NCBI GenBank assembly: GCA_050250895.1 | Contig: JBFWNU010000001.1 | Location: forward strand, 2,406,210-2,470,209 | Reading direction: 5' to 3' | Length of the DNA: 64,000 bases | Source of the DNA: Vulcanimicrobiota bacterium | Lineage (GTDB): Bacteria > Vulcanimicrobiota > Xenobia > Xenobiales > JADMJV01 | In this document: in pieces, positions 1 to 64,000 of the stretch | Layout of the letters: each line of letters starts with the position of its first letter | How positions within the stretch are numbered: the first letter of the stretch is position 1 | Position numbers and translations under genes: made by a program | Notes under the pieces: model-generated | What the model saw: only the letters and a program-made list of their open reading frames with translations | Told to the model about the DNA's origin: nothing | Database searches by the model: none

Positions 1-402
1 CTGCCAGCATCGGGGTGCCGGGATTGTCTCTCCAGCTGATGGCGGGGTCCATCATCCCCGCCGCCAACATCCCGAGAATCCCGCCAGCAAATACACCGAT
101 GACAAGACCGCCCAGGGCCGGCTGAGCGCTGCGAAGAGCGATCCCCACGCCGACGGCAGCGCCGGCGCCCGCTCCGATGCCGGCACAGGTCTTCATGCAA
201 GCTTCGCTGCCGAACCACTCGTAGCGTTCCGACTTGTGCTGAGCGTAGCGATACATGTCGTAGACGGTTTCGCCTCGGGTCTTTCCAAGGGTAACCAGAT
301 CCTGGCTGATGGTGCCGGCCAGTTGCTCGTCACCCTTGCTGAGGGCGGCCTGCTGTCGTCTGCGCAGTGCGTCCATGGCCTGTTGGCGGGGCATTGATCC
401 AA
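1..402 (-). CDS. hypothetical glycine-zipper membrane protein (3' end beyond window); paralog of 465..1262
   Basis: Reverse translation from ATG at 402 (SD 'aggag' upstream) gives MKVGSMPRQQAMDALRRRQQAALSKGDEQLAGTIS..., followed by a Gly/Ala-rich TM segment. About 60% identical to the neighbouring gene's N-terminus. Confidence 0.55.
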
Positions 403-464
403 CTTTCATGATGTTTCTCCTAGGTAGTGTGTGCGTGATCCGAAGTTGGACGGGGTTTACCAGG

Positions 465-1262
465 CTATTTGGTGACGGGCAGGGATTGGTCGCCGACGCG
501 CACTTCGTCTTGCATCCAATCCAGGTCGACCTGGCTGGTGCTGGCCTGCAGATATTGTTTGAGTTCTTCGGCGCTCAAGCGCCGGCTCAGCAGGCTGTGT
601 AGCGAACCGATGGTGGCACCGTTGCGGTTCTCGACCGCCCAGGTGTGCAACTGGCTCAAGCCCATTTCTGAGTGAGCCGAGAAATATTTGGCCCCCCGAT
701 CGAGCTGGAAGGCCCTGGGCAGATCGCCCAGGTCAGAGTACCTCTGATGGTCCTGGGTGAGTTGCTCGAGAATCTCGCCCCGGGAAACCACGGGTAATGG
801 CGGGGTAGGGTTCTGACCTTCGCGGGCCAGCAAGACGCTGCTGCGCTCGAGGGCGGCGAGGATGGGGGCGCCAGGATCCGACATGTTCATGGTGAACATC
901 GCCACCATGGTAGCGGCCATCACTCCCCCAAGCCCTCCGAAGACGGCGCCGGCTACGAGGCCTCCCAGCACTGGCTGGGCGTTGGCCAGACTGACTCCGA
1001 CTCCTACGACGGTCCCCAGCACTGCCCCGGCCTTGGCCCCACGGCCCAACATCTCCGGCTCACTCCAATATCGAAAAACCTCCGACTTGCGCTGAGCGCC
1101 GTTGTACATGTCGTAGACGGTGTCGCCGCGGACGCCCTGTAGAGTGGCCAGGTCGGTGCTGATAGTGCCGGCCAGAGTTTCGTCGCCCTCGCTGAGGGCT
1201 TTTTGCTGCTGTCTGCGCAGCGCTTCCATCGCCTGGGAGCGAGGCATCGATCCAACTTTCAT
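465..1262 (-). CDS. hypothetical glycine-zipper membrane protein
   Basis: Internal Met of the 349-aa ORF (MKVGSMPRSQAMEALRR...), preceded by 'acaggagaacacag' SD. GxxxG-rich TM segment (GAVLGTVVGVGV...GGLVAGAVFGGLGG). The upstream ORF extension merely translates the tandem DNA repeat. Confidence 0.6.
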   Translation of the reverse strand: MKVGSMPRSQAMEALRRQQQKALSEGDETLAGTISTDLATLQGVRGDTVYDMYNGAQRKSEVFRYWSEPEMLGRGAKAGAVLGTVVGVGVSLANAQPVLGGLVAGAVFGGLGGVMAATMVAMFTMNMSDPGAPILAALERSSVLLAREGQNPTPPLPVVSRGEILEQLTQDHQRYSDLGDLPRAFQLDRGAKYFSAHSEMGLSQLHTWAVENRNGATIGSLHSLLSRRLSAEELKQYLQASTSQVDLDWMQDEVRVGDQSLPVTK

Positions 1263-1354
1263 CTGTGTTCTCCTGTGTGTGTCAGTAGTGAGAAAGCTGG
1301 ACCATGTCAGTGTAGCGGCTGAGGCCGGACTCCGGGTTGCCGGATTGTAAAAAA

Positions 1355-1790
1355 AAGGAGCGCTCGCTGCGCTCGAGGGAACAGGAGCGGCCTGCGGCCG
1401 GGCAAAGGAGCGAACTGAGCTGCGCTCAATTCGGGAGAAGGAGCTCATCGCTGCGCTCGAGGGAACAGGAGCGGCCTTCGGCCGGGCAAAGGAGCGAATT
1501 GAGCTGTCGCTCAATTCGGGAGAAGGAGCTCATCGCTGCGCTCGAGGGAACAGGAGCGGCCTGCGGCCGGGCAAAGGAGCGAACTGAGCTGCGCTCAGTT
1601 CCAGAGCGGCTTCGCCGCTCTTTTCAGCCGCAGGCTGCTCCCTGTCGACGCGCAGCGTCGAAGTCTCCGCGCGAAGCGCACGGCTCCTTCTCCCGACGAC
1701 GCAGTCGGCGCTCCCTGTCGGCCGCAGGCCGACGTCTCCGCGCGAAGCGCCCGGCTCCTTCTCTCGGCGGCGAAGCCGCTGCTCCCCGCT
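1355..1790. repeat. complex intergenic repeat: ~84-bp unit x3 in direct tandem (1355-1606) followed by degenerate inverted copies (1610-1790)
   Basis: Unit 'aaggagc..cgctgcgctcgagggaacaggagcggcctgcggccgggcaaaggagcgaactgagctgcgctcaattcgggag' repeated three times with a few substitutions. 1620-1790 holds reverse-complement-like copies (cgctgcgcgtcgacagggagcagcctgcgg; ctccttctcccg). Confidence 0.8.
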
Positions 1791-2136
1791 AAGCGGCGTA
1801 TTCGGTCCACATGCAGTTGGCGATCCAGTCGGCCAGCTGGGCTTTGGCTTTGGTGTCGGCCTGGTGAAAGCGCACTCCCACCACTACGGTGTCGGCGCCG
1901 GCCTCGGTCTGCCACATCTGGCGGGCGGTGACTTTGACCACTTCGCCGTTGCTCAGTTCGAGCTGCAGCTGCAGGAAGGGGCCGGCTTCGGCTTCGCGGC
2001 GAGAGACCAACAGGCGGGCACCCGAATAGCTCAGGTTGATGAGGCGGCCAGTTTGGAATTGCATGCTGGCGGCGCGGTAACGCAGGCTCAGGTTCTGTTT
2101 GATGCGGGTGGACCAGCGGCGGTTCTCGAGTTTCAT
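1789..2136 (-). CDS. PilZ-domain protein (c-di-GMP binding)
   Basis: RRWSTR (RxxxR) and NLSYSGARL (D/NxSxxG) motifs at PilZ-typical spacing; 115 aa. Confidence 0.7.
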   Translation of the reverse strand: MKLENRRWSTRIKQNLSLRYRAASMQFQTGRLINLSYSGARLLVSRREAEAGPFLQLQLELSNGEVVKVTARQMWQTEAGADTVVVGVRFHQADTKAKAQLADWIANCMWTEYAA

Positions 2137-2265
2137 TTGGGACCTCCAGGAAGATTTCTTGCTCTTAGTCTACGGATTTGCCGCCCTCGGTTCAGTGCCG
2201 ATGGTCACCGCCCAACGGTAGCGACCGACACAGGGGAGCCGCCCGCAAGCACGAAGGCCGCCTGC

Positions 2266-2958
2266 ATGGCGACAACGATGGTGCTCGATTCACGCTTCAA
2301 CGGCCCGGCCGATTCGGCCAATGGTGGCTACACTTGCGGGCGGCTGGCCGCCTATTTGTCGGGGCCGGTCGAGGTGACTCTGCGGGTGCCCCCGCCGCTG
2401 GGCGTCGAGCTGCAGGTCGAGCAAGAGGGCGACTGCGTCAGGTTGCTCGAGGGCAACACCCTGGTGGCCGAAGCCCGGCCCGCCACGCTCGAGCTGGTCT
2501 GTCCGCCTTCACCCGGGCTGGCCCGGGCCCAGGAGGCGGCCAAGAAATACGTCGGTCACGATCACCATCCGTTTCCGACTTGTTTTGTTTGTGGGCCGGG
2601 GCGGCCCGAGCACGAAGGCCTGCGCATCTTTGCCGGGCCCATCGGCGGCGGCAAGGTGGCCGCTCCCTGGACGCCTGATCCTGGTCTGGGTCGAGACGGG
2701 TTCGTACGACCCGAATTTCTCTGGTGTGCCTTGGACTGTCCTGGCGCCTTTGCGGTGGAGCAGAGTGAAGAGTCTCCCCGCGTCCTGGGCCGGCTGGTAG
2801 CCTCGCTCGAGCAGCCCTTGCCGGTAGCTCAGCCGGCCGTGGTGGTTGGTTGGTCGTTGGGGGTCGAGCGCCGCAAGGCCTTCGCCGGCACGGCCATCTA
2901 CGATCAGGCCGGCAAGCTGTGCGCCCGGGCCCGCGCCACCTGGATCGCCCTGCAATAG
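2266..2958 (+). CDS. hotdog-fold thioesterase family protein (PaaI/DUF4442-like)
   Basis: Internal Met of the 364-aa ORF (the upstream part is antisense to the PilZ gene). TCFVCGPGRPEHEGLRIF motif typical of thioesterase-superfamily proteins. Confidence 0.55.
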   Translation: MATTMVLDSRFNGPADSANGGYTCGRLAAYLSGPVEVTLRVPPPLGVELQVEQEGDCVRLLEGNTLVAEARPATLELVCPPSPGLARAQEAAKKYVGHDHHPFPTCFVCGPGRPEHEGLRIFAGPIGGGKVAAPWTPDPGLGRDGFVRPEFLWCALDCPGAFAVEQSEESPRVLGRLVASLEQPLPVAQPAVVVGWSLGVERRKAFAGTAIYDQAGKLCARARATWIALQ

Positions 2959-4071
2959 ATGGAGCGCTCTCTCGAGAGCTTTCTTGACAGCGAGCGCCAA
3001 CTCGGCCAGCTCGACTCGAGCGGTACCTTTACGCTCGACGCCCACCGCAGCCGACTCAAGCTGGCCCAGTTCCAGCTGGCCAAACGCAGCTACTGGGTGC
3101 TCAAACTGGTGCAAGCCGCGGTTGGCTCGGGGGCCGACCAGGTCGAAGTGACGCTAGGGCGCGACGTCGACTGGGTTCGCTTCGAGCCGACCCTGACCTG
3201 TGAACTCGACCAGCTCATCGCCCACCTCCAGCAACCGGAAGGTCGTTCTGGTTGGCTGGGCGACTTCGCCACCGGCGTCAACGCCATTCTCAGTCAGAGG
3301 CCGAAGACCGTGCTGGTGGGCAGTCCCGACTGGAACTTGCGTCTGGCCGACGGTCATCTTCAGGTCTTTCCGGGCACCTCACCGATGCCGGGTTGGACCG
3401 TGGCGGTGCGCTCGCGCGGAGGCGTCATGGCCTGGGTGGCCGGCGATTCTCGCCACCGGGCCGAAATGGCCGAGGCGATCACCACCCGCTGTTGTTATTG
3501 TCCGGTTCCTATCCTGCTCGACCAGCGGGTGCTGATGCGGGGGGAGCTCAATCCCGACTGGGGGACCCACCCGCGGGGCCGCCGAGGTCAGGAGTTATCT
3601 CGTTTGTTTTATCTGGCTCAGGCCCATCTCGGCCAGGCCAACCGGTTGGCTCGGCTGCGCCCCACCGCGGCCATGCCCGACGGTGGTATCGGTGTTCGTC
3701 ATTGTGACAGCCTGTATTTTCGCGAGGCTACCTCGGACCTTTGTGCCTTTCTGGCCGTACCGCTCGGCTTGCGCGGCCCGGGGCGAGTCGACTTTGTGCA
3801 GTCGGGAGTGATCGTGGACCGGCACCACCTCGATCTGGGAGTCGAGGGCGCTCAGGTGGTGGTGGACGGTCCCGGGCTCTCGGTCGACCTTTCTCACTTT
3901 CAACTGATCGAGAACCCCGCTTACCAGGCTCTGGTGGCGCGCTTGCGCGAAGAGGTCAGGTTGCTGGTCGAAGTCGCCTCGGGCCATCTCGACTTGCTGG
4001 GCCAGGATAGCGCCAACCTCGAGAAGTATGTGCGCTTTCGCCTGGCTCTGCTGAAGGAGCCCGAGTTCTAA
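2959..4071 (+). CDS. hypothetical protein
   Basis: 370-aa ORF; ATG immediately follows the upstream stop (coupled). No recognisable motif. Confidence 0.55.
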   Translation: MERSLESFLDSERQLGQLDSSGTFTLDAHRSRLKLAQFQLAKRSYWVLKLVQAAVGSGADQVEVTLGRDVDWVRFEPTLTCELDQLIAHLQQPEGRSGWLGDFATGVNAILSQRPKTVLVGSPDWNLRLADGHLQVFPGTSPMPGWTVAVRSRGGVMAWVAGDSRHRAEMAEAITTRCCYCPVPILLDQRVLMRGELNPDWGTHPRGRRGQELSRLFYLAQAHLGQANRLARLRPTAAMPDGGIGVRHCDSLYFREATSDLCAFLAVPLGLRGPGRVDFVQSGVIVDRHHLDLGVEGAQVVVDGPGLSVDLSHFQLIENPAYQALVARLREEVRLLVEVASGHLDLLGQDSANLEKYVRFRLALLKEPEF

Positions 4072-4088
4072 GCTGGGAAATTCAGAGG

Positions 4089-4694
4089 ATGAGCACTTTG
4101 GCTACCGCGACCTTCGCCCTGGGATGATTCTGGGGTCCTGACTCCCAGTTCGGGAGTGTGGCGGGAGTGGTCTCGACCCGGGTCGGATACGCCGGCGGCA
4201 CCACCATCAACCCGCACTATTACAAGATCGGCGACCACGCCGAGTGTCTCGAGGTCGACTTCGACCCTGAGAGGATCAGCTTTGCGCGTTTGTTGCACCT
4301 GTTCTGGCAGTGGCACAATCCCTTTCGCGCCGCCTGGTCAAGACAGTACATGTCGGCCATTCTCTCTCATGATGCCGGTCAGCGCGAGGTGGCTCTCGAG
4401 TCGGCGGCAGCCCTCGAAGCGGCCCGGGGTCAAAAGGTCTGCACCGAAATCTTGCCCTATGAGGGCATGACTTTGGCCGAGGACTATCATCAGAAGTATT
4501 TCCTGCGCCGCAACCATCTGGTGACTCGGGAGTTCGAGCAGCAGTTTCCGCTGTTACGTGACTTCGTCGACAGTTCGGCGGTGACGCGGGCCAATGCCGT
4601 CTTTGGCGGACATCTCAAACTCGAACCGACCGAGGTCGACCACTTCGGGCTCTCGCCGCGAGCCGCTCAGGCCCTGCTTCGCGCACGTTGGTAG
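4089..4694 (+). CDS. msrA: peptide methionine sulfoxide reductase MsrA with in-frame TGA (4125-4127) at the catalytic Cys position; putative selenoprotein
   Basis: ATG at 4089 gives MSTLATATFALG-TGA-FWGPDSQFGSVAGVVSTRVGYAGGTTINPHYYKIGDHAECLEVDFDP... This matches the MsrA signature AxFAxG-C-FWGxE....GVxSTxVGYxGG, with TGA exactly where the catalytic Cys (GCFWG) sits. A hairpin (4141-4157) lies 13 nt downstream of the TGA. Confidence 0.7.
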
Positions 4695-4758
4695 ACTAAA
4701 CCCAGATGATGCGCGAGCGAACCTTGTCTTGCCGCGGCTCGGCTACGCATCACCTGGG

Positions 4759-5733
4759 TTAAAGGTCGGTGTCGAGCAATTCCTCGATGCTCATGTCCGA
4801 GAGCCCCAGTTGGCGTCCGACCCTAAGCACGAAATCCCGCTCGGAGGGGTGCTGGTGACCATCGGCTCGAGCCAGGGCGATGAGATCGATGATGGCTGCC
4901 AGCTTTTGGCCCGGTTGCTCTTCAAAGGCGGTGAAGTCGATGGGAGGGGACTCGCCGCTCTCGAGGTACCCGCGCAGCTCACGCCGGGCGGCAGCCGGCA
5001 GTTCGGGGCTCTCGACCAGGGGTAACAAGAAGCGGCGCTCGAGGGCGTGCAGCTCTTCATCGGCCTGGGCCAGGCTGATCATCAGCTTCAGACGTTCGAA
5101 TTCAAGCGGGCTGACCGGCCCTTCGACCGACGGGTCCGGCTCGACGATGCGAACCTCTTGACTGAGCAGCAGGGTGGCGTGCTGAGCGACCTTGCGACTA
5201 AGATGGTTGGCCCAGATGCCTAAGGCCGAGCCGGCGGCTTGAGGTACGAAGCGAACCAGGACCGACCTCAGGATGCGCTCGCTGATTTGCTCGGCCACTC
5301 TCTGGTTGAGTTCGGCCGCCAGCCCCGCCGAGCCGGTTTGCACGGTCAGGCCCTCTTTGCCCACGCTCAGCACGCCTTCGGCTCGACCGTCGACACCGAG
5401 CAGCACGATGCCCATCAGCAATTCACCGGGGACTTCGGTATGGCCGTGGATGGCGGCCAGATCATAGACCAATCGCAACTGGTCACCCACCACCTCGACC
5501 ACCACCGGCACGATGGCCAGCACCGCCCCGGGCCCCCCCGTCAATTGGCTCGACAGCACTCGCTGAGCGCAGCTCTGGGCGCATTGTTCGACCAGGCGCC
5601 CGACGGCTTCGAGCGGGGGAGCGGGATGACGTTGGTAAAATTCGGACCGCTCGGCCAGCACCGAGGCCACCACGCTGGGCAGCTTCGAAGTGATGGCCGC
5701 CTGGGTCTGGGCGGCGAGGCTAGAATAGGACAT
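4759..5733 (-). CDS. hypothetical protein with TerB-like C-terminal region
   Basis: Internal Met (MSYSSLAAQTQ...) of the 389-aa ORF. C-terminus (DGHQHPSERDFVLRVGRQLGLSDMSIEELL) resembles TerB/DjlA-N-like helical domains. Its start lies divergent from the kinase gene. Confidence 0.5.
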   Translation of the reverse strand: MSYSSLAAQTQAAITSKLPSVVASVLAERSEFYQRHPAPPLEAVGRLVEQCAQSCAQRVLSSQLTGGPGAVLAIVPVVVEVVGDQLRLVYDLAAIHGHTEVPGELLMGIVLLGVDGRAEGVLSVGKEGLTVQTGSAGLAAELNQRVAEQISERILRSVLVRFVPQAAGSALGIWANHLSRKVAQHATLLLSQEVRIVEPDPSVEGPVSPLEFERLKLMISLAQADEELHALERRFLLPLVESPELPAAARRELRGYLESGESPPIDFTAFEEQPGQKLAAIIDLIALARADGHQHPSERDFVLRVGRQLGLSDMSIEELLDTDL

Positions 5734-5851
5734 GGCCAGGGCTTCTCTTTGGCCAGGCCGCGTCCTTTTGAGAGGGCCAAAGGCTCCCTTTCGCGGTGCG
5801 TCGAACTCTAGTGGAGTGGGCGGTTTCTGGGTGTCTCGAATTGGCCTCGGG

Positions 5852-7138
5852 ATGGGGCTGCTGTGGCTGCTCGCCGGTGGCGTTCGGGCTGACGACTGGC
5901 ATTCCGTCGTTTTCGAGAGCAAACCCAACGGGGCCCAGATCGTGGACCTCTACGACAACGAGATTGGCCGCACGGGTGCCCCCTGCCGCTTGAATCTCGA
6001 TAATTTCAGCGAAGTGGTGGACCTCGAACTGCGTGCGCCCGGCTATCGGACTTTCGCCTTCTCGATGCGCAAGAGCAAGTTCTCGAAGGCCGAACGCTTG
6101 CCTGAAGAGGGCGCCTATGTGCTCGAGCCGGTCAGCCCCGGGGCCATGGTCGGGCTCTTCCTGCGGCGCTGGTGGTGGGTCTTGCTGGCCGGGGTGGCGG
6201 GGGCGACCCTGGCCGCGAGACGACATCTGACGGTGCGCGCCCGGGCGCGGCGGGAGCGGGCCCTCGAAACGCTCGAGGCCAGCGCCAACGGTTCTTTGGC
6301 CATGGCTCGGGTGGGAGGCTACGTCGTGGTCGACAAGTTGGGCGTAGGCGGCATGGCCAGCGTTTACCGGGCGGTGCCCGAGAAGGACCCCGAGCGAGGC
6401 CAGCCGGTGGCGATCAAGGTGCTTCACCGAGAGCTTTCCAGTGATCCAGACTATCGCGAACGGTTTTTGAGGGAAGTCAAGATCTGCGCGGGCCTCAACC
6501 ATCCCTCCATCGTGCGGCTGTATGACTGGGGCCAGTTTCAGCATGCGGGTCAGGAGCGGGATTACCTGGTCATGGAGATGGTCGAAGGTTGCTCTTTGCG
6601 CCAGAAGATGGCCTCCGAGGGCTTGCCGGCCAGTGAGGCGATGGCTTTCCTCGAGCCCATCTGCAAAGGGGTGCACTTCGCTAATTCGCGCGGAATTGTG
6701 CATCGCGACTTAAAACCCGAGAACATCATGGTCACCACGGCCGGGCGGGTCAAAGTGATGGACTTTGGTCTGGCCCGCAACCAGAACCTCGACCGCATCA
6801 CCAAGACCGGCGTCACCCTGGGCACCCCCGCCTATATGGCGCCCGAGCAGATTCGCGGTCAGGATCCCGAGGCCACCATCGACCAGTATGCGGTGGGTGT
6901 GCTCGCCTATGAACTGTTCACCGGTCGGCTACCCTTTCAGGACCAGGACCCTATCACGCTGATCTACCGTCATCTTGAAGAGGAGCCGCCGCCGCCTCGA
7001 CAGTTCAAACCAGACCTGGCCGAGAGCCTCAATCAGATCCTCTTGCAGATGCTCGAAAAAGATCCCGAGTTGCGTTTTCGCGACCTGGAGGAAGCCTTGC
7101 GAGCACTGCAGTCGGCAGTGGGGGTCGAAGTTGGTTGA
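5852..7138 (+). CDS. receptor-like Ser/Thr protein kinase (Hanks type): N-terminal signal peptide + PEGA-like extracytoplasmic domain, single TM, C-terminal kinase
   Basis: Signal peptide MGLLWLLAGGVRA; PEGA-like segment SKPNGAQIVDLYDNEIGRTGAPCRL; TM GLFLRRWWWVLLAGVAGATLAA. Kinase motifs: GVGGMASVY, AIK, HRDLKPEN, DFG, APE. Start chosen to leave room for divergent promoters; the 5732 ATG is the alternative. Confidence 0.75.
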   Translation: MGLLWLLAGGVRADDWHSVVFESKPNGAQIVDLYDNEIGRTGAPCRLNLDNFSEVVDLELRAPGYRTFAFSMRKSKFSKAERLPEEGAYVLEPVSPGAMVGLFLRRWWWVLLAGVAGATLAARRHLTVRARARRERALETLEASANGSLAMARVGGYVVVDKLGVGGMASVYRAVPEKDPERGQPVAIKVLHRELSSDPDYRERFLREVKICAGLNHPSIVRLYDWGQFQHAGQERDYLVMEMVEGCSLRQKMASEGLPASEAMAFLEPICKGVHFANSRGIVHRDLKPENIMVTTAGRVKVMDFGLARNQNLDRITKTGVTLGTPAYMAPEQIRGQDPEATIDQYAVGVLAYELFTGRLPFQDQDPITLIYRHLEEEPPPPRQFKPDLAESLNQILLQMLEKDPELRFRDLEEALRALQSAVGVEVG

Positions 7139-7139
7139 G

Positions 7140-8726
7140 ATGGCCGTCACCGACTCGGGCGCTCGTCGTCTTTTCGACAGCGCCTTGCGCTTTCTGGTCG
7201 AGGCCCTGAGAGCCGACCGAGCCCTGGTGCTCTATGGCGAGACCAACCTCGAAGTCAAGGCCGCCCATGGCTTCAATCCCCGCACCGCGCTGGTCGGCGG
7301 CCCCCTGAGCATGGCCTTGCTCGAGCGGGTCCGCAGCAGCGCCGCCCCGCTGATGTTGGCCGACGCCCGTCGAGATAAGACAGTGGGTGACCATTTGAGC
7401 GTTGAACTGTCGGGTCTGCGCTCGGTGGTGTGCGTGCCTTTGCTGGCGCCCCGGGGCGAGGTGGCGGGCCTGCTCTATGGCGACAGCGTCGAGCACAACA
7501 GCCTGTTCGGCAATGAGCAATTGAGCAAACTGGTCGATTTCGCCAGCCGGCTCGAACGGGCTCTCTTTTCGGGGCAGGCTCTCGAGTTGCCGGCCGCCCA
7601 AGCGCCAAAGCGCCGCAAGCGAGTCGAGGTGGCTCCTGCCTCGCCCGCCCAAGAGGTGGCGCGGCCCCTGGCGATGGGTGAGCCGTCCGGACTAGGGCTG
7701 CGCGACTCGAGCAACTTCTTCCGATCGTTGGGGCTGATGGTGCAGACCGGGCTACCGATTCATCGAGGCCTGGCTTTGTTGGCCGAACATCGCGACTTGC
7801 CGGCCCTGGCCGGCGTATCGGGCTTTCTACTCAACGACCTGCTCAAAGGCAAGAGCCTGTCGTCGAGCATGGAGCGACTGCCGGCTAGCTTTGCGCCCTT
7901 TGTGGTCCAGCTGGTTCGAGCGGGTGAGAATTCCGGCTCGCTGCCTCACGTGCTGGCCGCCCTGGCCGCCCACCAGGAGCGCTCGGAGCGGCTCACCCTG
8001 AAGCTTCGCAGCGCTCTCACCTATCCGGCCGCGGTGCTGGGGGTGACGCTAGTCCTGTTGGCGGTGGGCCCGCCTTATCTACTCAAGAGCCAGATTCAGC
8101 TGATTGAGGGTTCGGGGGTGGCCCTCGGTTGGCTGACCCAGGCTCTCATCCTGGCCTCGAAGATCGTGGTCTCGCCACTTTTCTGGGGGGTCGCCGTGGC
8201 CGGGCTGGTGGGGTTGGCGGTGGCCGCCCGGACCGGCTTGCGAAACCCCGACCAGCGGCGGCGTTTGGCCGTGATGGGGCTGAAGGTTCCCTTGCTCGGT
8301 TCAGTGTTGCGGTTGGCCGCCGTCAGCCGCTTCGCCAGCGCCCTATCGCTGCAACTCAAAGCGGGTGTGCTGTTGGCCGATGCCCTCGAACAGGCGGCCC
8401 AGGCGGCTGCTCACCCGCTCTTGCTCGAGCGGATGCCTGTGGTCTTGAGTCGCCTCAAGAACGGGGCCGGTCTGGCCGAATGTCTGGCGGAAGCCCAACT
8501 CTTTCCTCGCTCCTTCCTGGGTATCATCGAAGCGGCCGAGTCCACCGCCAGTGTGCCGGGCATGCTCGATTGGGTTCATCAGCACTACGAACTCGAAATC
8601 GATTCGGGACTATCAGCCCTAACGGCCGCCCTCGAGCCTCTGGTGTTGGGCCTGGTGGGCGGAGTGGTCGGCCTGACGGTGCTGGCCAGCATGGTGCCGG
8701 TGATCAAGATGCTGGAGGTGCTCTAG
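7140..8726 (+). CDS. GAF domain fused to a GspF/PilC-type (T2SS/T4P) inner-membrane platform protein
   Basis: Internal Met (MAVTDSGARR) 2 nt after the kinase stop. N-terminal GAF-like region (LVLYGETNLEVKAAHGF...VCVPLLAPRGEVAGLLYGDS). Two T2SSF repeats (FFRSLGLMVQTGLPIHRGLALL...GENSGSLPHVL; ...IIEAAESTASVPGMLDWV...) and the typical C-terminal TM (LVLGLVGGVVGLTVLASMVPVIKM). Confidence 0.75.
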   Translation: MAVTDSGARRLFDSALRFLVEALRADRALVLYGETNLEVKAAHGFNPRTALVGGPLSMALLERVRSSAAPLMLADARRDKTVGDHLSVELSGLRSVVCVPLLAPRGEVAGLLYGDSVEHNSLFGNEQLSKLVDFASRLERALFSGQALELPAAQAPKRRKRVEVAPASPAQEVARPLAMGEPSGLGLRDSSNFFRSLGLMVQTGLPIHRGLALLAEHRDLPALAGVSGFLLNDLLKGKSLSSSMERLPASFAPFVVQLVRAGENSGSLPHVLAALAAHQERSERLTLKLRSALTYPAAVLGVTLVLLAVGPPYLLKSQIQLIEGSGVALGWLTQALILASKIVVSPLFWGVAVAGLVGLAVAARTGLRNPDQRRRLAVMGLKVPLLGSVLRLAAVSRFASALSLQLKAGVLLADALEQAAQAAAHPLLLERMPVVLSRLKNGAGLAECLAEAQLFPRSFLGIIEAAESTASVPGMLDWVHQHYELEIDSGLSALTAALEPLVLGLVGGVVGLTVLASMVPVIKMLEVL

Positions 8727-10324
8727 TGAAACAGCGCGGCCTCAGTCTGGGCACGGTCATCCTGGTGGTGAGCTTGTTGGCGACCCTGGGGCTGACCCTG
8801 GCCGCCGCCAGCGTTTCTCACCTGCATCTGATGACCCGGGCCAGCAACGCCCGCCGGGCCGAGAGCGTGGCTCGTTCGACGGTGGCTCAGGCGGTCGAAC
8901 ACATCTTGAGTTCCGTCGATCAGCGCTACGGCACCGCCGGGGAGAGCCTCGAGGTAGAGTTTGCCAGTGGGGTCGGTTATCTCAGCTTCGATCCCGACGA
9001 AGCCCGCCGCCACGGACTGCCGCGGAGTTGGAACAACATCGAGTCAAGCACCTCTTTGACCACTCCCGAGTCGGTCGTAGTGCCGGGCGAGTCGATCTAT
9101 CTGGTGGCCAGCGGCACGGTGGGCGGGGTCACCCGGCGGGTCGAAGCCATCTATCACATGGGGTCGTTTCCCTATGCCCTGGCTGCGGCCGGACCCATCG
9201 TGGCCCGGGGCGGGCTGACCGTCTCGGGGCTGGGTGAGAACGACGGTGGCGGCGGCCTGCCACCGCGAATCGAGTTGGCTCCGGCCGATCTGCACTCGAA
9301 TGCGCCCGGAGCCAAAGCCATCGAATTGGGAGCCGACACCCATATCGGGGGAGACGTGCAGGCAGTGGGAGATGTCTTTCTCGATCCGGCCGCGCCGGCG
9401 GACTCGATCGAGATTCAGGGCGAACTGCGCCATCGCGCTTCGGTGGTGGCCCTGCCCGCCTTCGAGCCCGAGCACTACGACCCGTCGGTGCTGGGGCGTA
9501 GCTTCGAGCCTTTCGACGACTCGCCCTATAGCGGCGAACTAGAAGTAGAGGGAGTGGCTCGGGCCAATCACGGCCTCGAGGTCAACGGCGGTCTGAGCCT
9601 GGACTCTGCCCTGTTGTTTGTCGAGGGCGACCTGATCGTCAACGGTCCCCTCAAAGGCAAGGGCATCCTGGTGGTGACCGGCCGGACCGTCATTCGGGGA
9701 GGGGCCGATTTCCAGACCGGCAACAAGCTGGCCCTGATGAGCCAGGGGCCGGTGGAGATTTCGGGCAGCGGTCAGGCGGGCTCGTTCTTCCAGGGGATGA
9801 TTCACACCCACTCGAGCTTTCAAGCCGACCGCATTACCGTGGTCGGCTCGTTGATCGCGGCCGGCAACCAGGCCGATGTGGTCTCGCTGCGCGAAGTCCG
9901 CATCATCCGGCCCGAGGGCTCGGGGGCCGTCGAGGTGGCCCTGGGTGGCGGTACCAATCCCGCCGGTGATGTGGAAGTCAGTGCCAGTGTGGCCATGCCC
10001 GGGGGCTTCAGCCGCTTGCTCACCCTCAGAGGCAGGGTGAGCGGACAGGCCTTTCGCGGAATCTGGCTGGTGGACGGAACACCGGTGCTCGACGAGCCTC
10101 TGCGCATCGACAAACAGTTGGCCGAGACTCTGACCTACTTCATTTCACAGATACCAGAGCTACGCGGGGCCATTCGTCCCCGGGATGCGGCCGACCAGCT
10201 GGCCAATCAACTCATCAACGGAGGCCCCCAAAACACCGGTAATCCGGCCGTCGTGATGGCCGACCCCAGCCGGCTGCTCAGCCCGCTCGAGCGCATGCGG
10301 CTGCTGGTCTGGAGAACCCAATGA
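8726..10324 (+). CDS. PilX-like pseudopilin-related protein (large minor-pilin-like)
   Basis: GTG start overlapping the upstream stop by 1 nt. N-terminus VKQRGLSLGTVILVVSLLATLGLTLAAASV resembles the PilX N-terminal domain (no Glu+5). ~530 aa, Gly-rich beta-type repeats. Confidence 0.65.
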   Translation: MKQRGLSLGTVILVVSLLATLGLTLAAASVSHLHLMTRASNARRAESVARSTVAQAVEHILSSVDQRYGTAGESLEVEFASGVGYLSFDPDEARRHGLPRSWNNIESSTSLTTPESVVVPGESIYLVASGTVGGVTRRVEAIYHMGSFPYALAAAGPIVARGGLTVSGLGENDGGGGLPPRIELAPADLHSNAPGAKAIELGADTHIGGDVQAVGDVFLDPAAPADSIEIQGELRHRASVVALPAFEPEHYDPSVLGRSFEPFDDSPYSGELEVEGVARANHGLEVNGGLSLDSALLFVEGDLIVNGPLKGKGILVVTGRTVIRGGADFQTGNKLALMSQGPVEISGSGQAGSFFQGMIHTHSSFQADRITVVGSLIAAGNQADVVSLREVRIIRPEGSGAVEVALGGGTNPAGDVEVSASVAMPGGFSRLLTLRGRVSGQAFRGIWLVDGTPVLDEPLRIDKQLAETLTYFISQIPELRGAIRPRDAADQLANQLINGGPQNTGNPAVVMADPSRLLSPLERMRLLVWRTQ

Positions 10325-10707
10325 GGCGGCGCGGGCTGAGCTTGATCGAAACGGTGGTGGCGGCCGCCCTGGTCGGACTGGTCGTGCTGCTGGTCACCAA
10401 TCTGTTTCCCCTTTCCCTGACCGGCGTGCGCCAGCAAGAGCAGTATTTGCAGGCGGATCTACTGGCCGGCTCGGTGCTGGCCGATCAGCAGATGGTGCCC
10501 TTCGTGGAGTTGACACCGGGCGACCGCCAGGTGCTCGACCCGGTCGAAGTCGATGGGGTGGCCTATACCGCCACTGTCGAAATCGATAGGGTCTCGGGCA
10601 GCGACCCGGCCTATCTTAAAGCGGTGCGCGTGACCGTGAACTGGCAGTATCAAGCCCAGGCGCGACAGACGGTGGAGGAGGTCTGGGTCGATGCGGTCGG
10701 GCGTTAG
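10321..10707 (+). CDS. prepilin-type N-terminal cleavage/methylation domain pseudopilin (GspI/PilV-like)
   Basis: MRRRG|LSLIETVVAAALVGLVVLLV is a class III signal peptide with Glu at +5. ATGA overlap with the upstream gene. Confidence 0.75.
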   Translation: MRRRGLSLIETVVAAALVGLVVLLVTNLFPLSLTGVRQQEQYLQADLLAGSVLADQQMVPFVELTPGDRQVLDPVEVDGVAYTATVEIDRVSGSDPAYLKAVRVTVNWQYQAQARQTVEEVWVDAVGR

Positions 10708-11293
10708 GGCCTATACCCTGGTCGAGGTGCTGGTGGCAGCCTTTCTCATGAGCCTGTTGCTGACCGTGCTGTTTCAGGTGCTTTTTCCGCTGGTGCGAGC
10801 CTCTCACCGCAGCTACCGGCGCATCTCGATGCAAGAGGTGGGAGGTTTGGCTCTCGACCGCCTGGCCCGCCAGTTCGAGGCCACTCCGGCCGTGGGCGTC
10901 ACCCCGCCTCAGACAACGGCCCAGCAGGTAGTGCTGGCTCTTCATCCCATCGATTCGGTCTCGAGCAGCGGTCGCCAGTTCTATGCCGACCACCTCGAGG
11001 TGTTTCACTGGCGACGCGACAGCGGCCGCCTCATCCATGAAACCTGGACCGAGGCGGGCGTAGACCTCAGTCTCGAGCCACGCCGCCTGACCGCCATCGA
11101 ACTTCAGGCCGTTGTCGACAGCGACAACGGCAGCGAGCGGGTGCTGGCTCATGGAGTGACCAGCTTTGTGGTCGCCGCGGCTGGTAGCGGACCCGGCCTG
11201 GTATTGCCGCTCACGGTGACGCTCAAGCTCGAAGACCAGAGCGACAGGCTCGAACTGAGCCGGCGTCTTTACCTGATGAACTCTAGCCTCTAA
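10691..11293 (+). CDS. prepilin-type pseudopilin (GspJ/PilW-like)
   Basis: MRSGVRA|YTLVEVLVAAFLMSLLLTVLF with Glu at +5 and a hydrophobic helix. 17-nt overlap with the upstream gene. Confidence 0.65.
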   Translation: MRSGVRAYTLVEVLVAAFLMSLLLTVLFQVLFPLVRASHRSYRRISMQEVGGLALDRLARQFEATPAVGVTPPQTTAQQVVLALHPIDSVSSSGRQFYADHLEVFHWRRDSGRLIHETWTEAGVDLSLEPRRLTAIELQAVVDSDNGSERVLAHGVTSFVVAAAGSGPGLVLPLTVTLKLEDQSDRLELSRRLYLMNSSL

Positions 11294-11329
11294 CAAGACG
11301 TTCTTGTGACGGTCTTGTGGTGAGCTGTC

Positions 11330-14300
11330 ATGACTATGAATGTGCGTCGTCAACCTTTTAGCGTCAACACTGCGCCAGGAGTCACCCTCCAAGGCGAGAT
11401 GACGCTGCCTGCAGACCTCAAGCCGGGCGAGAAGCGTCCTGCCATCGTGCTGGTGGCCGGGTCGGGACCCAACGACCGGGACGAGACGATGCCTTCTGAC
11501 ATCACCGCCTCGGGCCGGCTCGAGAAGCCCTTCAAGACCATCGCCGACACTTTGAGCGACGCCGGCCTGATCGTGGTTCGCTACGACAAGCGCGGGGTCA
11601 ATGGGCCGCAAACCGGCGATACGGCCAATCTCGACCAGGCGCTCTGGCGCAAAACCACCGGCCAGGATTTCATCCAGGACGCTCAGGCGGTGCTCCACCA
11701 GGTGGGCCAGGACCCCAACGTGGCCAGCGTATCGGTGCTCGGCCACAGTGAAGGCACGCTGATAGCCGGGGCTCTGGCGGCCGCTGGCGCGCCCCTGGCC
11801 AGCCTGATCCTGATGGGGCTGGTGGCCCAGCCGTTCGGCCAGGTGGTGGTCCACCAGGTCGAGGGGCAGGAGAAAGCCTTTTTCGACGGTCTGCCGCGCC
11901 AGGCCGACGGCAGCGTGAAGGCCGAAGGCGACCTGGTCGCTCTCGACGCCGACCATAACGGCAAGCTCAGCTGGGACGAGATGCAGGGCACTTTCGCCAA
12001 ATCCATGCAAGAAAAGCTCGAGCAAGGGCCGGCCGACGAACTGTTGGGCAACAAGCCCATCGGCTGGTATCGCTCCTGGCTCGAGGCCCCCTCGAACCTC
12101 GAGCAGATGACCAAAGCCGCTCCCCACCTGGCCCAGGTTCCCATCCTGTTGATGGCCGGCGAGAACGATGTGCAAACCCCGCTGGCCTCAGAGGCGCTGC
12201 CAATGCAGGCCAAGCTGCATTCGCTGGGACTGGTCAGCCAGCTCAAGACCTATCCGGGCCTGGGTCATGTCTTTAGCCCCGACCGCGACGGCACGGCCAC
12301 CTTTGGACCGCTCGACCAGACCTTCGTCGACGATCTCAAGAATTGGGCCGTCAAAACGCTGCTACCCGACAAGCCCCAACCCATCGTGTTCGGGCCGCGC
12401 ACCTACACCTTTACACCGCCGGCCCTGGCCGAATCCGATCTGGCCCAGGCCCGTACTCAGCTAGGAACCACCAAGACCCTGCGTCGGGCCCTGCAGATGC
12501 AGCACAAATTTCTGGCTCGCACTCCCTTTCTCGAGATGCAAGACCAGCAGTTCGAGCCCACCTTGAAATGGCTGCAAGACAATCCATTCACCAAAGAGCT
12601 GCTGGCCCCCACGGCCCAGTTCGCTTTTTCGCTTTATCAGCGGGCCGACCGACTTCCCTATGATTCCAAAGACCAGACCCAAGAGGCCCCCGAGGTGGCT
12701 CGGGCCAGGGCTGACCGGGTTGGTCAACTGGTGGCGGACTGGCATCGCCAGGGTCTGTTTCAGGCCACCCTCGACGGGCAGGCGCTGACCACCGACCAAC
12801 TGGTCGAAACCCTCAAGACCGTCAATCCTGGGCTCGGCCCCGATGGCCTCGAGTTCGTGTCGAGCAAACCCGGAGGTGAGGCCCTCAAGCGCTTCTATCA
12901 CGGTGACACCAAGGCCCGGCGTCGCGAGGTCGACCAGCTCGAGAGTCAGGCCCGCCGCGACCCCAAGACCGGCCTGCGCTTCTTTCGCGAAGCCCGGGAC
13001 TCTTATCTTGCCAACCAGGACACGTCCATCTTTCGCGAGTTCGGCATCTTGCTCGAAGAAGCGTCGTCGCGTCCCGCGCTCTACGCCCAGTTCTCCCAGG
13101 CGGCTCCCGAGATTCTTGAGCTCTACACCGAGTGCGAGCGCTTCGGCCTGGCCGCCCCCGAGATGGCGGTCTCGATGCACGAGGTCAACCGAATTCTCTT
13201 CCCCGTGCCCCTGATGGCCCCAGAGGCTGTCACCGCCGACATGCTCTTGCCTTATTTCATCGGCCCCGACCGTTCCGACCGGGAACGAGCCGCCGATCTG
13301 ATCGAAGCCGTGTGGATGAAGCAGCCCGAGTCGGTAACTGCCAGCATGGACCAGATTATCGAGCATTCGCCGGCTACGCGTTGGGTCGACCATTCGCTGC
13401 TCGGGTCGCATCCCGAGGATGCCCTGCCCTGGGAGCTCGCCCGGGTGGCGGCCCAGCGCCACGGCTGGAAACCCCGCCCCGAACAGCAGGACTGGACGCA
13501 GGCCGTCCAGGCCCTCAAAGTCGAGCGCGATCCCAACCCCGAGCCGCTGGCCAGGGTGCAAGAGGCGATCGCCGCCCGCACCTCCCTTTCGCAGGGCCAG
13601 CTGCTCGAGCTGCATTCCACCCTCGAGCAACTGCGAGCCAACGACAAAGAGGCTGCCTGGCGGGGACACCTTTCGCGCCAGCTCGGCCAGGCCTGCCCCC
13701 TCGAGGATTCAGAAGTGAAGGCGGTCATGGATGGTCTGGCCTGGAGCAAGCTCAGCGACCCGGCCGCCCCGGTCGAACTCAAGGCTCAGTTCACTCTGGT
13801 CGACTCTCAGACCCGAGGCCGTCCGGCCTTGCGCCGTGAGTTTCTTGAGCACCTGGGCGATGGCAAGGTGGTGCTCGACGTCACTCAGCACGACTGGCGC
13901 TCGATGCGCGGCCTGACCGACGAGTGGTTCGAGCACAAGCTCGAGCCGGCCCTGAGGGCCGACAATCCGACCGAACTGGTGCGCCAGGCCGCCCAGTCGA
14001 TGGTGACCCTCAAAGAAGCTCATTCCCACCAGTTCACCATGGTCTACACTCAGATTCAGCGTTACTGGGACGGCAAGCTGGCCGAGCTCGGCATCGACCG
14101 GGGCCTGCTGCGCGCCCACGCCGTCAATGTCAAAGAAGAGATCGCGGTGCTGGCCACCGTGGTAGCCGGTGCTCCCCAGACGGTGACCACGCGTCTGGAG
14201 CAGTACAACCACATGCGCGAGAGTTTGCCCGATCTAAAAACCGAAGAGGCCGACCGGGTCTTCGCCGAGTTGCAGGCTCATCCCGACGGTTTCGACCAGG

Positions 14301-14707
14301 GCCTCAAAGCCACCATCACCGAGGCCGACGTGCGCAAGACGCGGATGATCAAGCTGAAGGCTCGCATCCCCGGCCTGAGCGAGCCGCAGGCCGAGAAGTT
14401 GCTGGAGCAAGCCGTCCATCACCCCGACGGCTGGGACAAAGGCCTCGACGCAGCCGCGGCCGCCGCCGACCAGCGTCGCCAGCACATGTCGCAGTTGCTC
14501 GACCTGATGCCGACCCTTAACCGGCAAAAGGCCGAAGAGATGCTAGACCAGGCCGAGAACCATCCTGACGGCTGGGAGGCCGGCCTGGCTCAGGTTCTGC
14601 GCGGTGAGGTCGTCGGCGCTCCGGCCCAGCCGCCGACCCCGGCCGAGCTGTTGCTGGGCGAAGACTTTCTCAAGATTGGCGACATCGAAATCGGCATCCA
14701 GGACTAG
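11330..14707 (+). CDS. 1125-aa alpha/beta-hydrolase-fold protein with canonical EF-hand loop and long helical C-terminal region carrying three HPDG(F/W)DxGL repeats
   Basis: GHSEG (GxSxG nucleophile elbow); later Asp (GENDVQTP) and His (GLGHVF) candidates. EF-hand loop DADHNGKLSWDE (11944-11979). Repeats AHPDGFDQGL / HHPDGWDKGL / NHPDGWEAGL spaced ~46 aa apart (14270-14600). No N-terminal signal peptide. Confidence 0.7.
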   Translation: MTMNVRRQPFSVNTAPGVTLQGEMTLPADLKPGEKRPAIVLVAGSGPNDRDETMPSDITASGRLEKPFKTIADTLSDAGLIVVRYDKRGVNGPQTGDTANLDQALWRKTTGQDFIQDAQAVLHQVGQDPNVASVSVLGHSEGTLIAGALAAAGAPLASLILMGLVAQPFGQVVVHQVEGQEKAFFDGLPRQADGSVKAEGDLVALDADHNGKLSWDEMQGTFAKSMQEKLEQGPADELLGNKPIGWYRSWLEAPSNLEQMTKAAPHLAQVPILLMAGENDVQTPLASEALPMQAKLHSLGLVSQLKTYPGLGHVFSPDRDGTATFGPLDQTFVDDLKNWAVKTLLPDKPQPIVFGPRTYTFTPPALAESDLAQARTQLGTTKTLRRALQMQHKFLARTPFLEMQDQQFEPTLKWLQDNPFTKELLAPTAQFAFSLYQRADRLPYDSKDQTQEAPEVARARADRVGQLVADWHRQGLFQATLDGQALTTDQLVETLKTVNPGLGPDGLEFVSSKPGGEALKRFYHGDTKARRREVDQLESQARRDPKTGLRFFREARDSYLANQDTSIFREFGILLEEASSRPALYAQFSQAAPEILELYTECERFGLAAPEMAVSMHEVNRILFPVPLMAPEAVTADMLLPYFIGPDRSDRERAADLIEAVWMKQPESVTASMDQIIEHSPATRWVDHSLLGSHPEDALPWELARVAAQRHGWKPRPEQQDWTQAVQALKVERDPNPEPLARVQEAIAARTSLSQGQLLELHSTLEQLRANDKEAAWRGHLSRQLGQACPLEDSEVKAVMDGLAWSKLSDPAAPVELKAQFTLVDSQTRGRPALRREFLEHLGDGKVVLDVTQHDWRSMRGLTDEWFEHKLEPALRADNPTELVRQAAQSMVTLKEAHSHQFTMVYTQIQRYWDGKLAELGIDRGLLRAHAVNVKEEIAVLATVVAGAPQTVTTRLEQYNHMRESLPDLKTEEADRVFAELQAHPDGFDQGLKATITEADVRKTRMIKLKARIPGLSEPQAEKLLEQAVHHPDGWDKGLDAAAAAADQRRQHMSQLLDLMPTLNRQKAEEMLDQAENHPDGWEAGLAQVLRGEVVGAPAQPPTPAELLLGEDFLKIGDIEIGIQD

Positions 14708-14906
14708 CGGTTTTTAGTCTAGTTTCAGGGTCGGTTGGTAGCTTCGCAAACAGAGACCGCTGCCGGTTGAACCACGCCTCTTTTGGTTGCGGTGCAGGGT
14801 GATAGTCCCCTGTGGAAGGCGTGACGATGAAGGTTCAACCGCTGACGAAACAGCAGGCCATCGGTCGCTTGCAGGCCGAAGAAGCCGCTTTTTGCAAGCC
14901 AATCAA

Positions 14907-15797
14907 ATGCCCGAGGCCACCGCCATCATCGAGGCCCGCGAGACGCTCGAGCGCGGCCGCGGCGACAATCTTTGGGAGATCTATAGCCAGGCCCGTCAGG
15001 ACGAGGCTCGGTGGCAGCGAGTCAAGGCCGTGGTCTTGCCGCGCGAGCAGACGGGCCGCGAACAGGCCAGGACCTTTCTCGCTCTAACCGGCGCCGGACT
15101 GGCTCTGGGGGGCATCGGCAACTTTGTGGCCATCGGCGATCCCCGTCATGCCCTGGTGTCCACGGCGCTCTGTGGAGTGATGGTGCTGGCTGACGGCATG
15201 GTCATGGCCCTCTCCGACGATTTCAAGACCGATTTCAGCCGCACCCTGGGAGCCTTCAACGCTACCACCGCCTGCGTCGGTCTAGCCACGAACCATTGGG
15301 TCTCGGGAATCGCCGCCGGGGGCGCGACCCTGGCGGTGGCGATCGCCGTTGCGAGCCTGGGCCACTTTCAGGCTGGTAAACATCGCCAGATTCAGGCTGT
15401 GGTCACCGACCATCGGCAGCTCTTCGCGGCGCCCCCCAGCGCCTCGGCCCAACTCGCTTCGGCCATCACCAAGAACGACATCCTCGAGACCGTCACCAAG
15501 CGCAGCCAGCGAGCGATCGAGGAGGGCGACTACGCCAGCGCCATGGACGCTCGCGAGGACCTCCAGCGATTGACCGACCTCAAGGGAGACACCTTTCACG
15601 AGATGTTCCTGGCCAGTCGCGGCCTCGAGCGGGACCGAGAGCTGCTGACCCGATATGCCGAGGCGATCCTCGAGGATGCGCGCAGTCGCGACGACATCAA
15701 GGCTATCGTTGCCGGCGAGCCGTCGGTGGCCCAGCTTTTGATTGGCGACGACGCTGTCGACGTCGGCGACCAGCACTTGCCGGTCGTGTCCAGTTAG
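14907..15797 (+). CDS. hypothetical membrane protein
   Basis: Internal Met (MPEATAIIE) of the 336-aa ORF. Two or three predicted TM segments (LALTGAGLALGGIGNFVAI; GGATLAVAIAVASLG). Start uncertain. Confidence 0.4.
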   Translation: MPEATAIIEARETLERGRGDNLWEIYSQARQDEARWQRVKAVVLPREQTGREQARTFLALTGAGLALGGIGNFVAIGDPRHALVSTALCGVMVLADGMVMALSDDFKTDFSRTLGAFNATTACVGLATNHWVSGIAAGGATLAVAIAVASLGHFQAGKHRQIQAVVTDHRQLFAAPPSASAQLASAITKNDILETVTKRSQRAIEEGDYASAMDAREDLQRLTDLKGDTFHEMFLASRGLERDRELLTRYAEAILEDARSRDDIKAIVAGEPSVAQLLIGDDAVDVGDQHLPVVSS

Positions 15798-15831
15798 ACC
15801 GTGGTTGGGCAGTTCGCCTGGCGACCGACCT

Positions 15832-16377
15832 TTAGTAAACCGGGTGGTAGAGCATGGCCACCGCTCCCGAGTCGAACTCGACCTGGTCGACCAGTTGCAG
15901 GTCGACCAGTTTCGAGAGCCCGGCCAAGAGGTAGGGACCGTGGCCGGCCAGTCTAGGTTGCACCACGAATTCGTACTCGTCGATCAAACCGAGTTCGGCC
16001 AGGGCCAGGGGAAGCTGGACACCTCCGGTCAAGAGTCCTCGACCGGGTTGTTGCTTGAGTCGGGTAACCGCCTTCGCCAGGTCGCCCTGGAGCAGTTCGG
16101 CGTTCCAGTCGACCTCGGTCAAAGTGCTAGAAACGACATATTTCTTGGCCGCCTCGATGGTGTGGGCGAAAGGCTCGGTCCAGGCGGGCATCGCTTGGGA
16201 CCGGGGCGAGCGAAAGGCCGTCTCCATCATTTCGTAGGTCACTCGGCCGTAGAGCAGGGCCTCGGCGCGTTCAATATTGGCGGTGTGGAAGCGATGCAAT
16301 TGCTCGTCGGGCACGCCGACCCGGTGATCGCAGCAGCCGTCTAAAGTGACATTGATGCAGTAGCGAAGAGGTTGCAT
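15832..16377 (-). CDS. dihydrofolate reductase-like protein (RibD C-terminal domain family)
   Basis: Internal Met (MQPLRYCINVTLDGCCDHRVG...) of the 202-aa ORF. Pattern ...LYGRVTYEMM...KKYVVSSTL...GGVQLPLALAELGLIDEYEFVVQPRLAG is typical of the RibD_C/DHFR-like family. Confidence 0.65.
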   Translation of the reverse strand: MQPLRYCINVTLDGCCDHRVGVPDEQLHRFHTANIERAEALLYGRVTYEMMETAFRSPRSQAMPAWTEPFAHTIEAAKKYVVSSTLTEVDWNAELLQGDLAKAVTRLKQQPGRGLLTGGVQLPLALAELGLIDEYEFVVQPRLAGHGPYLLAGLSKLVDLQLVDQVEFDSGAVAMLYHPVY

Positions 16378-16418
16378 GGCGCCGCGACTTCGCGACCTGC
16401 TATGGACGACCCCTGCCC

Positions 16419-16434
16419 GGTGATCGGTGTCACG
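16419..16434. promoter_or_regulatory. CRP/FNR-like palindromic site GGTGA-N6-TCACG, conserved upstream of cassette copies A and C
   Basis: ggtgatcggtgtcacg matches the TGTGA-N6-TCACA architecture at 4/5 + 4/5. An identical 16-mer occurs at 24228-24243. Confidence 0.4.
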
Positions 16435-16603
16435 CGGCAAAAGGAGTAGAGATAGCTACATGTCGCAGTCTAGATGTACCATTGGTTCGCAGAACGTGTA
16501 TTTTGTTGGTTGTATGGGTGTCCAAAGTTTGAAAAATAGTAAACAGAGGTTTTGTGTGGGGGGTAAAGAAGCACTGGGTTCGAGCATCCTTGGGGAGGTG
16601 GTC

Positions 16604-19600
16604 TTGGTTCGAGCGTCTCGTTTCTTTCTTCTTTTGCTGGGCTTGCTTTTGGTTGGCTGTGAATCCGGCCAACTGGTGGATGAGATCGAAAGAGGGCAAT
16701 CTCGGCCAATCTCCCATCGAAATCGTGTGTTGGCCGAATTGACTCTGCAAACCGAGAATGGCCCCTACAAGCTTGTGAAGGGGAGGGGGCTCATTCCGGC
16801 CGAAAATAGCCCGGTGCCCCAACCGCGTACGGGGGATGGCGTTCGCGCCAGAACCGGCGAGAGCATTCTGGCCGCGACTGAGCTGCCCCCGGAGTATTTT
16901 TTCGGAGCCCACTATCAGTTCGATGTGGACAAACGCAACTTCTTCATCGGCGAGGAGCCGGTAGGGACGGCCTGTGTTCGCTACAATAGCGAAGAATTCA
17001 ATAATCTTCCCCACAGCAGCGAAGCCTATCGCTTTGGCAACCTGGAGTTCGCTAGCCTGGGGGTGGCTGTCGGGCCTAACCAGTTTCCAGGCACCGCCTC
17101 GACCACCATGGTGGTGAGCACGCCCGCCGGGATTGAAGAGATCGAGATCCCTAAGATGGACGGCGACACAATCACCGTTTCACCACCAATCACCGTTCGG
17201 ATGGACTATGCCTACACCCCCATCCCCAATTCTAGCCTCTACTATGGGCGAACCGAGACGTTCGTCAACGGAAACTCGGTAGCGATCAGTTCTTCAAACT
17301 TCACCATTGGCGTGAGCGTCGAGCTGCCCTCGGTGCATGGGATCTATACTACCGAAAATCACGCCGAGCGACAGACCTATGCCAACGCGCCTTTCCAGCT
17401 TCAGGACAGCTTTGACGTGGGCAGTCAGGTCTTTGCTCGCAAGTTGGAGTTTGCAGATGACTTCACTCCGATGGAGTTCACGCCGGGCCAACCAGTGACG
17501 ATCACCAACAGCTTCCGCTGGGACTCCGGCCCAACTGATGTCGTCGATGCCCGGTGGGAGGTCATCGTCGAAGACACCCTGGAGAATCAGTTTACGAGAT
17601 TTCAAGAAGGCACCGGGACCGACATTTCGGCCACCTTCGACCTGTCTGATGTTTTGGCTCGCGGCCAGGTGCCCCGGCGTTACGTTCTCATCCCTGCCGG
17701 CAGCCCACTCGAGGCCAGTATCAAGCAGGAGCAGGCACGGTTGCGAGCTCGAGGCGAGGACATTCGCGCCCAGACGGACGTGATACCCCTGACCTATCGG
17801 GTCATCGCGAGCGCCGAGGCCTATCCTCGTAGCCGCGTCTTTCCGCTGGTCGGCTCGCAGTTTTATCAGGCACGCTACTACGCGGTGAATAGCCAGATCT
17901 CACCGGCCTTGCGCATCCGCGACATCAACATTGATCCCAACCCGTTCGAGCCCAGCCCCCCGGAGGTGGCCCCCGAAGACCGTCAGGTGGCCGTCATCTC
18001 GGCCTACGTCGACGCCAATGGCTTCGACGGTGGCTATGTGTTGGTCGAGCCTCGAATCTATGACCAGGCCGGCAACCTGGTGAAGACGTTCGAGGACCAG
18101 TATCCCATCGACTACGTCGAGTTGGAATGGGACGGCTATGACGATGAGGGAAACCCACTTGACCCGCAGGAGTTTCTGGTGGAGCTGCAAGCCCACGTCT
18201 GCGATTTCAGCGGACCGGCTCGCGAGATCTTGGCCGAGATTGCGCCCCAGACTCTGCAATTGGGTAGTTGTTCTCTGACGGGGGATGTCGCCCAGGCGCC
18301 CTTAGTGACCGGAGGGGCCCAGGGCGGTGAACTCAAGGTCTATGCAATCAACAAATTGATCGCCTGGGGTAAGAATCCGACCAGTGCTATCGTGACTAGA
18401 GCTCAGGAGGGCTTTCTGCGGGATGTCTATGCCGCTGGTCCTACGGCCCCGGGTGATCCCCAGCCCGCAAAGCTGAAATTGGAAGCCAGCAACCTCGGGC
18501 CGGTTGGAGGTGACGTTACTGTCGTCGCACGCGGGAATGTGAGCCAGGTGGACTCAGTAGCCGTCACACTAACAGACGACGACCACGACGGAACTTACAC
18601 GGGTGAGTTGTTGTTGACACCAGATTTCATTAAGGTCGGCGGGCCACTCACGGATGTGCAGGGTGAAGCGGGACGGATGACCTTCAGTGTCGGCGAGCGG
18701 CTCAACAATGAGGGTGGAGTTACCGCCGCGATCTTTGCCAACCTTCTCTCCGCCCTCGGTCCCGAATTCTACCCTTACCCCAAGCCCGCGATTTCTCTAG
18801 GCAAATTCGAAGAAGATTTGCTCGGGAGCCAGCTCACTCTCGCCAATGACGATGAGGCCACCGCCACGGCAAACAACCTGGCCAGTACTGGCTTTGAGGC
18901 GCTAACCCTAACGCTCAGGGTAGGAAGCGATGTGGTGGTTACAACCAAGGCCAAGGTTCGCCATCCCGCTGATGTTCTATTCTGGAATTTCCATGGTCTA
19001 CGCCACGGCTCACTCAGCCCCGAAAGCGAGATTGCCAAGAGAGAGAACCGGCTTCCTACGATACTCCTCACGCCCGAAGACTTTGTAGTGAAGCCGGTCG
19101 CAAGAACCGTAATGTTTGCCGCTTGCGATGTGCTGTGCCTGAACGACTACAACGGTGCGTGGCCCAACGAGTCGAACTTTGGCGGACGCCGCTGGTATGC
19201 CGCGATGGACACCCCGGGACACAACACAGTCTTGCTAGGATTCACGGCCCAGACAGGTGCAACTCTTACAACCTCTGAGGTCATCGAACTCTACGGAAAA
19301 AGGATTGATGACTATATCGCGGCGGGCGAAACGGACAGGAGAAAGATTCAGGCGCTGGCCTGGGTTAGGGCGAATCTCGAGGTTGGTCTCAACCTTCAAG
19401 CCGACGGCTCAACGGGTCCTGTGGATGCACTAAGAAGCCTGCAACTTCGTGCTTGCGCCTATGCAGCCGATAGCACGGGAGAGTACTTTTACTACATCCC
19501 TGTGCAGCATCGGCCCACTCAGGACCTTGCTCTGGTCTTGCAGAACGTCGAGACCACACCCGTGGTCAAAACTGCCGAGGGCATCTACAGAGTGCGCCGC

Positions 19601-19705
19601 GAGCATTGGGGTGAACCGGTCCTTTTCGACGTTAGGAGGCCAAAAGATGCACAACTTGTACTCGAAGTGGTGCGACACAACGATGGGACGGTGGAATTGC
19701 GATGA
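16604..19705 (+). CDS. large secreted lipoprotein (cassette A gene 1) with FlgD-Ig-like domain
   Basis: TTG start 5 nt after GGAGG. Lipoprotein signal MVRASRFFLLLLGLLLVGC (lipobox LVGC). FlgD-Ig-like block IRDINIDPNPFEPSP...YVLVEPRIYDQAGNLVKTFEDQYP...ELEWDGYDDEGNPLDPQEF. About 1033 aa; the start is inferred from conservation with copy C. Confidence 0.65.
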   Translation: MVRASRFFLLLLGLLLVGCESGQLVDEIERGQSRPISHRNRVLAELTLQTENGPYKLVKGRGLIPAENSPVPQPRTGDGVRARTGESILAATELPPEYFFGAHYQFDVDKRNFFIGEEPVGTACVRYNSEEFNNLPHSSEAYRFGNLEFASLGVAVGPNQFPGTASTTMVVSTPAGIEEIEIPKMDGDTITVSPPITVRMDYAYTPIPNSSLYYGRTETFVNGNSVAISSSNFTIGVSVELPSVHGIYTTENHAERQTYANAPFQLQDSFDVGSQVFARKLEFADDFTPMEFTPGQPVTITNSFRWDSGPTDVVDARWEVIVEDTLENQFTRFQEGTGTDISATFDLSDVLARGQVPRRYVLIPAGSPLEASIKQEQARLRARGEDIRAQTDVIPLTYRVIASAEAYPRSRVFPLVGSQFYQARYYAVNSQISPALRIRDINIDPNPFEPSPPEVAPEDRQVAVISAYVDANGFDGGYVLVEPRIYDQAGNLVKTFEDQYPIDYVELEWDGYDDEGNPLDPQEFLVELQAHVCDFSGPAREILAEIAPQTLQLGSCSLTGDVAQAPLVTGGAQGGELKVYAINKLIAWGKNPTSAIVTRAQEGFLRDVYAAGPTAPGDPQPAKLKLEASNLGPVGGDVTVVARGNVSQVDSVAVTLTDDDHDGTYTGELLLTPDFIKVGGPLTDVQGEAGRMTFSVGERLNNEGGVTAAIFANLLSALGPEFYPYPKPAISLGKFEEDLLGSQLTLANDDEATATANNLASTGFEALTLTLRVGSDVVVTTKAKVRHPADVLFWNFHGLRHGSLSPESEIAKRENRLPTILLTPEDFVVKPVARTVMFAACDVLCLNDYNGAWPNESNFGGRRWYAAMDTPGHNTVLLGFTAQTGATLTTSEVIELYGKRIDDYIAAGETDRRKIQALAWVRANLEVGLNLQADGSTGPVDALRSLQLRACAYAADSTGEYFYYIPVQHRPTQDLALVLQNVETTPVVKTAEGIYRVRREHWGEPVLFDVRRPKDAQLVLEVVRHNDGTVELR

Positions 19706-21555
19706 AAACGAAGATCGGGATGGTGACATTGACGCTTTGCCTTCTAAGCGGGGTCTGGGCTCAGGAGCCAGAGTTCCCGGCAGCGGACCCCGTGCGCCGC
19801 GCGATTCAGAGTTATGAACTACATGATTTGGATCGTGCCCTGGCCGAGTTCCTGGCCCTTGCAGAGAGTCATCGGGGAACTCCGGTGGGCTCAAATTGTC
19901 TCTTCTGGGCGTCAGATACTGCTCTACTCGCGGGGGACCAGGAGCAGGCACTGGCCATCCTTAACCGCATCACGCAAGAATACGCTGGCACTCACATGGA
20001 GCTTTCGGCAAGGCTGCGGCTCATTGAGCTTGTGCCTCCGAGCACTGGAGACGGAGCGACAGAAGCTTACGACGAACTCGCACAGCAGAATGGGGCACCT
20101 CCCCTTGCGGTGTTGATTGACCCGGCCCGGAAACTAGAGAACACGATCGCAATCCGGGCGTTGCCAGAAGAGTCGAGGAAGGGTCTCAGGTTGCTATACG
20201 TGACAGTCCTTGGCGAATTGAGTTTTCATCCCCCGCAGGAGGCCGCTGTCCTCGGGCAGGTTTTGCGGGGAGCGTTGGACCGTGATGGCGGCGCCGAGTT
20301 CTACGGCTCGTTGTATAACACCGCGAGGCGTTCACACGAGCGACGCCATCTCTGGTCGCCCACTCAGGAAGACTTTCAGAATCCCGTCGTGTCGCCTCTG
20401 AACCCTAGCGATGGTAGCACTGTCGCCCCAGGCGGAATGCTAGAGGCCCAGCTTTACATGGAAGACTTCTATGCTATGGGATTGGATCTGGCTACGCTGC
20501 GTGTTTCTCTGGACGGTCAGGATGTTACCGATTCTTCCACTTTCGAGTGTTCGGCCGGCCCGGAGTTCGTAGACGGGCAACCCTGGGAGGTGATTACCGT
20601 CCGCTCGCCCATGGCGAACCTATCGAACGGAACACACACGGCCACCGTTACCTGTCAGGTATACCTCTATCCGGGCCAGGGCCCGGGGCTGACGACGAAG
20701 ACCTGGTCGTTCACTATCGCCAATCAGGCCTCTGAGGCAGCGCTCTATCCATCGAAGGACTCGACCCTCCGACTCCGCGACCCCCATCTCAACGAGGGAG
20801 CCAACCCTAGACTCATCCTGGAGAAGATCCAGGGTAAGACCACTCACGCCCTGGTGGGCTTTGACCTGTCCCAACAGAACCTGACCGGCCTGACTTCGGC
20901 CAGCCTGGTCTTCACCATCGACCCCAGCGACTCTCCCACCGGCTGGGGCAATGGGCGCAACGTCCTCGCAGCCCCGATCTCGACCGGCTGGCTGGAGGGG
21001 AACGGCGTCGACTTCGGCGTGCCCAACGCGCAGAAGACCAGCGGGTCCGGCCCGGGCGTGACCTGGTTCAGTCCTGTCGATGAAGACATCAGCAACAACT
21101 ATGCCAACTCGGCCGTGAATTGGAACGGGGCCGGTGCGGCCAGCGGCCCTCCGACAGCCTTGGCGGTGCAAATCCATAACCATCAAACCGGAGAGGTCTC
21201 CTTCGATGTCACCCAGGATGTCCTCAACGGATCCTCGAGCTGGTTGGTGAGAAGAGAGGACGAGAACGTCGGCTCGCAAGTCCACTTCTACTCCAGGGAA
21301 GGTGGCGGAGCCTCAGCCGGCCCGCGCCTGGTCCTTCACTACGGTGCCTCGGCCAACAAACCCGCAGGAGACGCTCTGTTGGCCAGGGCCTGGGACACCC
21401 CGGTCGCGGTCCTTCGCAATCTCGCCGGGCTCGGGCTGTCGGGTGGCCCGATGACAAACTTGCTGATCCTGCAAGCCCGTTCGTCGGGCCTCGACATCCT
21501 GAGTGCGGGATTGCGCAGTCTGGTCGCCCGGCGCGAGATGGCCCTGCTCCTTTAG
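19702..21555 (+). CDS. secreted protein with TPR-like N-terminal region and DNRLRE-like C-terminal domain (cassette A gene 2)
   Basis: Signal peptide MKTKIGMVTLTLCLLSGVWAQ; ATGA overlap with gene 1. C-terminal pattern SKDSTLRLRDPHLNEGANPRLIL...ALVGFDLS...SASLVFTID...GWGNGRNV fits the DNRLRE/CBM96-like signature (D-x-T-L...N-x-G...L-x-L...F-D-L-S...A-S-L). Confidence 0.7.
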   Translation: MKTKIGMVTLTLCLLSGVWAQEPEFPAADPVRRAIQSYELHDLDRALAEFLALAESHRGTPVGSNCLFWASDTALLAGDQEQALAILNRITQEYAGTHMELSARLRLIELVPPSTGDGATEAYDELAQQNGAPPLAVLIDPARKLENTIAIRALPEESRKGLRLLYVTVLGELSFHPPQEAAVLGQVLRGALDRDGGAEFYGSLYNTARRSHERRHLWSPTQEDFQNPVVSPLNPSDGSTVAPGGMLEAQLYMEDFYAMGLDLATLRVSLDGQDVTDSSTFECSAGPEFVDGQPWEVITVRSPMANLSNGTHTATVTCQVYLYPGQGPGLTTKTWSFTIANQASEAALYPSKDSTLRLRDPHLNEGANPRLILEKIQGKTTHALVGFDLSQQNLTGLTSASLVFTIDPSDSPTGWGNGRNVLAAPISTGWLEGNGVDFGVPNAQKTSGSGPGVTWFSPVDEDISNNYANSAVNWNGAGAASGPPTALAVQIHNHQTGEVSFDVTQDVLNGSSSWLVRREDENVGSQVHFYSREGGGASAGPRLVLHYGASANKPAGDALLARAWDTPVAVLRNLAGLGLSGGPMTNLLILQARSSGLDILSAGLRSLVARREMALLL

Positions 21556-21597
21556 AAGCCCGAGCAACCCTGACAGGGCTCGAACAAGCCCTCGCAG

Positions 21598-21739
21598 AAC
21601 CGGTTCAAATGGCACTCAAAGCCGTTCCGCCTCGCATGGATGCCCAGGGGCGCCCTTACCTGGTCTGAGGACCTCTCCGACGAGATGTTCCGCTCCATCC
21701 TGCGCGGCGACTGCGGCCCCGAGCTTCAGGCCCTCTACA
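21598..21739 (+). pseudogene. remnant of the small AbiEii-partner gene (homolog of 29266..29574), frameshifted and truncated by the duplication junction
   Basis: atggcactcaaagccgttccgcctcgcatggatgcccaggggcgcccttac... is identical to 29266 onward except for a 5-nt deletion (ccttacctggtctga vs ccttacttcctctggtctga). Homology ends at ...ctctaca (21739). Confidence 0.5.
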
Positions 21740-22330
21740 GTTTGCCGCTTGCGATGTGCTGTGCCTGAACGACTACAACGGTGCGTGGCCCAACGAGTCG
21801 AACTTTGGCGGACGCCGCTGGTATGCCGCGATGGACACCCCGGGACACAACACAGTCTTGCTAGGATTCACGGCCCAGACAGGTGCAACTCTTACAACTT
21901 CTGAGGTCATCGAACGCTACGGGAAATGGATTGACGACTATATTGCGGCGGGCGAAACGGCAGGAGAAAGATTCAGGCGCTGGCCTGGGTTAGGGCGAAC
22001 CTCGAGGTTGGTCTCAACCTTCAACCCGACGGCTCAACGGGCCCTGTGGATGCACTAAGAAGCCTGCAACTTCGCGCTTGCGCTTATGCAGCCGACAGCA
22101 CGGGAGAGTATTTCTACTACATCCCTGTGAAACACGAGCCTACCAAAGACCTGGACCTGATTCTCCAGAATGTGGAGACTACTCCGAGAGTCAAGACCGC
22201 CGAGGGCATCTATAGAGTGAGCCGCGAACATTGGGGTGACCCGGTCCTTTTCGACCTTAGGAGGCCCAAAGATGCGCAACTTGTACTCGAGGTGGTGCGA
22301 TACGACGATGGGACGGTGGAATTGCGATGA
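21740..22330 (+). pseudogene. 3' fragment of a cassette gene-1 copy (duplicate of 19114-19705), frameshifted
   Basis: First ~180 nt identical to 19114 onward, then ~90% identity. A 1-nt deletion (aacggcaggag vs aacggacaggag) splits it into two ORFs (21756..22058, 22046..22330). No 5' part or signal peptide. Confidence 0.7.
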
Positions 22331-24078
22331 AAACAAAGATCGGGATGGTGACATTGACGCTTTGCCTTCTAAGCGTGGCCTGGGCCCAGGAGCCAGAGTT
22401 TCCAGAAACAGACCCTGTGCGCCACGCTATTCAGAGTTACGAGTTGCATCAGTGGGATCGTGCCCTGGCCGAGTTCCTGGCCCTCGCAGAGAGTCATCGG
22501 GGAACGCCGGAGGGCTCAAACTGTCTCTTTTGGGCGTCAGATGTCGCTTTGCTCGCGGGGGACGAGGCGCAATCGTTGGCTATCCTCAACCGCATCGCGC
22601 AAGAATACGCCAGCACCAACATGGGACTCTTGGCGAGGCTCCGTCTCATTGAGCGGACATCCCCGAACTCCAGAGAAGAAAGGGTCGCTGCCTACGACCA
22701 ACTCGCCCAAGCGAAAGGCGCGCCTTCTCTCGCCATCTTGATCGACCCGGCCCGGAAAGTGGAAAACATGATGAAAATCCGGTCATTGCCAAGGGAATCC
22801 AGAAACGGTCTCAGGATGCTCTACGCGAGAGTCGTTGACGAATTGGGTTTTCACCCCCCGCAGGAGGCCGCTGTCCTCGGGCAGGTCTTGCGGGGAGCGT
22901 TGGACCGTGATGGCGGCGCCGAGTTCTATGTCTCGTTGTATGACGCGGCGAGGAACTCACACGAGTTGAGGGGTCTCTGGTCGCCCACTCAGGAAGACTT
23001 TCAGAATCCCGTCGTGGCGCCACTAAACCCTAGCGATGGTAGCACTGTCGCCCCAGGCGGAATGCTAGAGGCACAGCTTTACATGGAAGACTTCTATGCT
23101 ATGGGATTGGATCTGGCTACGCTGCGTGTTTCTCTGGACGGTCAGGATGTCACCAATTCTTCGACTTTCGAGTGTTCGGCCGGCCCGGAGTTCGTAGACG
23201 GGCAACCCTGGGAGGTGGTTACCGTTCGCTCGCCCATGGCGAACCTGTCGAACGGAACACACACGGCCACCGTTACCTGTCAGGTATACCTCTATCCAGG
23301 CCAGGGCCCCGGCATCACAACGAAGACATGGTCGTTCACTATCGCCAATCAGGCCTCTGAGGCAGCGCTCTATCCATCGAAGGACTCGACCCTCCGCCTA
23401 CGCGACCCCCATCTCAACGAAGGCGCGAACCCTCGGCTCATCCTGGAGAAGATCCAGGGCAAGACCACTCGTGCTCTGGTGGGCTTTGACATGTCCCAAC
23501 AGAATTTGACCGGCCTGACTTCGGCCAGCCTGGTCCTCACCGTCGACCCCAGCGACTCTCCCACCGGCTGGGGCAACGGGCGTAACGTCCTCGCGGCTCC
23601 GATTTCCACCGGCTGGCTGGAGGGGAACGGCGTCGACTTCGGCGTGCCCAACGCGCAGAAGACCAGCGGGTCCGGCCCGGGCGTGACCTGGTTCAGTCCT
23701 GTCGATGAAGACATCAGCAACAACTATGCCAACTCGGCCGTGAATTGGAACGGGGCCGGTGCGGCCAGCGGCCCTCCGACAGCCTTGGCGGTGCAAATCC
23801 ATAACCATCAAACCGGAGAGGTCTCCTTCGATGTCACCCAGGATGTCCTCAACGGATCCTCGAGCTGGTTGGTGAGAAGAGAGGACGAGAACGTCGGCTC
23901 GCAAGTCCACTTCTACTCCAGGGAAGGTGGCGGAGCCTCAGCCGGCCCGCGCCTGGTCCTTCACTACGGCGCCTCGGCCAACAAACCCGCAAAAGACGCT
24001 CTGTTGGCCAGGGCCTGGGACACCCCGGCCGCGGTCCTTCGCAATCTTGCCGGGCTCGGGGGACTGGTGGCCCGATGA
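22327..24078 (+). CDS. cassette B gene 2: secreted TPR-like/DNRLRE-like protein, C-terminally truncated by a frameshift
   Basis: N-terminus ~85% identical to 19702..21555; C-terminal domain nearly identical. A 1-nt deletion near 24058 (ctcgggggactgg vs ctcgggctgtcgggtgg) gives an early stop; the homologous stop is at 24176-24178. Confidence 0.65.
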   Translation: MKTKIGMVTLTLCLLSVAWAQEPEFPETDPVRHAIQSYELHQWDRALAEFLALAESHRGTPEGSNCLFWASDVALLAGDEAQSLAILNRIAQEYASTNMGLLARLRLIERTSPNSREERVAAYDQLAQAKGAPSLAILIDPARKVENMMKIRSLPRESRNGLRMLYARVVDELGFHPPQEAAVLGQVLRGALDRDGGAEFYVSLYDAARNSHELRGLWSPTQEDFQNPVVAPLNPSDGSTVAPGGMLEAQLYMEDFYAMGLDLATLRVSLDGQDVTNSSTFECSAGPEFVDGQPWEVVTVRSPMANLSNGTHTATVTCQVYLYPGQGPGITTKTWSFTIANQASEAALYPSKDSTLRLRDPHLNEGANPRLILEKIQGKTTRALVGFDMSQQNLTGLTSASLVLTVDPSDSPTGWGNGRNVLAAPISTGWLEGNGVDFGVPNAQKTSGSGPGVTWFSPVDEDISNNYANSAVNWNGAGAASGPPTALAVQIHNHQTGEVSFDVTQDVLNGSSSWLVRREDENVGSQVHFYSREGGGASAGPRLVLHYGASANKPAKDALLARAWDTPAAVLRNLAGLGGLVAR

Positions 24079-24227
24079 CAACCTTGCTGATCCTGCAAGC
24101 CCGTTCTTCGGGCCTCGACATCCTGAGTGCGGGATTGCGCAGTCTGGTCGCCCGGCGCGAGATGGCCCTGCTCCTTTAGGATTCTCGGATTTGACAATCC
24201 GGCCGAACGCCGGGCTGCACGATGCCC

Positions 24228-24243
24228 GGTGATCGGTGTCACG
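24228..24243. promoter_or_regulatory. second copy of CRP/FNR-like site ggtgatcggtgtcacg
   Basis: Identical 16-mer to 16419-16434, within a ~30-nt conserved block (cccggtgatcggtgtcacgcggcaaaa). Confidence 0.4.
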
Positions 24244-24412
24244 CGGCAAAATGAGTAGCGCCAGCTACATGTCGTAGCCTGATTGTTCTTTCGGTTTGCA
24301 AGTCGCATCTTCTGGTAGTTTGAGGGGTGGCAAAAGTTTGAAAAATAGTAAATAGAGGTTTGGTGGGGGGGGTAAAGAAGCACTGGGTTCGAGCAATCCT
24401 TGGGGAGGTGGT

Positions 24413-27341
24413 CTTGGTTCGAGCGTCTTGGAGTCGATCCGCCGTGTTAGGTTTCTTGGCTGGCTGGTTTGCCATAGGCCTTGTCGCTTGCGAGAGTTCG
24501 AGGGTGCTCGACCAAGTGGAAACACCCGCACCAGGTCGAACACCTCGAACAGGGGCCGAGTCCTGGCCGAGTTGGCCCTCAGGACCGACGAGGGAGAGTT
24601 CAAAGTCGTGAAAGGCGCCGGCAAGGTTGCCCTGGAGAAGCAGCCGCGCGAGGAGAAAGTCGCGACCAGGGGCGTGTTGGACAACCCGGGCTATTCTTTC
24701 TTCGGGCACCGGCAATACGGCGACTTCGAGTTTTTTCGCCTCGACGAGGACAACCCGGTAGGCTATCTTCCTTACTCCAGCAGCGATGCGGTTTCGAGCC
24801 GGCTGCCAGGGATTTCCGGCGGCGGCTACCGATATCGCATGATGGGATTCGTTAGCCTGGGCGTGAGCGGCGATCCTCATGTACCCGGCCAATCTTCGGT
24901 CGAACTGGTCGTCTCGACACCCGACGGCATCGATGAGGTCGAGGTGCCGACCCTCGATGGCGACACGGTCACGGTGGCTCCGCCCATTACCCTGCGCCGG
25001 GTTCAAACCGTGACCAGCACCGGTGGAGTGGTGTCTCAGCGGGTCGAGACCTTCGTCAACGGAGTCTCGCTCGGGGTCGACTCGTCGAGTTATCTGGAAA
25101 TTGGGTTGAAAATTCCGTCGGTGTCCGGCGACTACCAGGTGAGCACTCACGGCCAGCGCTCGATCAACTATGACGAGCCGGTCAACGATAGCTACGATCT
25201 GGCCTGGACCATCCCGGTTCGCAAACTGCAGTTGGCCGAGAGCCTGGGGCCGGTCGAGGCGACCCCGGGACAGCCCATCATCATCAGCAATCGCATCACC
25301 TGGGACAGTCCGGGCGAGGTTGTGGATGCCAAATGGACTGTGACCCTCAGTGATGTCTTCGACGAGAACTATGAATTCTACGAGGGCACAGGAGAGATGT
25401 CTCGGCCACCTTTGACACCTCGAGTTTTCAGGCCAGAGGGACGACGCCGCGACGTTACCTGCTGATTCCCGCCGGTAGCTCGCTGGTGGACATGCTCAAG
25501 GCCAAGCAGGCCGAACTTCTTGCTCGGGGCGAAGACATCCGGGCCCAGACCGACCTGGTTCCTTTGGTCTACGAAATCTTCGCCAGCGCCGAAGCCTTCC
25601 CGCAGCAGGAAGTCTTCCCGAACTCTGGGGTGCAATTCTATCAGGCTCGCTACTTTCTGCTCAGCGAGTCGCAGGCCGAGCCGGCCATCCGCATTCGCGA
25701 TCTGAGCGTCGACCCCAATCCCTTCGAGCCCAGCCCGGTGGCCCCCGAGGACCGTCAGGTGGCGACGATCTCGGCCTATGTCGACGCGGTGGGCTTCGAC
25801 GGCGGCTATGTGGTGGTCGAGCCTCGCATTTACGACCAATCGGGAAACCTGGTGCGAAGGTTCGAAGACCAGTATCCCATCGACTACTTTGAGCTGGAGT
25901 GGGACGGTTATGACGATGAGGGCAATCGGGTCGAGCCTCAGGAGATCACGATTCAACTGAGTGCCCACGTCTGTGACTTCGCGGGCCTGGCTCGTGAGAT
26001 CGCGGCAAAGTTATCGCCTGAGATCTTAGCACAGGGTTGTTCCCTCCCGTCAGACGCCTTTCTGGTGGCTCAAGTTGGAACGCCACTAAATGGTGTGATT
26101 CAGGTACGTTCTGGAACTAACCTGGTTGCTCAAAGCTTTCATGGTACTCCGAGTTCGGCCGATCTGGCCAGGTTGAGAACAGTCTTTCCCGACGGGCGCA
26201 ACGGCGTCAACAACACGTTAGAGATATCCGCTTCCGGGTTCACCGGGAATCCGCCATCGAGCATTGAGATTGTTCTCGAAGGGTCTGCGAGCAGCACTTC
26301 ATCGGCCCCTATGATTCTAAATCAGGCCAACAACTATACCACAAGTTTTACGCTGACACCTGGCCTGATCAGAACCGGCCAGCTTGGCCCTAGCATCACG
26401 TTTTCGGACTCGGTGTTGAGCGTGACGGGCGGAGCGCAGCTGTTGTTCGAAGGGTCGCTCATGGGAAGCGGCGTTCCGTATCCGGGCCCAGACCCGACCT
26501 CTTTGGGAACCTACAAGGATGGGTCCTCGGCCTCAGAGGCAGAAAATACCGCGAGCAACGTTTCCAGCCTGGGGTATGAAACCGTAGAGATTAGAGGGAC
26601 GGCGGTTCATTTTCAAGCATTGCAAGGCTTAAGGTGAGACACCCGTCCGAGGTCTTTTACTTCGTGCAACATGGATCCGGAACCGGAGAGATCGATTTGG
26701 GGGGTAACCAATCCTTGAACCCGGGTCAGAATATTACCCGTTCGGATTGCACCTCTTTGAAAACTCTGATATTCACAGCCTGTCGGGGCTTGGTGCTCAA
26801 TGATTATAACAATCTATATGAAAACCATCGCCCATTCGCGGATATGGCGACCCGAAGGCAATTGGACTTCGGGGGTCCCAAATGGTACAACATCACAGGT
26901 GCATCCGACGCGTTTGCCCCGTTTTCCCCAACCGAACGGAGGACAGTGCTTCTGGGATTCAACCACGTTGCACCCGCTAAGCTGGCCGCGGATATTCTCG
27001 ATGTCTATCGACTTGCCTTGGGAGATTTGCGAGGAAAGATTAACCAGGGCGACCTAACTGTCAAGAATCTTGAACCGCTGGCCTGGATGAAGGCCAACCT
27101 AGCGGTTCTCCAGGGCGCGAGTGGCTCAGAACTGGCGAGAGGCTTGTGCCTGAACGCGTGCGCTTACGATACTGAGTATTACTATTATATACCGTTTGAT
27201 CGATTCGACCCGACCGAAGACCCGTTTCGTTCAACGCGCGAGGTTCATCGTGTTCCGCGTGGAGACTGGAACACAGATCTCACTCGAGTTGAGTGGATTA
27301 CGACGCCGAAGCGGGTCGGCAGGATGGTTACCATACCGTAG
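24413..27341 (+). pseudogene. cassette C gene 1: large lipoprotein homolog of 16604..19705, disrupted by at least three frameshifts
   Basis: Signal peptide/lipobox frame (VLGFLAGWFAIGLVAC) differs from the body frame (24428..25465). A 1-nt deletion near 25395 (gagatgtctcggccacc vs gaccgacatttcggccacc). A -1 shift at 26634/26637. The three ORFs together are ~55-70% identical to copy A. Confidence 0.6.
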
Positions 27342-27349
27342 GAGGATAC

Positions 27350-29212
27350 GTGCAAGGATTGAGATTGATTTTGATAATTCTCTTACTCTCCATCTCAGCT
27401 ATTGCTCAGCATGTAGGTGACTACCAGGAATTTGTGGCCACGCCGGAGTTTCTGGAGGCTGACCGCCTGGCGGGATTAGGTCAATTGGATGAAGCGCTCA
27501 CGATTTTTGAGAATATCGCGACACAGAACCCCCGTACGACTTTAGGCGCTCGAAGTCTTCTCGCGGCGATAGCTTTGAGAACGAGCCGCGCCAATAATGA
27601 CCGTTTGATCAACCGACTAATTACGGAGTTCAGTGGCTCCCGCTACGAGATCATCGGCAAACTCGTCCAGACGGCCGCTGGATTTACCGATGATGATGAA
27701 GCGCGCATAGCCGCACAAGATGCATTGGCTCAGAGTTTTGGAGGGCCCGGACTCTCCTCGATTCTCAACTCCGAAGACCGGAACACTCTTGTAGCAGAAT
27801 TGCGCGCGCTACCGTTTGAGACTCGCATGGGGTTAGCGCCTGTCTATTACTCTAACTTTGGAGGTCTTCGCGGCCTCGGTAGAGTCGATGACGCCATCAG
27901 TCTCGCGAGGTTCAATCAGGATGCTTATGCTGATGTAGAGGAAACCCTCGAGCACTCATTTAGAGGAGATCTACGTTATGCTCTCATGGTCAAGCAATAT
28001 GGGGGAGGCGTCTCAATAGAAGCACAACCGTCGTCAGACCCGGTGGTCGTGCCGACTTCGCCCAGCCCAAACCAAGTGCTGACAAGCCTTTCGACGCTTG
28101 ATTTCTCGATAAACGGGGGGGATTTTCGTCAACCGGGTGTGGACTTAAACAGCCTCGTCGTGACTCTGGATGGTGAGCCGCTTACAAGTTTGTCATTCCG
28201 CTTTGAGAGTGGGATTCTCGCTGAGAATGAAGTTTACGAGCGCCTTCTCGTCTCGCTGACTGTCCCGGACCTGTCACCTGGCCAGCATCAGGTGACGGTC
28301 AAAGCCAGCGTCAGGGGATACCCTGGGACAGGAGCCGGAACCACCACAGCCTCTTGGAGCTTCGAAATAGCCAGCGCCCAATCCACCCAGACTCTACCAG
28401 TCACGAAAGACTCCACCCTCCGCCTACGCGACCAACATCTCAACGAGGGAGCCAACCCGCGGCTCATCCTGGAGAAGATCCAGGGCAAGACCACTCACGC
28501 CCTGGTGGGCTTTGACCTGTCCCAACAGAATTTGACCGGCCTGACTTCGGCCAGCCTGGTCCTCACCGTCGACCCCAGCGACTCTCCCACCGGCTGGGGC
28601 AACGGGCGTAACGTCCTCGCGGCTCCGATTTCCACCGGCTGGCTGGAGGGGAACGGCGTCGACTTCGGCGTGCCCAACGCGCAGAAGACCAGCGGGTCCG
28701 GCCCGGGCGTGACCTGGTTCAGTCCTGTCGATGAAGACATCAGCAACAACTATGCCAACTCGGCCGTGAATTGGAACGGGGCCGGTGCGGCCAGTGGGCC
28801 ACAGACCGCCTTGCCGGTGCAGCTCCACAACCATCAGGCCGGAGAGGTCTCGTTTGATGTCACCCAGGATATCCTCAGCGGGTCCTCCAGCTGGTTGGTG
28901 AGACGAGAGGACGAGAATGTCGGCTCGCAGGTCCACTTCTACTCCAAGGAAGGCGGCGGAGCCTCAGCCGGCCCGCGCCTGGTCCTTCACTACGGCGCCT
29001 CGGCCAACAAACCCGCAAAAGACGCTCTGTTGGCCAGGGCCTGGGACACCCCGGTCGCGGTCCTTCGCAATCTCGCCGGGCTCGGGCTGTCGGGTGGCCC
29101 GATGACAAATTTGCTGATGAGCACCCTGCAAGCCCGATCGTCGGGCCTCGACGTCCTGAGTGCGGGGTTGCGCAGTCTGGTCGCCCGCCGCGAGATGGCC
29201 CTGCTCCTCTAG
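27350..29212 (+). CDS. cassette C gene 2: secreted protein with distinct helical N-terminal region and DNRLRE-like C-terminal domain
   Basis: GTG start after AGGAGG. Signal peptide VQGLRLILIILLLSISAIAQ. C-terminal ~280 aa nearly identical at nucleotide level to copies A and B (STLRLRDQHLNEGANPRLIL...LVGFDLS...). Confidence 0.65.
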   Translation: MQGLRLILIILLLSISAIAQHVGDYQEFVATPEFLEADRLAGLGQLDEALTIFENIATQNPRTTLGARSLLAAIALRTSRANNDRLINRLITEFSGSRYEIIGKLVQTAAGFTDDDEARIAAQDALAQSFGGPGLSSILNSEDRNTLVAELRALPFETRMGLAPVYYSNFGGLRGLGRVDDAISLARFNQDAYADVEETLEHSFRGDLRYALMVKQYGGGVSIEAQPSSDPVVVPTSPSPNQVLTSLSTLDFSINGGDFRQPGVDLNSLVVTLDGEPLTSLSFRFESGILAENEVYERLLVSLTVPDLSPGQHQVTVKASVRGYPGTGAGTTTASWSFEIASAQSTQTLPVTKDSTLRLRDQHLNEGANPRLILEKIQGKTTHALVGFDLSQQNLTGLTSASLVLTVDPSDSPTGWGNGRNVLAAPISTGWLEGNGVDFGVPNAQKTSGSGPGVTWFSPVDEDISNNYANSAVNWNGAGAASGPQTALPVQLHNHQAGEVSFDVTQDILSGSSSWLVRREDENVGSQVHFYSKEGGGASAGPRLVLHYGASANKPAKDALLARAWDTPVAVLRNLAGLGLSGGPMTNLLMSTLQARSSGLDVLSAGLRSLVARREMALLL

Positions 29213-29265
29213 AAGCCCGAGCAACCCTGACAGGGCTCGAACAAGCCCTCGCAGAACCGTTTCAA

Positions 29266-29574
29266 ATGGCACTCAAAGCCGTTCCGCCTCGCATGGATGC
29301 CCAGGGGCGCCCTTACTTCCTCTGGTCTGAGGACCTCTCCGACGAGATGTTCCGCTCCATCCTGCGCGGCGACCGCGGCCCCGAGCTTCAGGCCCTCTAC
29401 ACTGGAAGGCTGCTGCGGGAAGCCAGAATGGCCGAAGTCTGGTGGTACCTCAAACCTCAGGATATAGCCGACCGCTGGCCTGAGGTGGCGCGTCATCTCG
29501 GCCGGGCTCGCCAGTTCTGGCATGAGCTACTGGAGGCCTGGCGTGAAGCCGGACGCGTTTCCTGGCAACCTTAG
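29266..29574 (+). CDS. small protein, putative partner/antitoxin of the downstream AbiEii-family nucleotidyltransferase
   Basis: 102-aa ORF overlapping the downstream NTase gene by ~50 nt. A disrupted copy sits behind cassette A. Function inferred only from gene context. Confidence 0.45.
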   Translation: MALKAVPPRMDAQGRPYFLWSEDLSDEMFRSILRGDRGPELQALYTGRLLREARMAEVWWYLKPQDIADRWPEVARHLGRARQFWHELLEAWREAGRVSWQP

Positions 29575-30187
29575 CCCGCTCCAGGCCGAACTTCTGAAGG
29601 CCTTTCAGGGTGAGGGGTTCTTTCTGACGGGGGGAAGCGCCCTGGTTGGGTTCTACGGACATGACCGGGTGACCCGAGACCTGGACCTCTTCACTCGCAG
29701 CCACGAGGCCTTCGAAGAAGGTCCGGGTTGGCTGGGCGCAGCTGTCGAGGCCCTCGGAGCCAGCCTGGATCCGATCAGGACCTATCCGGCCTTCCGCCGC
29801 TATCAGGTATGCCGCGGCGAGGAGCAGACTCTGGTGGACCTGGTCTTCGAGCCGGTTCCGCCTGTCTATCCGCCGCGACCCATTCCAGGCTCCCGCCTGG
29901 CCCTTGACCTGCCCGACGAGATTGCGGTCAACAAACTGTGCGCTCTGGTTGGTCGGGGAGAACCTCGCGATCTGGCCGACCTGCTATTCTTGGATCGGTT
30001 CGGCGTGGATCTCGGGCGGGCTCTAGAGTTGGCCTCACACAAGGACGCAGGAGTCGGCCCTGATACCCTGTTGCTGGTGCTGCCCGCCGTTCCGCTTTCG
30101 GGCGACCCGGAGAAATTGGCGGCCCTGCGTGATTTTCGAGACGACTGGATCGGTCGCCTCAGGCTAGAAGTTCTACCGCCGCAGTGA
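29522..30187 (+). CDS. nucleotidyltransferase, AbiEii/AbiGii (DUF1814) toxin family
   Basis: FFLTGGSALVGFYGHDRVTRDLDLF matches the AbiEii N-terminal motif (GG[ST]AL...YG..R.[ST].DLD[FL]); 221 aa. Confidence 0.65.
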   Translation: MSYWRPGVKPDAFPGNLSPLQAELLKAFQGEGFFLTGGSALVGFYGHDRVTRDLDLFTRSHEAFEEGPGWLGAAVEALGASLDPIRTYPAFRRYQVCRGEEQTLVDLVFEPVPPVYPPRPIPGSRLALDLPDEIAVNKLCALVGRGEPRDLADLLFLDRFGVDLGRALELASHKDAGVGPDTLLLVLPAVPLSGDPEKLAALRDFRDDWIGRLRLEVLPPQ

Positions 30188-30298
30188 GGCATTCGAGCGA
30201 GTCTGTAACAACATGTTCATAACTCGGCGCCGTTGAGGAAAGGGGCTGAAACCGGCAAGCCCTACTCTGAGAGAAGCTCTATCAGAGAGAGGCGTCCT

Positions 30299-31732
30299 AT
30301 GGCAGTCACCCCCGTCGCAGTCGAGATACCCCAACAGCTGGTCTTGAACCGCCCACCCGAAGCGGTGGCCGCTCAGCCAGTGGGGCCGAATACGGCTCAG
30401 GCGCTCAACCAGCAAAACGCGTTGGCGAACCAGGGCCGCAACACCCTGCAGGGTAACCAGCAGTTGGGCCAGGAGTGGCAGCAACTGGCCGGCAACCAGC
30501 CCGGGCGCCAGGACGGCATTCCCGGGGGAACGCTGATCAGCGCTCTCAAGCCCGAAGAGCTCGAGAGCGTCTTTGGTGGGGCTTCGCAGACCATCACGGG
30601 TCTGGCCGAGAAGCGACCCGAGATGACCCTCAACCAGGCCCTGCCGCTGGCCAGCAACCCCGAAGCCCTCGACACGGTGTCTCAACTACTCGACTCTCGC
30701 CCCGACCTGCAGCTCAGCGACGTGATCAGCCAGGGCCAGGGCGGGCGGCCTCAGCTGAGCCCGATGCTCAAGGATCCTCAGGCCATGGAGCTGCTCAAGA
30801 ACCGCAGCGACATTCAACCCGGAGCCCTCGACGCGCTGGCCAAAGGCCTCAACAAGATGATGGGCAACCCGGCCATGGGCAAGGCCGCCTTCGCCCAGGC
30901 CATGGAGATGATGGCCAACGACGGCAACGCCACTCCCGAAAGCATCGGCGAGCTAATGGGCGAGATCGTCAAAGGCGTGGGTGGCAAAGGCGACGCCGCC
31001 AACGCCCTGGGCATCTTCAAGCAGGCCGGCGAGTTGATGAAGGGCGGCCAACTCAAGTCAGAAGACATGCTGGGCCTGGTGAAGGCCGCCAGCAATATCG
31101 GCGGCGGCAAAGGTGGCGGCAGCATGATGGCCGAGGCCTTCGACGCCGCCGCCAACCTCAAGCTGAGCCGGCCCGATATGAACACCAACGAGATCGTGGG
31201 CTTGTCGAGCGTGATGGCCGAGCGCTTTCCTGGCCAGAACAACGCCGACCGCATGAGCGCCTTCCGCGAGGGGGCCAACCTGATGAACACGCGTCCCAAC
31301 CTGGGAGCCCAGGGCGTCGACACGATGCTGAGCCAGGCCACCCGCCAGGGCATCAAGGGCGACAAGTTGCTCAACGCTTTCCAGACCCAGGTGGGCGCGC
31401 TCAACGAAGGCAGCGCCAGCCTGCAGACCTTGACCGACCCGCTGTCCAAGCCTGACGCCAAAGGCGGCGTGCAGTTCAACCGGTTCGGCCAGCGACAGGC
31501 CGGTACTCGGCCTGAAGAGGTGGCCCAGCGCGAGCAGCAGCAGGCCAACCGCAACGGCCAGCCGGGTCAGCAGCAGCCCGGCCAGACCCGGCCCGGACAG
31601 CCTCAAGCGGGTCAGGCGGCCCAGGGCGAGCAAGAGACCGAGCCGCCGGCCGCCGGCCGTTCGCGGGGGCGGGCCAGTCTGGCCAGCGTGGGCGTGACGG
31701 CTGCTCCGGCGGCCGCTCCAGGCGTTGCCTGA
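30299..31732 (+). CDS. hypothetical Gln/Gly/Asn-rich low-complexity protein
   Basis: 499-aa ORF; internal Met MAVTPVAV chosen. Low-complexity N- and C-termini (QQNALANQGRNTLQGNQQLGQ; PGQQQPGQTRPGQPQAGQ). Confidence 0.45.
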   Translation: MAVTPVAVEIPQQLVLNRPPEAVAAQPVGPNTAQALNQQNALANQGRNTLQGNQQLGQEWQQLAGNQPGRQDGIPGGTLISALKPEELESVFGGASQTITGLAEKRPEMTLNQALPLASNPEALDTVSQLLDSRPDLQLSDVISQGQGGRPQLSPMLKDPQAMELLKNRSDIQPGALDALAKGLNKMMGNPAMGKAAFAQAMEMMANDGNATPESIGELMGEIVKGVGGKGDAANALGIFKQAGELMKGGQLKSEDMLGLVKAASNIGGGKGGGSMMAEAFDAAANLKLSRPDMNTNEIVGLSSVMAERFPGQNNADRMSAFREGANLMNTRPNLGAQGVDTMLSQATRQGIKGDKLLNAFQTQVGALNEGSASLQTLTDPLSKPDAKGGVQFNRFGQRQAGTRPEEVAQREQQQANRNGQPGQQQPGQTRPGQPQAGQAAQGEQETEPPAAGRSRGRASLASVGVTAAPAAAPGVA

Positions 31733-31762
31733 GGGCGATAAAAGAGTTACAATAGGGGCCTC

Positions 31763-32707
31763 ATGATCGGTCCGTCACTGCCGCCGTCTCGGCCTCATCA
31801 GGCCTCCAGGGCCCAAGCCGCTCCGCCCGACGTGATGGTCTATTCTGACATCGACGACAGCCTGGTGGCGGGCAACGACGACGGTCTGGCCGCCAGTCGC
31901 GACGTGTTGGTGACCCAGTCGGGGCGCACGGTGCCGGGCTACTCCACCGGCCGCGGAATCACCCTGGCCATGGCGCTCTCCACCCAACTGGCCGGCTTTC
32001 CGATGGCCTTCTTCGCTGTCAACAACGGCCTGAATCTATTTGTCAACGACCAGAACTTGCCCGCCGACGAGTTCATCAAGAGCCTTCCCGGCCGCAGCGA
32101 AGACCCGGCCTGGGCGGCCGAGGTCTCTGAGCGTTCGGGCGGCTTCACCATCGACCGCGTGCGCGACGGGCTCAAGTCGCAACTCGACCGTGACGGCTTT
32201 GTCGAAAGCCCCACGGCGCGGCCCGGCTTTGCTACCTATCGACGCGGCGACATCCAGGTGACCGTTCCGCCCGACCAGCCGGCTTTCTTCGTCGAATCGG
32301 GAACGGGCAAGTTGGGCGAGAGTCAGAAGCAGTTCGCTCACGAGCTGAGCCAGCGTCTGTTGGACGGGCTCGGTCACGAAGGGGTCTCGGCCACTCCCGG
32401 GCATTTCTACAAGGGCGAGAAGGCCGTTCACTATCTGCAGCCGGCCGGCATCACCAAGGCCAGTTTGCTCGAGCATCTGCTGGGGCGCTTTCCCAGTGTG
32501 CATCACACCATCACGGTGGGCGATAACGTCAACGACGACATGCTGATTCCCGAGCAGTTTTCGGGGGTGACCAACTATCCGGTGTTGGCCGGCCATCACC
32601 ATCCCGACGAAGAGAAGCTTCGCCAGCATCCTCGCCTGGAATGGGTAGAATCCGGCGCCGCCGCCCCGGGCCTGCTAGCCCAGTTCGATCACATCGATCA
32701 CGCCTAG
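31763..32707 (+). CDS. HAD-superfamily hydrolase (subfamily IIB-like, sugar-phosphate phosphatase type)
   Basis: Motif I VYSDIDDSLV (DxD) and motif IV TVGDNVNDDML (GDxxNDxxM). Confidence 0.6.
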   Translation: MIGPSLPPSRPHQASRAQAAPPDVMVYSDIDDSLVAGNDDGLAASRDVLVTQSGRTVPGYSTGRGITLAMALSTQLAGFPMAFFAVNNGLNLFVNDQNLPADEFIKSLPGRSEDPAWAAEVSERSGGFTIDRVRDGLKSQLDRDGFVESPTARPGFATYRRGDIQVTVPPDQPAFFVESGTGKLGESQKQFAHELSQRLLDGLGHEGVSATPGHFYKGEKAVHYLQPAGITKASLLEHLLGRFPSVHHTITVGDNVNDDMLIPEQFSGVTNYPVLAGHHHPDEEKLRQHPRLEWVESGAAAPGLLAQFDHIDHA

Positions 32708-33318
32708 AAGATTTTCTCGCCGGCCCAGACCAGGCCGACGCCGACGGCGACGCCGACGGCGCCGCCGAGGGCAGCTCCGGGCAGGCCGCGCAGGGCTCCG
32801 CCAATGAGGGCTCCGGCCGCGGCTCCCAACACTTTCTTGGTGTTGATGTTGACCAGGGCCCGGTCGGTCATGAGTTTGCCGTCGAGGTGGTCGATTTCGT
32901 GCTGGAAGGCGCAAGCTTTGAAGCCTTTGCATTCGACCGTGGTGGGCCGGCCGTGGTCGTCGATGGCGTCGACTTTGACGCGGCTCGAGCGCATGACCAC
33001 GCTCATGGTGCCGCCCAGGCTCAGGCAGCCTTCCAGGCTGAGCTGGTGGCCGCTCCGCTCGGTGATGGTGGGGTTGGCCAGTTTGTGGGGGCCGTCGCCG
33101 GTGTTGATCACCATCAACCGATAGGGAATTCCGATCTGGGGAGCGGCCAGGCCCACGCCTCCTTCGCGCCGCATGCAGTCGTTCATCTGGTCGAGCACCT
33201 GGCTCAACGACGGGTCGAGACTGTCCACTGGCTGAGCCGGCTGGTGCAGCACCGGCTCTTTGCGCCCGACGAGCTTGAACTCGCCCTGTGAATACTGTCG
33301 AAGATTAGAAACTTGCAC
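32704..33318 (-). CDS. def: peptide deformylase with C-terminal Gly-rich hydrophobic extension
   Basis: The three PDF motifs: GVGLAAPQIG, EGCLS, HEIDHLDG. C-terminal GAAAGALIGGALRGLPGAALGGAVGVAVGVGLVWAG. Confidence 0.85.
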   Translation of the reverse strand: MQVSNLRQYSQGEFKLVGRKEPVLHQPAQPVDSLDPSLSQVLDQMNDCMRREGGVGLAAPQIGIPYRLMVINTGDGPHKLANPTITERSGHQLSLEGCLSLGGTMSVVMRSSRVKVDAIDDHGRPTTVECKGFKACAFQHEIDHLDGKLMTDRALVNINTKKVLGAAAGALIGGALRGLPGAALGGAVGVAVGVGLVWAGEKIF

Positions 33319-33427
33319 CTCGATAGCCTATGCCACGGGCCTAAAAGGTTGCTGAAATCTGTCATTTCCTTTGGGCATAGAGCGCGGTTGCGACTCGCGA
33401 CGAAGTTTCCTTTATGTTAACAGGATT

Positions 33428-33447
33428 GTTCGAACGTCTGTTCGAAC
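33428..33447. promoter_or_regulatory. two tandem 8-bp palindromes GTTCGAAC-gtct-GTTCGAAC in the def / histone-like divergent intergenic region
   Basis: gttcgaacgtctgttcgaac lies 42 nt upstream of the 33489 ATG. Each 8-mer is self-complementary. Confidence 0.4.
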
Positions 33448-33488
33448 ATGACTTGAGTGTGCATCATGCTTGAAAAGAGGACGTGTTA

Positions 33489-33812
33489 ATGAGCGCTACC
33501 AAAGGCAAGAAGGCGACAAACTCCAAGGCGAGCAAACCTGCCGCCAAGGGTAAGGCCAAAAGCACAAAGGCTGTCGCCAAAGGCGCCGGCAAGGCGAAAA
33601 AGGCGGCCAAACCCGCTGCCAAAAAGCCTGCGGCCAAGGGCGCGGCAAAAGCCAAGAAAACCTCGGCCGCCAAGGCACCTGCGAAGAAGGTAGCCGCCAA
33701 GAAACCCGCTGCGAAGAGCACTGCCAAGAAGGCTCCGGCTAAAAAGGCCGCTCCCGCCAAGAAGACGGCGGCCGCCAAGAAGCCGGCCAAGAAACCCGCT
33801 AAGAAGAAGTAG
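33489..33812 (+). CDS. histone H1-like Lys/Ala-rich DNA-binding protein (Hc1/AlgP-like)
   Basis: ATG with SD 'aagagga' 8 nt upstream. Product is almost entirely K/A/P repeats (KPAAKKPAAKGAAKAKK...). Confidence 0.65.
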   Translation: MSATKGKKATNSKASKPAAKGKAKSTKAVAKGAGKAKKAAKPAAKKPAAKGAAKAKKTSAAKAPAKKVAAKKPAAKSTAKKAPAKKAAPAKKTAAAKKPAKKPAKKK

Positions 33813-33902
33813 GGTCGGCTTGAGAAACGCCCGGTGCCCAACCGGGCGTTCTCGTTTCTCTGTCTGAAAGGCGAGGGGCGGTCTGGTATTGAATTCTATT
33901 CA

Positions 33903-35003
33903 ATGCCCAGCCCCGGCCCTCTGGAACTGCAAGCCGACGAGGCTCTCTGTCGAGCGGCTTGCAAAGTGCGGATTCTGGACGCTCTGCGGCCTGTGAACGA
34001 GGCCGAAGAGAAAGAGCGGTTTCTGGCGGGCAAGTCCCGTCTGCCTCGTTTCGTGTATCGCAGGGGCGAGGTGGCCCCGACCACCGGGGTCGAGCGACTG
34101 GCCATTCCGGATTCATCTTTGGGTCGGTTGCTCGAGCAGCGGCGGCGGCTGATTCTGGCTGCCCACCAAGCCTTAGTGAGTGGCGAGCCGGCTGACCTGT
34201 TGCGGGTTACAGCCCGCATCTATGGCAAGCCTGAACGGGGCCTGGTGGCGGTGGCTCGACGGTTGCTGCGCGACCTGCCGGCCGAGCCTCATCCCGGCTA
34301 CGAGAGTACCGAGGAAGTGGCGGCCACGCTGCGTCGCGAGTTGGCTCACTACGGCTTTGACGACTGGGAGTTGTCGCTGTCGGATGGTGACTACACCGTG
34401 GTTCGACCCCTGGAACGGCGCGTGTTGCTGACTCCGGTCGGACCGGTGGTGGCAGGCACCGGGCGGCGTCTGGCCGTGCACGAGATCGGCGTGCACGTGT
34501 TGCGTTCGGTCAATGGCCGGCGCCAGCCTCTGCGCCTGTTCGCCTACGGCCTGCCGGGCTATGAGGCCACCGAAGAAGGTTTGGCCGGTTATGGCGAGTT
34601 GGTGACCAATACCGCTCGGGCGCGAACCTTGCGCAAATACGCCGCCCGCGTATTGGCCGTCGATAGTCTTTTCGGGCAGGCTGATTTCGCCGAAACCTAC
34701 GAGCTTCTGCTGAGCCTTGGTCAGGTGCCCGAGCAGGCCTGGGAGTCGGCTTTGCGAGCCCATCGCGGCGGTGGCTGCTGCAAAGACCACATCTACTTAG
34801 AGGGTCTTTTCGAGGTACTGGGTCACGTCGACGCCGGCGGTACCCTCGAGTCGCTTTTCGTGGGCAAGGTCGGCCTGCGGCATCTCCCGTTGATCGAGCG
34901 ACTATTGGCCGAGGGCAGCCTCGAGCCGGCCGGCCTGCTTCCGCCGTTTCTAAGCGCTCCGGCCGACAACCCGCTGTTGCAACGATTGGGCCAACTCGTC
35001 TAA
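33903..35003 (+). CDS. DUF1704 'flavohemoglobin expression-modulating QEGLA-motif' family protein (putative metallopeptidase-like)
   Basis: AVHEIGVH (HExxH-like) and TEEGLAGYGE (QEGLA-motif equivalent) at family-typical spacing. Confidence 0.6.
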   Translation: MPSPGPLELQADEALCRAACKVRILDALRPVNEAEEKERFLAGKSRLPRFVYRRGEVAPTTGVERLAIPDSSLGRLLEQRRRLILAAHQALVSGEPADLLRVTARIYGKPERGLVAVARRLLRDLPAEPHPGYESTEEVAATLRRELAHYGFDDWELSLSDGDYTVVRPLERRVLLTPVGPVVAGTGRRLAVHEIGVHVLRSVNGRRQPLRLFAYGLPGYEATEEGLAGYGELVTNTARARTLRKYAARVLAVDSLFGQADFAETYELLLSLGQVPEQAWESALRAHRGGGCCKDHIYLEGLFEVLGHVDAGGTLESLFVGKVGLRHLPLIERLLAEGSLEPAGLLPPFLSAPADNPLLQRLGQLV

Positions 35004-35093
35004 CCTCGCCGGGCTTGCAGCCGATAACCAGAGCGTGGACAACATCCAAGCCCTTCTCGGTGGCCGAACTGGTCAAGACGGTCGGCGATTTGC

Positions 35094-35582
35094 TCAGCGC
35101 TTGAGCGTCTCCTTGAGAAAGGTGCGCAAATCCCAGGCGGCCATGCCAGCCTCGGCCGGATAGGCGAAGTTGGCAATTCTCCAGGCTCCCTCCGACTGAC
35201 GCAGCACCACCCGCAGGCGCAACCGGGCCGGTCCCGGGTCGCGGGGGAACTTGATCGAGACGGGCACATAGGCCAGTCCGTCTTTGACGATCGTCTCGCC
35301 CAGGCTGTAGGATTCGACCCCCATCTGCGAGTTGCTGAAAGGGTCGAAGTCAAGCCAGGGACCGCCCGAGTTGGGGTCGCCGTTGGCGAGCTCGACCAGC
35401 ATCTCGCTCAGGTCGCTTTCGATGTGGGCCGCTTCTTTGGCCATGGTGGTCTGCACCCACGACCTGGGGGTCGATTCGACCGACTGGGTATAGGTGCGAT
35501 AGAACGAGTCGACAACCTGGCCCGGAGTAGCATCAGCCCAGGCCAGACCGCTCAGGAGCAAAACGAGTAGAATCTTTTTCAT
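35094..35582 (-). CDS. secreted hypothetical protein
   Basis: Signal peptide MKKILLVLLLSGLAWA; 162 aa. Confidence 0.5.
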   Translation of the reverse strand: MKKILLVLLLSGLAWADATPGQVVDSFYRTYTQSVESTPRSWVQTTMAKEAAHIESDLSEMLVELANGDPNSGGPWLDFDPFSNSQMGVESYSLGETIVKDGLAYVPVSIKFPRDPGPARLRLRVVLRQSEGAWRIANFAYPAEAGMAAWDLRTFLKETLKR

Positions 35583-35600
35583 GGCCAGCCAGGTTCGGGA

Positions 35601-36848
35601 CTACTTCGCAATCCCCTCGGTCAGATTCTCGGGTTCTGCGGCCGTGATGAGCAGGTTATCTTCAATACGAACCCCGCCGACCTCGAGCCAGCGATCCACC
35701 TCTTCCCAGTTCATCTCTTGAGCGAAGGTCTGCCGATGGTCGCTGCTTTGCAGGAGCGGTTTGATAAAGTAGAGGCCGGGCTCGATGGTGACCACGTAGC
35801 CGACCTCGAGAGGCAGGTTCAGGCGCAGCTGCGTGCCCCCGGGAGTAGCAAAGGCCTTTCGGCCGGGCAACCAGCCGCCAGCGTCGCGCACCCCCATTCC
35901 CACCATGTGCCCCAACCCGTGAGGAAAGAACAGGTCGATCCCTCCCATTTCGACCATCTGCTGAGCCGAGCCTCGCCACAGGTCTAGCTCGACCAGACCG
36001 GCGGCTAGACGGTGGGCCGTCTGCAAGTGCAGGTCCGAGAACTCGCGTCCGGGGCGGCACTCGGCCAGGGCTGCTTTCTGGGCCTCGAGCACCAGTTGAT
36101 AGAGGGCCTGGCGCCGGCCTTCAGACGGGCCGAGCAGGTGGGTGCGGGTGACATCGCTGGCGTAGCCCTCGACTTCGGCCCCGGCGTCGACCAGCACGAA
36201 CTCTCCGGGTTTCACCGGGGTGGCGCCGGGATGGCCGTGCAAGATGGCCGAGCGGGCTCCGGCCAGCACGATGGTGTGATAGGCCACGTCGTCGCCACCG
36301 GCCCGAAAGAACTCGGCCTCCAACTCGATCTGCAGGGCTCGCTCGCTGACGCCCGGGGCCAGACATTCGACCAGGCGAGCGTGGCCGGCGGCGGTGGCCC
36401 GGGCGGCCCGCCGCATCCGCTCCAACTGGGTTGGGTCTTTGGGGCGCCGGGCGTGCAAAAGAGCCAGTTCGAGGCGTTGACTGAGCTCGCGGTCGCACTC
36501 GCCCGAGGCCACTCCCAGGCGGGCCAGCGGACGGTGGCTGCGCTGCTTTAACCACTGGGCCAGGTCGTCGAGGTCAGGATAGGAGTGGGGCACCTGGCCC
36601 GTCCAGTATTGCTCGGCCACGGTCACCCGCGGCAGAAAGTGCTTCCAACCCTCGTTGGGGTCAAAGGCCAGCACGCCGCCCGGCCGGCGGTCCTCGGTGA
36701 GAAAGTAGTAGTCGGGGTGGGGCCGATAGCGGTAGACCTGATCCATCCCTCCGGGGATGCCGATGGGTCTGCCGGCTTCGACCAGCACGAGCTCGTCGTC
36801 TAGAGCCCAGGCCCGGGCCACACGCTCTCGGCGTCGACGGATTTCCAT
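35601..36848 (-). CDS. Xaa-Pro aminopeptidase / M24B family peptidase
   Basis: M24 motifs HGLGHMVGMGVRD, VVTIEPGLYF, GGVRIEDNLLIT. Start taken at MEIRRRRERV; upstream in-frame Met codons exist. Confidence 0.75.
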   Translation of the reverse strand: MEIRRRRERVARAWALDDELVLVEAGRPIGIPGGMDQVYRYRPHPDYYFLTEDRRPGGVLAFDPNEGWKHFLPRVTVAEQYWTGQVPHSYPDLDDLAQWLKQRSHRPLARLGVASGECDRELSQRLELALLHARRPKDPTQLERMRRAARATAAGHARLVECLAPGVSERALQIELEAEFFRAGGDDVAYHTIVLAGARSAILHGHPGATPVKPGEFVLVDAGAEVEGYASDVTRTHLLGPSEGRRQALYQLVLEAQKAALAECRPGREFSDLHLQTAHRLAAGLVELDLWRGSAQQMVEMGGIDLFFPHGLGHMVGMGVRDAGGWLPGRKAFATPGGTQLRLNLPLEVGYVVTIEPGLYFIKPLLQSSDHRQTFAQEMNWEEVDRWLEVGGVRIEDNLLITAAEPENLTEGIAK

Positions 36849-37231
36849 AGCCGGAGCTTCGACCCCGTACAAAAAAATACTGGGGCCCGCGAAAGCGGAC
36901 CCCAGGTGGTCACCGTTGGAGCTGACCCAAATCCACGCCAGCAGGTCTGGGTCAGACAGAACCGCCATATCTGGTTTGCAGGAGGCAGATGTTTGGCGGT
37001 CCCTGAAGCCATGCATAGAATAACCCTCGGCGATTACCTGAAGCGGTCGTCGCCGAGGGCCGTTTATTACCGATATGTTGCGCCGGTGTGAATGATTTGT
37101 GGCCCGGCGGAGCCGGTCCGGGTTGGGTCGGACCGTGCCTTTATTTTTGATGAGCAACCTCAGTATAGACGCCAAACTCTGGCCCACGGTTGGCCGGCCG
37201 GCTCAACTATGAACTTTTGGTTGCAGCCAGG

Positions 37232-37606
37232 TTAAGGATAGACGGCCATGACCACGGCGGTGGTCACCAACAGCTCGGCCAGCAACGCGCCAAAGGCCAC
37301 CCCCGCCGCCTTCCACAGCGATTCGAGTTCGCCATCGGCGGCTTTGTGTTGCTCGAGGGTCTGGCCCTGGGCTTTGCGGGCGAAGGCCCGGGCCACCAAT
37401 ACGGTGACCAGCAGAAAGGCGTAACCCGAGGCCTGGGGAGGCAACTGAGTCGACAGCGCGATGATGGCGATGGTGCCCACCAGCCCCACCATCAGGCATT
37501 GCTTGGCCTGGGCCGGCCGACCCAGACGGCGGGCGTTGGTGGCCAACAGCAGACCGGTCGCCAACAGGCTGCCGATGATGCTGACCGCACCGGCTTGATG
37601 CACTGA
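37232..37606 (-). CDS. small hypothetical membrane protein
   Basis: GTG start. Three predicted TM helices (AGAVSIIGSLLATGLLLA; MVGLVGTIAIIALS; AFGALLAELLVTTAVVMAV). Confidence 0.3.
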   Translation of the reverse strand, partial: SVHQAGAVSIIGSLLATGLLLATNARRLGRPAQAKQCLMVGLVGTIAIIALSTQLPPQASGYAFLLVTVLVARAFARKAQGQTLEQHKAADGELESLWKAAGVAFGALLAELLVTTAVVMAVYP

Positions 37607-37655
37607 ATAGAGCTTATAAGTGGGCTTGTCCACGCCGGGCCTTTCTGCAAGCAGT

Positions 37656-38330
37656 CTAGTCGAGCCTGCGAGCGGGAATACCAACCCAGGTCTCGCCAGG
37701 GCCGATGCGGGTGCCTTTGAGCACCACGGCGCTGGCGCCAACGACCGCCCCGTCGCCGATTTCGACGTCGGGCATGATAATGGCCCGCTGGCCGATGAGG
37801 CACTTCTTGCCAATCTTGATGGGGGCCAGCAGCACCTGGCCTTTCTCGGCCACGTGGCAAGAGATGGCCGCCTCGCCCCCAATGACGGCGCCGTCGCCGA
37901 CCTCGAGCAGCGACAGGTCGTGAATGTACTTGGAGTTGATCATCACTCCCTCGCCCAGCTTGCCGCCCAGCAGGCGGAAATAGGTGATCAGGGCGGGACT
38001 CAACATGAGGAAGTCCATGAAGGTCACCTTGACCAGCAAATGCAGCGACGAGGCCAGCACCCAGCGCAGGCACTCGCGCGAGAAGAAATCGTGGCGCCCG
38101 GGTACCAGATCGAGCCCCAGCCCTCGGTGCAGTGCGGCCGTCACCACCAGCAGGCTGAATCCGTAGAGAAAGTAGCCGACTCCCAGGGCCAGGGCGGCGG
38201 CTAGCAGCGAGTGTCGATAGGCTAGCTGGGCCAACCACAAGCCCGGAGCCAGGCACACCCCGACGATGGCCCCGCCCAGGAGATAGAGCACCACTGCGAA
38301 GGTTAGTTGGATAAGTTGATCGCGTCGCAT
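37656..38330 (-). CDS. membrane-anchored hexapeptide-repeat (LbH) acyl/acetyltransferase
   Basis: N-terminal TM helices. C-terminal hexapeptide repeats (VGDGAVIGGEAAISCHV...IGQRAIIMPDVEIGDGAVVGASAVV). Confidence 0.65.
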   Translation of the reverse strand: MRRDQLIQLTFAVVLYLLGGAIVGVCLAPGLWLAQLAYRHSLLAAALALGVGYFLYGFSLLVVTAALHRGLGLDLVPGRHDFFSRECLRWVLASSLHLLVKVTFMDFLMLSPALITYFRLLGGKLGEGVMINSKYIHDLSLLEVGDGAVIGGEAAISCHVAEKGQVLLAPIKIGKKCLIGQRAIIMPDVEIGDGAVVGASAVVLKGTRIGPGETWVGIPARRLD

Positions 38331-38477
38331 CCGCGCTGATTATGCGAGGGCCGGCCAACCCCTGCGAAAAAAAATAGCCACCCCGAACTCCACGCCAATG
38401 GCTCGGGCTGGCTGTGAGTGCCTAACAAAGGCTGCAGGAGGAGGCACTCGACTCTTCTGTGATCCGATGAGTTCAGT

Positions 38478-38822
38478 CTATCTCAGCCAACCAACCTGAC
38501 TCTGACTTGGAGCGCTCAGATGTAAACAGGTTGTGACCGAAACCTTAAAATTCCAGGGCCGCGCACACCTCGAGCCAACGCTCGCCGAGCCCGCCAGGAT
38601 GAACTTCTCCATTTCGTCTTCTGGCAGAACGGTAAGAACATCCAGGTCGCGGGTCGACCGGCTTCGGCCCGCCAGGGCGACGGCCACTCCGCCGCAAATC
38701 GCGTAGCTCACGCCCGCGCGGTCAAGGGCTGCAGTGGCCTTCTCGGCCAACTCGCCTAGCAGGTCACCGAGCACGGGCGTAAATGGTGGCGGCCCGACGG
38801 TGAGCCTCCAAGCGCTCGGCAT
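38478..38822 (-). CDS. truncated AbiEii-like nucleotidyltransferase fragment (possible remnant)
   Basis: YAICGGVAVALAGRSRSTRDLDVL matches the NTase N-terminal motif, but the ORF is only 114 aa. The overlapping 68-aa ORF 38764..38970 could be a partner. Confidence 0.3.
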   Translation of the reverse strand: MPSAWRLTVGPPPFTPVLGDLLGELAEKATAALDRAGVSYAICGGVAVALAGRSRSTRDLDVLTVLPEDEMEKFILAGSASVGSRCARPWNFKVSVTTCLHLSAPSQSQVGWLR

Positions 38823-39048
38823 CTTCGCGCTTCCAGATTTCGCCCAGGCGAGCGAGTGCCTCTTCTCGAGAGACCCCGAGCGACTCCTGGACCTCGAGAT
38901 AGCCGTTAAATAGTGCGTTGTTCCAGGCTATCCAGGCCTCCCAGCGCGCTTGTATCGTGGCCTCGTCCATAGTGGAGACTTCGACCCGGTCGAGGGTTGA
39001 GCCTTCGACAAAGGATTCACCCCGACCGGAACGAAATTTCGGCCCACG

Positions 39049-39957
39049 ATGGGCGGAATTTTGGGCTGGGCCCTGCCTCTGGCGTGCACGGTGTTGTCCT
39101 ACGGCCTGGCGGGGGGGTTCTGGAAGTTAGCGGACCTTTCCACCGGGCAGTTTTGTCTGCTCTTCGTGCTGGCCAAAGTCGTCCTCAACACCGGCTACTG
39201 GATCGGCCTGGGTCGCCCCAGAGTCGAGTGGAACGCCTTTCTGCGCTACACCTTGTTGGGCCAGGTCATCAACGGCTTCGCCTGGGCCGGCTACTTCAGC
39301 GCCCTGGCCACCGGTCCGGCTGCCATCGTGCAGACCGTGACCGCTGCCTATACGGCGCTGGCGGCCGTGTTGGCCGTCATCTTTCTCAAGGAGCGACTGG
39401 TGGCCATTCAGGTGGTAGGAGTGGCCATGGTGGTGGGCGCCGGGATGTTGCTGGGCTATGGCGGGGGGAGCGATGGGGCGGCCGGACAGGCCGGTTGGTT
39501 CGCCTATTCGCTGGTCACCCTGCTGTGCTGGGGCATGGCGGTGGTGGTGTTCAAGCACGCCTACAATCAAGAGGGGGCCAACGACGCCGTCTTTTCCCTG
39601 GGCAACCTGATGGGAATGGCCGTAACCCTCTTGCCCTTCGGCTTTTTCACCACCTCGGGCACAGAGCGCTGGGCGGCCGGCCTGGTGCCCCTGGCCTGGC
39701 TGGTGGTGATCCTTTACGCGGTGGGCGACCTGACCCTATTCGCGGCCATCAACCGGGGGCCGGCCACCATCGTCAGTCCGCTGTCGGGGCTCTATCCCAT
39801 TCCCACCATCGCCTATTCGGCCCTGGTGCTGCACGAAGCCGTGCTCGGTTCGCAATGGGTGGCCATCGCCATGGTGCTGGTGGCCATCGTGCTGGTGGTT
39901 CCGGCCGAAGATAATCCCGTTATGAAGCTGGTGCGACCAGCCAGATCACAAGAGTAG
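39049..39957 (+). CDS. EamA/DMT-family transporter
   Basis: About ten TM helices in two EamA-like halves; 302 aa. Confidence 0.7.
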   Translation: MGGILGWALPLACTVLSYGLAGGFWKLADLSTGQFCLLFVLAKVVLNTGYWIGLGRPRVEWNAFLRYTLLGQVINGFAWAGYFSALATGPAAIVQTVTAAYTALAAVLAVIFLKERLVAIQVVGVAMVVGAGMLLGYGGGSDGAAGQAGWFAYSLVTLLCWGMAVVVFKHAYNQEGANDAVFSLGNLMGMAVTLLPFGFFTTSGTERWAAGLVPLAWLVVILYAVGDLTLFAAINRGPATIVSPLSGLYPIPTIAYSALVLHEAVLGSQWVAIAMVLVAIVLVVPAEDNPVMKLVRPARSQE

Positions 39958-39971
39958 GAAGGCAAGCAAAG

Positions 39972-41114
39972 TTGAAGATCTTAGTGTTGGGTGGCTGCGG
40001 CGCCATGGGCACCGAGGCCACGCGGGACCTGGCCAGAACCAGTGATTTCGAAGAGGTGGCCGTGGCCGATGTCGACCTGGCCAAGGCCGGCAATTTATGC
40101 GAGGAACTCGGCGGCCGGACCCGGCCGCTCAAAGTCGACGTGACCGACAAGGCCGCCCTGGTCGAACTGTTCGGTGGCTATCAGGTGGTGCTCAACTGCA
40201 CCAGTTATGCCTTCGGCCTGACCATCACCGAGGCGGCCATCGAAGCCCGTCGTTCGCTGCTCGACCTGGGCGGGCTCTACAACACTCCGAAGCAACTGGC
40301 CATGACCGACCAGGCCAAAGAGGCCGGGGTGACCGTCGTGCTCGGCATGGGCGCAACGCCCGGAGTCACCAACCTGATGGCGAAAGCGGGCTCGACCCAC
40401 ATGGACCAGGTTGACGAGGTGCATGTGCATTTTGCCACCTATCGCCCCATCGCGCCCTCGCCGGGTCTATTGATGACCGTGCTCGACGAGTTCAGCCCCG
40501 AAACCACGCGCTTTTACTACGAGCAGGGCGAGTTCGTCAAAGTCCCGCCCTTCGCCGGCGAGAAAGAGGTTCAGTTCGAAGAGCCGGTGGGCCGGGTCAA
40601 GACCTGGTTCGTGCCGCATTCAGAGACCCATACCATGCCGCGCTTTTTCCCCGGTCTGCGCCGGGTCGACGTGCGCGGTACCTGGTGTCCCGAGATTATG
40701 CACGCTCTGCGCCACTATGGCGAGGTGGGATTGCTCTCGACCACGCCCGGCCCCTCGGGCATCTCGCCGCGCGAGAGTCTGCGTGATGTGTTCTTGAACC
40801 GTGGCGACTGGCCCGAGCTACCCGAATGGGCCTTTCTGGTCAATGTCGAGGTGGAAGGTCGGCGCGGAGAGTACCGGGTCAAGGCTACTTATAACCTGTC
40901 GCACGCGCCGGTGGCCGACTGGGGCTATTCGGCGACCGGCCGGGTGACCGGCATTCCCGCCTCGATCGGCGCCCAGCGGCTAGCTCGCGGTGAGGTCTCG
41001 GGTCACGGCGTGCTCGGCCCCGAGGCGGCCTTCGAGCCCTGGCCGTTCTTCGCCGATCTGGCCGAGCGCCAGATGTGGGTCAAGGAAGAAGTGCACCTCA
41101 CCCGCCGCGTCTAG
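39972..41114 (+). CDS. saccharopine dehydrogenase NADP-binding domain family oxidoreductase
   Basis: N-terminal Rossmann MKILVLGGCGAMG; 380 aa. Overall layout typical of Sacchrp_dh_NADP proteins. Confidence 0.7.
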   Translation: MKILVLGGCGAMGTEATRDLARTSDFEEVAVADVDLAKAGNLCEELGGRTRPLKVDVTDKAALVELFGGYQVVLNCTSYAFGLTITEAAIEARRSLLDLGGLYNTPKQLAMTDQAKEAGVTVVLGMGATPGVTNLMAKAGSTHMDQVDEVHVHFATYRPIAPSPGLLMTVLDEFSPETTRFYYEQGEFVKVPPFAGEKEVQFEEPVGRVKTWFVPHSETHTMPRFFPGLRRVDVRGTWCPEIMHALRHYGEVGLLSTTPGPSGISPRESLRDVFLNRGDWPELPEWAFLVNVEVEGRRGEYRVKATYNLSHAPVADWGYSATGRVTGIPASIGAQRLARGEVSGHGVLGPEAAFEPWPFFADLAERQMWVKEEVHLTRRV

Positions 41115-41126
41115 GCCAGAAATGGC

Positions 41127-41155
41127 GAAAGCCCTTCTTTTGGAAGGGCTTTCTT

Positions 41156-41157
<2 letters not shown>
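41127..41157. terminator. bidirectional rho-independent terminator hairpin between the saccharopine-DH gene (+) and tRNA-fMet (-)
   Basis: gaaagcccttc-tttt-ggaagggctttc is a perfect 11-bp stem, T-rich on both flanks. Confidence 0.6.
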
Positions 41158-41232
<75 letters not shown>

Positions 41233-41246
41233 TCGATTCGGCCTTC

Positions 41247-41275
41247 ATAATAGCAAGCACCTGTTAGGCTGTCAA
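41247..41275 (-). promoter_or_regulatory. sigma70-type promoter for tRNA-fMet: -35 TTGACA, 17-bp spacer, -10 TATTAT, A/T tract upstream
   Basis: Minus strand reads atttttt-ggggg-TTGACA-gcctaacaggtgcttgc-TATTAT-gaaggccgaatcgacg-[tRNA 5' end]. Confidence 0.6.
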
Positions 41276-41599
41276 CCCCCCAAAAAATGGCGGGCTGCGG
41301 CCGGGCCCCTCCCGGCCCACTTCCGCACGGAAAACCGGCGGGTCGCTTGCTCGCTTTCCCCGGCGGCTGTGCGCCGCACAGCGCGGTTTTCCTGGTGTGC
41401 GGCGCACAACACGCCGCCCTCGCGCGCCAGGCAGGCCGCCGCGAGCGAGTGGTGCGCCCACCAGTCGGAGTCCAGGGGGTGGGTCGTTCGGTTGGTGTTG
41501 CTGAAACGATTGACCCTTGTGGTTCGGCTCCGACTGGCGGCCACCGCCCCAGCATAGGCCGAAAGTGTATCGTTTCTTAGGGCAAAATGTGTAGGAAAT

Positions 41600-42442
41600 T
41601 TATCCAGAGTCGCGCTTGTCGCCGCGAAGGTTGGCGCTGTGGGCGTCGAGGGTGGCCTTCTCCTCCGGCGAGAGGGCGGCCAGACCCTGTTTTGCGATCT
41701 TGTCGAGGATGGCGTCGATGCGACTCTCGCTGGTGCTGGTCTCGGCCGAGCGGGCGGCGAAGGTCGGGGGATCTTTCTTGCCCCCTTCGATGGCTCGCAG
41801 ACGGCGCTTGCGACGGGCCCGGTCGAGCCGTTGGAGAGTGCCCGGGCCCTGGCTGCGGCCGCGGCCCTGAGGCTGGGTGACGTAGTACCAACCGGCCAGC
41901 GGACAGATGATGGCGAACAGGCCCAGCGCCGGACCGTAATAGGCCCAGGTGCCGATCAAGCCCAGATAGCCGAGAAAACGGGCTTCCAGGGGAATCACGA
42001 AGAACAGCAGCACGGTTGCCCTGGGGTTCATCATGGCCCACATGGTGAACATGCCGGTGAGAACGAGGGGGATGCCCACCAGCGCAGCCCCGGTGTGCTC
42101 GAGCAGATACGAGCCGAGCGTAAGGCAGAGCCCCTGGCCCACCGTCATGCTGAGCAGAGCCGCGCCGAGCTTGCCGCTGCCCCAGGTTCTTTCCAGCGAA
42201 CTCAGCACCCAGCCCAGTACGAAACAGGTCAGCAAGAGACCAACGATCGGGCCCCCGTTGACCAGCGGATAGGTGAAGAGCGCCCATGGCTCTTTCAGGG
42301 CGTCGCTGGTGATCATCCATCCCACCAACTGTGGCTGGCCAAAGAAGAGAGCCAGGAATGTGACGATCTGAGCCACGATCAGCCCGGTCGTGACCGGAGC
42401 CTGAGCCGCGAATCGACGGATTTGGACGCCGAGATCATCCAT
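41600..42442 (-). CDS. polytopic membrane protein, rhomboid-like fold without an evident catalytic GxSG
   Basis: Six predicted TM helices. EPWALFTYPL...LERTWGSGKL resembles rhomboid L1/TM2 signatures, but the Ser motif region reads GIPLVLTG. Confidence 0.4.
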   Translation of the reverse strand: MDDLGVQIRRFAAQAPVTTGLIVAQIVTFLALFFGQPQLVGWMITSDALKEPWALFTYPLVNGGPIVGLLLTCFVLGWVLSSLERTWGSGKLGAALLSMTVGQGLCLTLGSYLLEHTGAALVGIPLVLTGMFTMWAMMNPRATVLLFFVIPLEARFLGYLGLIGTWAYYGPALGLFAIICPLAGWYYVTQPQGRGRSQGPGTLQRLDRARRKRRLRAIEGGKKDPPTFAARSAETSTSESRIDAILDKIAKQGLAALSPEEKATLDAHSANLRGDKRDSG

Positions 42443-42669
42443 ATATGCTTTGTTCTCACTTGAGCCGCCGGTCTCCTAGCTGAGATCTTTGACCGGATCA
42501 GGTTTGGCCGCTCAGGGCGCTGGGTAGTATCTGTGGCGAACGCGCTGGAAACGGGTCGCTCCCGCTCTTGCTGTCGGCTCCTCCAACGGGACCGACCGTC
42601 GAGCGAAAGCCCCTAGCTACGAGGGAACCAAGACACTCGTCGGCGGACCCCAGCGCGTTCTCGATTTTT

Positions 42670-43116
42670 ATGCGAGTTCTCTGGTTGTGCTTGTGTCTGA
42701 CCGCCCTGGGCTGGCCCGCTCCGATGGAGGGGCAGGCTTTGCGGTTGTCGCCCGGTCAGGATCTCAAGGCCGAGCTGGTAGGCTACATCCAGCAGCATCA
42801 CCTCCAGGCCGGCGCCATCGTGACCTGCGTGGGTTCGCTCGAGCGGGTGGTGTTGAGGCTGGCGGACCAGGCCGAAGGCACTACTTTCGAGGGCAAGTTC
42901 GAAATCGTCTCGCTGGTGGGCACCCTTTCCCCCGATGGGGTCCACCTCCACCTGGCCGTCAGCGATTCGCAAGGACACACCATCGGGGGTCACTTGATGG
43001 AAGGCTGCCACGTCTACACTACCGCCGAGATCGTGCTGGTCGAACTCAAAGACACCCAGTTTCGTCGAACTCTCGACCCCAGCACCGGTTATCCTGAGCT
43101 CGAGGTGGGCCCTTAG
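42670..43116 (+). CDS. secreted PPC-domain (DUF296) protein
   Basis: Signal peptide MRVLWLCLCLTALGWPAP. PPC/DUF296 pattern LRLSPGQDL...AGAIVTCVGSL...G.FEIVSLVGTL......HLHLAVSD.QG...GGHL..GC.V.TTAEIVLVEL. Confidence 0.55.
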   Translation: MRVLWLCLCLTALGWPAPMEGQALRLSPGQDLKAELVGYIQQHHLQAGAIVTCVGSLERVVLRLADQAEGTTFEGKFEIVSLVGTLSPDGVHLHLAVSDSQGHTIGGHLMEGCHVYTTAEIVLVELKDTQFRRTLDPSTGYPELEVGP

Positions 43117-43763
43117 TCCTCTGGCCTGGTTCCCGGCGGGTAGATGTGGATGGCCATGACCTCGTCGAGGGCCGTGTCTACCAGAAAACTGATCCCGCGC
43201 TGGCTGTAGTCTAGAAAGAAGCGTTCGGGCGGAACATGCGGCTCGTAAGCTTTGTCGACCTCGCGCACATCCTCCCGCTCGTTCCAGGGGACCGCTCGGC
43301 GAACCGAGCCTTCGCCCCAGGCCTGGATGACGCCCGAGGCCTTCGAGCCCACCTTGAAACCCTCGGGGGTGACCAGGCTATCGTCTTCCACCCCGACCCG
43401 CACGATGCGACCGCTCTCGACCAGCATCCAGAGACGGTGCTCGGGATACTCCCACCAGCGAAAGTCGGCTCCCTGGCGGGCCGGGCGCTGGCGGGCCGCA
43501 CCCCAGAAAGAGGTCACGGTCGAGGCTGGCGCTCCCAGGGCGGCCGGACCCATGCGGGCGCCGGGCAACAGCAGGGGGTCATCGGCTCCCTCGACGGTTT
43601 GTTTCACGGGCGGCCGTGGCGAGGGGGTGATTGGCGCAGCCGGGGTCTCGACCACCACCGGCGATTGCAGTGGTAGGGGCACGGGTTCGATTTCGACCAC
43701 CGGACCGTCGGGCTGGGTGCAGCCCAGCATCGCCAGCAACAAAAGGGGAGCTAACTTTGACAT
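43113..43763 (-). CDS. hypothetical lipoprotein
   Basis: Internal Met MSKLAPLLLLAMLGCTQP (lipobox LAMLGC); Pro-rich linker then a globular domain. The long upstream extension of the ORF is GC artefact. Confidence 0.5.
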   Translation of the reverse strand: MSKLAPLLLLAMLGCTQPDGPVVEIEPVPLPLQSPVVVETPAAPITPSPRPPVKQTVEGADDPLLLPGARMGPAALGAPASTVTSFWGAARQRPARQGADFRWWEYPEHRLWMLVESGRIVRVGVEDDSLVTPEGFKVGSKASGVIQAWGEGSVRRAVPWNEREDVREVDKAYEPHVPPERFFLDYSQRGISFLVDTALDEVMAIHIYPPGTRPED

Positions 43764-44626
43764 TGGGGGCACCAGGTGGTGGTGCGCTGAGCCACTACCG
43801 CCCGCTGCAGCGGTTGGCCGCAGCCGGGGCAGGCCTGGCCGTAGCGGCCGTAGACCAGCAGGCTTTCCTGGTTGTAGCCGGCTTCGCCCGACCCGTCCAC
43901 GAAGTCGCGCAGGGTGGTGCCACCGTTTTCGATCCCCGCCTCGAGCACGGCCCGCACCGCCTCGTGCAGACTGTCGGCGGCCCGGCCCGACAACCGGTAG
44001 GCGCCGCGACGGGGCCGAATGCCGGCCCGAAAGAGCGCTTCGTCGGCGTAGATGTTGCCCACTCCGGCCACCAGGCCCTGATCGAGCAACGCGGCTTTGA
44101 TGGGGCGCCGGGTGGCCTTGAGGCGAGCCCGGAAATAGTCGGGAGTAAAGGCCTCGGTCAACGGGTCCGGACCCAACCGCTTCACCTCGGGGCTCTTGCC
44201 CACCAGATGACGCGGGTAGAGGCGCCATTTGCCGAATTTGCGGATGTCACGGTAGTGCAGGGCCGTGCCGTCGCCAAACTCGATGCTGACATGGGTGTGT
44301 TTGTCGACCGGGTGCTGCAGGGCGCGCTGCAAGCCCGTGTGGTTCTGGCGCACGAACGGCGTGTCTCGACGCTCGGGATCGCGAAAGGTCAACTGTCCGG
44401 TCATGCCCAGGTGGACCAGCAAAGTGTCGCGCTCGAGATGCAGAATCAACAGTTTGCCGATGCGCTCGAGGCGAGTAAACTGCTGGCCCTTGAGGCGCGA
44501 ATAGCCAGCGGGCTCGGGATACTTGATGACCAGAGAGTCGCGGATCACGACCTCTTCGATAGGTCGACCGGGAAGATGGGGCTCGAGGCTGCGTCGAACC
44601 GTCTCGACTTCAGGCAATTCAGGCAT
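43751..44626 (-). CDS. mutM: formamidopyrimidine-DNA glycosylase (Fpg/MutM)
   Basis: N-terminal MPELPEVE (catalytic Pro2, Glu3). H2TH region. C-terminal zinc finger CPGCGQPLQRAVVAQRTTTWCPQCQ. Confidence 0.85.
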   Translation of the reverse strand: MPELPEVETVRRSLEPHLPGRPIEEVVIRDSLVIKYPEPAGYSRLKGQQFTRLERIGKLLILHLERDTLLVHLGMTGQLTFRDPERRDTPFVRQNHTGLQRALQHPVDKHTHVSIEFGDGTALHYRDIRKFGKWRLYPRHLVGKSPEVKRLGPDPLTEAFTPDYFRARLKATRRPIKAALLDQGLVAGVGNIYADEALFRAGIRPRRGAYRLSGRAADSLHEAVRAVLEAGIENGGTTLRDFVDGSGEAGYNQESLLVYGRYGQACPGCGQPLQRAVVAQRTTTWCPQCQS

Positions 44627-44666
44627 GCCGGCTCTTTCCCGTCAGGGCTGCCAGCAACCTTTAGAG

Positions 44667-45986
44667 CTACAGTCCGACGGCTGGATGCTGGCGGCGCATG
44701 GCGCCGTCGCGGGCCAGCGTCAGGATCTCGCTAAAGGTCGAGGTCTCGAAGAGCGTCTGATCATACGAACTCTCGAGCGTGACCACGCCGGTGCTCTCGT
44801 CGTAAGAAAGATTCTGGCGCAGGCCGTCGGTCTTGAGTTCGAAGCTGCCGTCTTTGAGTTGATGCCACTGGTCACCCAGGGTCCCTGCCTCGAGCCCCTG
44901 GCTGGCCAGGGTTTGAATACGGGCGTCCTTGAGCGAGACGATGGCCTGCTCGCCGAACGCGTCTTTGAGGCGGGTGGCGTAGTTGTCTCCCACGGCCGGA
45001 TCGGTGGTGGGCTCGCCCATCAGCCAGGGCTCGAAGCCGATGCCGAGGTCATCCTTCTTGACCTCGAGTCCGGGCACCAGCGAGACCTTGCCACCCTGGC
45101 GGGTTTCGGTGCTGCCGTCGCTGCGGATGGTAATGTCGGTCACCCGCGAGCCTTGAAAATCGGAGGTCTCGTTGTGGTAGGTGAAGACGGGATTGGGATA
45201 GATGCCCAGCGAGATCTCGGGCTTTTCGAACTCTTCCTGGATGAGGATGTCGCCAGCAAAGCCGTGCTCGACCCGGGTGCGAGTCAGGCGGGTGGGGTTC
45301 TCTCCGCTAGCCTGCAATTGGCCGTTCCACTGCTCGACCACGAAGTCACCCGAGCGATGCAAAAGGCTATCTTTGGTGTAGAGGGTGCTGACGCTCTGAG
45401 GGGTGGTGACGGTGACGCTCGTGTCGGTTTCGACCAGGGTCTTCTGGTGCCCCTGGGCATCGCGAACGAGGATGCGCGTGGTCTGGCCCTGGTGACTGAC
45501 TTCGACGAACGAGCCGTCGGGATGAAGATCGAAGCTCGATTTGGGGGTCTCGAGGGCTTCGAGCTCGGCTCTGGTCGCTTCGAACTGGGTGGCTGCCTGC
45601 CTGGTTTGCTCGACCAGTTTGCCATAGTCCGAGCGCACCTGCCTGGCCTGAGCGTTCTCGTGCTCGGCCGGTTTGGCTTGCTGCTCCATCTGGTCGAAGC
45701 GTAAGGTCACGTCCTGGGCCACGGTGGGTTGCTCGAGGCAAACCGACGCCATGATCTGGCCGGCCATGGGAACGGCCACGGCGGCCACTCCCAATCCGAT
45801 CAAAAGAGCGGTGGCGATGCCCCTTTTACTTTCGGGGGCCTGGGCCGAAGGGGTCGGAACCGGCGCTGCGCTCGGCGCAAAGGTATCGGTGGGCATGGCC
45901 GCGGGCTTAGCCGACGGCGGGGCCGCTCCCCGGAGCGAGTTGGCTTGAGCGAGGTTGGCGCGGTTATAAGGATTGATGGTCAACAT
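44667..45986 (-). CDS. hypothetical membrane-anchored protein
   Basis: 439 aa; one N-terminal TM (IATALLIGLGVAAVAVPMAG) then a hydrophilic domain. Confidence 0.5.
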   Translation of the reverse strand: MLTINPYNRANLAQANSLRGAAPPSAKPAAMPTDTFAPSAAPVPTPSAQAPESKRGIATALLIGLGVAAVAVPMAGQIMASVCLEQPTVAQDVTLRFDQMEQQAKPAEHENAQARQVRSDYGKLVEQTRQAATQFEATRAELEALETPKSSFDLHPDGSFVEVSHQGQTTRILVRDAQGHQKTLVETDTSVTVTTPQSVSTLYTKDSLLHRSGDFVVEQWNGQLQASGENPTRLTRTRVEHGFAGDILIQEEFEKPEISLGIYPNPVFTYHNETSDFQGSRVTDITIRSDGSTETRQGGKVSLVPGLEVKKDDLGIGFEPWLMGEPTTDPAVGDNYATRLKDAFGEQAIVSLKDARIQTLASQGLEAGTLGDQWHQLKDGSFELKTDGLRQNLSYDESTGVVTLESSYDQTLFETSTFSEILTLARDGAMRRQHPAVGL

Positions 45987-46105
45987 AGATGACTCCCCTC
46001 TGCAGGGCTCAGGTTAGCCTCCTCAGGTGAACATCATTTGACCAAAAAGTGAACGGCTCGCCGTTAATGCGCGAGGGCGGCCCGAAGGCCGCCCTCGCGA
46101 CTAGA

Positions 46106-46363
46106 CTAGAAGCCGCTATCCAGGTCGAAATCGGGGATGAGAAAGTGCCGGCTTCTCCTCTTCCTCTCGACCTTTTTGGTCTCTTGAGCCTCTTTAGCTT
46201 CTTGCTGCTCAGGCCGTTGGAGTTGTTCTTGGGGAACCTCTACGTCCGCCGTTTCGACCGTTTGGCGGGGTGGTTCCTGGGGCGTCTGCTGTTGGGGTTC
46301 GGCCCAGGCGGGGGTCGAGGCCAGCACGGCCAGAGCGAGCAGGGAGATCAGTTGTTTTTTCAT
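46106..46363 (-). CDS. small secreted Gln/Glu-rich protein
   Basis: Signal peptide MKKQLISLLALAVLASTPAWA; 85 aa. Its promoter region carries one arm of the inverted-repeat pair that flanks tetR. Confidence 0.4.
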   Translation of the reverse strand: MKKQLISLLALAVLASTPAWAEPQQQTPQEPPRQTVETADVEVPQEQLQRPEQQEAKEAQETKKVERKRRSRHFLIPDFDLDSGF

Positions 46364-46381
46364 GATAGTATCCTTTCTTTC

Positions 46382-46400
46382 TAGACCAGTCTGTATAATT
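46382..46400. promoter_or_regulatory. 19-bp element tagaccagtctgtataatt (candidate TetR operator 1, contains TGTATAAT)
   Basis: Inverted-repeat partner of 46987-47005 (18/19 match). Lies between the tetR stop and the small secreted gene's start. Confidence 0.45.
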
Positions 46401-46414
46401 TCGAGGCAAAAAAA

Positions 46415-46981
46415 TTACTCGCCTTTCAATAGCAAGGGTAGAGTGGAGCGCAGGCGCTGCAGGGGCTGGGTGTCGCGGTGGGCACGGCTCAGCAACATGG
46501 CGCCCTCGAAGGCCGTGAACATCAGGTTGGCCAGATTGGCGGCCTCGTCTTCACTGTAGCCTGCCTTGACCAGGTTGCTCGACAAGATCTTCTGAGCCCC
46601 TTCGAAGGCGCGACTACAGGCCGTTTGGACCGCCTCGGAAGTGGCCGCCACCTCGAGGGCCACCGTGGCCACGGGGCAACCACACTGGAAGTCCGAGGCT
46701 TCGAGCTCTTGAGCGGCCACCTCGAGGATCTTGTCGAGGGCCTGGCGGGGGCTCGAGGTCAGGTCGAAGGCCGACTGCAACCGCTTGCCGATGCCTTGCG
46801 AGGCCAGGGTGATAGCCTCGGCGGCCAGTTGTTCTTTGCCACCGGGGAAGTGGTAGTAGAGCGATCCCTTGGGAGCGTTGCTCTCGGCAATGATCTGATT
46901 GAGACCGGTGCCGTTGAACCCCTGCCTGCGGAGCAGGCGGGTGGTGGTCTCGAGCATTCTATCGCGGCTGTCGGTGGCCAT
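46415..46981 (-). CDS. TetR/AcrR-family transcriptional regulator
   Basis: N-terminal HTH RMLETTTRLLRRQGFNGTGLNQIIAESNAPKGSLYYHFPGGKEQL matches the TetR_N signature. Confidence 0.8.
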   Translation of the reverse strand: MATDSRDRMLETTTRLLRRQGFNGTGLNQIIAESNAPKGSLYYHFPGGKEQLAAEAITLASQGIGKRLQSAFDLTSSPRQALDKILEVAAQELEASDFQCGCPVATVALEVAATSEAVQTACSRAFEGAQKILSSNLVKAGYSEDEAANLANLMFTAFEGAMLLSRAHRDTQPLQRLRSTLPLLLKGE

Positions 46982-46986
46982 GACTG

Positions 46987-47005
46987 AATTATATAGACTG
47001 GTCTA
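46987..47005. promoter_or_regulatory. 19-bp element aattatatagactggtcta (candidate TetR operator 2), overlapping a -10-like TATATAAT 8 nt from the tetR ATG
   Basis: Reverse complement tagaccagtctatataatt matches 46382-46400. The -10-like hexamer ends 8 nt before the start codon, which suggests a leaderless transcript. Confidence 0.45.
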
Positions 47006-47019
47006 TTTTTTGTCAACCG

Positions 47020-47862
47020 TCATTTCGGGAACAATTGCTCGAGGTCGCCCTGCGGGTCGGGCCGCCACAGCCCGATGACCTGGCGGAGCAATTCGGGGTC
47101 CACCTGGGGCCGCATCGGCTTCCAGTCAGGATGGAGCACCAGCGTCTCGAGGGCGTGAAAGGCCAGACGCAGGCCGGGATGGTTGTCGGGATGGGCGGCG
47201 TTCTTCTTGCTGAAGGCCTTCAGGTCGCCGGTGTCGAGTTGGCTCAAGCCGGCCTCGAGCAAGGCGATCAGTCGAGGCATCTGGTCGGCGGGACAGTGCT
47301 GGCCCATCCCTGGGGGAAGCCCCCACAAGCAACCTGCGGCGGGGGGAAGTTGATGCAGACTGAGCGCCTCCCAACAAGCCCTGGCCAGCCCAACCTTGTC
47401 GAGTAGCAGGGGCAGAAAGACCCGCGCCCAGGCCATCACCAGGTTGTGCGAGCAGTCGTAGCGGTCGACCACTGGATCCTGGTCAAGCCAGCCTCGCACC
47501 AGTTCTTCGAGCAGGTCACCCTGAAGGGCGAACCAGCGTCGCACCGTGGCGTGACGGGACTCGGCCAGACAGTTCTCGAGCCCGTCGAGGAAGCGGATGT
47601 TGCGCGCGCATGGAGCTACTGAGGTGAACAGCCGGCGCATCCCGGATAGGCCACGCTCCGGGACGTTCAGGGTGAGGCAAAACCAGGAGGCGACCCAACC
47701 GAAGTGGGCTTCGGGGGCACGCTCGGCGAAATAGTCGAGAATGGCGCCCCAGAGTGCCTCGTCCGCGAGATGGCTATCCCGCCCCAGGCGAATCGCCGCC
47801 AGGCACTCTTCGGGGGAACCTTTTTCTAAAGCCAGGAGGGCCGATTCGGTGTCCACGGCAAA
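47020..47862 (-). CDS. hypothetical protein
   Basis: The 306-aa ORF is trimmed to an in-frame GTG downstream of the 47905-47930 terminator hairpin. Start uncertain. Confidence 0.45.
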   Translation of the reverse strand, partial: FAVDTESALLALEKGSPEECLAAIRLGRDSHLADEALWGAILDYFAERAPEAHFGWVASWFCLTLNVPERGLSGMRRLFTSVAPCARNIRFLDGLENCLAESRHATVRRWFALQGDLLEELVRGWLDQDPVVDRYDCSHNLVMAWARVFLPLLLDKVGLARACWEALSLHQLPPAAGCLWGLPPGMGQHCPADQMPRLIALLEAGLSQLDTGDLKAFSKKNAAHPDNHPGLRLAFHALETLVLHPDWKPMRPQVDPELLRQVIGLWRPDPQGDLEQLFPK

Positions 47863-47904
47863 GCGCTTCGACCCGCTCTTCCCGGGCGCTTGCCGGCAAA
47901 TAAA

Positions 47905-47936
47905 AAAAGCCCCCGGACTGGCCGGGGGCTCTTTTG
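47905..47936 (-). terminator. rho-independent terminator of the POT transporter gene
   Basis: Minus strand gcccccggccagtccgggggc followed by ttttttt. Confidence 0.65.
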
Positions 47937-47946
47937 GCAAGGTCGT

Positions 47947-49467
47947 CTACTCTTCGTCGGTGTTGAGGGTCAGGATCCACTTGCCGTAGAGGAAGATTCC
48001 CACGGCCGAGAGGATGCCGATGACACCCATGATATACCAGACCACGCCCACATTGTGGGTGTTGTAGAGCAGTTCGGTGAGCGCCTGGGGCGTCATGCCG
48101 GTGAACTCCACCAGTTTCTGGAAAGCCTCGCCCTGGGGGATGTTGGCGATGGCATCGAGGCTCATTCCCTTGTCGGCCAGCATCTCGCGAGCGAATTGCT
48201 CTTTCGAGGCGTATTGCTGATAGAGCCAGGGGCCGATCTTGCCTTCGAGCGTCCAGCCGATGGCCAGGGGAATCTGCGAGAAGCCGAGATACATCGCCTT
48301 TTTGTCATCGGGAGCGAAGTTGCCGATGAACTCGCTGAACTTGGGCGACGAGAGCATCTCGCCCACCGAGAAGATGGCGATGGCCATCAGGCTGAGCCAG
48401 CCCATCGCCGTGCAACCGGTGACGAACATCGCCAGCGAAGCCATCAGAGTGCCGATCACCATGCTGGTGGTAGCGCGCATCTTCGAGCTGAAGTAGGCGA
48501 ACAGGAAGCAGGTGATCATGATCAGGCCGGCATTCAGGTTGAGCATTCCCTCGGGGAGAATCTCGGTGCCGTCCTTGTTCATCACGATGAAGAACTGGGT
48601 GATGGGGTTCGAGGTGCCGCCGTGGCCGAAGAGCGTATTGACGATGTCGCGGGTGTTCACCCAGTCGTCGATATGCACAGGCAAGACGTCGAACAGAGCG
48701 TTGAACATGAACCAAAATCCCGAGAAGATGGCCAGATAGGTCCACACGTGGGGTTTCTTGAGTTCGGTCAACGACTCGGCAATCAGACTGCGCTCCTGGG
48801 GCTCGCCGGCTTTTTTCTCGGCGCCCGAAGCGGGCTCGGTATAAGTCAGCAGCAGCAGGAAGTTCAGGCAGATGATCACCGCGCAGGCATAGAAGACGTT
48901 GGCCCAGGCCAGTTTGCGCATCAGACCGGCGGTCAGGGGGCCGAGGAATCCGCCGATATTGACGGTCTGGTAGAAGATGCCCCAGGCCATCGAGCTATTC
49001 TGGCGGTTAGTGGCTTTGACCAGGGTGCCCTGGATGCCGGGCTTGAAGATGGCGGTGCCGGTGGCCAGCAGGATGGCGCCGGCGAAGAAGCCCCAGTAGG
49101 TGGGGAACCAGGCCATGGTCAAGTAGCCCATGATTTTGACGCAGGTGGAAGCGAAGATGGTTCGCTTGTAACCGTAGCGGTCAGCCAAGCCGCCGGTAGC
49201 CACCGGCACGATCGACTGGGTCAGGGCCCAAACCATCAAGATGGTTCCGAAGTCAGACATGGTGATGCCCAATCCGCCGGCCGAGGCCGGGGCTTTGGCA
49301 TAGAGAGCGGCGACAGCTTTGACGCCATAATAGGCCAGACGTTCCACCATTTCCATGGCGCCGCAGACCCAGAATACATAGCCAAGGCTCGCAATCGAGG
49401 CGAACAGGCCTAATTGCTCAACGTCAGCGAGGCTGTTGCTCCGCTGTTTCTCTTTGACTTGTGACAC
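47947..49467 (-). CDS. POT/PTR2-family proton-dependent oligopeptide transporter (MFS)
   Basis: MEMVERLAYYG matches the PTR2 signature ExxERFxYYG. 12 or more TM helices; 506 aa. Confidence 0.8.
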   Translation of the reverse strand: MSQVKEKQRSNSLADVEQLGLFASIASLGYVFWVCGAMEMVERLAYYGVKAVAALYAKAPASAGGLGITMSDFGTILMVWALTQSIVPVATGGLADRYGYKRTIFASTCVKIMGYLTMAWFPTYWGFFAGAILLATGTAIFKPGIQGTLVKATNRQNSSMAWGIFYQTVNIGGFLGPLTAGLMRKLAWANVFYACAVIICLNFLLLLTYTEPASGAEKKAGEPQERSLIAESLTELKKPHVWTYLAIFSGFWFMFNALFDVLPVHIDDWVNTRDIVNTLFGHGGTSNPITQFFIVMNKDGTEILPEGMLNLNAGLIMITCFLFAYFSSKMRATTSMVIGTLMASLAMFVTGCTAMGWLSLMAIAIFSVGEMLSSPKFSEFIGNFAPDDKKAMYLGFSQIPLAIGWTLEGKIGPWLYQQYASKEQFAREMLADKGMSLDAIANIPQGEAFQKLVEFTGMTPQALTELLYNTHNVGVVWYIMGVIGILSAVGIFLYGKWILTLNTDEE

Positions 49468-49806
49468 TCGTCAACTCCCATTCTTGCCCGCAGGGGCTGA
49501 TGTTGGCGTAGTTATAAAAAGGTGCAGTCGACCCCGCCTGGAGTTGGAAGCAAACGGCGGGGTCGACCAGGATCGGGAAACGCCGTGCACGTCTGCACGA
49601 CGATTCCGTCACCAGGGCGCGCCGAACCAGAGGCAAGAGTCAAAGGAGTTTGGAAGCAAGCAAGCCTCCCGCCCCCGCGGCGCTGTAGCAGCAGAATTAG
49701 TAACCGTTGCGGCTGCATCGTATCCTTTCAAATGGTCATGGATGTTGCCGGCTTGTTACATGGATTGCACGCAGGGCCTGCCCGTGCCCGCGCGAAGGAA
49801 ATCGGC

Positions 49807-50199
49807 GTGGCTACTCTATTTACACGGATTATCAACGGCGAGATACCGGGCCGTTTTGTGCATCGCGACGAGCATTGCGTCGCTTTTCTCTCGATTCATC
49901 CCCTGAGCCCCGGGCATACCCTGGTGGTGCCCATCGAAGAGGTCGACCACTGGCTCGACCTGTCGGCCGAGCTGACTGCTCACTTGATGGAGGTGGCCCG
50001 CCGCATCGGCCGGGCCCAGCAGAAGGCCTTCAACCCTGTGAAGGTGGGCCTGATGGTGGCCGGGCTCGAGGTTCCCCACGTTCACATTCATGTGGTGCCC
50101 ATTCGCAGCGAGGGCGATCTCGATTTCAAGAATGCCGACACGGGGGCCAGCGGCCACGACCTCGAGGTCGCCGCCGGCAAACTGAGAGACGCGCTTTAG
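49807..50199 (+). CDS. HIT-family (histidine triad) protein
   Basis: GTG start 7 nt after AAGGA. HVHIHVVP (HxHxHxx) triad; LFTRIINGEIP N-terminal motif. Confidence 0.7.
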   Translation: MATLFTRIINGEIPGRFVHRDEHCVAFLSIHPLSPGHTLVVPIEEVDHWLDLSAELTAHLMEVARRIGRAQQKAFNPVKVGLMVAGLEVPHVHIHVVPIRSEGDLDFKNADTGASGHDLEVAAGKLRDAL

Positions 50200-50939
50200 T
50201 AAGAATCGCGGGCTGGAGCGAACGGGGCCGTAAAGAAGTTGAGAAAGTCCGGGATGCGGCGCGACCAGGTGCTCTCGTGGTGCGAGCCCTTGTGCAGGCG
50301 CAGGCGCATTTCGGTTCCTCGGGCCTTGAGTTGGCGGGCGAATTCGGCCGTTTGGGGGCGAAACTCGCGATCCAGGCCCTGGTCGCCGCAGGAAAGATAG
50401 TGGCGGAAGGGCGGCTTTTCGGGAAATCGCTCCAGCAACTCGTCATAATAGTGGCGACCGGCCGAGAAGCTGCCGATCGTGGAGAATACTTTGGGACGGG
50501 ACCAACCGGTATAGAGCGCGGCCACGCCTCCGGCGCTGGCCCCGGCCAGCGCGCGGCGCTTGCCGGTGCGATAGACATCCTGAATGTAAGGAACGACCGT
50601 GTCGACCAGATAGTCGGCGTGGCGTTCGGCCACCGGATCGGTGTGGCCGTCTTCCTGGCTCCAGCCAATGTATTCGGGATAACGGCGCGAGCTATTCGAG
50701 ACCCCCACCAGCAGACACTTGACCGGGCAACGATCGGCCGCCCGCTCGGCTCGCCAACCCCGCTCGCCAAAAGCGTTCTGGCCATCGAGAAACAACACCA
50801 CCGGGCCGCCCCGGCGAAAACCGGCCGGGCGATAGACCCAGAGGCGGCGGCGTAAGACTCCGGTGGGACCATCTTCGAACCCGAAATGGGTCTCGAGCGT
50901 GCCTTCTCCCGGGCAGTCGAGGGTCTTTACTGAGAGCAT
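50196..50939 (-). CDS. esterase / alpha/beta-hydrolase (putative esterase family PF00756-like)
   Basis: Internal Met MLSVKTLD. GASAGG nucleophile elbow. The stop codon overlaps the HIT stop on the opposite strand (tttag). Confidence 0.65.
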   Translation of the reverse strand: MLSVKTLDCPGEGTLETHFGFEDGPTGVLRRRLWVYRPAGFRRGGPVVLFLDGQNAFGERGWRAERAADRCPVKCLLVGVSNSSRRYPEYIGWSQEDGHTDPVAERHADYLVDTVVPYIQDVYRTGKRRALAGASAGGVAALYTGWSRPKVFSTIGSFSAGRHYYDELLERFPEKPPFRHYLSCGDQGLDREFRPQTAEFARQLKARGTEMRLRLHKGSHHESTWSRRIPDFLNFFTAPFAPARDSY

Positions 50940-50969
50940 CTTTTTCCTTGTTCGCGCCCTTCCAGGGGA

Positions 50970-51875
50970 ATGCCCGCCCGGGGTGAAGTGCCCCGGGTGG
51001 TCGGCGAATTGCGAAAGTTTCTCGAGACGCGCCTGGAAAAACCTTTTCACTTGCGTTATTTGGACCGGGGAGTGTATAACCTGGCCTTTCGCCTGGCCGG
51101 TCGTGGAATCATTCGCTGGCGCCAGTCGGCCCCAGCTGGCCAAACTTGTCTAGAGGTCTATGGCCGCGAGGTCGAACTCCATCGTTTTCTGGCCGGTACC
51201 GGCATCACGGCTGAACTGCTCGATTGCTGGCCGGAAGGGCCGGCCTTGTTGCTCGAGCCATTGCGCGGGCGTACCCTCAGCTATACGCCAGCCCGCCTGG
51301 GCGCGGCCGCCCGCCTCTACCGACGACTGCACGACCTCGAGGGGCCTTTCCCGGCGAGCCTTCCCCGGCAACCCAACCCGGTCCAGGCTTTTCTAGCCGA
51401 AAGCCGCGGCTATCTCTCGCACTATCGTGCTTGGGCCGGAGCCAACCCGCGGGTGGTCGACCTCTTGCAGGCCAGCACCCGGCGACTCGAGAGCCACGGG
51501 TTCACAGTGGCCCGACCGTGCCTGACCCACGGTGACGCCAGTCCCCGCAACTGGCGTTTTCAGCAGGGTCGGGCCTGCTTGCTCGACTGGGATTGGTGTC
51601 TGGTGACCACGGCCGCCGCCGACATGGCTCACCTCTTCTGTCCCCTAACCGTGCGCCGGCAGCGCTCCCAGCCGCTCAAGGCCGAGCAAGAGGCGGTCTT
51701 TTGGCAGACCTATCAGCCCGAGGCCCGGCTGCTCGAGGAATACCGCCGCTTTCTGCCGGTCACGACCCTGCGAACGGCCTGCTGGGTGGCGGCCCGGGTG
51801 GCCGAACTCGACGGGGGCGGCTCGGCCTGTCTGCACGCCCAGCTCGAGCCTGACTTTCTCGAGGCCGTGCTGTGA
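50970..51875 (+). CDS. phosphotransferase-enzyme-family kinase (APH/choline-kinase-like)
   Basis: LTHGDASPRNW (Brenner HGDxxxxN) and LLDWDW (xIDWE-like). Confidence 0.6.
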   Translation: MPARGEVPRVVGELRKFLETRLEKPFHLRYLDRGVYNLAFRLAGRGIIRWRQSAPAGQTCLEVYGREVELHRFLAGTGITAELLDCWPEGPALLLEPLRGRTLSYTPARLGAAARLYRRLHDLEGPFPASLPRQPNPVQAFLAESRGYLSHYRAWAGANPRVVDLLQASTRRLESHGFTVARPCLTHGDASPRNWRFQQGRACLLDWDWCLVTTAAADMAHLFCPLTVRRQRSQPLKAEQEAVFWQTYQPEARLLEEYRRFLPVTTLRTACWVAARVAELDGGGSACLHAQLEPDFLEAVL

Positions 51876-52738
51876 AGCTGCCCTATCCCCCTCGGCGCCA
51901 GGATCCGATTTATCCTTACTTTCCCCCTCGCCCGTCGTCGGGACGGTTCGCCGGCATGGCTCCCGATGGGCGTCTGCCCGAGCTTCATCTTTACGACGGC
52001 TCGCGCTGCAACCGCAGCTGCGGCTTCTGCGTGGTGGCCGGCAGCCCCCGAGGCTGGCATCGGCCCTACTGCCGCGAGACCCTCGATTTCGCCCTGGAGC
52101 TGGTCACCCCCGGCGGCTTGCTCAAGTTCTACGGAGGCGAGCCCACCCTGCACCCCGACAATCTGCTCGAGGCCGTCGTCTATCTGCGTCAGGGAGGATT
52201 CGAGGGCTCTTTTCGCATCTATACCAATGGGGTGCGCGCCCGCCACTTGATCGCGATTTTGGAGGCCGTGCCCGAGATGGATGCCGTGCTCAACTACTCC
52301 ATCCTGCATGGTCGAGGCGTGCCTCCTATACCCGAGCCGGCCATGCAGCGGCTCTATGAGTATCCGGCCGGACGCATCTTCTCGGGCCATGCCGATCTGG
52401 TCGAGGTGGGCAACCCCGAGGCGCTACCGGGCGGGGTGGGCGACTTTGGCGGCGGGTGCGCCCAGTGCCATCCGGTCCTGCGGACTGACCAGCGCTTGCA
52501 CGGCTGCCCTTTTGCCGTCGAGATCGAGGCTCCGGTCTTCGAACTAGGCCGTCCGGGGGATGCCACTACCATGGTGATCGAGCGCTATCGGCGGCTGCTG
52601 CGCTGGCAGGTCGAAGTGCTCGAGCCTGAGGCAAAGCGGCGGGGCTTGCATCCTTGCCAGGTCTGCGATCGCCATCTCGACCAACTGCCTGGGAGGCAGG
52701 GGGGGCCACCGGCGACCACAAAAGGCCTCCCTCGATGA
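51872..52738 (+). CDS. radical SAM domain protein with additional C-terminal Cys cluster
   Basis: CNRSCGFC (CxxxCxxC), KFYGGEPTLHP (GGEP SAM motif). C-terminal GGGCAQCHP...HGCPF. GTGA overlap upstream and ATGA overlap downstream. Confidence 0.6.
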   Translation: MKLPYPPRRQDPIYPYFPPRPSSGRFAGMAPDGRLPELHLYDGSRCNRSCGFCVVAGSPRGWHRPYCRETLDFALELVTPGGLLKFYGGEPTLHPDNLLEAVVYLRQGGFEGSFRIYTNGVRARHLIAILEAVPEMDAVLNYSILHGRGVPPIPEPAMQRLYEYPAGRIFSGHADLVEVGNPEALPGGVGDFGGGCAQCHPVLRTDQRLHGCPFAVEIEAPVFELGRPGDATTMVIERYRRLLRWQVEVLEPEAKRRGLHPCQVCDRHLDQLPGRQGGPPATTKGLPR

Positions 52739-54111
52739 CCACCTCCCCGCGCACCCTCATCGACGAGGCAGAACGCCGTGAAGGGCTGGTCGAGGAGCTG
52801 CTCGAGTTGGCCGAAGAGCAGCAACTCGAGCAGGTGGTTACCCGTTTGCGCACGCTGCACCCGGCCGATCAGGCCGAGATCCTCGAAGAGTTCTCGAGCG
52901 AGGTCAGCTACCGGCTGCTCAAAGACTATCCCGACGAAGAGATCGCCGAGATCCTCGAGTTTCTTTCTGAGAACGCTCGGACCGGCTTTGTCAGCCACCT
53001 CGACCCGGCCGTGACGGCCCGCATCCTGGTTTTTGTCGACGACGATCTGGCCGCCGACCTGGTCGAAGAGTTGCCCGACGAGCAGGTCGAGGCCCTCCTG
53101 AACATGCTCGATGACCCCACCGGCATCAAAGAACTGCTGGAACTGCCCGAAGAATCGGCCGGTCGCTGGATGTCGCCGGATGTCATCGCTCTGCAAGAAG
53201 ACTGGACGGTGCAGCAGGCCTTCGAGCATCTGCGCAAGGAGTCGCCCGACGCCGACCAGCCCTTCTATCTCTACACCGTCGACCGCGAGGGTCGCCTGAT
53301 GGGGGTGGTCGACCTGCGCCGGTTGATCACCGCTCCGCCCGATGCTCCTTTGATGAGCATCACCATCAAGGAGGTGCTCAGCGTGCCCGTCGAGATGGAC
53401 CAGGAAGCTGCGGCTGAACGGCTTCGCTATTATGACTTGCTGGCCTTGCCGGTGGTCAATAACGAAGGCCACCTGATGGGTGTGTTGACGGCCGACGACG
53501 TGCTCGACGTGCAGGTCGAAGAGGCCACCGAGGATATCTATCTGCAGGTGGGTCTCGACGCCGAATCCTCGGCTTTGAGCACGGTGGGCCGAACCCTACG
53601 AAGGCGGGCCCCCTGGCTTTTGATCAACCTGCTGATCGGCTTCTTCTCGGCCCTCATCGTCAGTTCGTTCGAAGGCACCATCTCGAAAGTGGCCGCCCTG
53701 GCGGCCTTCATGCCGATTATCGCCGGCCACGGGGGCAATACCGGCTGCCAGACCACCACCCTGGTGGTGCGCGGTCTGGCCCTGGGCGAAATCTACAAGC
53801 GTGACGTGAGTCGCCTGGTGGCCAAAGAGCTGGGCTTTGGCATCATTTATGGCCTGCTGGCCGGGGTGCTGACGGGCGGGCTGGCCTTTATCCTCACGCA
53901 CAATCATTGGCTGGCGGGAGTGGTATTTTTTGCCATGGTGGGCAATATCGTGGTGGCGGGATTGGCGGGCTCGCTCATTCCGCTGGGCCTGCGCGCCCTC
54001 AAGATCGACCCGGCCCTGGCCTCGACGGTCTGGCTGACGACCTTTACCGACTGGGTGGGATTCTTTCTGTTGCTGGGCCTGGGCACGTATTTGATAGGCC
54101 ATTTGACCTGA
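52735..54111 (+). CDS. mgtE: magnesium transporter MgtE
   Basis: MgtE_N acidic helical domain, CBS pair, and C-terminal TM domain with GHGGNTGCQTTTLVVRG. Confidence 0.85.
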   Translation: MTTSPRTLIDEAERREGLVEELLELAEEQQLEQVVTRLRTLHPADQAEILEEFSSEVSYRLLKDYPDEEIAEILEFLSENARTGFVSHLDPAVTARILVFVDDDLAADLVEELPDEQVEALLNMLDDPTGIKELLELPEESAGRWMSPDVIALQEDWTVQQAFEHLRKESPDADQPFYLYTVDREGRLMGVVDLRRLITAPPDAPLMSITIKEVLSVPVEMDQEAAAERLRYYDLLALPVVNNEGHLMGVLTADDVLDVQVEEATEDIYLQVGLDAESSALSTVGRTLRRRAPWLLINLLIGFFSALIVSSFEGTISKVAALAAFMPIIAGHGGNTGCQTTTLVVRGLALGEIYKRDVSRLVAKELGFGIIYGLLAGVLTGGLAFILTHNHWLAGVVFFAMVGNIVVAGLAGSLIPLGLRALKIDPALASTVWLTTFTDWVGFFLLLGLGTYLIGHLT

Positions 54112-54282
54112 TGGAGCCATCTGTCGCACAATTTTAACATCATGGTTTCTTCCCCCCGGTTAGCAGGGAAGAACGTTCAATGAGGTCGTTGGTTGGTGGG
54201 TTGTTTGCAAACCCAAACAACCGAAAAGAAGGGAAGTCGCAAGACAACTCTAACATGACGACGCTTCTAAGGAGGATTGGGA

Positions 54283-54462
54283 GTGGGTTTTGAACTTGTG
54301 ATTGGGTTGGCCGCGAAGCTGATGTGCCTGGCGCTGGTTTTCGGTTGCCTGTCGCTTTGCACCGAGCGTCTCTTTGGCGCCGTGGCCACTCGCTCCAGCG
54401 ATCGTGAACCTGAGCGCGCCGAGCAGCCGGTTCGGCGGCAGCCCCAGCGGCGGTCTGCGTAG
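54283..54462 (+). CDS. small hydrophobic Cys-containing peptide (59 aa), hypothetical
   Basis: GTG 7 nt after AAGGAGG. Product VGFELVIGLAAKLMCLALVFGCLSLCTERLFG..., then a charged tail. Confidence 0.3.
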   Translation: MGFELVIGLAAKLMCLALVFGCLSLCTERLFGAVATRSSDREPERAEQPVRRQPQRRSA

Positions 54463-54492
54463 AGAAGCCTGAAATTCATCCGGGGGTCCGCC

Positions 54493-54849
54493 ATGGCGAC
54501 GTCTAAACAAACCAACAAGAGCACGGCCAAGACTGCTCGTAAGAACGCTAAGCCGTCGTCCAAGACCAAGACGACCAAAAAAGCGCCCGCGGCCGACAAC
54601 GAACTCGAACGCGTCCGAGCCGAGGCCCATCAGCTAGAGTCGTTGCTCGAAGAAGAGATTCTGCGGGACGCCGTGATGACCGCCCGGGTCGCCCTCGAAC
54701 AACTCAAGGCCGACACTCATGGGCCGCCGTTCGAGCGTCGCCGCGGCATTCGACTGCGCGATAAGGCCCTCAAAGTCGAACGGGCTTTCAACCGGTTGCG
54801 TGCTCTGCGCCGGGGCGAAATGCTGCCGGAGCGGCATCCCGAAGACTAG
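54493..54849 (+). CDS. small basic protein, hypothetical
   Basis: 118 aa; Lys/Thr-rich N-terminus (KSTAKTARKNAKPSSKTKTTKKAP) then a helical region. Confidence 0.45.
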   Translation: MATSKQTNKSTAKTARKNAKPSSKTKTTKKAPAADNELERVRAEAHQLESLLEEEILRDAVMTARVALEQLKADTHGPPFERRRGIRLRDKALKVERAFNRLRALRRGEMLPERHPED

Positions 54850-54851
54850 GC

Positions 54852-55697
54852 GTGGACGAACCGCGCATCGAGCGACCGCCCGGTCCTGGCTATCTCGAGC
54901 AGAATCGCCGTCTGGTCGAGCAGCGGCGCCTGCTAGACGAGGTCTGGGAAGAAGAGACCGAAGAGTTCCTCGAACGCCTCGAGATCTCCCCTGGTGAGCG
55001 TGTGCTCGAATTGCGCTGTGGGCCGGGGTTGAGCCTTGGGCGGCTGGCCCGGCGAGTGGGCGCCCGGGGCGAGGTGGTGGGCTTTGAGCCCGACGCTTTG
55101 CTGGCTGCCGAGGGTGGACGCCGAGTGCAGGAAGAGGGCCACAAGACGGTTCGACTGGTGAGCGGCGACTTTCTCAGCCTGGCTTTGATTCCGGGCTCTT
55201 TCGACGTCGTCTATTGCTGCTGGGGCCTGGCCAGTTGGGGCGAGCGCGTGCAGGTGCTCAAGCAGGTGCGCCGCCTGCTCTCCCCGAGCGGCCGCCTGGG
55301 CATCTTCGACTTTCATCGCGAAGGCACCAGGATGTTTCCCTACACCCCGGCCATCGAGGCCGTGCTGCAGGCTAGCGTAGCCTATCATCAGCAGCAGGGG
55401 ACCGAGGTGGTGCTGACCGGCCTTTTGCCCGAGTTGTTCCTGTCGTCCGGCTTTTTGCTCGACGGCGCCTGGCCGCGCCAGAAGGCCGAACCTCCGGGGG
55501 CGCTGTCCTATCGCTGGGTCGAGTCGATGCTGCTCGAGCTGGGCCCCCGTCTGCTAGAATCGCGCCTGCTGGACCCCGATCAGTGGGGAGCCTTCTTGCT
55601 CGAGTGGGAGGCCCGTCGCGTCGATCCCAAGACCTTGTTGTTCTCGCCCCCGGCGGTCGGGGTGTTGGCCCGCCCGCTAAGCAACGTTTCACTCTAA
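54852..55697 (+). CDS. class I SAM-dependent methyltransferase
   Basis: Motif I VLELRCGPGLSLGRLA; post-I acidic residue at VGFEPD. Confidence 0.7.
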   Translation: MDEPRIERPPGPGYLEQNRRLVEQRRLLDEVWEEETEEFLERLEISPGERVLELRCGPGLSLGRLARRVGARGEVVGFEPDALLAAEGGRRVQEEGHKTVRLVSGDFLSLALIPGSFDVVYCCWGLASWGERVQVLKQVRRLLSPSGRLGIFDFHREGTRMFPYTPAIEAVLQASVAYHQQQGTEVVLTGLLPELFLSSGFLLDGAWPRQKAEPPGALSYRWVESMLLELGPRLLESRLLDPDQWGAFLLEWEARRVDPKTLLFSPPAVGVLARPLSNVSL

Positions 55698-55752
55698 TTT
55701 CAGGCTGCCGTCTTAGATTAGGACCGTGGTCATCAAGGCGGGTTATACACCC

Positions 55753-57672
55753 ATGCGGTTCGCCCCCGCTCACGCCGCTCCGTCCACCACGGTGCAACAG
55801 TTGAGCCATGGCCAGAGCGTGCCCGAACACCCGCGGCTGCTGCAGGGGCTCAAGCGGATGGCCAGCGTGCTGGGCGACGCCAACCAGGCGTGTGGCTACC
55901 TCGACCAGATTCTAGAAAGTTCGACCCAGCCCGAGCAAACGGTGGACCGCTACGTCGACCTGCTCAAGGTCAGCGACGCCCGCGACCCCAGGACCCTGGC
56001 CACCGTGTTGTTGGCCCTCGAGCATCGGGCTAATCCAGATGGGGTCAAAGCCTTTCGAACCTTGCTCAAGGGCAGCGAACTGCCCGTGGCCGACGCCTAC
56101 ACCCACCACTGCTGGCTGGAAGAGACCTATGACCAGCAGGCCCGCGACCGGGCCCTGAAGCTGAGCGTCAAAGTGGCCGACATGGCCCCCACCAGCAGTC
56201 TCAAGCCGGCCGTCGAATGGCTGATGGCCCAGCCAGAGCCCGAGCGGGCTATCGCCGAGTTGGTGCGGCTGGGCAAGCTGGGCCTGACCTTCGACCAGGC
56301 CCTGGGCGACCTGCAAGCCGTGGGTGAGCCGACCAGGAAGGATTATGCGGTGCTCGAGCAGATTCGCCGGGAAGTGCCCACGGAGGACAGCTCGGTTCGC
56401 CAGGCCGTGAGCCTGCTGCGAGACAACCAGGCTTTGACCCCCACCTACTTGCGGCTGCTCGACTATCAAGATTCGGCCCTCGAGGCCAATACCGTACTGA
56501 CCACGCTATGCCACTATCCCGAGGCCGACCCCGGCCCGCTGCTCGAACTGCTGGCCGACGCCAGTCCCCGCCAGCGGCGCGAAGTCTATGAAGCGTTCGT
56601 CTCGGTGGCCCAGTTGCCGCAGCCCGCCTCGAAGGGGTGGTTGCTCGACAAGTTGGGCTTCGGCATCAGCAATGAAGAGGCTTTTCGCGACCTGACCCGG
56701 ATGCACCAGTCGCCCCAGATGGCTCTCGAGGACCTCAAGGTGCTGACCTCGGATCCGGCTCAAAGCTTGGGCGACGGACTGGGGCTTCTCAAAGACCTCT
56801 ACATGGTCGACCAGCCCGACTCGGCCTCTTGCGCTCGCGAGGCCTTTGCCTATCTGCGCCAGGCTGACAACCGTAAGCATCTGGGTCTGGTCAAGAAGAT
56901 GGCTAGCGACCTGAGCAGCCTCAGACTGGCGGCCCGGGCGGTAGAGGGGCTCACCGCCGACAAGCCCGCCCGCTCGGCCCTACGCGACCGCCTCGATGCC
57001 TTTTATGCTCGCCTGCAGAGCAGTTCTTCGCCGGGCGCAGCCGTCAACTGGACCCTGGCCGAGGGGCGCTGCCTGGCGGCCGGGTTCACCTCCGAACAGT
57101 TCGAGCGACTGGCCCGCAAGGGCAGCGGCGACTTCCTCATGGTGCTGGCCGAGGGGGCGGCCAACCTGGGCAAACTGCTGGGCGACCAGCGCGAAGGCCT
57201 GGCCGAAGTGCTGGGTCTGTGCACCAACCCATCCCAATTGAACTCGGTCACCAGCTATCTCGAGGCCGGGGCCGGGCCGTTGCGGCTCAAGATCGTCGAC
57301 CGCCTCAGCCGAGCCTTCGGCAGCCTGGACAAGGCCCTCGAAGATTGTAGCAGTCTGGCCACGCGGTTTGACGGTAAGAATGAAGTGGCCGATGCCTATT
57401 CCCAGCTGGCCACCGTCCTGCCGGCGGGGTCGCGCGATAAGCTGCGCGAGCATCTGGAGTGGGCCGTCTCGCAAAACGAGAAACCTCGTTACAAGCGCAT
57501 CCCTCCCGAACGATTCCTGATGGAGCTTGGGAAGGCACTGTTGCTCGACCCCGATACCGAAAAGGCCCGCCAGATCGTGATGAGCGCACTCGAGCCTGAA
57601 CTTGGCCTGATCGACGAAGAAGACTATCTGGTGGTGGGAGATTTCATGGTGGAGAAACACAATGAGCGTTAG
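55753..57672 (+). CDS. large hypothetical helical protein
   Basis: About 640 aa, Leu/Ala/Glu-rich, no recognisable motif. Coupled to the three downstream small membrane paralogs. Confidence 0.5.
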   Translation: MRFAPAHAAPSTTVQQLSHGQSVPEHPRLLQGLKRMASVLGDANQACGYLDQILESSTQPEQTVDRYVDLLKVSDARDPRTLATVLLALEHRANPDGVKAFRTLLKGSELPVADAYTHHCWLEETYDQQARDRALKLSVKVADMAPTSSLKPAVEWLMAQPEPERAIAELVRLGKLGLTFDQALGDLQAVGEPTRKDYAVLEQIRREVPTEDSSVRQAVSLLRDNQALTPTYLRLLDYQDSALEANTVLTTLCHYPEADPGPLLELLADASPRQRREVYEAFVSVAQLPQPASKGWLLDKLGFGISNEEAFRDLTRMHQSPQMALEDLKVLTSDPAQSLGDGLGLLKDLYMVDQPDSASCAREAFAYLRQADNRKHLGLVKKMASDLSSLRLAARAVEGLTADKPARSALRDRLDAFYARLQSSSSPGAAVNWTLAEGRCLAAGFTSEQFERLARKGSGDFLMVLAEGAANLGKLLGDQREGLAEVLGLCTNPSQLNSVTSYLEAGAGPLRLKIVDRLSRAFGSLDKALEDCSSLATRFDGKNEVADAYSQLATVLPAGSRDKLREHLEWAVSQNEKPRYKRIPPERFLMELGKALLLDPDTEKARQIVMSALEPELGLIDEEDYLVVGDFMVEKHNER

Positions 57673-58078
57673 AACGGACCACCTGCTGCCGTTTCAGAAG
57701 CAGGCTCTGACCCGCCGCCTGGGAGCGGGGTCCGAACTGGGGTTGGCTTCGGTGACCACCTATGCCGCCCACGGGCCGGCCATCGGCTCGGCTCTGGGTC
57801 TGGACACCTTCAGCCCCACTCCGTTTCAGGTGGGCTCGGGCCTGATGGCCTGCGTCTATGGAGTGCGAGGGGTGGCCTCGCTGGTCAATGCACCTCGCTA
57901 CGAGACCAAATCGCAAACCAACTTTCGTCGTCTGCTGGCTGGAGCCGACCTGGTCACCTGCTTCGGTCTAGCCGCCCAAGCTTTCGGAGGAGGAACCTGG
58001 GCTACGGCCGTGTCGGCCGGCGGCCTGGTGACCACCTCTGCCCTGCATCTCTGGCATACCTATCGGGAGGAACTATGA
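57662..58078 (+). CDS. small membrane protein, paralog 1 of 3
   Basis: 138 aa; shares GVRG...GLAAQAFGGGTWATAVSAGGLVTTSALHLW architecture with the next two ORFs. Confidence 0.45.
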   Translation: MSVRTDHLLPFQKQALTRRLGAGSELGLASVTTYAAHGPAIGSALGLDTFSPTPFQVGSGLMACVYGVRGVASLVNAPRYETKSQTNFRRLLAGADLVTCFGLAAQAFGGGTWATAVSAGGLVTTSALHLWHTYREEL

Positions 58079-58458
58079 ATATCAACGGATCTTACAGTCA
58101 GCGGAGGCGAGAGGGCGTCGTGCGCTCTTTGCCCACCGTGGCCATGGCGGCCGCCGACAGCTATGTCGGTGCGGCCATGGCCTTCGATTCGTTTGGCTAT
58201 GGCGCGTCCGGCGCCCCGGGCGTGATGCAGTTCGCCAGCGGCGGACTGGCCGCCGTGCACGGAGTGCGAGCCGCTCGCAAGCTCTATGTTGCCTACAACG
58301 AGAGCGACAAACTCGAGCAACGCCGGGCCCAGACCCAGGCCATCGGGCATCTGGCCATCACCGCCGGCTTCATCTGCCTGGCCTCGGGAATGGGGGCCAC
58401 CGCCCTCCCGCTGCTGGCTCTGGGTGAAGCCACCAACCTCTACGCCACCTTTTCTTAG
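58075..58458 (+). CDS. small membrane protein, paralog 2 of 3
   Basis: ATGA overlap; AAVHGVRAARKLYVAY...HLAITAGFICLASGMGATALPLLALGEATNLY. Confidence 0.45.
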   Translation: MNINGSYSQRRREGVVRSLPTVAMAAADSYVGAAMAFDSFGYGASGAPGVMQFASGGLAAVHGVRAARKLYVAYNESDKLEQRRAQTQAIGHLAITAGFICLASGMGATALPLLALGEATNLYATFS

Positions 58459-58470
58459 GAGTTCGCGACC

Positions 58471-58884
58471 ATGAAGATCAGTAATCCTTTCAAAAGCCAC
58501 GCCCGCCCCGGTTCTTTCTCGGAAGCGGTCAAATCCCAGCAGATGAAGGTGGCCGGAAATCTGGCCGTGGCCGGGGCCGATGCCTACGTCGGGGCCCTGG
58601 GCATTCTCAAGCCCGAGGCGGGTTATGCTCCCGTCATGGCCGGCTGGATGGCGGCCGGACACGCCGCCTACGGCATCTATCGAGCCTGGCCTTTCGGCAC
58701 CGACCGCTCGGGCGACCCGATTCTGGTCGACAAAGCCCCCAAAGATTTGGCCGTCGGGGTGGGTCACCTCATCACCGCGGCGGGCCTGGCCGGTATGGCC
58801 GCGGGGGCCGGTCCGGTTGCCGTTCCGGTCATTGCCCTGGGCCAGTTGACGGCCCTGGGCGGAGAATACCTCACCAAAGATTGA
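58471..58884 (+). CDS. small membrane protein, paralog 3 of 3
   Basis: AAGHAAYGIYRAW...HLITAAGLAGMAAGAGPVAVPVIALGQLTALGGEYL. Confidence 0.45.
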   Translation: MKISNPFKSHARPGSFSEAVKSQQMKVAGNLAVAGADAYVGALGILKPEAGYAPVMAGWMAAGHAAYGIYRAWPFGTDRSGDPILVDKAPKDLAVGVGHLITAAGLAGMAAGAGPVAVPVIALGQLTALGGEYLTKD

Positions 58885-59795
58885 ATTTCGTCCCCGGTGG
58901 GAATCAGGGTCAGGTGAGACATCTGGCCCTTTTTCTTCTCCTGTGCAGCGGTCTGGCCTGGGCCGAGCCCGGCAACCGCACTCTGCTCACCACGGCGTGG
59001 GGAGAGGTCTTCTGCGACGGTAGCCTCGAGGTGACCTCGAAGACGCCCGGCCGCTTCACGGTGGTGACCCCTTCGGGACCGATCAACGTGGTGGCCGATG
59101 GCTCGGAAGTGCTCATCCAGTATCCCGACCAGGCTTTGCGGGTTCGTCAGAGCGAGACCAACGAAGGTCACCAGGTGCTGGTGCAGTTTCAGAACAAGAA
59201 TTATCGCATCATCCACCAGAACCGCCAGGTCAAATGGGCCTTCCCGGATGATGAAGCGTTCTTTCGCCTGCGGGCCGGCAAGGTCTATGACGTTTTGGGC
59301 AGTCAGGGCTTTCTGCGCATTCGCCGTCAGGGCGCTCCGGGCAACTACCGGGTCAGCAGCGACATCGGCGAGTCTCACTTCGAGGTGGCCCCAACCGGGG
59401 TCACCACCCACGAAGGCGAGCCGCCCGAGGCTCATCCCTATCTCACCCGCGGAGTCATCTTCAAGGAGGGTCCGGTGGGGCTGGCCGTCTATCTACCCCA
59501 GGGCAACCTGACCGGCGCCCTCAGTTGGACCGGGGCCCGTCGCTACGAGGTTCCCTTGCCCGAGCCCAAACAGCCTGCGGCCAAGCCCGAAGAGCCGGTG
59601 GACCCGCTCAAGGCCAACGACCCCGAGTGGGACAGTCCGGTGCTCAAGTCCACCCCGGTCAATGCCAGCGAAGATCCGATGAAGCTCAAGACCCAGCCCG
59701 TGCCCTATCCCACCCGCGAGGACCTACTCAAGGCCAAGACCAGCACCGAGCCCGACCTGCTCGAGGTCAAGGTCACCACCGACGAAGACGAATAG
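58881..59795 (+). CDS. secreted hypothetical protein
   Basis: Signal peptide ...VRHLALFLLLCSGLAWA|EP. TTG at 58881 or GTG at 58914 as start. Pro/Glu-rich C-terminus. Confidence 0.5.
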   Translation: MNFVPGGNQGQVRHLALFLLLCSGLAWAEPGNRTLLTTAWGEVFCDGSLEVTSKTPGRFTVVTPSGPINVVADGSEVLIQYPDQALRVRQSETNEGHQVLVQFQNKNYRIIHQNRQVKWAFPDDEAFFRLRAGKVYDVLGSQGFLRIRRQGAPGNYRVSSDIGESHFEVAPTGVTTHEGEPPEAHPYLTRGVIFKEGPVGLAVYLPQGNLTGALSWTGARRYEVPLPEPKQPAAKPEEPVDPLKANDPEWDSPVLKSTPVNASEDPMKLKTQPVPYPTREDLLKAKTSTEPDLLEVKVTTDEDE

Positions 59796-59816
59796 GGGAG
59801 GGTTTGGCGGCCGCCT

Positions 59817-62204
59817 TTGGAAGTGTTGGCGATGCCCAGCAGCCGTCGGTCCGGTGACTTTCGTTTCGGCACCAAGGCCGCGACCCTCGAGCGCCTGCGT
59901 CCTCTGGTCGACTTCATGCGGATTGCCCCGCTGGTGGCCTTCAGCCTGCAAGAGTGGAGGTCGGATTCGCAAGCCTGTCTGGGGCGGGTCGCCGGGTTGG
60001 GACCGGTCTCGCTGGTGGTGCGCAGTTCGGCCATCGGCGAAGATAGCCACGAGCAATCCATGGCGGGTGCCTATCTGTCGCTGCTCGATATCGACGGCGC
60101 CAGTCCGGATCGGGTAAGGGAGGCCATCGAGCAAGTCTTTGCGTCCTACCGAGGCAACCCCCTCGACCAGGTGCTGGTGCAGCCGATGGTCAGCCCGGTC
60201 TTGGTCAGCGGCGTGATCACCACCTTTTCGGTCGACGACGGAGCCCCCTATCTGGTCATCAACTACGATGACGATAGCGGGCGCACCGACCGCATCACCG
60301 GAGGCAAAGGGGCCCACAAGAGCGTGTGGGTCTATCGCAAAGCGGGTCGTAAAGCCTTCGAGTCCGAGCGGGTCGCTCGCTGGGTGCGCCTGTCGCTTCG
60401 CCTCGAGCGCCTCTGCGGCGACAAGCCGCTAGACATCGAGTTTGGCGAGACCCCCGACGGAGAATTCCATCTGTTTCAAGTGCGGCCGCTGGCCACCGCG
60501 GGCCGCTGGTCCAGCCCGGTGACCCTGGCCGCTTCTCGCTGCCAGCCCGAACTGGTGCAAGCGGTGCGGCGCCTCTCGCAGCGGCTGCCGGGCGTGCTGG
60601 GTCGGACCACCATCTGGGGCGCCATGGCCGACTGGAACCCGGCCGAGATGATCGGACCCTTGCCCCGGCCACTGGCCGCCTCGCTTTATCGCCACCTGAT
60701 TACCGACTCGACCTGGAGACTGGCCCGCGCCCGCATGGGGTATCGCCACCCCGGCGGTCAGCCGCTGATGGTGTTGCTGGCCGGTCGGCCCTTCATCGAC
60801 ATCCGAGCCAGCTTCAATTCGTTTCTGCCCGCAACGCTCGGGGCCGGACCGGGTTTTCGCCTGGTCGAGGCCTGGCTGGACAGGCTGGCCCATCATCCCG
60901 AGTTCCACGACAAAGTCGAGTTTGAAGTGGCCCTCACGTGCCGCGATTTCAAGTTCGCCCAGACCGTCGAAGAGCGCTATCCCGGGGTTTTGTCGCCCCA
61001 AGAACTGGGGCTTTGGGAACACGGCTTGACCGACCTCACTCGCCAGGCACTGGCGGCCGGGGGCACCCTGGAGCAAGCCCTGCGGCTGGTGCGGGCTCGG
61101 CGGCCGGCACTTCGACCGTCGTTAGGTCCCCTCCAGGCCGCCTGGTGTCTGTTCGAGCGCTGTCGGCGTAGCGGCACGTTGCCCTTCGCCATCGTGGCCC
61201 GCCACGCATTCATCGCCGAGGCCCTGTTGCGCTCGGCCGTGCAACGGGGCGCTCTCGAGCCCGAGCGCCTGTCGTTGTTCCGCCAGTCGGTCCCCACCGT
61301 GGCTCGCCAGTTCACCACTCAGCTGCGCGAGGTCAGCCTGGGCCAGAGGCCGGCGGAGGCTTTCTTCGCCGAATTTGGCCATCTGCGCCCCGGCACCTAC
61401 GAGATCATGTCGCGCCGCTACGACCAGAGCGAAGACCTTTTCCAGGGAGGCCTGGACACTCTGGCCCCGGCCCCTCATCAGGTTTTCGAGCTGCAACCCA
61501 CCGAAGAGAAGAGCCTGGCCCTCTTGCTGGCCGAGGCCAGGCTCGACACCACTCCGGCCCGACTGCTGGACTACGCGGCCCAGGCCATCGCCGGTCGCGA
61601 AGAAGCCAAGTTTCTTTTCACCCGCGACCTGTCCGATGGGCTCGAGCAACTGGCCCGCTGGGGTCAAACCCGCCAGCTTACGCGCGAGCAGGTTTCTTAT
61701 CTCGAGGTGGCGGATATCCTGGATGAGCGCTTTGCTCCCCACCTGCAAGACCCGTCTGGCTATTGGAGCGAGCGCAGCCAGCTCGGCCTGGAGAAGATGC
61801 GGCTGCACCGCTGTGTGCACCTGTCTTATCTCCTGCGCAGCTGGCGCGATGTGCTGGTGGCTCCGGCCCATCGGGCCGTGCCCAACTTCATCACCGACCA
61901 GCGGGTCGAAGCCGAGGGGGTGGCGCTGGATGCGGCTACCTCGGGTACGGCCATCCCCGACCTGTTCGGACGACTGGCCCTGATCGAACAGGCCGATCCC
62001 GGCTTTGACTGGGTCTTCACTCGCGGCATCGCCGGGCTCGTCACCCAGTATGGCGGACCCAACTCGCACATGGCCGTTCGCTGCGCCGAGTTGAGCCTGC
62101 CGGCCGCCATCGGCTGTGGCGAGAATCTCTTCGGCCGCCTGCGCCGGGCCCGCAGGATCGAGTTGAATTGCCTCGAGCGGGTGGTTCGACCCGTGCTCGA
62201 ATAG
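59817..62204 (+). CDS. PEP-utilising-enzyme family protein with rifampin-phosphotransferase-like architecture (N-terminal ATP-grasp/PPDK_N, C-terminal His swivel domain)
   Basis: N-terminus GTKAATLERL...VVRSSAIGED (PPDK_N/ATP-grasp). C-terminal mobile-domain motif VTQYGGPNSHMAVRCAELSLPAAIGC (phospho-His). No PEP/pyruvate TIM-barrel domain between them. Confidence 0.7.
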   Translation: MEVLAMPSSRRSGDFRFGTKAATLERLRPLVDFMRIAPLVAFSLQEWRSDSQACLGRVAGLGPVSLVVRSSAIGEDSHEQSMAGAYLSLLDIDGASPDRVREAIEQVFASYRGNPLDQVLVQPMVSPVLVSGVITTFSVDDGAPYLVINYDDDSGRTDRITGGKGAHKSVWVYRKAGRKAFESERVARWVRLSLRLERLCGDKPLDIEFGETPDGEFHLFQVRPLATAGRWSSPVTLAASRCQPELVQAVRRLSQRLPGVLGRTTIWGAMADWNPAEMIGPLPRPLAASLYRHLITDSTWRLARARMGYRHPGGQPLMVLLAGRPFIDIRASFNSFLPATLGAGPGFRLVEAWLDRLAHHPEFHDKVEFEVALTCRDFKFAQTVEERYPGVLSPQELGLWEHGLTDLTRQALAAGGTLEQALRLVRARRPALRPSLGPLQAAWCLFERCRRSGTLPFAIVARHAFIAEALLRSAVQRGALEPERLSLFRQSVPTVARQFTTQLREVSLGQRPAEAFFAEFGHLRPGTYEIMSRRYDQSEDLFQGGLDTLAPAPHQVFELQPTEEKSLALLLAEARLDTTPARLLDYAAQAIAGREEAKFLFTRDLSDGLEQLARWGQTRQLTREQVSYLEVADILDERFAPHLQDPSGYWSERSQLGLEKMRLHRCVHLSYLLRSWRDVLVAPAHRAVPNFITDQRVEAEGVALDAATSGTAIPDLFGRLALIEQADPGFDWVFTRGIAGLVTQYGGPNSHMAVRCAELSLPAAIGCGENLFGRLRRARRIELNCLERVVRPVLE

Positions 62205-62250
62205 CCAGGCCAGGAGAGATCGCCCTGACCTCGAACCCCACGAACTGCAC

Positions 62251-62943
62251 ATGGTCGACGTCTCCGTCTGCATGGCGGCATACAACGAAGAGGACAACAT
62301 CCTGGAGGCCGTCGAGGAGATGGTGGCTACCATGGACTCGTTCTCGGGCAGCTACGAGATCGTCATCATCGACGACGGTAGCACCGACAACACTCCCGCC
62401 CTGGCCGACCAGCTGGCCCACCGTTTCGCCCACGTGCGCGTCATCCACCACCCCACCAACCTGGGTCTGGGCGGCTATTACCGCACCGCTTTTGCCGAGT
62501 CGCGAGGGTGGGCCACGACCTTCTTTCCCACCGACGGGCAATTCCCCACCGACATCGTGCCCACGTTCTTCCAGCGGCTCCACGAGCTGGACTTGCTCTG
62601 CAGCTATATCACCAAGGTCAACGAAGGCCCGATGCGCCAACTGGTGACCGTCTGTGAGCGGCTCATCTATCGATTGTTGTTTGGACCCCTGCCCCGCATG
62701 CAGGGCATCATGATGGTGCGCACCGAGGCCCTGCGGCAATTGACCTTTCGCTCCCAGGGGCGGGATTGGACCATTCTCTTCGAGTTGCTGGTGCTGGGCA
62801 CGCGAGCCGGCTGGAGGATCGACTCGGTCCCCATCGACTATTATCCGCGCCGTTCGGGCCACTCCAAGGTGATGAACTTTCGCACCGCCCTGCTGAATTT
62901 GCTGGGCATCCTGCGACTCTGGTGGATCCTCTTGCGACCATGA
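62251..62943 (+). CDS. family 2 glycosyltransferase (DPM1-like)
   Basis: VSVCMAAYNEEDNI, IVIIDDGSTDNT (DxD); 230 aa. Confidence 0.8.
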   Translation: MVDVSVCMAAYNEEDNILEAVEEMVATMDSFSGSYEIVIIDDGSTDNTPALADQLAHRFAHVRVIHHPTNLGLGGYYRTAFAESRGWATTFFPTDGQFPTDIVPTFFQRLHELDLLCSYITKVNEGPMRQLVTVCERLIYRLLFGPLPRMQGIMMVRTEALRQLTFRSQGRDWTILFELLVLGTRAGWRIDSVPIDYYPRRSGHSKVMNFRTALLNLLGILRLWWILLRP

Positions 62944-62958
62944 CGAGGATCCGCTGAC

Positions 62959-63468
62959 ATGGTCTTCTGGATCACCGGCCTGTCGGGCGCCGGCAAATCG
63001 ACCCTGGCCCGAGCCTGGTGCGCCTTCCTGCGAGAGCATCACGACTGTCTGCCGGTCTTGCTCGACGGTGACGAGATCCGGGCGGTGGTGGCCGACCCGG
63101 CCGCCGGCCACGACCGCCCTGGCCGGCTGCGCAACGCTTTTCGCCTGGCCCGCCTGGCCCATCTGTTAGAGAGCCAGGGCCACACGGTGGTGGTGGCCAC
63201 CATGTCGCTTTTTCACGAGATCCACGACTGGAATCGCCGCGAACTCAAGGGCTATCTCGAAGTGCTCCTCCAGGTAAGCCCCGAAGTGCTGGCCCGCCGC
63301 CACCAGCAAAACCTCTATGACGGCAGCCACTCGAACGTGGTCGGGGTGGACCTTCCCGCCGAAGAGCCCAAAGAGCCGCACCTGGTTCTCGACAATAACC
63401 CCGAGCGCGAAGACCTGGCCCCTTTGCTCGCTCAAATTCAAGCGGCCTGGCAGGTGATGACCCCATGA
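62959..63468 (+). CDS. cysC: adenylyl-sulfate (APS) kinase
   Basis: P-loop VFWITGLSGAGKSTLA and LDGDEIR motifs characteristic of CysC. Confidence 0.8.
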   Translation: MVFWITGLSGAGKSTLARAWCAFLREHHDCLPVLLDGDEIRAVVADPAAGHDRPGRLRNAFRLARLAHLLESQGHTVVVATMSLFHEIHDWNRRELKGYLEVLLQVSPEVLARRHQQNLYDGSHSNVVGVDLPAEEPKEPHLVLDNNPEREDLAPLLAQIQAAWQVMTP

Positions 63469-64000
63469 AGCCCATCTTTCTCAACGCCATGTCGCGCAAC
63501 GGGCACTCGCTGCTCTACCAGTTGCTGGCCGACCACCCCCAGCTGTCCTTTCTGCCCGGGCGCATCCACTTTGCCTGCCGAGAGCCCCGGGGCTTTCCAC
63601 TGACTGGGCCGGTGACCGATCTGGTCGAGCAGCTGCTGGCCCGTCACACGGTCGACATCGGCGAGCAGTACCAAGACTACCAGTCGATTCCTATTACCGA
63701 CTTCGCTCGCTTTCCCCAGGCTGAATTCCGCCGACGGGCTCGAGCCTCGGGCGACCTCAAAGAGCAGTTCCACGCCTATCTGCGGGCTCTCTTCGAGGTC
63801 TTTGAGCAGACCCCGCGAGAGTATACCCTGATCCAGGATGACCACATGTACGCCCTGGGCCTCGAGATGGTGTTGCCTGTTTTTCCTGAAGCGCGCTTTC
63901 TGCAGCCCATTCGCTCGGGCTTTGACGTGGTGGCCTCGAAAAAGAACCTGATGCTGTTTCATCTGGGCCACCGGGGCGACTCCCGGTCGATGGAACTCAC
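63465..64000 (+). CDS. putative PAPS-dependent sulfotransferase (3' end beyond window)
   Basis: ATGA overlap with cysC. N-terminal FLNAMSRNGHSLL occupies the position of the 5'-PSB loop of sulfotransferases. Call rests mainly on gene context. Confidence 0.45.
   Translation, partial: MKPIFLNAMSRNGHSLLYQLLADHPQLSFLPGRIHFACREPRGFPLTGPVTDLVEQLLARHTVDIGEQYQDYQSIPITDFARFPQAEFRRRARASGDLKEQFHAYLRALFEVFEQTPREYTLIQDDHMYALGLEMVLPVFPEARFLQPIRSGFDVVASKKNLMLFHLGHRGDSRSMEL

Follow-up and report, generated by a model that had tools for sequence, protein, structure and literature searches.

A shared upstream module of tandem lipoprotein cassettes in an uncultured Vulcanimicrobiota bacterium as a candidate common expression region

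An uncharacterised lipoprotein operon is present as tandem copies A and C in an uncultured Vulcanimicrobiota bacterium, and both copies carry an upstream region of about 208 nt (16411-16618 in A, homologous to 24220-24428 in C) whose conservation greatly exceeds that of the genes. Positions refer to the window, i.e., the whole stretch of 64,000 nt that was analysed. Each cassette consists of two genes, gene-1 for a large beta-sandwich lipoprotein and gene-2 for a secreted protein with a DNRLRE/CBM96-like domain, and this pair is kept together as a unit in a distant lineage. With a probability of roughly 55%, we take the 208-nt module to be the 5' expression region shared by the copies of a two-gene cassette that was duplicated in tandem and recombines. 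On the best reading, promoter, 5' UTR and translation-initiation region form one shared module specific to the lineage, the mechanism of which we infer; most likely, the region acts as an expression signal for both copies, rather than as a cAMP/redox switch, a tRNA relic or a folded RNA. The features of the locus, with (+) for the forward strand, are as follows (SD, Shine-Dalgarno sequence):

16411..16447 (+): conserved block, copy A; also in the sister-strain contig L001
16414-16439 (+): 26-nt imperfect dyad TGCC-CG-GTGA-TCGGTG-TCAC-GC-GGCA, copy A, containing GGTGA-N6-TCACG
16441-16446 (+): SD-like AAGGAG after the dyad, copy A
16448..16522 (+): diverged spacer, copy A, homologous to the spacer of C; contains ATG 16460
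16451..16763 (+): 313-nt segment missing in the sister strain L001 (spacer, leader, signal peptide and about 50 codons), flanked by an imperfect direct repeat of about 24 nt
16523..16603 (+): conserved leader, copy A: AT-rich, then a G-rich, C-poor stretch, box 1 and SD
16523-16556 (+): AT-rich 5' part of leader A, beginning with AAAGTTTGAAAAATAGTAAA
16558-16563 (+): G6 run in the G-rich, C-poor stretch of leader A
16574-16589 (+): box 1 of leader A
16592-16603 (+): SD GGGGAGGTGGTC of leader A, with 12-nt pairing to a generic anti-SD
16603..16618 (+): box 2, copy A (CTTGGTTCGAGCGTCT), covering the TTG start and codons 2-5 (V R A S); right end of the module
16604-16606 (+): TTG start of gene-1 A
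16604..19705 (+): gene-1 A, lipoprotein of 1033 aa; signal peptide MVRASRFFLLLLGLLLVGC, lipobox Cys codon 16658-16660
24220..24256 (+): conserved block, copy C; dyad at 24223-24248, SD-like hexamer degraded to AATGAG
24257..24331 (+): diverged spacer, copy C, with the two-codon ORF ATG TCG TAG
24332..24428 (+): conserved leader, copy C; G8 run at 24365, one extra A after GAGCA
24383-24395, 24402-24413, 24414 and 24413-24428 (+): box 1, SD, TTG start and box 2 of copy C
24414..27341 (+): gene-1 C, pseudogene; signal peptide in one frame, 1-nt deletions near 24553, 25395 and 26610

The conservation between A and C exceeds chance and is uneven, with sharp edges. The block differs at 3 of 37 positions and the leader at 5 of 96 (four substitutions and one indel; 95-97% identity), whereas the spacer, which is free of indels, differs at 26 of 75 (35%; Fisher test, p = 6.6e-7 against the leader and p = 2.5e-3 against the block). 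All 33 positions of the SD/start region (16586-16618) are identical, and after codon 5 the similarity collapses (48 differences in 72 positions). Past this codon the coding sequences are unalignable, and the gene-1 proteins are only 31-48% identical. The GC content falls locally to 0.37-0.42, compared to 0.63 for the window. Our alignment thus bears out the sequence-only reading in that a locally AT-rich leader, including SD and start codon in both copies, extends over 16523-16618 and matches 24333-24428. Block and leader are near-identical, and yet 35% of the spacer that lies between them has changed, which argues for selection acting on the nucleotides themselves, or for repeated micro-conversion, rather than for one recent copying event. 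Selection and gene conversion are inseparable here, as the leader is known in two copies from one genome.

Both copies of gene-1 have lipoboxes (LVGC and LVAC), the signal peptides diverge after residue 5, and all relatives of gene-1 are lipoproteins. The AF2 model of gene-1 A (pLDDT 74) has multiple beta-sandwich domains; a fold search gave macroglobulin-domain arrays as best matches (TM at most 0.18), the architecture being no more than a generic multi-beta-sandwich one, and sequence searches of the PDB with gene-1 gave no matches. Both copies had been taken to be intact, which applies to A only: in gene-1 C, three 1-nt deletions break up the sequence into four reading frames, and the same deletions reappear in separate Logan short-read assemblies (contigs L022 and L023).

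The state of gene-1 C bears on an alternative according to which the conservation reflects no function of its own, the islands being the latest gene-conversion or recombination tracts and the module an ordinary promoter region that was homogenised. Conversion is indeed active at the locus, as is evident from the gene-2 3' thirds and the DNA downstream of them, where A, B and C share 93-100% identity, compared to about 40% for the rest; the identity of the leader equals that of this 3' island. In addition, the SD/start region is perfectly kept ahead of the frameshifted gene-1 C, a finding that conversion or very recent decay accounts for more readily than selection on translation does. However, two near-identical islands with a diverged, indel-free spacer in the middle cannot come from one tract alone, and the right edge lies exactly at +15 of the coding sequence, that is, at a ribosome-footprint edge. 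The span of the 3' island of the module, from the SD to these 15 coding nucleotides, matches the footprint of an initiating ribosome. We regard homogenisation alone as unlikely.

Function and recombination may well be combined. Further islands are shared between the cassettes, a central one at 17913-18150 (about 80% identical; its right edge is elsewhere given as 18250) and one at 20750-21740 (about 95% identical). On the best reading, the module is one among several conserved islands that double as crossover points: being kept identical, it would also serve as a homology arm together with the central and the gene-2 3' islands, and recombination at these arms would swap variable cassette parts between copies and strains. 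The one close relative of gene-1, that of the sister strain L001, is about 93% identical to gene-1 A up to approximately residue 560 and about 25% identical thereafter, and in this single comparison strain the change coincides with the end of the central island. The sister strain has deleted 313 nt including the leader and the signal peptide. The reverse event, an insertion into an L001-like ancestor, was rejected, as the left junction is common to A and C. Contigs assembled from short reads are broken precisely where the leader is repeated (16615 and 24399 of the window). Among the window ORFs, none with a recombinase domain was found.

The leader contains a very strong Shine-Dalgarno sequence, GGGGAGGUGGUC, and extends through the TTG start to codon 5 of the lipoprotein signal peptide. 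The SD is unusually long (12 nt can pair with the anti-SD), its GGAGG core is separated from the start codon by 5 nt, and the TTG start is weak. The NCBI annotation places the start of gene-1 A at ATG 16460, inside the spacer. From this ATG to 16603, the GC content is flat over codon positions 1, 2 and 3 (0.46/0.44/0.48), A and C differ by a 1-nt indel, and the frame is closed in C after two codons; we conclude from these three observations that the stretch is non-coding. A leader peptide or an N-terminal extension of gene-1 was rejected for this reason. Slipped-strand switching at the G-tract was rejected too, since G6 and G8 differ by a T-to-G substitution at constant length. As both cassettes carry the selectively conserved upstream module including SD and start codon, shared expression control is plausible. 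This much stands of the earlier proposal of shared cAMP/redox-type regulation and a structured 5' UTR; the cAMP/redox type and the structure are not supported.

No convincing promoter match was found in the module. The organism uses canonical sigma-70 promoters, as the resident tRNA-Met gene has TTGACA-17-TATTAT, and the best sigma-70 score within the module is at most 8/12. Weak candidates are TTGTAT (16510-16515) with AAAAAT (16532-16537) or AATAGT (16535-16540). For sigma-54, ECF and Bacteroidetes-type consensus sequences, inspection gave no match that both copies keep, and these were rejected; an intrinsic terminator was considered and rejected, as was an invertible promoter, there being no inverted repeats that involve the module. 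The AT-rich 5' part of the leader may hold a non-canonical core promoter that needs an activator or an alternative sigma factor, and the 5' UTR would then measure about 55-60 nt. In this case, the remainder of the leader would be a high-efficiency translation-initiation region, and the upstream block could be an auxiliary binding site for a protein partner.

The motif GGTTCGAGC occurs twice in each module copy (six matches in the window, 0.98 expected), as had been seen from the sequence. The true unit of this repeat is larger: GGTTCGAGC is the core of a 16-nt box, CTkGGTTCGAGCrTCy, of which one copy precedes the SD and the other spans the start codon. Box 1 and box 2 match at 13 of 16 positions at a distance of 29/30 nt, and only 6 of 500 shuffles contained a pair as good. 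The earlier comparison of these repeats to a tRNA T-arm does not hold. A T stem-loop is a 5-bp stem closing a 7-nt TTCRANN loop, and the bases flanking GGTTCGAGC cannot form such a stem, as read from the sequence. ARAGORN and Rfam detected no tRNA at the leader and only one tRNA-Met (41156-41232) in the window, whose T-arm is unrelated to GGTTCGAGC; a tRNA remnant or att site was rejected on these grounds. Nor is the leader detectably folded: it is C-poor and no more structured than shuffled sequence (z +0.29 to +1.51 for the folding energy), and Rfam gave no relevant match for it even at E-values up to 10. With four substitutions between the two near-identical copies, the number of compensatory pairs is 0.

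The boxes could nevertheless form a translational operator that gates ribosome access, either as an 8-bp helix between box 1 and box 2 or as twin sites for a dimeric RNA- or DNA-binding regulator. The helix is possible because the octamer GUUCGAGC is self-complementary with G-U pairs, and it is predicted to leave SD and start codon in a loop of 21-22 nt. For the 53-54-nt fragment of either copy, the helix is the centroid structure, and it is also found in the minimum free energy structure of copy A; besides, a box repeat of this quality is unlikely by chance, the start codon lies in box 2, and conservation is 100% in both boxes. On the other hand, the overall folding is no better than that of shuffled sequences and longer contexts give competing folds, no such element is present in Rfam or upstream of distant homologues, and the box spacing differs by one nucleotide between the copies. 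We consider such an operator improbable. The further-reaching version, in which the leader would be an undescribed lineage-specific translational operator (a hairpin, or a dimeric protein on the GUUCGAGC boxes) doubling as a portable adaptor for new variable cassettes, is more doubtful still. If this operator did exist, the hairpin or the dimeric protein on the boxes, which bracket the exceptionally long SD and the start codon, would switch the lipoprotein operon on and off.

The sequence-only reading had assigned GGTGA-N6-TCACG in the block to a CRP/FNR-family activator that ties the cassettes to cAMP or redox control, with the leader as a structured RNA. The motif itself is confirmed at both positions, 16419-16434 and 24228-24243 (GGTGATCGGTGTCACG). 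The CRP consensus is TGTGA-N6-TCACA, and the motif matches it at 8 of 10 positions (4/5 in each half-site) with correct spacing; it does not match the FNR pattern TTGAT/ATCAA. The dyad thus shares the half-site core and the 6-bp spacer with CRP-family operators, is kept in the sister strain as well as in A and C, and lies in a module with no strong sigma-70 promoter, which is compatible with activator dependence. It differs from these operators in its GC-rich flanks and in lacking both enrichment and a cognate regulator in the window. Dyads of equal quality (10-nt arms, at least 8/10) number 59 in the 64-kb window at the 6-nt spacer alone, and the CRP-like dyad is statistically indistinguishable from such chance dyads; the predicted hairpin of the block is not significant (z -0.45 to -0.93). 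CRP/FNR-type sites are centred near -41.5, -61.5 or similar positions relative to a TSS. The distance from the dyad to the start codon is 177 nt, that to the sole promoter-like hexamers more than 100 nt, and in the sister strain the AAGGAG SD follows the end of the dyad at 1 nt, the GGAG core of this SD at 6 nt and the called ATG at about 10 nt. The window has no copies of GTGA-N6-TCAC beyond the two in the module, the dyad was not found upstream of the distant homologues L024 and L025, and the block 19-mer had 16 metagenome matches, all in unrelated coding contexts. Several of these 16 matches read in frame as a P-V-I-G-V-T peptide, as judged by eye from the flanking sequence. None of the approximately 55 window ORFs encodes a Crp/Fnr protein (cNMP-binding or HTH_Crp). 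As far as the source genome is concerned, these searches covered the window, so the CRP/FNR site is unproven, though not refuted. The leader behind it is not detectably structured, and we regard the whole model as very improbable.

In searches for further copies within the window, nhmmer and blastn-short recovered only the two known module copies. The box-SD-box architecture had no matches in the genome-contig and metagenome-contig collections, the 5' half of the leader had none in the genome-contig collection, and blastn of the module against plasmids and phages gave none. Relatives of gene-2 were found on short contigs that end before the leader, exact-protein look-ups returned only same-strain contigs ending inside it, and for the neighbouring RibD_C gene no other close orthologue was found. 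The module was not found upstream of distant homologues. As it is absent there and from all public collections scanned, nothing supports a deep functional conservation.

The layout is ordinary in kind; invariant islands around variable cassettes are known from pathogens such as Mycoplasma and Staphylococcus. In the vsp locus of M. bovis, a highly conserved non-coding stretch of about 70 bp lies just upstream of the start codon, and the genes vary strongly apart from their 31-aa signal peptide, which is conserved over its full length; switching is driven by a site-specific Xer-type recombinase adjoining the cluster (PMC3365025). Both vsp and vpma of M. agalactiae resemble our locus in having tandem lipoprotein paralogues, each with a near-identical non-coding region ahead of a variable remainder. 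They differ from it in that here five codons are conserved and the operon has two genes, with no recombinase and no inverted repeats of the module in the window. In the lpl genes of S. aureus, short conserved islands are sites of homologous recombination that yield mosaic genes between strains (Tsuru & Kobayashi 2008, PMC2568036). These are likewise tandem lipoprotein paralogues with islands between variable regions, and gene-1 of the sister strain changes its partner at the central island, i.e., it shows lpl-type inter-strain mosaicism with the breakpoint at a conserved island, seen in one comparison strain. The lpl island is intragenic, whereas that of the module is intergenic and comprises the 5' UTR and the first codons. 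JUMPStart/ops are short conserved non-coding elements in the 5' leaders of variable polysaccharide operons. They may be likened to the module as conserved elements in the 5' leader of a hypervariable surface-structure locus, but only by analogy, since the module has neither sequence similarity to them nor an RfaH/ops motif (GGCGGTAG).

The finding opens no long-standing question. Its practical gain is that the annotated start of gene-1 A is corrected and that gene-1 C and the sister-strain allele are flagged as decayed copies; it also cautions that regulon prediction from a single chance-quality dyad is unsafe. If the reading of the module as a common expression region is right, it would provide a first view of how a surface-protein locus, with fast-changing cassettes set among invariant islands for regulation and recombination, is expressed and diversified in an uncultured Vulcanimicrobiota (Eremiobacterota) bacterium.

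The window, part of a MAG that is annotated as Vulcanimicrobiota bacterium, carries a tandem array of related cassettes, each built from gene-1, encoding a large lipoprotein, and gene-2, encoding a secreted protein. The features of the array and of the module upstream of gene-1 A, with its divergence from the module of cassette C, are as follows.

Features of the cassette array and of the upstream module
15832-16377, minus strand: RibD_C/dihydrofolate-reductase-family gene, upstream of cassette A and divergent from it
16411-16447: block; 3 of 37 positions differ between A and C
16448-16522: spacer; 26 of 75 differ, without indels
16523-16618: leader; 4 substitutions and 1 single-base indel in 96
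16574-16589: box 1, CTGGGTTCGAGCATCC
16603-16618: box 2, CTTGGTTCGAGCGTCT, covering the start codon and codons 2-5
72 nt past the leader: 48 of 72 differ, the random level
16604-19705: gene-1 of cassette A, 1033 aa
19702-21555: gene-2 of cassette A
21735-22327: gene-1 remnant of cassette B, last ~200 codons only
22327-24078: gene-2 copy of cassette B, frameshifted close to its end
24414-27341: gene-1 of cassette C
27293-29212: gene-2 of cassette C
A-C islands of high identity: block; leader; 17913-18150 (~80%); 20750-21740 (~95%)

The upstream neighbour of cassette C is the end of gene-2 B, which is frameshifted ~38 codons short of the end of its homology; its ORF closes at 24078, and similarity to gene-2 A runs on in another frame to 24176 (24060-24176). 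The ~185 nt following gene-2 A (21555-21739) and those following gene-2 C (29212-29401) share 96-99% identity and resemble a small gene's 5' end; next comes, in cassette C, an AbiEii toxin gene (29522-30187; type IV toxin-antitoxin), and in cassette A the segment and the gene-1 3' fragment of cassette B are fused. Third-position GC is 0.66-0.73 in the cassette genes (16427-29212) and mostly 0.75-0.84 in their neighbours, which suggests foreign origin or another selective pressure. Elsewhere in the window, an 84-nt unit occurs three times in tandem (1339-1591, 76-98% identity), and these copies overlap a minus-strand ORF without a Pfam match (465-1514) at its 5' end; two adjoining small genes with N-terminal methylation (pseudopilin-type) motifs lie a few kb before the cassettes (10321-11293), upstream of an alpha/beta-hydrolase gene (1125 aa).

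Gene-1 A had no convincing match in Pfam, NCBIfam or PDB sequences, the sole hit being a sub-threshold FlgD_ig. In its AlphaFold model (pLDDT 74), beta-sandwich domains follow one another in a chain, and an alpha/beta domain forms the C-terminus. Foldseek ranked macroglobulin-domain arrays highest, those of complement C5/C3 and of bacterial alpha-2-macroglobulins; as their TM is very low (<=0.18), they speak for architecture only. For gene-2 we found a signal peptide and, scoring slightly under the NCBIfam cut-off, a DNRLRE/CBM96-like domain. We therefore regard both products as envelope or surface proteins. The C-termini of the gene-1 family (alignment A4; ~18800-19700) share HGxxxG ... TLxxxxCxxLDLxDYNN ... 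LLGYN ... ACAxDxxxYYYI, motifs that suggest a putative His/Cys catalytic domain, cysteine-peptidase-like. Gene-1 C has lost a single nucleotide at each of three separate places, near 24553 (G4 run), 25395 (GAGAGA) and 26610 (T4 run), and all three losses shift the frame in one direction; gene-2 C is intact. These frameshifts recur at 100% in the short-read Logan contigs L022 and L023 of the same strain, which marks gene-1 C as a real pseudogene rather than an artefact of assembly.

Alignment of the regions upstream of gene-1 A and C confirmed all features that the sequence-only reading had described there, in position as well. Homology sets in sharply at 16411/24220 and stops as sharply at 16618/24428. 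Divergence of the spacer significantly exceeds that of the leader (Fisher p=6.6e-7) and that of the block (Fisher p=2.5e-3), and the proteins encoded beyond the module are just 31-48% identical; together, these values argue that the conservation of the module is real, uneven and far above that of the genes. Same-strain short-read contigs stop or start within the leader (16615 and 24399), which is what an exact repeat would produce. The G8 run of leader C (24365-24372) exceeds every other homopolymer of the window in length and corresponds to G6 in A; a change in run length was rejected, as the difference stems from a T-to-G substitution.

Indeed, the leader includes the Shine-Dalgarno sequence (SD) and the start codon in both copies, as had been proposed: GGGGAGGTGGTC, whose bases (12/12) are all able to pair with the 3' end of a generic 16S rRNA, immediately precedes TTG, with the GGAGG core 5 nt before it. 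Gene-1 opens with TTG GTT CGA GCG TCT (M V R A S) in A and C alike, and lipoprotein signal peptides continue from there (A ...FFLLLLGLLLVGC, C ...AVLGFLAGWFAIGLVAC). The NCBI annotation of gene-1 A starts at ATG 16460 (P0001, 1081 aa), 48 codons upstream of TTG. We rejected 16460-16603 as a coding extension: GC by codon position is flat (0.46/0.44/0.48), copy C closes the frame with ATG TCG TAG, and a 1-nt indel interrupts it. The leader is thus non-coding, and the public start of gene-1 A is 48 codons too early. The conserved island spans about -80 to +15 around the start codon, and its poverty in C (9 C in 81 nt of leader) fits an open translation-initiation region.

No strong sigma-70 promoter was found in the module (best score 8/12). 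The only hexamer pairs at equivalent positions in A and C are TTGtat/TTGagg with AAAAAT or AATAGT, the latter two inside an invariant AT-rich 20-mer of the leader. From this we infer a candidate weak promoter in the 20-mer, activator- or alternative-sigma-dependent, and about 55-60 nt of 5' UTR. Canonical sigma-70 promoters are in use in the organism: a textbook TTGACA-17-TATTAT with a T-rich/G-rich tract upstream lies at 41233-41290 (minus strand), 5' of the tRNA-Met gene, and offers a useful point of comparison for promoters of the phylum.

The gene-1 family is small (39 representatives at E<=1e-3 among 1.84 billion proteins), and all relatives inspected with a complete N-terminus are lipoproteins. 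The gene-1/gene-2 pair is retained at one distant locus; the upstream regions of distant loci (436 and 652 nt) showed no similarity to the module, which is lineage-specific. The sole close relative is the Logan contig L001 from a sister strain in a different sample, 94% identical across the RibD_C side and block and 90% from 16764 on; 16451-16763 is absent. These 313 nt comprise the spacer, leader, signal peptide and about 50 codons, with an imperfect direct repeat of ~24 nt on either side (GCAAAAGGAGTAGAGATAGCTACA / GCAAACCGAGAATGGCCCCTACA). Because A and C have an identical left junction, parsimony favours loss by deletion in L001. An AAGGAG SD remains there 4 nt before an in-frame ATG (L001 460-520), and since the 968-aa downstream ORF is still open, the allele may be either recently dead or a cytoplasmic variant. 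As far as residue ~560, gene-1 of L001 shares about 93% identity with A; beyond it the value falls to about 25%, the switch coinciding with the end of the central conserved island.

The four islands stand out against an A-C background of ~40%; the last comprises the 3' third of gene-2 and the start of the AbiE-type neighbour. We favour, with a probability of about 0.55, a shared module that would give both cassettes a common promoter, 5' UTR and translation initiation, and that, kept invariant, may double as a recombination arm. Homogenisation of the islands purely by gene conversion is unlikely. Conversion, or very recent decay, would account for the perfect SD/start region of the dead gene-1 C, but a single tract is difficult to reconcile with a diverged, indel-free spacer between two near-perfect islands; this comparison of selection and conversion rests on two module copies from one genome.

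Less probable still is a two-box translational operator, a minority hypothesis. The repeated 'ggttcgagc' motif is indeed present twice in the leader, as the core (GGTTCGAGC) of a 16-nt box; boxes 1 and 2 match at 13/16 positions with a spacing of 29/30 nt, a repeat equalled in just 6/500 shuffles. Because GUUCGAGC is self-complementary once G-U pairs count, an 8-bp box 1/box 2 helix could form with SD and start codon in its loop. For the short fragment of either copy, the centroid structure is this helix; in longer contexts, competing folds arise.

A CRP/FNR-like site with cAMP/redox-type regulation and a structured 5' UTR, as first suggested, is very improbable. GGTGA-N6-TCACG matches TGTGA-N6-TCACA at 8/10 positions and is nested in a longer imperfect dyad, TGCC-N2-GTGA-N6-TCAC-N2-GGCA (16414-16439), 177 nt from the gene-1 start codon. 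Dyads of equal quality (10-nt arms, >=8/10 complementary, whole window) number 59 at this spacer and about 760 over spacers 0-12, so a couple are expected by chance in the 208-nt module. The window holds no GTGA-N6-TCAC core beyond the module copies, and its about 55 ORFs include no Crp/Fnr protein, a TetR being the sole classical regulator. A 19-mer from the block had 16 metagenome matches, all in unrelated coding contexts with dissimilar flanks, several translating in frame as P-V-I-G-V-T. The dyad was not found upstream of distant gene-1 homologues, and in L001 it ends 1 nt before the AAGGAG SD and 6 nt before the GGAG core; conservation of the block between A and C is the only evidence that would point to a function. 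One contig with a distant gene-1 homologue (L025) has a perfect 18-bp palindrome, TTGATAAATATTTATCAA, ~230 nt upstream of it (2761-2778), with FNR-like half-sites at a spacing of 8 bp. As to structure, the leader with or without flanks never folded more stably than dinucleotide shuffles (z +0.29 to +1.51), and Rfam gave no relevant match for it even at E up to 10. The likeness to a tRNA T-arm did not hold either: the only ARAGORN call, tRNA-Met (41156-41232), has an unrelated T-arm.

To summarize, the original observation is confirmed and its interpretation only partly supported. The islands and the mosaic sister allele resemble two known kinds of loci. In S. aureus lpl, tandem lipoprotein paralogue clusters are diversified by recombination at conserved islands (PMC2568036), and the cassettes likewise combine conserved islands with a mosaic sister allele. 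With the M. bovis vsp family of variable lipoproteins, whose 5' non-coding regions are invariant (PMC3365025), they have such a region in common but, unlike vsp, no conserved signal peptide; the recombinase or invertible element typical of vsp was not found in the window. We conclude that the element belongs to a kind already known, the conserved 5' modules in front of tandem cassettes for variable lipoproteins.

Follow-up and report, generated by a model that had tools for sequence, protein, structure and literature searches.

Organization of the gene-1/gene-2 array

The window, that is, the complete 64,000-nt stretch of DNA analyzed here, comes from an uncultured Vulcanimicrobiota bacterium and, judging from its sequence, carries a tandem array of three gene-1/gene-2 cassettes (A, B, and C) for predicted secreted proteins or lipoproteins. 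A preceding sequence-only reading had recognized three copies of gene-2; this count stands, but the copies are better described as parts of a cassette array, with the similarity arising in part from segmental duplication. The array comprises the following features:

16414..16618, + strand: conserved leader 5' of gene-1A, spanning the promoter/5'UTR/Shine-Dalgarno region and the first codons (self-BLAST, base-level alignment)
16604..19705, + strand: gene-1A, predicted lipoprotein of ~1030 aa, TTG start, MVRASRFFLLLLGLLLVGC
19702..21555, + strand: gene-2A, 617 aa, intact
20753..21555, + strand: homogenized 3' block, copy A, coding for module and tail (self-BLAST, alignment)
21556..21739, + strand: tail following A, a defunct copy of the C 3' flank (29213-29401)
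21739..21740, no strand: non-homologous duplication junction (base-level alignment)
21740..22330, + strand: Delta-gene-1, lacking the 5' part of the gene and matching the final ~590 nt of gene-1A at 91.5% identity
22327..24078, + strand: gene-2B, 583 aa, with a premature stop and loss of the last ~35 aa of the tail
23378..24179, + strand: homogenized 3' block, copy B, including an out-of-frame remnant (24079-24179)
24223..24428, + strand: leader copy 5' of gene-1C (self-BLAST, base-level alignment)
24414..27341, + strand: gene-1C, divergent paralog of gene-1A, 31-48% aa identity (tblastn, start analysis)
27350..29212, + strand: gene-2C, 620 aa from GTG 27350, intact
28404..29212, + strand: homogenized 3' block, copy C (self-BLAST, alignment)
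29213..29401, + strand: original 3' flank of C, copied behind A

Cassette A is intact, B is a partial tandem duplicate, and C is an old, divergent paralog whose gene-1 is frameshifted; gene-2B and gene-1C are probably decaying copies. Gene-1A, the sole intact gene-1 in the array, shows a weak FlgD-Ig-like match, is annotated by NCBI as a 1081-aa hypothetical protein (AB7S38_30240), and overlaps the start of gene-2A with its stop codon by 4 nt. In the alignment, its leader is 84% identical to the copy preceding gene-1C, with a sharp left edge and ~95% identity over the last ~100 nt; an Rfam scan of 14-32 kb returned nothing relevant, and the leader likewise had no match. Delta-gene-1 is frameshifted because of a 1-nt indel near 21960. 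Gene-1C is probably a pseudogene, because its frame is spread over four segments, corresponding to at least 3 frameshifts; NCBI places three separate gene calls in this region in both available assemblies. A scan for promoters and terminators found no more sites than in shuffled sequence and is therefore uninformative as to which cassettes are expressed.

Gene-2A encodes a signal peptide, TPR-like helical repeats (residues ~30-215), an Ig-like sandwich (~229-339), a DNRLRE/CBM96 module (~351-555), and a helical tail; AlphaFold modeled the full-length protein with low overall confidence (pLDDT 58.8), and only the coarse architecture was taken from this model. The gene-2B ORF terminates early due to a net 1-nt deletion near 24061, its truncated end being identical in both NCBI assemblies, and DNA homology runs on past the stop to 24179. 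For gene-2C, NCBI places the start three codons further on (617 aa). The N-terminal halves of A and B, previously put at 85% identity, are indeed 86.5% identical at the nucleotide level and 84% at the amino acid level. The gene-2B front half is a mosaic, with 67-97% nucleotide identity to A and uneven dS (0.09-0.96), which calls for additional events, be it conversion or the import of divergent alleles. By contrast, the description of the C front half as unrelated does not hold: it aligns with that of A end to end (27% aa identity, E 3e-25) and has the same architecture, with nucleotide identity at chance level and silent sites saturated. Two further explanations for the front halves were considered and rejected. 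Diversifying selection between A and B is not indicated by omega, which is 0.07-0.38 in all 50-codon windows over codons 1-350 and never exceeds 1 there; omega comes close to 1 solely in codons 551-600 (1.14), a value that depends on four substitutions at the frameshifted tail of B. A diversity-generating retroelement or targeted hypermutation is at odds with the many synonymous differences, with A/B front-half dS of up to ~1, and with the absence of inverted repeats from the region in a general repeat search.

The likeness of A and B is part of a 2.44-kb tandem duplication (19114-21555 versus 21740-24179, 90.7% identity by self-BLAST) that takes in the 3' end of the gene upstream of gene-2. 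To the left of the junction at 21739/21740, the sequence continues as at 29401 in the C context; to the right, it resumes at gene-1A position 19114, with no microhomology visible. The A/C homology extends 184-189 nt beyond the stop codons and ends exactly at this junction, with 182 of the 184 aligned bases identical. The C flank runs into a small ORF (29266-29574) upstream of an AbiEii-family gene (29522-30187), and the tail behind A holds the first ~130 nt of this ORF, broken there by a 5-nt deletion. Read in this way, the alignments show that a segment was duplicated at least once, with a non-homologous junction, and that the 3' end of the duplicated segment came from the genomic context of C. 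The tail was apparently transferred from the C context to A, and this is the only tract to which a donor can be assigned among the three sequences compared.

The DNRLRE/CBM96 module

The assignment of the C-terminal domain to DNRLRE/CBM96-type beta-sandwiches, originally proposed from a residue pattern, is corroborated by profile and fold comparisons. Against the NCBIfam DNRLRE_dom model (NF033679, cutoff 34 bits), B scores above the cutoff (38.0), whereas A (33.5) and C (32.3) fall just below it; the best stretch covers profile positions 69-163 of 164, and close relatives match the full profile (L012, 45.4 bits; P0012, 37.7 bits). A direct scan of the window modules with Pfam CBM96 (PF24517) gave no match even at E<=10, whereas PF24517 is present in P0015-P0017 and many other homologs that the module profile retrieved at E 1e-73 to 1e-81, with a score of 80.4 bits in P0016. 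The family profile also matches 8wab_A, a "DNRLRE domain-containing protein," at E 4.4e-7. The structure prediction and fold search suggested by the sequence-only reading point the same way: the module model has pLDDT >90 over residues 1-205, and in Foldseek its best PDB hits, each at probability 1.00, were 8wab (E 1e-7, TMt 0.72) and 7vbo (E 1.4e-6, TMt 0.64). The C-terminal tail of the family had no match in Pfam or NCBIfam and was accordingly rejected as a known sorting signal.

Binding of a polysaccharide through a basic groove would be expected of a CBM96 member; the two characterized members bind acidic glycans. The founder, 7VBO, is the alginate-binding TM6-N4 of Defluviitalea phaphyphila Dp0100, and 8WAB is the chondroitin sulfate-binding module of a chondroitinase. 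The window module shares their fold and, like 7VBO, has the BMP9/activin prodomains as secondary structural neighbors, although sequence identity is only 14-16%. Unlike these examples, it is combined with a TPR-like and Ig-like front and a helical tail, with no recognizable catalytic CAZyme domain. The ligand-contact residues of 7VBO are listed in PMC9971899.

Homogenization of the 3' block

The near-identity of the 3' ends of the three gene-2 copies is readily reproduced, and the example sequence quoted earlier is present in the copies; the block measures ~803-809 nt, not the ~850 nt given earlier. Pairwise identities in the alignment are 96.0% (A/B), 93.65% (A/C), and 94.1% (B/C), with a stretch of 162 nt (about 20983-21143) identical in all three copies and a core of ~340 nt identical between A and B. 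Sliding windows, proposed in the same reading as a check, show that divergence is not uniform, with A/C and B/C dS saturated over codons 1-350 and between 0 and 0.44 in the block. The contrast is sharpest at four-fold degenerate sites: between A and C, 26 of 31 differ in the front half (0.84) as opposed to 17 of 111 in the module (0.15; Fisher p 1.7e-12), and B/C shows the same contrast (p 4e-14), giving overall 0.79-0.84 in front for A/C and B/C against 0.09-0.15 in the module. For A/B, the values are 0.26 and 0.09 (p 0.001).

Within the block, the closest pair shifts from A=C to B=C, then to A=B, and so on. The 65 variable sites form 14 runs of A-odd, B-odd, and C-odd patterns, compared with 41 expected, a clustering as extreme as which was seen in 0 of 100,000 permutations (p<1e-5), and the 162-nt invariant core was never reached under a uniform distribution of sites (0/20,000). 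This mosaic, as we read the alignment, shows several conversion tracts with different donor/recipient pairs. Homology also continues into untranslated DNA, including the out-of-frame remnant of B (99 of 101 bases identical to A); on its 3' side, the homogenized tract is not delimited by the domain.

Other Vulcanimicrobiota lineages display a comparable pattern. At the nucleotide level, modules from the window genome are 93-96% identical to one another, those of ZCT/YRN 83-93%, and those of HCR 88-91%; between these three lineages, identity falls to 56-73%, and 0.49-0.76 of the module four-fold sites differ. Front-half aa identity, meanwhile, is 22-33% between genomes and no higher within them (21-28%, or without a significant match). 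Genome-specific homogenization of the module is thus shown, at the level of sequence comparison, in two additional lineages as well, in which the family copies reside at dispersed loci. Genome-wise clustering by itself could, however, also arise if modules had been duplicated and fused recently and independently; a mosaic of the kind that calls specifically for conversion is seen in the window only.

GC-biased gene conversion is not supported as the source of the GC step at the module edge: module GC3 (0.73-0.82) is typical of the genome (median 0.77), as it is in the ZCT genome (0.73-0.75), and it is the front halves and gene-1, not the module, that have atypically low GC3. The HCR contig alone hints at a GC3 excess in the module.

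Origin of the homogenized block and comparison with known systems

Taken as a whole, the near-identity of the 3' ~0.8 kb of gene-2 is very probably the product of repeated recombination between the copies. The drop in silent-site divergence at the module edge, the mosaic structure, the homogenization of untranslated DNA, and the clustering of modules by genome all bear out the gene conversion and concerted evolution proposed at the outset. One or two recent segmental duplications or domain shuffling, with the similarity reflecting young age rather than ongoing conversion, would account for the near-perfect copy of the C 3' flank behind A, which ends at a non-homologous junction, for the 2.44-kb duplicate to which A and B belong, and for copies in other lineages that join front halves of different type to the same linker and module. 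Yet this scenario predicts a single tree along the block, in which the nearest pair in fact switches in significantly clustered tracts; A and C share 98.9% identity in the tail, yet in the patch 21144-21304, where A=B, about 14% of their bases differ. Moreover, the module was not newly fused to A and C, because these are full-length paralogs with the same architecture; we consider duplication on its own unlikely. Scarcely credible is strong purifying selection on the protein domain with no DNA exchange. The earlier suggestion of selection on the domain is right insofar as omega in the block is only ~0.05-0.14 and no other part of the family is as well conserved across phyla, but selection is not the source of the identity, because it extends equally to neutral sites and the non-coding flank. 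Among the copies, 0.09-0.15 of the four-fold sites in the module differ, against about 0.8 in the front halves; for the module, the proportion is much higher between lineages, under the same protein constraint. The non-coding tail and the B remnant are 98-99% identical. This silent-site and non-coding identity refutes selection as the sole cause; selection on the domain as such is compatible with the data but unnecessary to account for the identity.

An assembly artefact, with the repeats collapsed or polished to a consensus during metagenome assembly, or with strain variants joined into a chimeric array, is very unlikely, although the source is a metagenome-assembled genome (MAG), many family copies in other MAGs lie at contig ends, and scanning metagenomes for a 40-mer of the three-way-identical core gave 0 matches, placing it on no independent contig. 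The more fragmented of the two NCBI assemblies breaks within B, exactly in this core, but it independently joins gene-1A, A, Delta-gene-1, and B, and separately the B 3' end, gene-1C, and C. The two assemblies, which are possibly from related samples and hence not fully independent, agree on the protein sequences of A, B, and C and on gene order on either side of the break. Furthermore, the copies differ in their flanks, and each carries clustered diagnostic differences of its own inside the block; a chimera would not produce the Delta-gene-1 and tail junctions, and homogenization at the dispersed loci of other MAGs is 83-93%, not 100%. Consensus polishing may nevertheless have sharpened the perfectly identical cores.

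In the favored explanation, repeated non-reciprocal homologous recombination between copies (gene conversion), presumably RecA-type and intragenomic, would homogenize the DNA of the module and helical tail, with the identical stretches of 160-340 bases offering ample substrate, and unequal exchange would have produced the tandem duplicate, cassette B. The constant module and tail would have to match a partner specific to the lineage; a polysaccharide of the envelope or matrix, or else a partner in anchoring or secretion, is the most plausible candidate. Converted copies would thereby stay functional, leaving the TPR-Ig front halves free to diverge.

A bolder possibility, which we regard as rather unlikely, is that the array serves an uncultured phylum as a recombinational system for varying surface proteins, with one intact expression cassette (leader, gene-1A, and gene-2A) and two degraded archival cassettes (B and C). 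The 5' leader and the 3' CBM96-plus-tail block would then serve as homology anchors for swapping gene-1 and the TPR-Ig front halves. Whatever its front half, each variant would be held at one and the same lineage-specific envelope glycan by the constant module, and import or a distinct evolutionary regime would explain why GC3 is atypically low in the variable parts. Silent-cassette systems of the pilE/pilS, vls, and sap type have a variable segment between conserved anchors common to all cassettes, a single expression site with promoterless donors, and variants that arise in the population. In the window, the 3' anchor is clear (93-96%), whereas the 5' leader of ~205 nt is common to A and C (84%), and cassette B, lacking it, carries the gene-1 3' end instead. 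In Campylobacter fetus sap homologs and Lactobacillus slpA/slpB, a constant region coding for the anchoring domain recombines next to a variable remainder, and expression is switched from a single promoter by DNA inversion or cassette replacement. There, as in the window, the constant domain block of clustered paralogs is the recombination substrate and the variable rest gives different exposed parts; unlike in those systems, the window copies are all in direct orientation, and two cassettes look degraded rather than maintained.

Concerted evolution is a well-known process, of which this locus is a clean example, with no new mechanism. The DNRLRE/CBM96 module appears to evolve in concert among paralogous secreted proteins of Vulcanimicrobiota, to our knowledge a phylum with no well-studied cultured models, and the pattern is replicated in three lineages. 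In practice, the repeated module causes breaks in short-read assemblies, gene callers truncate the family genes, and phylogeny or orthology calls based on this domain would track the genome rather than gene history. The data point to module and tail as the constant, partner-fitting part of a family with diversifying TPR-Ig front halves, suggesting self-glycan or matrix anchoring for a CBM family that, as far as we know, has so far been found only in polysaccharide lyases.

A close parallel is provided by Helicobacter pylori babA/babB and homA/homB, where the 3' segments of same-strain paralogs cluster and other segments diverge, a pattern put down to intragenomic gene conversion, the conserved segment being thought structurally essential (PMC2795765, which cites Pride & Blaser 2002 and Santoyo & Romero 2005). 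The window likewise combines a homogenized 3' segment with a diverged remainder. The organism here is an uncultured, presumably free-living Vulcanimicrobiota bacterium, with no sign of host-driven antigenic variation; the copies lie in tandem in the window and at dispersed loci in the other lineages. The homogenized part also differs, being an outer-membrane beta-barrel in H. pylori and a soluble DNRLRE/CBM96 beta-sandwich with a helical tail in the window.

A tandem array of gene-1/gene-2 cassettes

The locus is well supported as a tandem cassette array shaped by segmental duplication and by ongoing gene conversion of a DNRLRE/CBM96 module. Self-BLAST of the window revealed similarity that is larger and more structured than the three 3' ends of gene-2 alone: 19114-21555 matches 21740-24179 (90.7% identity), 20753-21739 matches 28404-29401 (93.6%), 23378-24179 matches 28404-29212 (93.3%), the start region of the upstream gene-1, 16414-16618, matches 24223-24428 (84%), and an internal part of gene-1, 17627-18229, matches 25402-26001 (72%). 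This pattern identifies the locus as a tandem array of gene-1/gene-2 cassettes, in which the first pair of segments is a tandem duplication with a period of ~2625 nt that takes in ~590 nt from the 3' end of the upstream gene. According to the ORF listing and translation, the three gene-2 copies (A, B, and C) lie on the same strand.

Features of the array
19702-21555, + strand, gene-2A, 617 aa
22327-24078, + strand, gene-2B, 583 aa
27350-29212, + strand, gene-2C, 620 aa (617 aa from the NCBI start, three codons later)
Cassette A, in order: leader, gene-1A (16604-19705), gene-2A
After cassette A: 184-nt tail
Cassette B, in order: truncated gene-1 remnant (21740-22330), gene-2B
Cassette C, in order: leader, gene-1C (24414-27341), gene-2C
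After cassette C: tail again, small ORF, AbiEii-family gene

Of the three cassettes, A alone is intact. The gene-1 remnant preceding B is 5'-truncated and frameshifted, and is 97% identical to gene-1A over its first 221 nt and 87% beyond. B carries a net 1-nt deletion near 24061, its protein stopping at ...GLGGLVAR with the loss of ~35 tail residues. At its TTG start (24414), gene-1C encodes a good lipoprotein signal (MVRASWSRSAVLGFLAGWFAIGLVAC). The gene continues in three further frames, which implies at least three frameshifts; it is probably a pseudogene adjoining an intact gene-2C. Three separate genes are called across gene-1C in both NCBI assemblies, which also share the truncated end of B, so these lesions are not one-off sequencing errors. 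In the NCBI annotation, A begins at Met246 and has 372 aa, and B begins at Met164 and has 420 aa. Both reading frames run uninterrupted from the signal peptide in the window, with omega of 0.16-0.38 upstream of the NCBI starts, and the gene caller has probably shortened both genes in a region of atypical composition; alternatively, the deposited assemblies may differ in sequence from the window. The GC3 of the module (0.80-0.82 versus a neighboring-gene median of 0.77) is genome-typical, that of the front halves is 0.55-0.67, and that of gene-1A is 0.67. The step at the module boundary recurs in other lineages (front, 0.42-0.60; module, 0.73-0.82) and is absent from L012, the single Xenobia copy (0.53 versus 0.52).

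The two leader copies (16414-16618 and 24223-24428; ~205 nt) adjoin the 5' ends of gene-1A and gene-1C. Their match has a sharp left edge and reaches ~95% identity over the last ~100 nt (AAAGTTTGAAAAATAGTAAA...GGGGAGGTGGTC-TTG), and the coding sequences that follow share just ~39% aa identity. The leader, which has no match in Rfam, represents either a conserved promoter/5'UTR or a second homogenized tract. At the other end of the array, directly 3', the 102-aa small ORF (29266-29574), for which no family match was found, overlaps the start of a gene for an AbiEii-family nucleotidyltransferase toxin (Pfam E 5.9e-14; region 29266-30187), and the two form a probable type IV toxin-antitoxin pair. 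Elsewhere in the window, and unrelated to the array, a ~195-nt pair (228-421 and 1081-1274; 76% identical, ~850 nt apart) lies near the window start, and overlapping direct repeats in 1355-1786 (offsets of ~83 and ~168 nt, 77-96% identical) suggest another tandem array. The ORF at 6975-8726 is an unusual fusion of a GAF domain (E 1e-7) with T2SSF repeats (type II secretion/type IV pilus platform protein F; E 8e-41).

Sequence exchange among the 3' blocks

Pairwise nucleotide alignment bore out what the sequence-only reading had described as near-identical 3' ends (block identity of 96.0% for A/B, 93.65% for A/C, and 94.1% for B/C), as well as its estimate of ~85% identity for the A and B front halves (86.5% nt, 84% aa). 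The front half of C had been called unrelated to that of A, which is wrong: the nucleotide sequences match at chance level, but the proteins are homologous over their whole length (27% aa, E 3e-25). The order of parts is also the same, which makes A and C ancient paralogs along their full length. Within the blocks, 162 nt are identical in all three copies, and a 40-mer taken from this core has exactly three occurrences in the window and none in shuffled sequence.

It is highly improbable that the near-identity of the blocks is an assembly artifact. The A, B, and C proteins are present in two NCBI "Vulcanimicrobiota bacterium" MAG assemblies. In the fragmented one (AB7S38_), an 88-kb contig carries gene-1A (_30240), A (_30235), one more gene (_30230), and B (_30225), which is cut at residue ~431 by the contig end, and a 46.5-kb contig begins inside B at residue ~507 (_39120), followed by three genes and then C (_39140). 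These ends place the assembly break within the three-way-identical core, where a short-read graph would be expected to break at a true repeat. The perfectly identical cores may have been sharpened by polishing. Against an artifact stand the AB7J86_ assembly, where one contig of 3.95 Mb spans the whole array and A, B, and C have identical sequences, and the distinct flanks and internal diagnostic tracts carried by every copy. The core 40-mer was not found in JGI metagenome contigs.

The sequence-only reading had also invoked selection on the domain. Purifying selection is real, with omega of 0.05-0.14 in the block, but it is not the source of the identity between copies, since four-fold degenerate sites and untranslated DNA are equally alike. 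In 50-codon windows (Nei-Gojobori), dS is saturated over codons 1-350 for A/C and B/C and falls to 0-0.44 within the block. Four-fold sites differ at 26/31 positions in codons 1-250 versus 17/111 in the module for A/C (Fisher p 1.7e-12), at 27/34 versus 12/113 for B/C (p 4e-14), and at 27/102 versus 11/116 for A/B (p 0.001). Between lineages, the proportion of module four-fold sites that differ reaches 0.49-0.76, so that protein constraint does not explain the within-genome identity. Beyond the stop codons, the A tail and the C flank are identical at 182/184 positions, with one 5-nt indel, and the out-of-frame remnant of B (24079-24179) matches A at 99/101.

The 65 variable sites of the block (odd copy A in 18, B in 14, and C in 33) are strongly clustered, forming 14 runs versus 41 expected, a value as low being reached in none of 100,000 permutations.

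Mosaic tracts along the block, 5' to 3' (coordinates in A)
Block start: short mixed stretch
About 20799-20866: B-odd tract
20880-20985: A-odd tract (B=C)
Between the A-odd and C-odd tracts: three-way invariant core, 162 nt
21144-21304: C-odd tract (A=B; C ~14% different)
3' of 21304: short A-odd and B-odd tracts, the B-odd one holding the B frameshift
Block end: C-odd, including a 6-nt indel

Such alternation of the nearest pair is impossible under one bifurcating history and requires several conversion tracts. Gene conversion, as originally proposed, is thus upheld by the drop at silent sites, the identity of untranslated DNA, and the clustered mosaic tracts.

The A/C homology runs past the domain and the stop codon, to 21739 and 29401, respectively, and ends in a clean junction, where the C-type flank (...CTCTACA) is fused to gene-1A position 19114 (GTTTGCC...) with no microhomology. 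In the C context, this flank enters the small ORF that precedes the AbiEii gene; behind A, just the first ~130 nt of the ORF are present, disrupted by a 5-nt deletion. The source of the 3' end of A was therefore a C-type context, and this sets the direction in which the sequence moved. For B, homology to A and C extends precisely to the stop-equivalent position, 24179; the next 43 bases are unique, and the cassette C leader comes after them. Two histories, each of two steps, fit. In one, a single cassette underwent a 2.6-kb tandem duplication, and cassette C was then inserted via exchange within the module; in the other, an array of two cassettes was duplicated (10.3 kb), and a deletion between modules came next. 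Outside the block, A/B dS is uneven (0.44, 0.59, 0.96, 0.25, 0.30, 0.09, and 0.19 in successive 50-codon windows), and this uneven divergence requires later conversion under both histories. The analysis shows repeated nonreciprocal DNA exchange among the three 3' blocks, along with at least one illegitimate duplication. The exchange would have taken place by ordinary homologous recombination, with the blocks acting as direct repeats whose runs of identity (160-340 nt) are ample for it. Conversion may be tolerated or favored because the module and the tail together have to match a single partner specific to the lineage (a glycan of the envelope or matrix, for example, or an anchoring partner), in which case the front halves would carry the diversified function.

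The family in other lineages

Profile search identified 109 homologs of the module, and a scan of one genome per species yielded 11 family loci. At least six distinct copies were found in MAG JBAZCT/JBAYRN (ZCT/YRN), counted as one species given that the module segment compared between loci L002 and L014 shows 100% identity, and three in MAG JBJHCR (HCR).

Identity of modules and front halves within and between lineages
Within the window genome: module nt 93-96%; front aa 27-28% (A/C, B/C) and 84% (A/B)
Within ZCT/YRN: module nt 83-93%; front aa 21-27% or no significant match
Within HCR: module nt 88-91%; front aa 25% (L006/L008), others just a shared linker or ~70 aa
Between lineages: module nt 56-73%; front aa 22-33%

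Among the copies of each lineage, homology starts at or slightly upstream of a KDSTL/KDTT motif. The ZCT/YRN and HCR copies lie scattered between housekeeping genes, and contig ends hold many family copies. The within- versus between-lineage pattern is what concerted evolution classically produces, and it marks the family rather than the window locus alone. Taken by itself, clustering by species might also reflect recent independent duplications of the module; the mosaic evidence that specifically requires conversion comes from the window only.

One dispersed copy with a different front-half type (MAG GCA_041654815.1, locus L002 1-521) adjoins an IS91-family transposase fragment (Zn_Tnp_IS91), and such an element is a possible route of dispersal. 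Two members, L011 and L013, come from MAGs labeled "uncultured Burkholderiales"; the L013 module is 79-81% nt identical to the HCR copies, suggesting mis-binning or mislabeling rather than true Burkholderiales genes. Members from other lineages (L001, L006, L008, and L012) have a longer C-terminal extension ending in ...NP(V/I)L...AYR(S/G)WL, and A, B, and C end ~35-40 residues earlier, without this motif (window 21380-21555 and 29030-29212). No Pfam or NCBIfam model matches the C-terminal tail of the family, and the extension could be an unrecognized sorting or anchoring signal.

Module identity and comparison with known systems

The proposed resemblance to DNRLRE/CBM96-type beta-sandwiches is sustained by both profile and predicted fold. 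NCBIfam DNRLRE_dom (NF033679; cutoff, 34 bits) scores 38.0 bits for B, 33.5 for A, and 32.3 for C, and among relatives, which align over the entire profile, two exceed the cutoff. Direct scanning of the window modules with Pfam CBM96 (PF24517) gave no match; the domain is found on many homologs of the module. AlphaFold modeling with a 94-sequence alignment predicted a confident beta-sandwich for module residues 1-205 (pLDDT >90) and a low-confidence helical tail. The first Foldseek match in the PDB was 8wab (E 1e-7, target TM 0.72), a CBM that binds chondroitin sulfate; its deposition describes it as a DNRLRE domain protein, and its sequence is matched by a family profile (E 4.4e-7). It was followed by 7vbo (E 1.4e-6, target TM 0.64), the alginate-binding founder of CBM96, and then by BMP9/TGF-beta prodomains. 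The latter are also among the reported structural neighbors of 7VBO (PMC9971899). Membership of the module in DNRLRE/CBM96 is thus supported by sequence at the cutoff and by modeled fold, and glycan binding is predicted only. The front half comprises a signal peptide, TPR-like helical repeats, and an Ig-like sandwich, as judged from a weak TPR_16 match and a coarse model; one relative has weak YbgF/BamD-type TPR matches. Gene-1 encodes a ~1030-aa lipoprotein with a weak FlgD-Ig-like match and very few relatives. No catalytic domain was recognizable.

The combination of intact and degraded cassettes with a common 5' leader raises the question of a silent-cassette variation system of the sap, pil, or vls type; this analogy, drawn from gene layout, is unlikely to hold. 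The process agrees with what is generally known of gene conversion in multigene families of bacteria and, in the homogenization of the 3' blocks of paralogs, matches that in Helicobacter pylori babA/babB and homA/homB, whose 3' segments undergo concerted evolution (PMC2795765).

Follow-up and report, generated by a model that had tools for sequence, protein, structure and literature searches.

In TetR/tetA and QacR/qacA, a homodimeric helix-turn-helix repressor acts on an operator that lies over its own promoter and over the way into a neighbouring target, and a small ligand releases it. These systems are mostly divergent gene pairs with one shared intergenic region and symmetric operators. 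The LmrA/QdoR branch has an asymmetric 18-bp operator, A-W-T-A-T-A-t-a-G-A-C-Y-G-G-T-C-T-A. For the LmrA/YxaF box, the consensus AWTATAtagaNYGgTCTA was reportedly given by Hirooka and colleagues in 2007, and LmrA is said, in work of the same authors and year in the Journal of Bacteriology, to be a paralogue of QdoR that recognizes the same box. A full-text literature search for this consensus string yielded no match. In B. subtilis, QdoR (also YxaF) binds two operators in the qdoI promoter (PqdoI) and one in the qdoR promoter (PqdoR), and quercetin releases it from the DNA (PMC8481877). PqdoI contains the sites ATTATATAGAACGGTCTA and AATATATAGACTGGTCTA, and PqdoR contains ATTATATAAGTCGCTCTA (supplement of PMC8481877). 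The qdoI gene is located just after qdoR and has its own promoter, which is overlapped by the boxes (PMC8481877).

A member of this branch is encoded in the window, i.e., the whole stretch of 64 kb of DNA that was analysed. The tetR gene (46415..46981, minus strand), which the preliminary description had already listed as a TetR-family gene and whose reading frame is confirmed, encodes a protein of 188 amino acids. Proteins of the TetR family have an N-terminal helix-turn-helix domain and a C-terminal domain that is all-helical, with a total length of about 190 residues. The Pfam domain TetR_N (PF00440) covers residues 10-55 (E 1.8e-10), and residues 78-177 match TetR_C_13_2 (PF21993), the LmrA/YxaF-like C-terminal domain, with an E-value of 2.3e-31 and 108.6 bits against a cut-off of 27. 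Among the 43 solved TetR-family chains that match the tetR product, the best is B. subtilis YxaF (QdoR; 1SGM, E 2.8e-38, residues 4-186). The next-best chain follows with an E-value of 3.4e-12, 26 orders of magnitude behind. Based on PF21993, on YxaF as the closest solved relative, on a box in its own promoter and on a further box before the adjacent target, the protein is assigned to the LmrA/YxaF(QdoR) subfamily of the TetR family. Homologues of the tetR product also carry the JGI name "repressor of lmrAB and yxaGH operons". The identity to QdoR is 36% overall and is unevenly distributed, with 58% in the DNA-binding domain (residues 1-55) and 26% in the remainder. At a position where QdoR and the actinobacterial homologues have an aligned tryptophan, the window clade has alanine; the clade also carries a Cys-x-Cys motif (FQCGCP) that is absent from QdoR.

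The tetR gene is flanked by a 19-bp inverted repeat, whose arms TAGACCAGTCTGTATAATT (46382-46400, plus strand) and TAGACCAGTCTATATAATT (46987-47005, minus strand) differ at a single base. At up to three mismatches, no further copy of the arms is found within the 64 kb, and no such match occurred in 100 dinucleotide-preserving shuffles. A chance origin of the repeat is excluded by this result (0/100). The arm at the promoter side of tetR holds box A, a predicted 18-bp operator of the LmrA/QdoR type (46988..47005, ATTATATAGACTGGTCTA on the plus strand), which is supported by the alignment of relatives and by its identity to PqdoI: 16 of 16 consecutive bases are identical to TATATAGACTGGTCTA, the second PqdoI site of B. 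subtilis. Box A also matches the 18-nt consensus that was used for the survey described below without any mismatch. The opposite arm holds box B (46382..46399, ATTATACAGACTGGTCTA on the minus strand), a second predicted operator of the same type with one mismatch to box A. The two boxes are 605 bp apart, centre to centre, and as the window has a G+C content of 62.9%, both stand out as AT-rich islands. Two additional matches with three mismatches, at 26805 and 61747, were rejected as further boxes, since their number equals the chance expectation and both are located inside long ORFs.

The box is asymmetric, with a core palindrome TAGAC-nn-GTCTA and an AT-rich arm on one side only. For this reason the repeat extends beyond a mere palindrome and also covers TATAAT(T). 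By its sequence, the repeat is thus the asymmetric LmrA/QdoR box and not just any pair of palindromes, and both arms are copies of that operator, to which the encoded repressor would bind. The inverted pair with its single mismatch, as reported in the preliminary description, was recovered at both positions. The proposal that the arms are probable operators gains support from three sides, namely the match to the operators of the qdoI and qdoR promoters, the QdoR/YxaF relative encoded between the arms, and the occurrence of the box next to homologous genes across phyla.

Box A coincides with the promoter of tetR. The minus strand ahead of the gene reads TGA CGG TTGACA AAAAATAGACCAGTCTA TATAAT TCAGTC ATG, in which the -35 hexamer TTGACA (47011..47016, minus strand) and the -10 hexamer TATAAT (46993-46988) are separated by 17 nt and together score 12/12 in a consensus scan. 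This is the sole perfect TTGACA-N16-18-TATAAT arrangement in the window, where none is expected. A wider scan of the window gave a second promoter match at 49355-49327, inside the upstream MFS gene. The core of box A, TAGAC-CA-GTCTA, falls between the two hexamers, and the AT-rich arm and the -10 hexamer are one and the same. Only six nucleotides (46987-46982) lie between the -10 hexamer and the ATG, whose A is position 46981, and this TCAGTC stretch leaves no room for a Shine-Dalgarno sequence. Transcription usually begins about 7 nt past the -10 hexamer. With the hexamer ending 6 nt ahead of the ATG, the 5' end of the transcript is expected to coincide with the start codon or to lie next to it. 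The tetR mRNA is therefore probably leaderless, with the A at 46981 as its first base. This choice of start codon has good support, as the alignment of the protein with YxaF and further homologues begins at residue 4. From the position of box A, tetR is probably self-repressed as well. A -10-like element near the ATG had been noted before and is indeed present, at a distance of 6 nt rather than the 8 nt originally given. The perfect -35 hexamer 17 nt upstream of it was absent from that earlier account.

Upstream of tetR, two genes are encoded on the same strand: an MFS transporter (49467-47947) and a 306-aa protein without an assigned family (47940-47020). The former had been described as a POT peptide transporter, a label that is only weakly backed: Pfam gives MFS_1 only, and the best NCBIfam match, an oligopeptide:H+ symporter model, is partial and reaches 72 bits against a cut-off of 130. 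The MFS gene has no box and lies upstream of the tetR promoter. Judged by the comparison with relatives, the transporter and the hypothetical gene are outside the conserved module. Only 38 bp lie between the upstream genes and tetR, and transcription of the MFS and hypothetical genes could read into tetR.

Downstream of tetR, a small gene on the same strand (46106..46363) encodes the putative regulated target, a protein of 85 amino acids with a predicted signal peptide, a Q/E/P-rich region and the C-terminus FLIPDFDLDSGF. The ORF and its signal-peptide-like N-terminus agree with the preliminary description, and equivalents are present in relatives. The protein has no Pfam family. Its sole NCBIfam match is MerP (E 0.003), at the level of the signal peptide, and a large protein database contains just two sequence relatives. 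A Shine-Dalgarno-like AAAGGA (46371..46376, minus strand) is located 7 nt ahead of the ATG, and GAAAGGA or AAAGGAG is found at a similar distance in the window-clade relatives. Box B is situated 14 nt past the tetR stop codon, 5 nt ahead of this ribosome-binding site and 19-36 nt ahead of the small-gene ATG. Between the tetR stop codon and box B, a run of seven T (46408..46414, minus strand) directly follows the stop codon. It is kept as T6-T8 in the window-clade relatives and is degraded to TTGTCTT in the more distant L014. Tandem hairpins with a T-run (46052..46099, minus strand) form a probable terminator of the tetR-small-gene unit, consisting of a perfect 13-bp G+C-rich inverted repeat (46070-46099) and a terminator-like site with a TTTTT tail (46065-46052). 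In L001, a comparable hairpin is located downstream of the small gene. In a comparison with known RNA families, nothing was above threshold; the sole match, to sX6, covers the terminator hairpins and is sub-threshold (22 bits against 40).

The interval between tetR and the small gene was searched for signals that would separate the two transcriptionally. When five orthologous regions were folded, neither a stable nor a conserved hairpin emerged (z-scores -0.7 to +1.6). One weak terminator-like hairpin of six pairs, G-T pairs included, covers the tetR stop codon ahead of the T-run and would allow partial termination. The consensus scan gave no promoter of the small gene in the window, L001, L003, L006 or L014. 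In the window, L001, L003 and L006, not even a 9/12 site is present on the sense strand between the genes, and the tetR promoter is the sole sense-strand promoter-like site of the module. A conserved -35/-10 pair did not emerge by hand either, whether the -10 was placed in the AT-rich arm or at the end of the box, or the -35 in the core of the box, where PqdoI has it. An antisense promoter at box B was also considered and rejected: the -10 is TATAAT in the window, L001 and L087 but CATAAT or CATATT in L002-L006, no -35 is conserved, and only L003 reaches 9/12. As neither a second promoter nor a terminator is seen in this interval, transcription of the small gene most likely starts at the tetR promoter. 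Its earlier designation as the likely co-regulated target is supported by the order of tetR, box and small ORF, which all relatives keep although their flanking genes differ. The box had also been placed in the promoter region of the small gene, where no recognisable promoter is present, and co-transcription with tetR is the better fit.

To characterize the conservation of this arrangement, contigs with TetR proteins of 64-90% identity (L001-L006) were compared; a further contig (L087) and its shorter copy (L088) were found via the small protein. The full layout is present in six contigs (L001-L004, L006 and L087). In each of them, a -35 hexamer is followed by 17 nt that hold the box, the -10 hexamer, 6-11 nt, tetR, a T-run, the opposite box, a ribosome-binding site and the small ORF. 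Exceptions are L005, with only box A at the promoter side, and L088, with only the box B side; both are short contigs that end ahead of the other site. The -35 hexamer is TTGACA, TTGACG or TTGCCA in the relatives. The -35, box A and the -10 form an invariant block, with box A itself invariant in the alignment of six relatives. Similarly, eight relatives retain box B as an invariant block amid diverging sequence. The difference between the boxes stays on its own side, with T in box A and C or GT in box B. In L001-L004, L006, L014, L087 and L088, the regulator is followed by an equivalent small ORF of 79-103 aa that has a signal peptide and GF or DF at its C-terminus. The relatives' small proteins are 20-70% identical to that of the window and share the signal peptide, a low-complexity central part rich in Q, E and P, and a hydrophobic C-terminus with GF as its last residues. 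The outer neighbours, in contrast, vary. The window has the MFS and hypothetical genes, L001 has a divergent gene, and two-component systems are found in L002-L006. Hence tetR and the small ORF make up the conserved unit.

The distribution of the box beyond this clade was surveyed with a profile of 19 homologues, which retrieved at least 80 loci from species-representative genomes at 38-51% identity. The loci listed belong to Actinomycetota, Chloroflexota, Vulcanimicrobiota, Bacillota, Myxococcota and Acidobacteriota. The 18-nt pattern was searched with up to three mismatches over the 80 loci listed. In these 80 loci, 45 boxes in 43 loci are located within 120 nt upstream of the regulator gene (9.6 kb scanned), and 12 boxes in 10 loci within 150 nt past its stop codon (11.9 kb). 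The regulator genes themselves (46 kb) contain no box, and the remaining flanking sequence (361 kb) contains two. The pattern also finds the boxes of B. spizizenii qdoR and qdoI at the expected places (L067, L076). Among the loci listed, the majority of the distant homologues carry only one box, upstream of the gene. Two loci from Bacillus (L048, L049) and two from Chloroflexota (L056, L058) likewise show the inverted bracket, in which the box ahead of the gene is reversed and the one after it is forward. The genes that follow a downstream box encode an NmrA-like NAD(P)-binding protein (L035, L048, L056, L058), a reductase-hydrolase fusion (L046, L059), an MFS pump (L049), the bicupin QdoI (L067, L076) or a small signal-peptide protein (L014).

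Among the loci listed, 29 upstream boxes are oriented like box A. In 20 of these, an in-frame start codon is located 6-8 nt past the -10-like arm, as in TAGACCGGTCTCTATAGT-aaaacc-ATG; these cases are mostly from Actinomycetota. In another seven, from Chloroflexota and Bacillota, the leader is 16-24 nt long and a Shine-Dalgarno sequence is evident. To judge from these spacings, the window follows the 6-8-nt leaderless pattern, a design that is common in the family. The suggestion that tetR is leaderless and autoregulated is thereby supported, with the box over a perfect sigma-70 promoter, a spacing of 6-11 nt in close relatives and of 6-8 nt in most of the distant loci with this box orientation.

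Taken as a whole, the locus is likely a two-gene module of the LmrA/QdoR branch, with a self-repressed, probably leaderless tetR and with box B as a presumed internal operator, or roadblock, before the small gene. As the AT-rich arm of box A is the -10 hexamer and its core fills the promoter spacer, a repressor bound there would exclude RNA polymerase, and TetR would limit its own synthesis. Both genes would form one transcription unit that extends from the tetR promoter to the tandem-hairpin terminator past the small gene. A repressor on box B would halt the polymerase reading into the small gene, such that a basal supply of repressor could be kept without production of the target. Finally, a small-molecule inducer would free both boxes of the repressor. 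By analogy with LmrA and QdoR, this inducer would be a flavonoid or a similar planar aromatic compound. With a ligand domain that is only 26% identical to that of QdoR, a flavonoid is a guess, and the actual compound may differ.

The interval downstream of tetR could also be read in another way. Both boxes would still be operators, but the small gene would have a weak promoter of its own under box B, and the repressor would block initiation there, not elongation. This is how B. subtilis and B. spizizenii are organized, where the target promoter directly follows the regulator gene and is overlapped by boxes. At L059, a good hairpin with a T-run lies between the regulator and the downstream box, and an internal promoter is needed at that locus. 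Upstream of box B, the conserved run of T might, moreover, serve as an UP-like element. Against this arrangement, the scans at 9/12 and the manual search of registers came out empty, as described above, and no stable hairpin ends the tetR transcript. A separate promoter of the small gene is hence regarded as possible but rather doubtful. Either variant has the same logic, in which TetR represses and the ligand induces.

Other explanations start from the repeat itself. A 19-bp inverted pair around a single gene, in a module that is found in differing gene neighbourhoods among relatives, could bound a small mobile element, or MITE-like cassette, that carries tetR and has the arms as its terminal inverted repeats. 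The outer flanks (cctttctttc and ttttttgtca) show no target-site duplication, the 64 kb contain just the two copies, and the arms equal a known operator. In addition, one arm forms part of a promoter in all relatives and keeps a fixed distance from the start codon there, the small gene always accompanies the arms although it lies beyond the supposed element, and no transposase is encoded in the segment, which makes a mobile origin of the arms extremely improbable. The same low credence is given to a phase-variation switch, in which the arms would be recombination sites and tetR would flip relative to a fixed -35. It is true that the repeats flank the gene and that the -35 is outside and the -10 inside the repeat. 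Yet the orientation is the same in all window-clade assemblies that show both boxes, the box-specific differences keep to their own side, there is no adjacent recombinase gene, and the repeat is already accounted for by the operator explanation. Repressors on the two boxes might, alternatively, touch each other and loop out tetR to strengthen repression. Two high-quality sites whose fixed arrangement is kept in the clade would fit such a loop. To our knowledge, however, there is no precedent for looping in the TetR family; the majority of the distant homologues listed have only one box, upstream of the gene, and the second box, where present, always lies just before the target gene, where local repression is a sufficient explanation. 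Looping is therefore judged very unlikely. The self-repressed tetR with an internal operator before the small gene is retained as the preferred reading.

The operator of the LmrA/QdoR branch is nearly unchanged in Bacillota, Actinomycetota, Chloroflexota and Vulcanimicrobiota, and in many lineages its AT-rich arm serves at the same time as the -10 of a leaderless promoter. The locus offers a confident assignment of operator, promoter and regulator in the Vulcanimicrobiota/Eremiobacterota, for which hardly any experimental genetics exists. Once the ligand is identified, the compact promoter-operator-repressor module could be reused as an inducible switch. A family of small, uncharacterised secreted proteins is suggested as the output of the module. 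The C-termini of these proteins are conserved, hydrophobic and end in phenylalanine (FLIPDFDLDSGF, LEVHGF, HFRDF), and they resemble the C-termini of outer-membrane proteins. Based on this resemblance, a role as an envelope-stress signal or a chaperone-like factor is conceivable. In its most far-reaching form, and here the interpretation is speculative and unlikely to hold, the tetR-box-small-ORF arrangement would be a new type of output: a leaderless operon with an internal-operator roadblock that separates repressor upkeep from the target, the latter being a secreted, disordered, Q/E/P-rich envelope-stress signal or chaperone-like factor. If true, the target in Vulcanimicrobiota would be neither a detoxifying enzyme nor a pump. 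The current understanding is not overturned by the finding.

Compared with described systems, the locus represents the known LmrA/QdoR regulator-operator system, and its unusual part is the small secreted-protein target. B. subtilis QdoR belongs to the same subfamily, uses the same 18-bp operator, represses the promoter of its own gene and has further boxes after the regulator gene, before a target on the same strand. The targets differ, with a bicupin quercetin dioxygenase in B. subtilis and an 85-aa secreted protein without a known family in the window, as does the number of boxes before the target, with two at qdoI and one in the window. At qdoR, the operator is situated beyond the -10, on its downstream side, whereas box A covers the -10. 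All boxes of qdoR and qdoI point in one direction (L067, L076); box A of the window is reversed, so that its AT-rich arm becomes the -10 and the mRNA would be leaderless. The hosts are likewise distant, an uncultured soil bacterium of the Vulcanimicrobiota as opposed to the Bacillota, and the ligand domain is only 26% identical. The lmrAB operon of B. subtilis resembles the window in that the regulator is the first of two genes. It pairs the regulator with an MFS efflux pump, whereas the MFS gene of the window is located upstream, has no box and is missing from the relatives' modules. Box B precedes the signal-peptide gene, and thus neither an lmrB-type nor a qdoI-type target. The Bacillus homologue L049 has the order box, regulator, box and MFS gene, with its boxes in the same inverted bracket as in the window. 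In contrast to TetR/tetA and QacR/qacA, the genes of the window are arranged in tandem, the operator is asymmetric, and its copies bracket the regulator gene.

The small protein encoded at 46106-46363 belongs to a family of secreted proteins with further members in the relatives of the window's clade (L001:1933-2172, L002:4634-4933, L003:4628-4924 and L006:4594-4905) and in the more distant relative L014 (3153-3428). The members share the same build: a signal peptide is followed by a disordered middle rich in Q, E and P, and they also have a basic patch and end in a hydrophobic stretch whose last two residues are GF or DF. Their genes are invariably found directly 3' of an LmrA/QdoR-type regulator and its box, the predicted operator. 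The small proteins match no Pfam family and have almost no detectable sequence relatives. Tandem hairpins follow the small gene at 46052-46099. The first has a perfect G+C-rich stem of 13 bp closed by a TTCG loop, and after it come a short second hairpin and TTTTT. These hairpins probably account for the sub-threshold Rfam match to the proteobacterial sRNA sX6 over 46051-46197 (22 bits vs 40).

A T-run (46408-46414) is located directly 3' of the tetR stop codon, ahead of box B, the operator copy between tetR and the small gene. A run of 6-8 T at this position, 8-10 nt from box B, is conserved in the window-clade relatives (L001-L006 and L087). Folding found no stable hairpin ahead of it. The run may act as a weak terminator, bend the DNA or serve as an UP-like element. 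In L003 only, the antisense strand of box B carries a 9/12 promoter-like site (TCGGCA-17-CATAAT; 4582-4610, minus strand) that is directed into the tetR 3' end; neither the window nor the other relatives conserve this site.

Upstream of tetR, the window encodes a 306-aa protein (47020-47940), for which no family was matched in Pfam or NCBIfam, and a 506-aa MFS_1 transporter (47947-49467), whose likeness to oligopeptide:H+ symporters is partial and below threshold. The stop codon of the 306-aa protein gene and the tetR -35 element are separated by 3 nt. In relatives, the module of tetR, box B and the small ORF occurs without either gene.

The box is not universal in the subfamily, since the regulator paralogues (46-47% identical) of four other Vulcanimicrobiota or related genomes (L009, L011, L012 and L013) have no recognisable box with ≤3 mismatches. 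Some actinobacterial homologues have two boxes, tandem or overlapping, upstream of the regulator. Examples are the double boxes of the Acidimicrobiia loci L062, L069 and L073 (~2440-2486, e.g. ctagaccagtcgtcatagtcaaTAGACCGGTCTCCATATT) and two adjoining palindromic cores on an Embleya plasmid (L039:2435-2477).

The TetR protein of the window's clade contains a Cys-x-Cys motif, FQCGCP (residues 98-103), whose second Cys, C102, is nearly invariant in the family (alignment A2). NmrA-like reductases are frequent targets within the regulator family. In the same alignment, B. subtilis QdoR lacks a Cys matching C102 and has GIP there instead. At about residue 133 of the window's protein, its clade has Ala where a Trp is aligned in QdoR and in homologues from actinobacteria. 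Taken together, the Cys motif, the Trp/Ala difference and the frequent reductase targets might indicate a signal of thiol-reactive or quinone type, rather than flavonoids.
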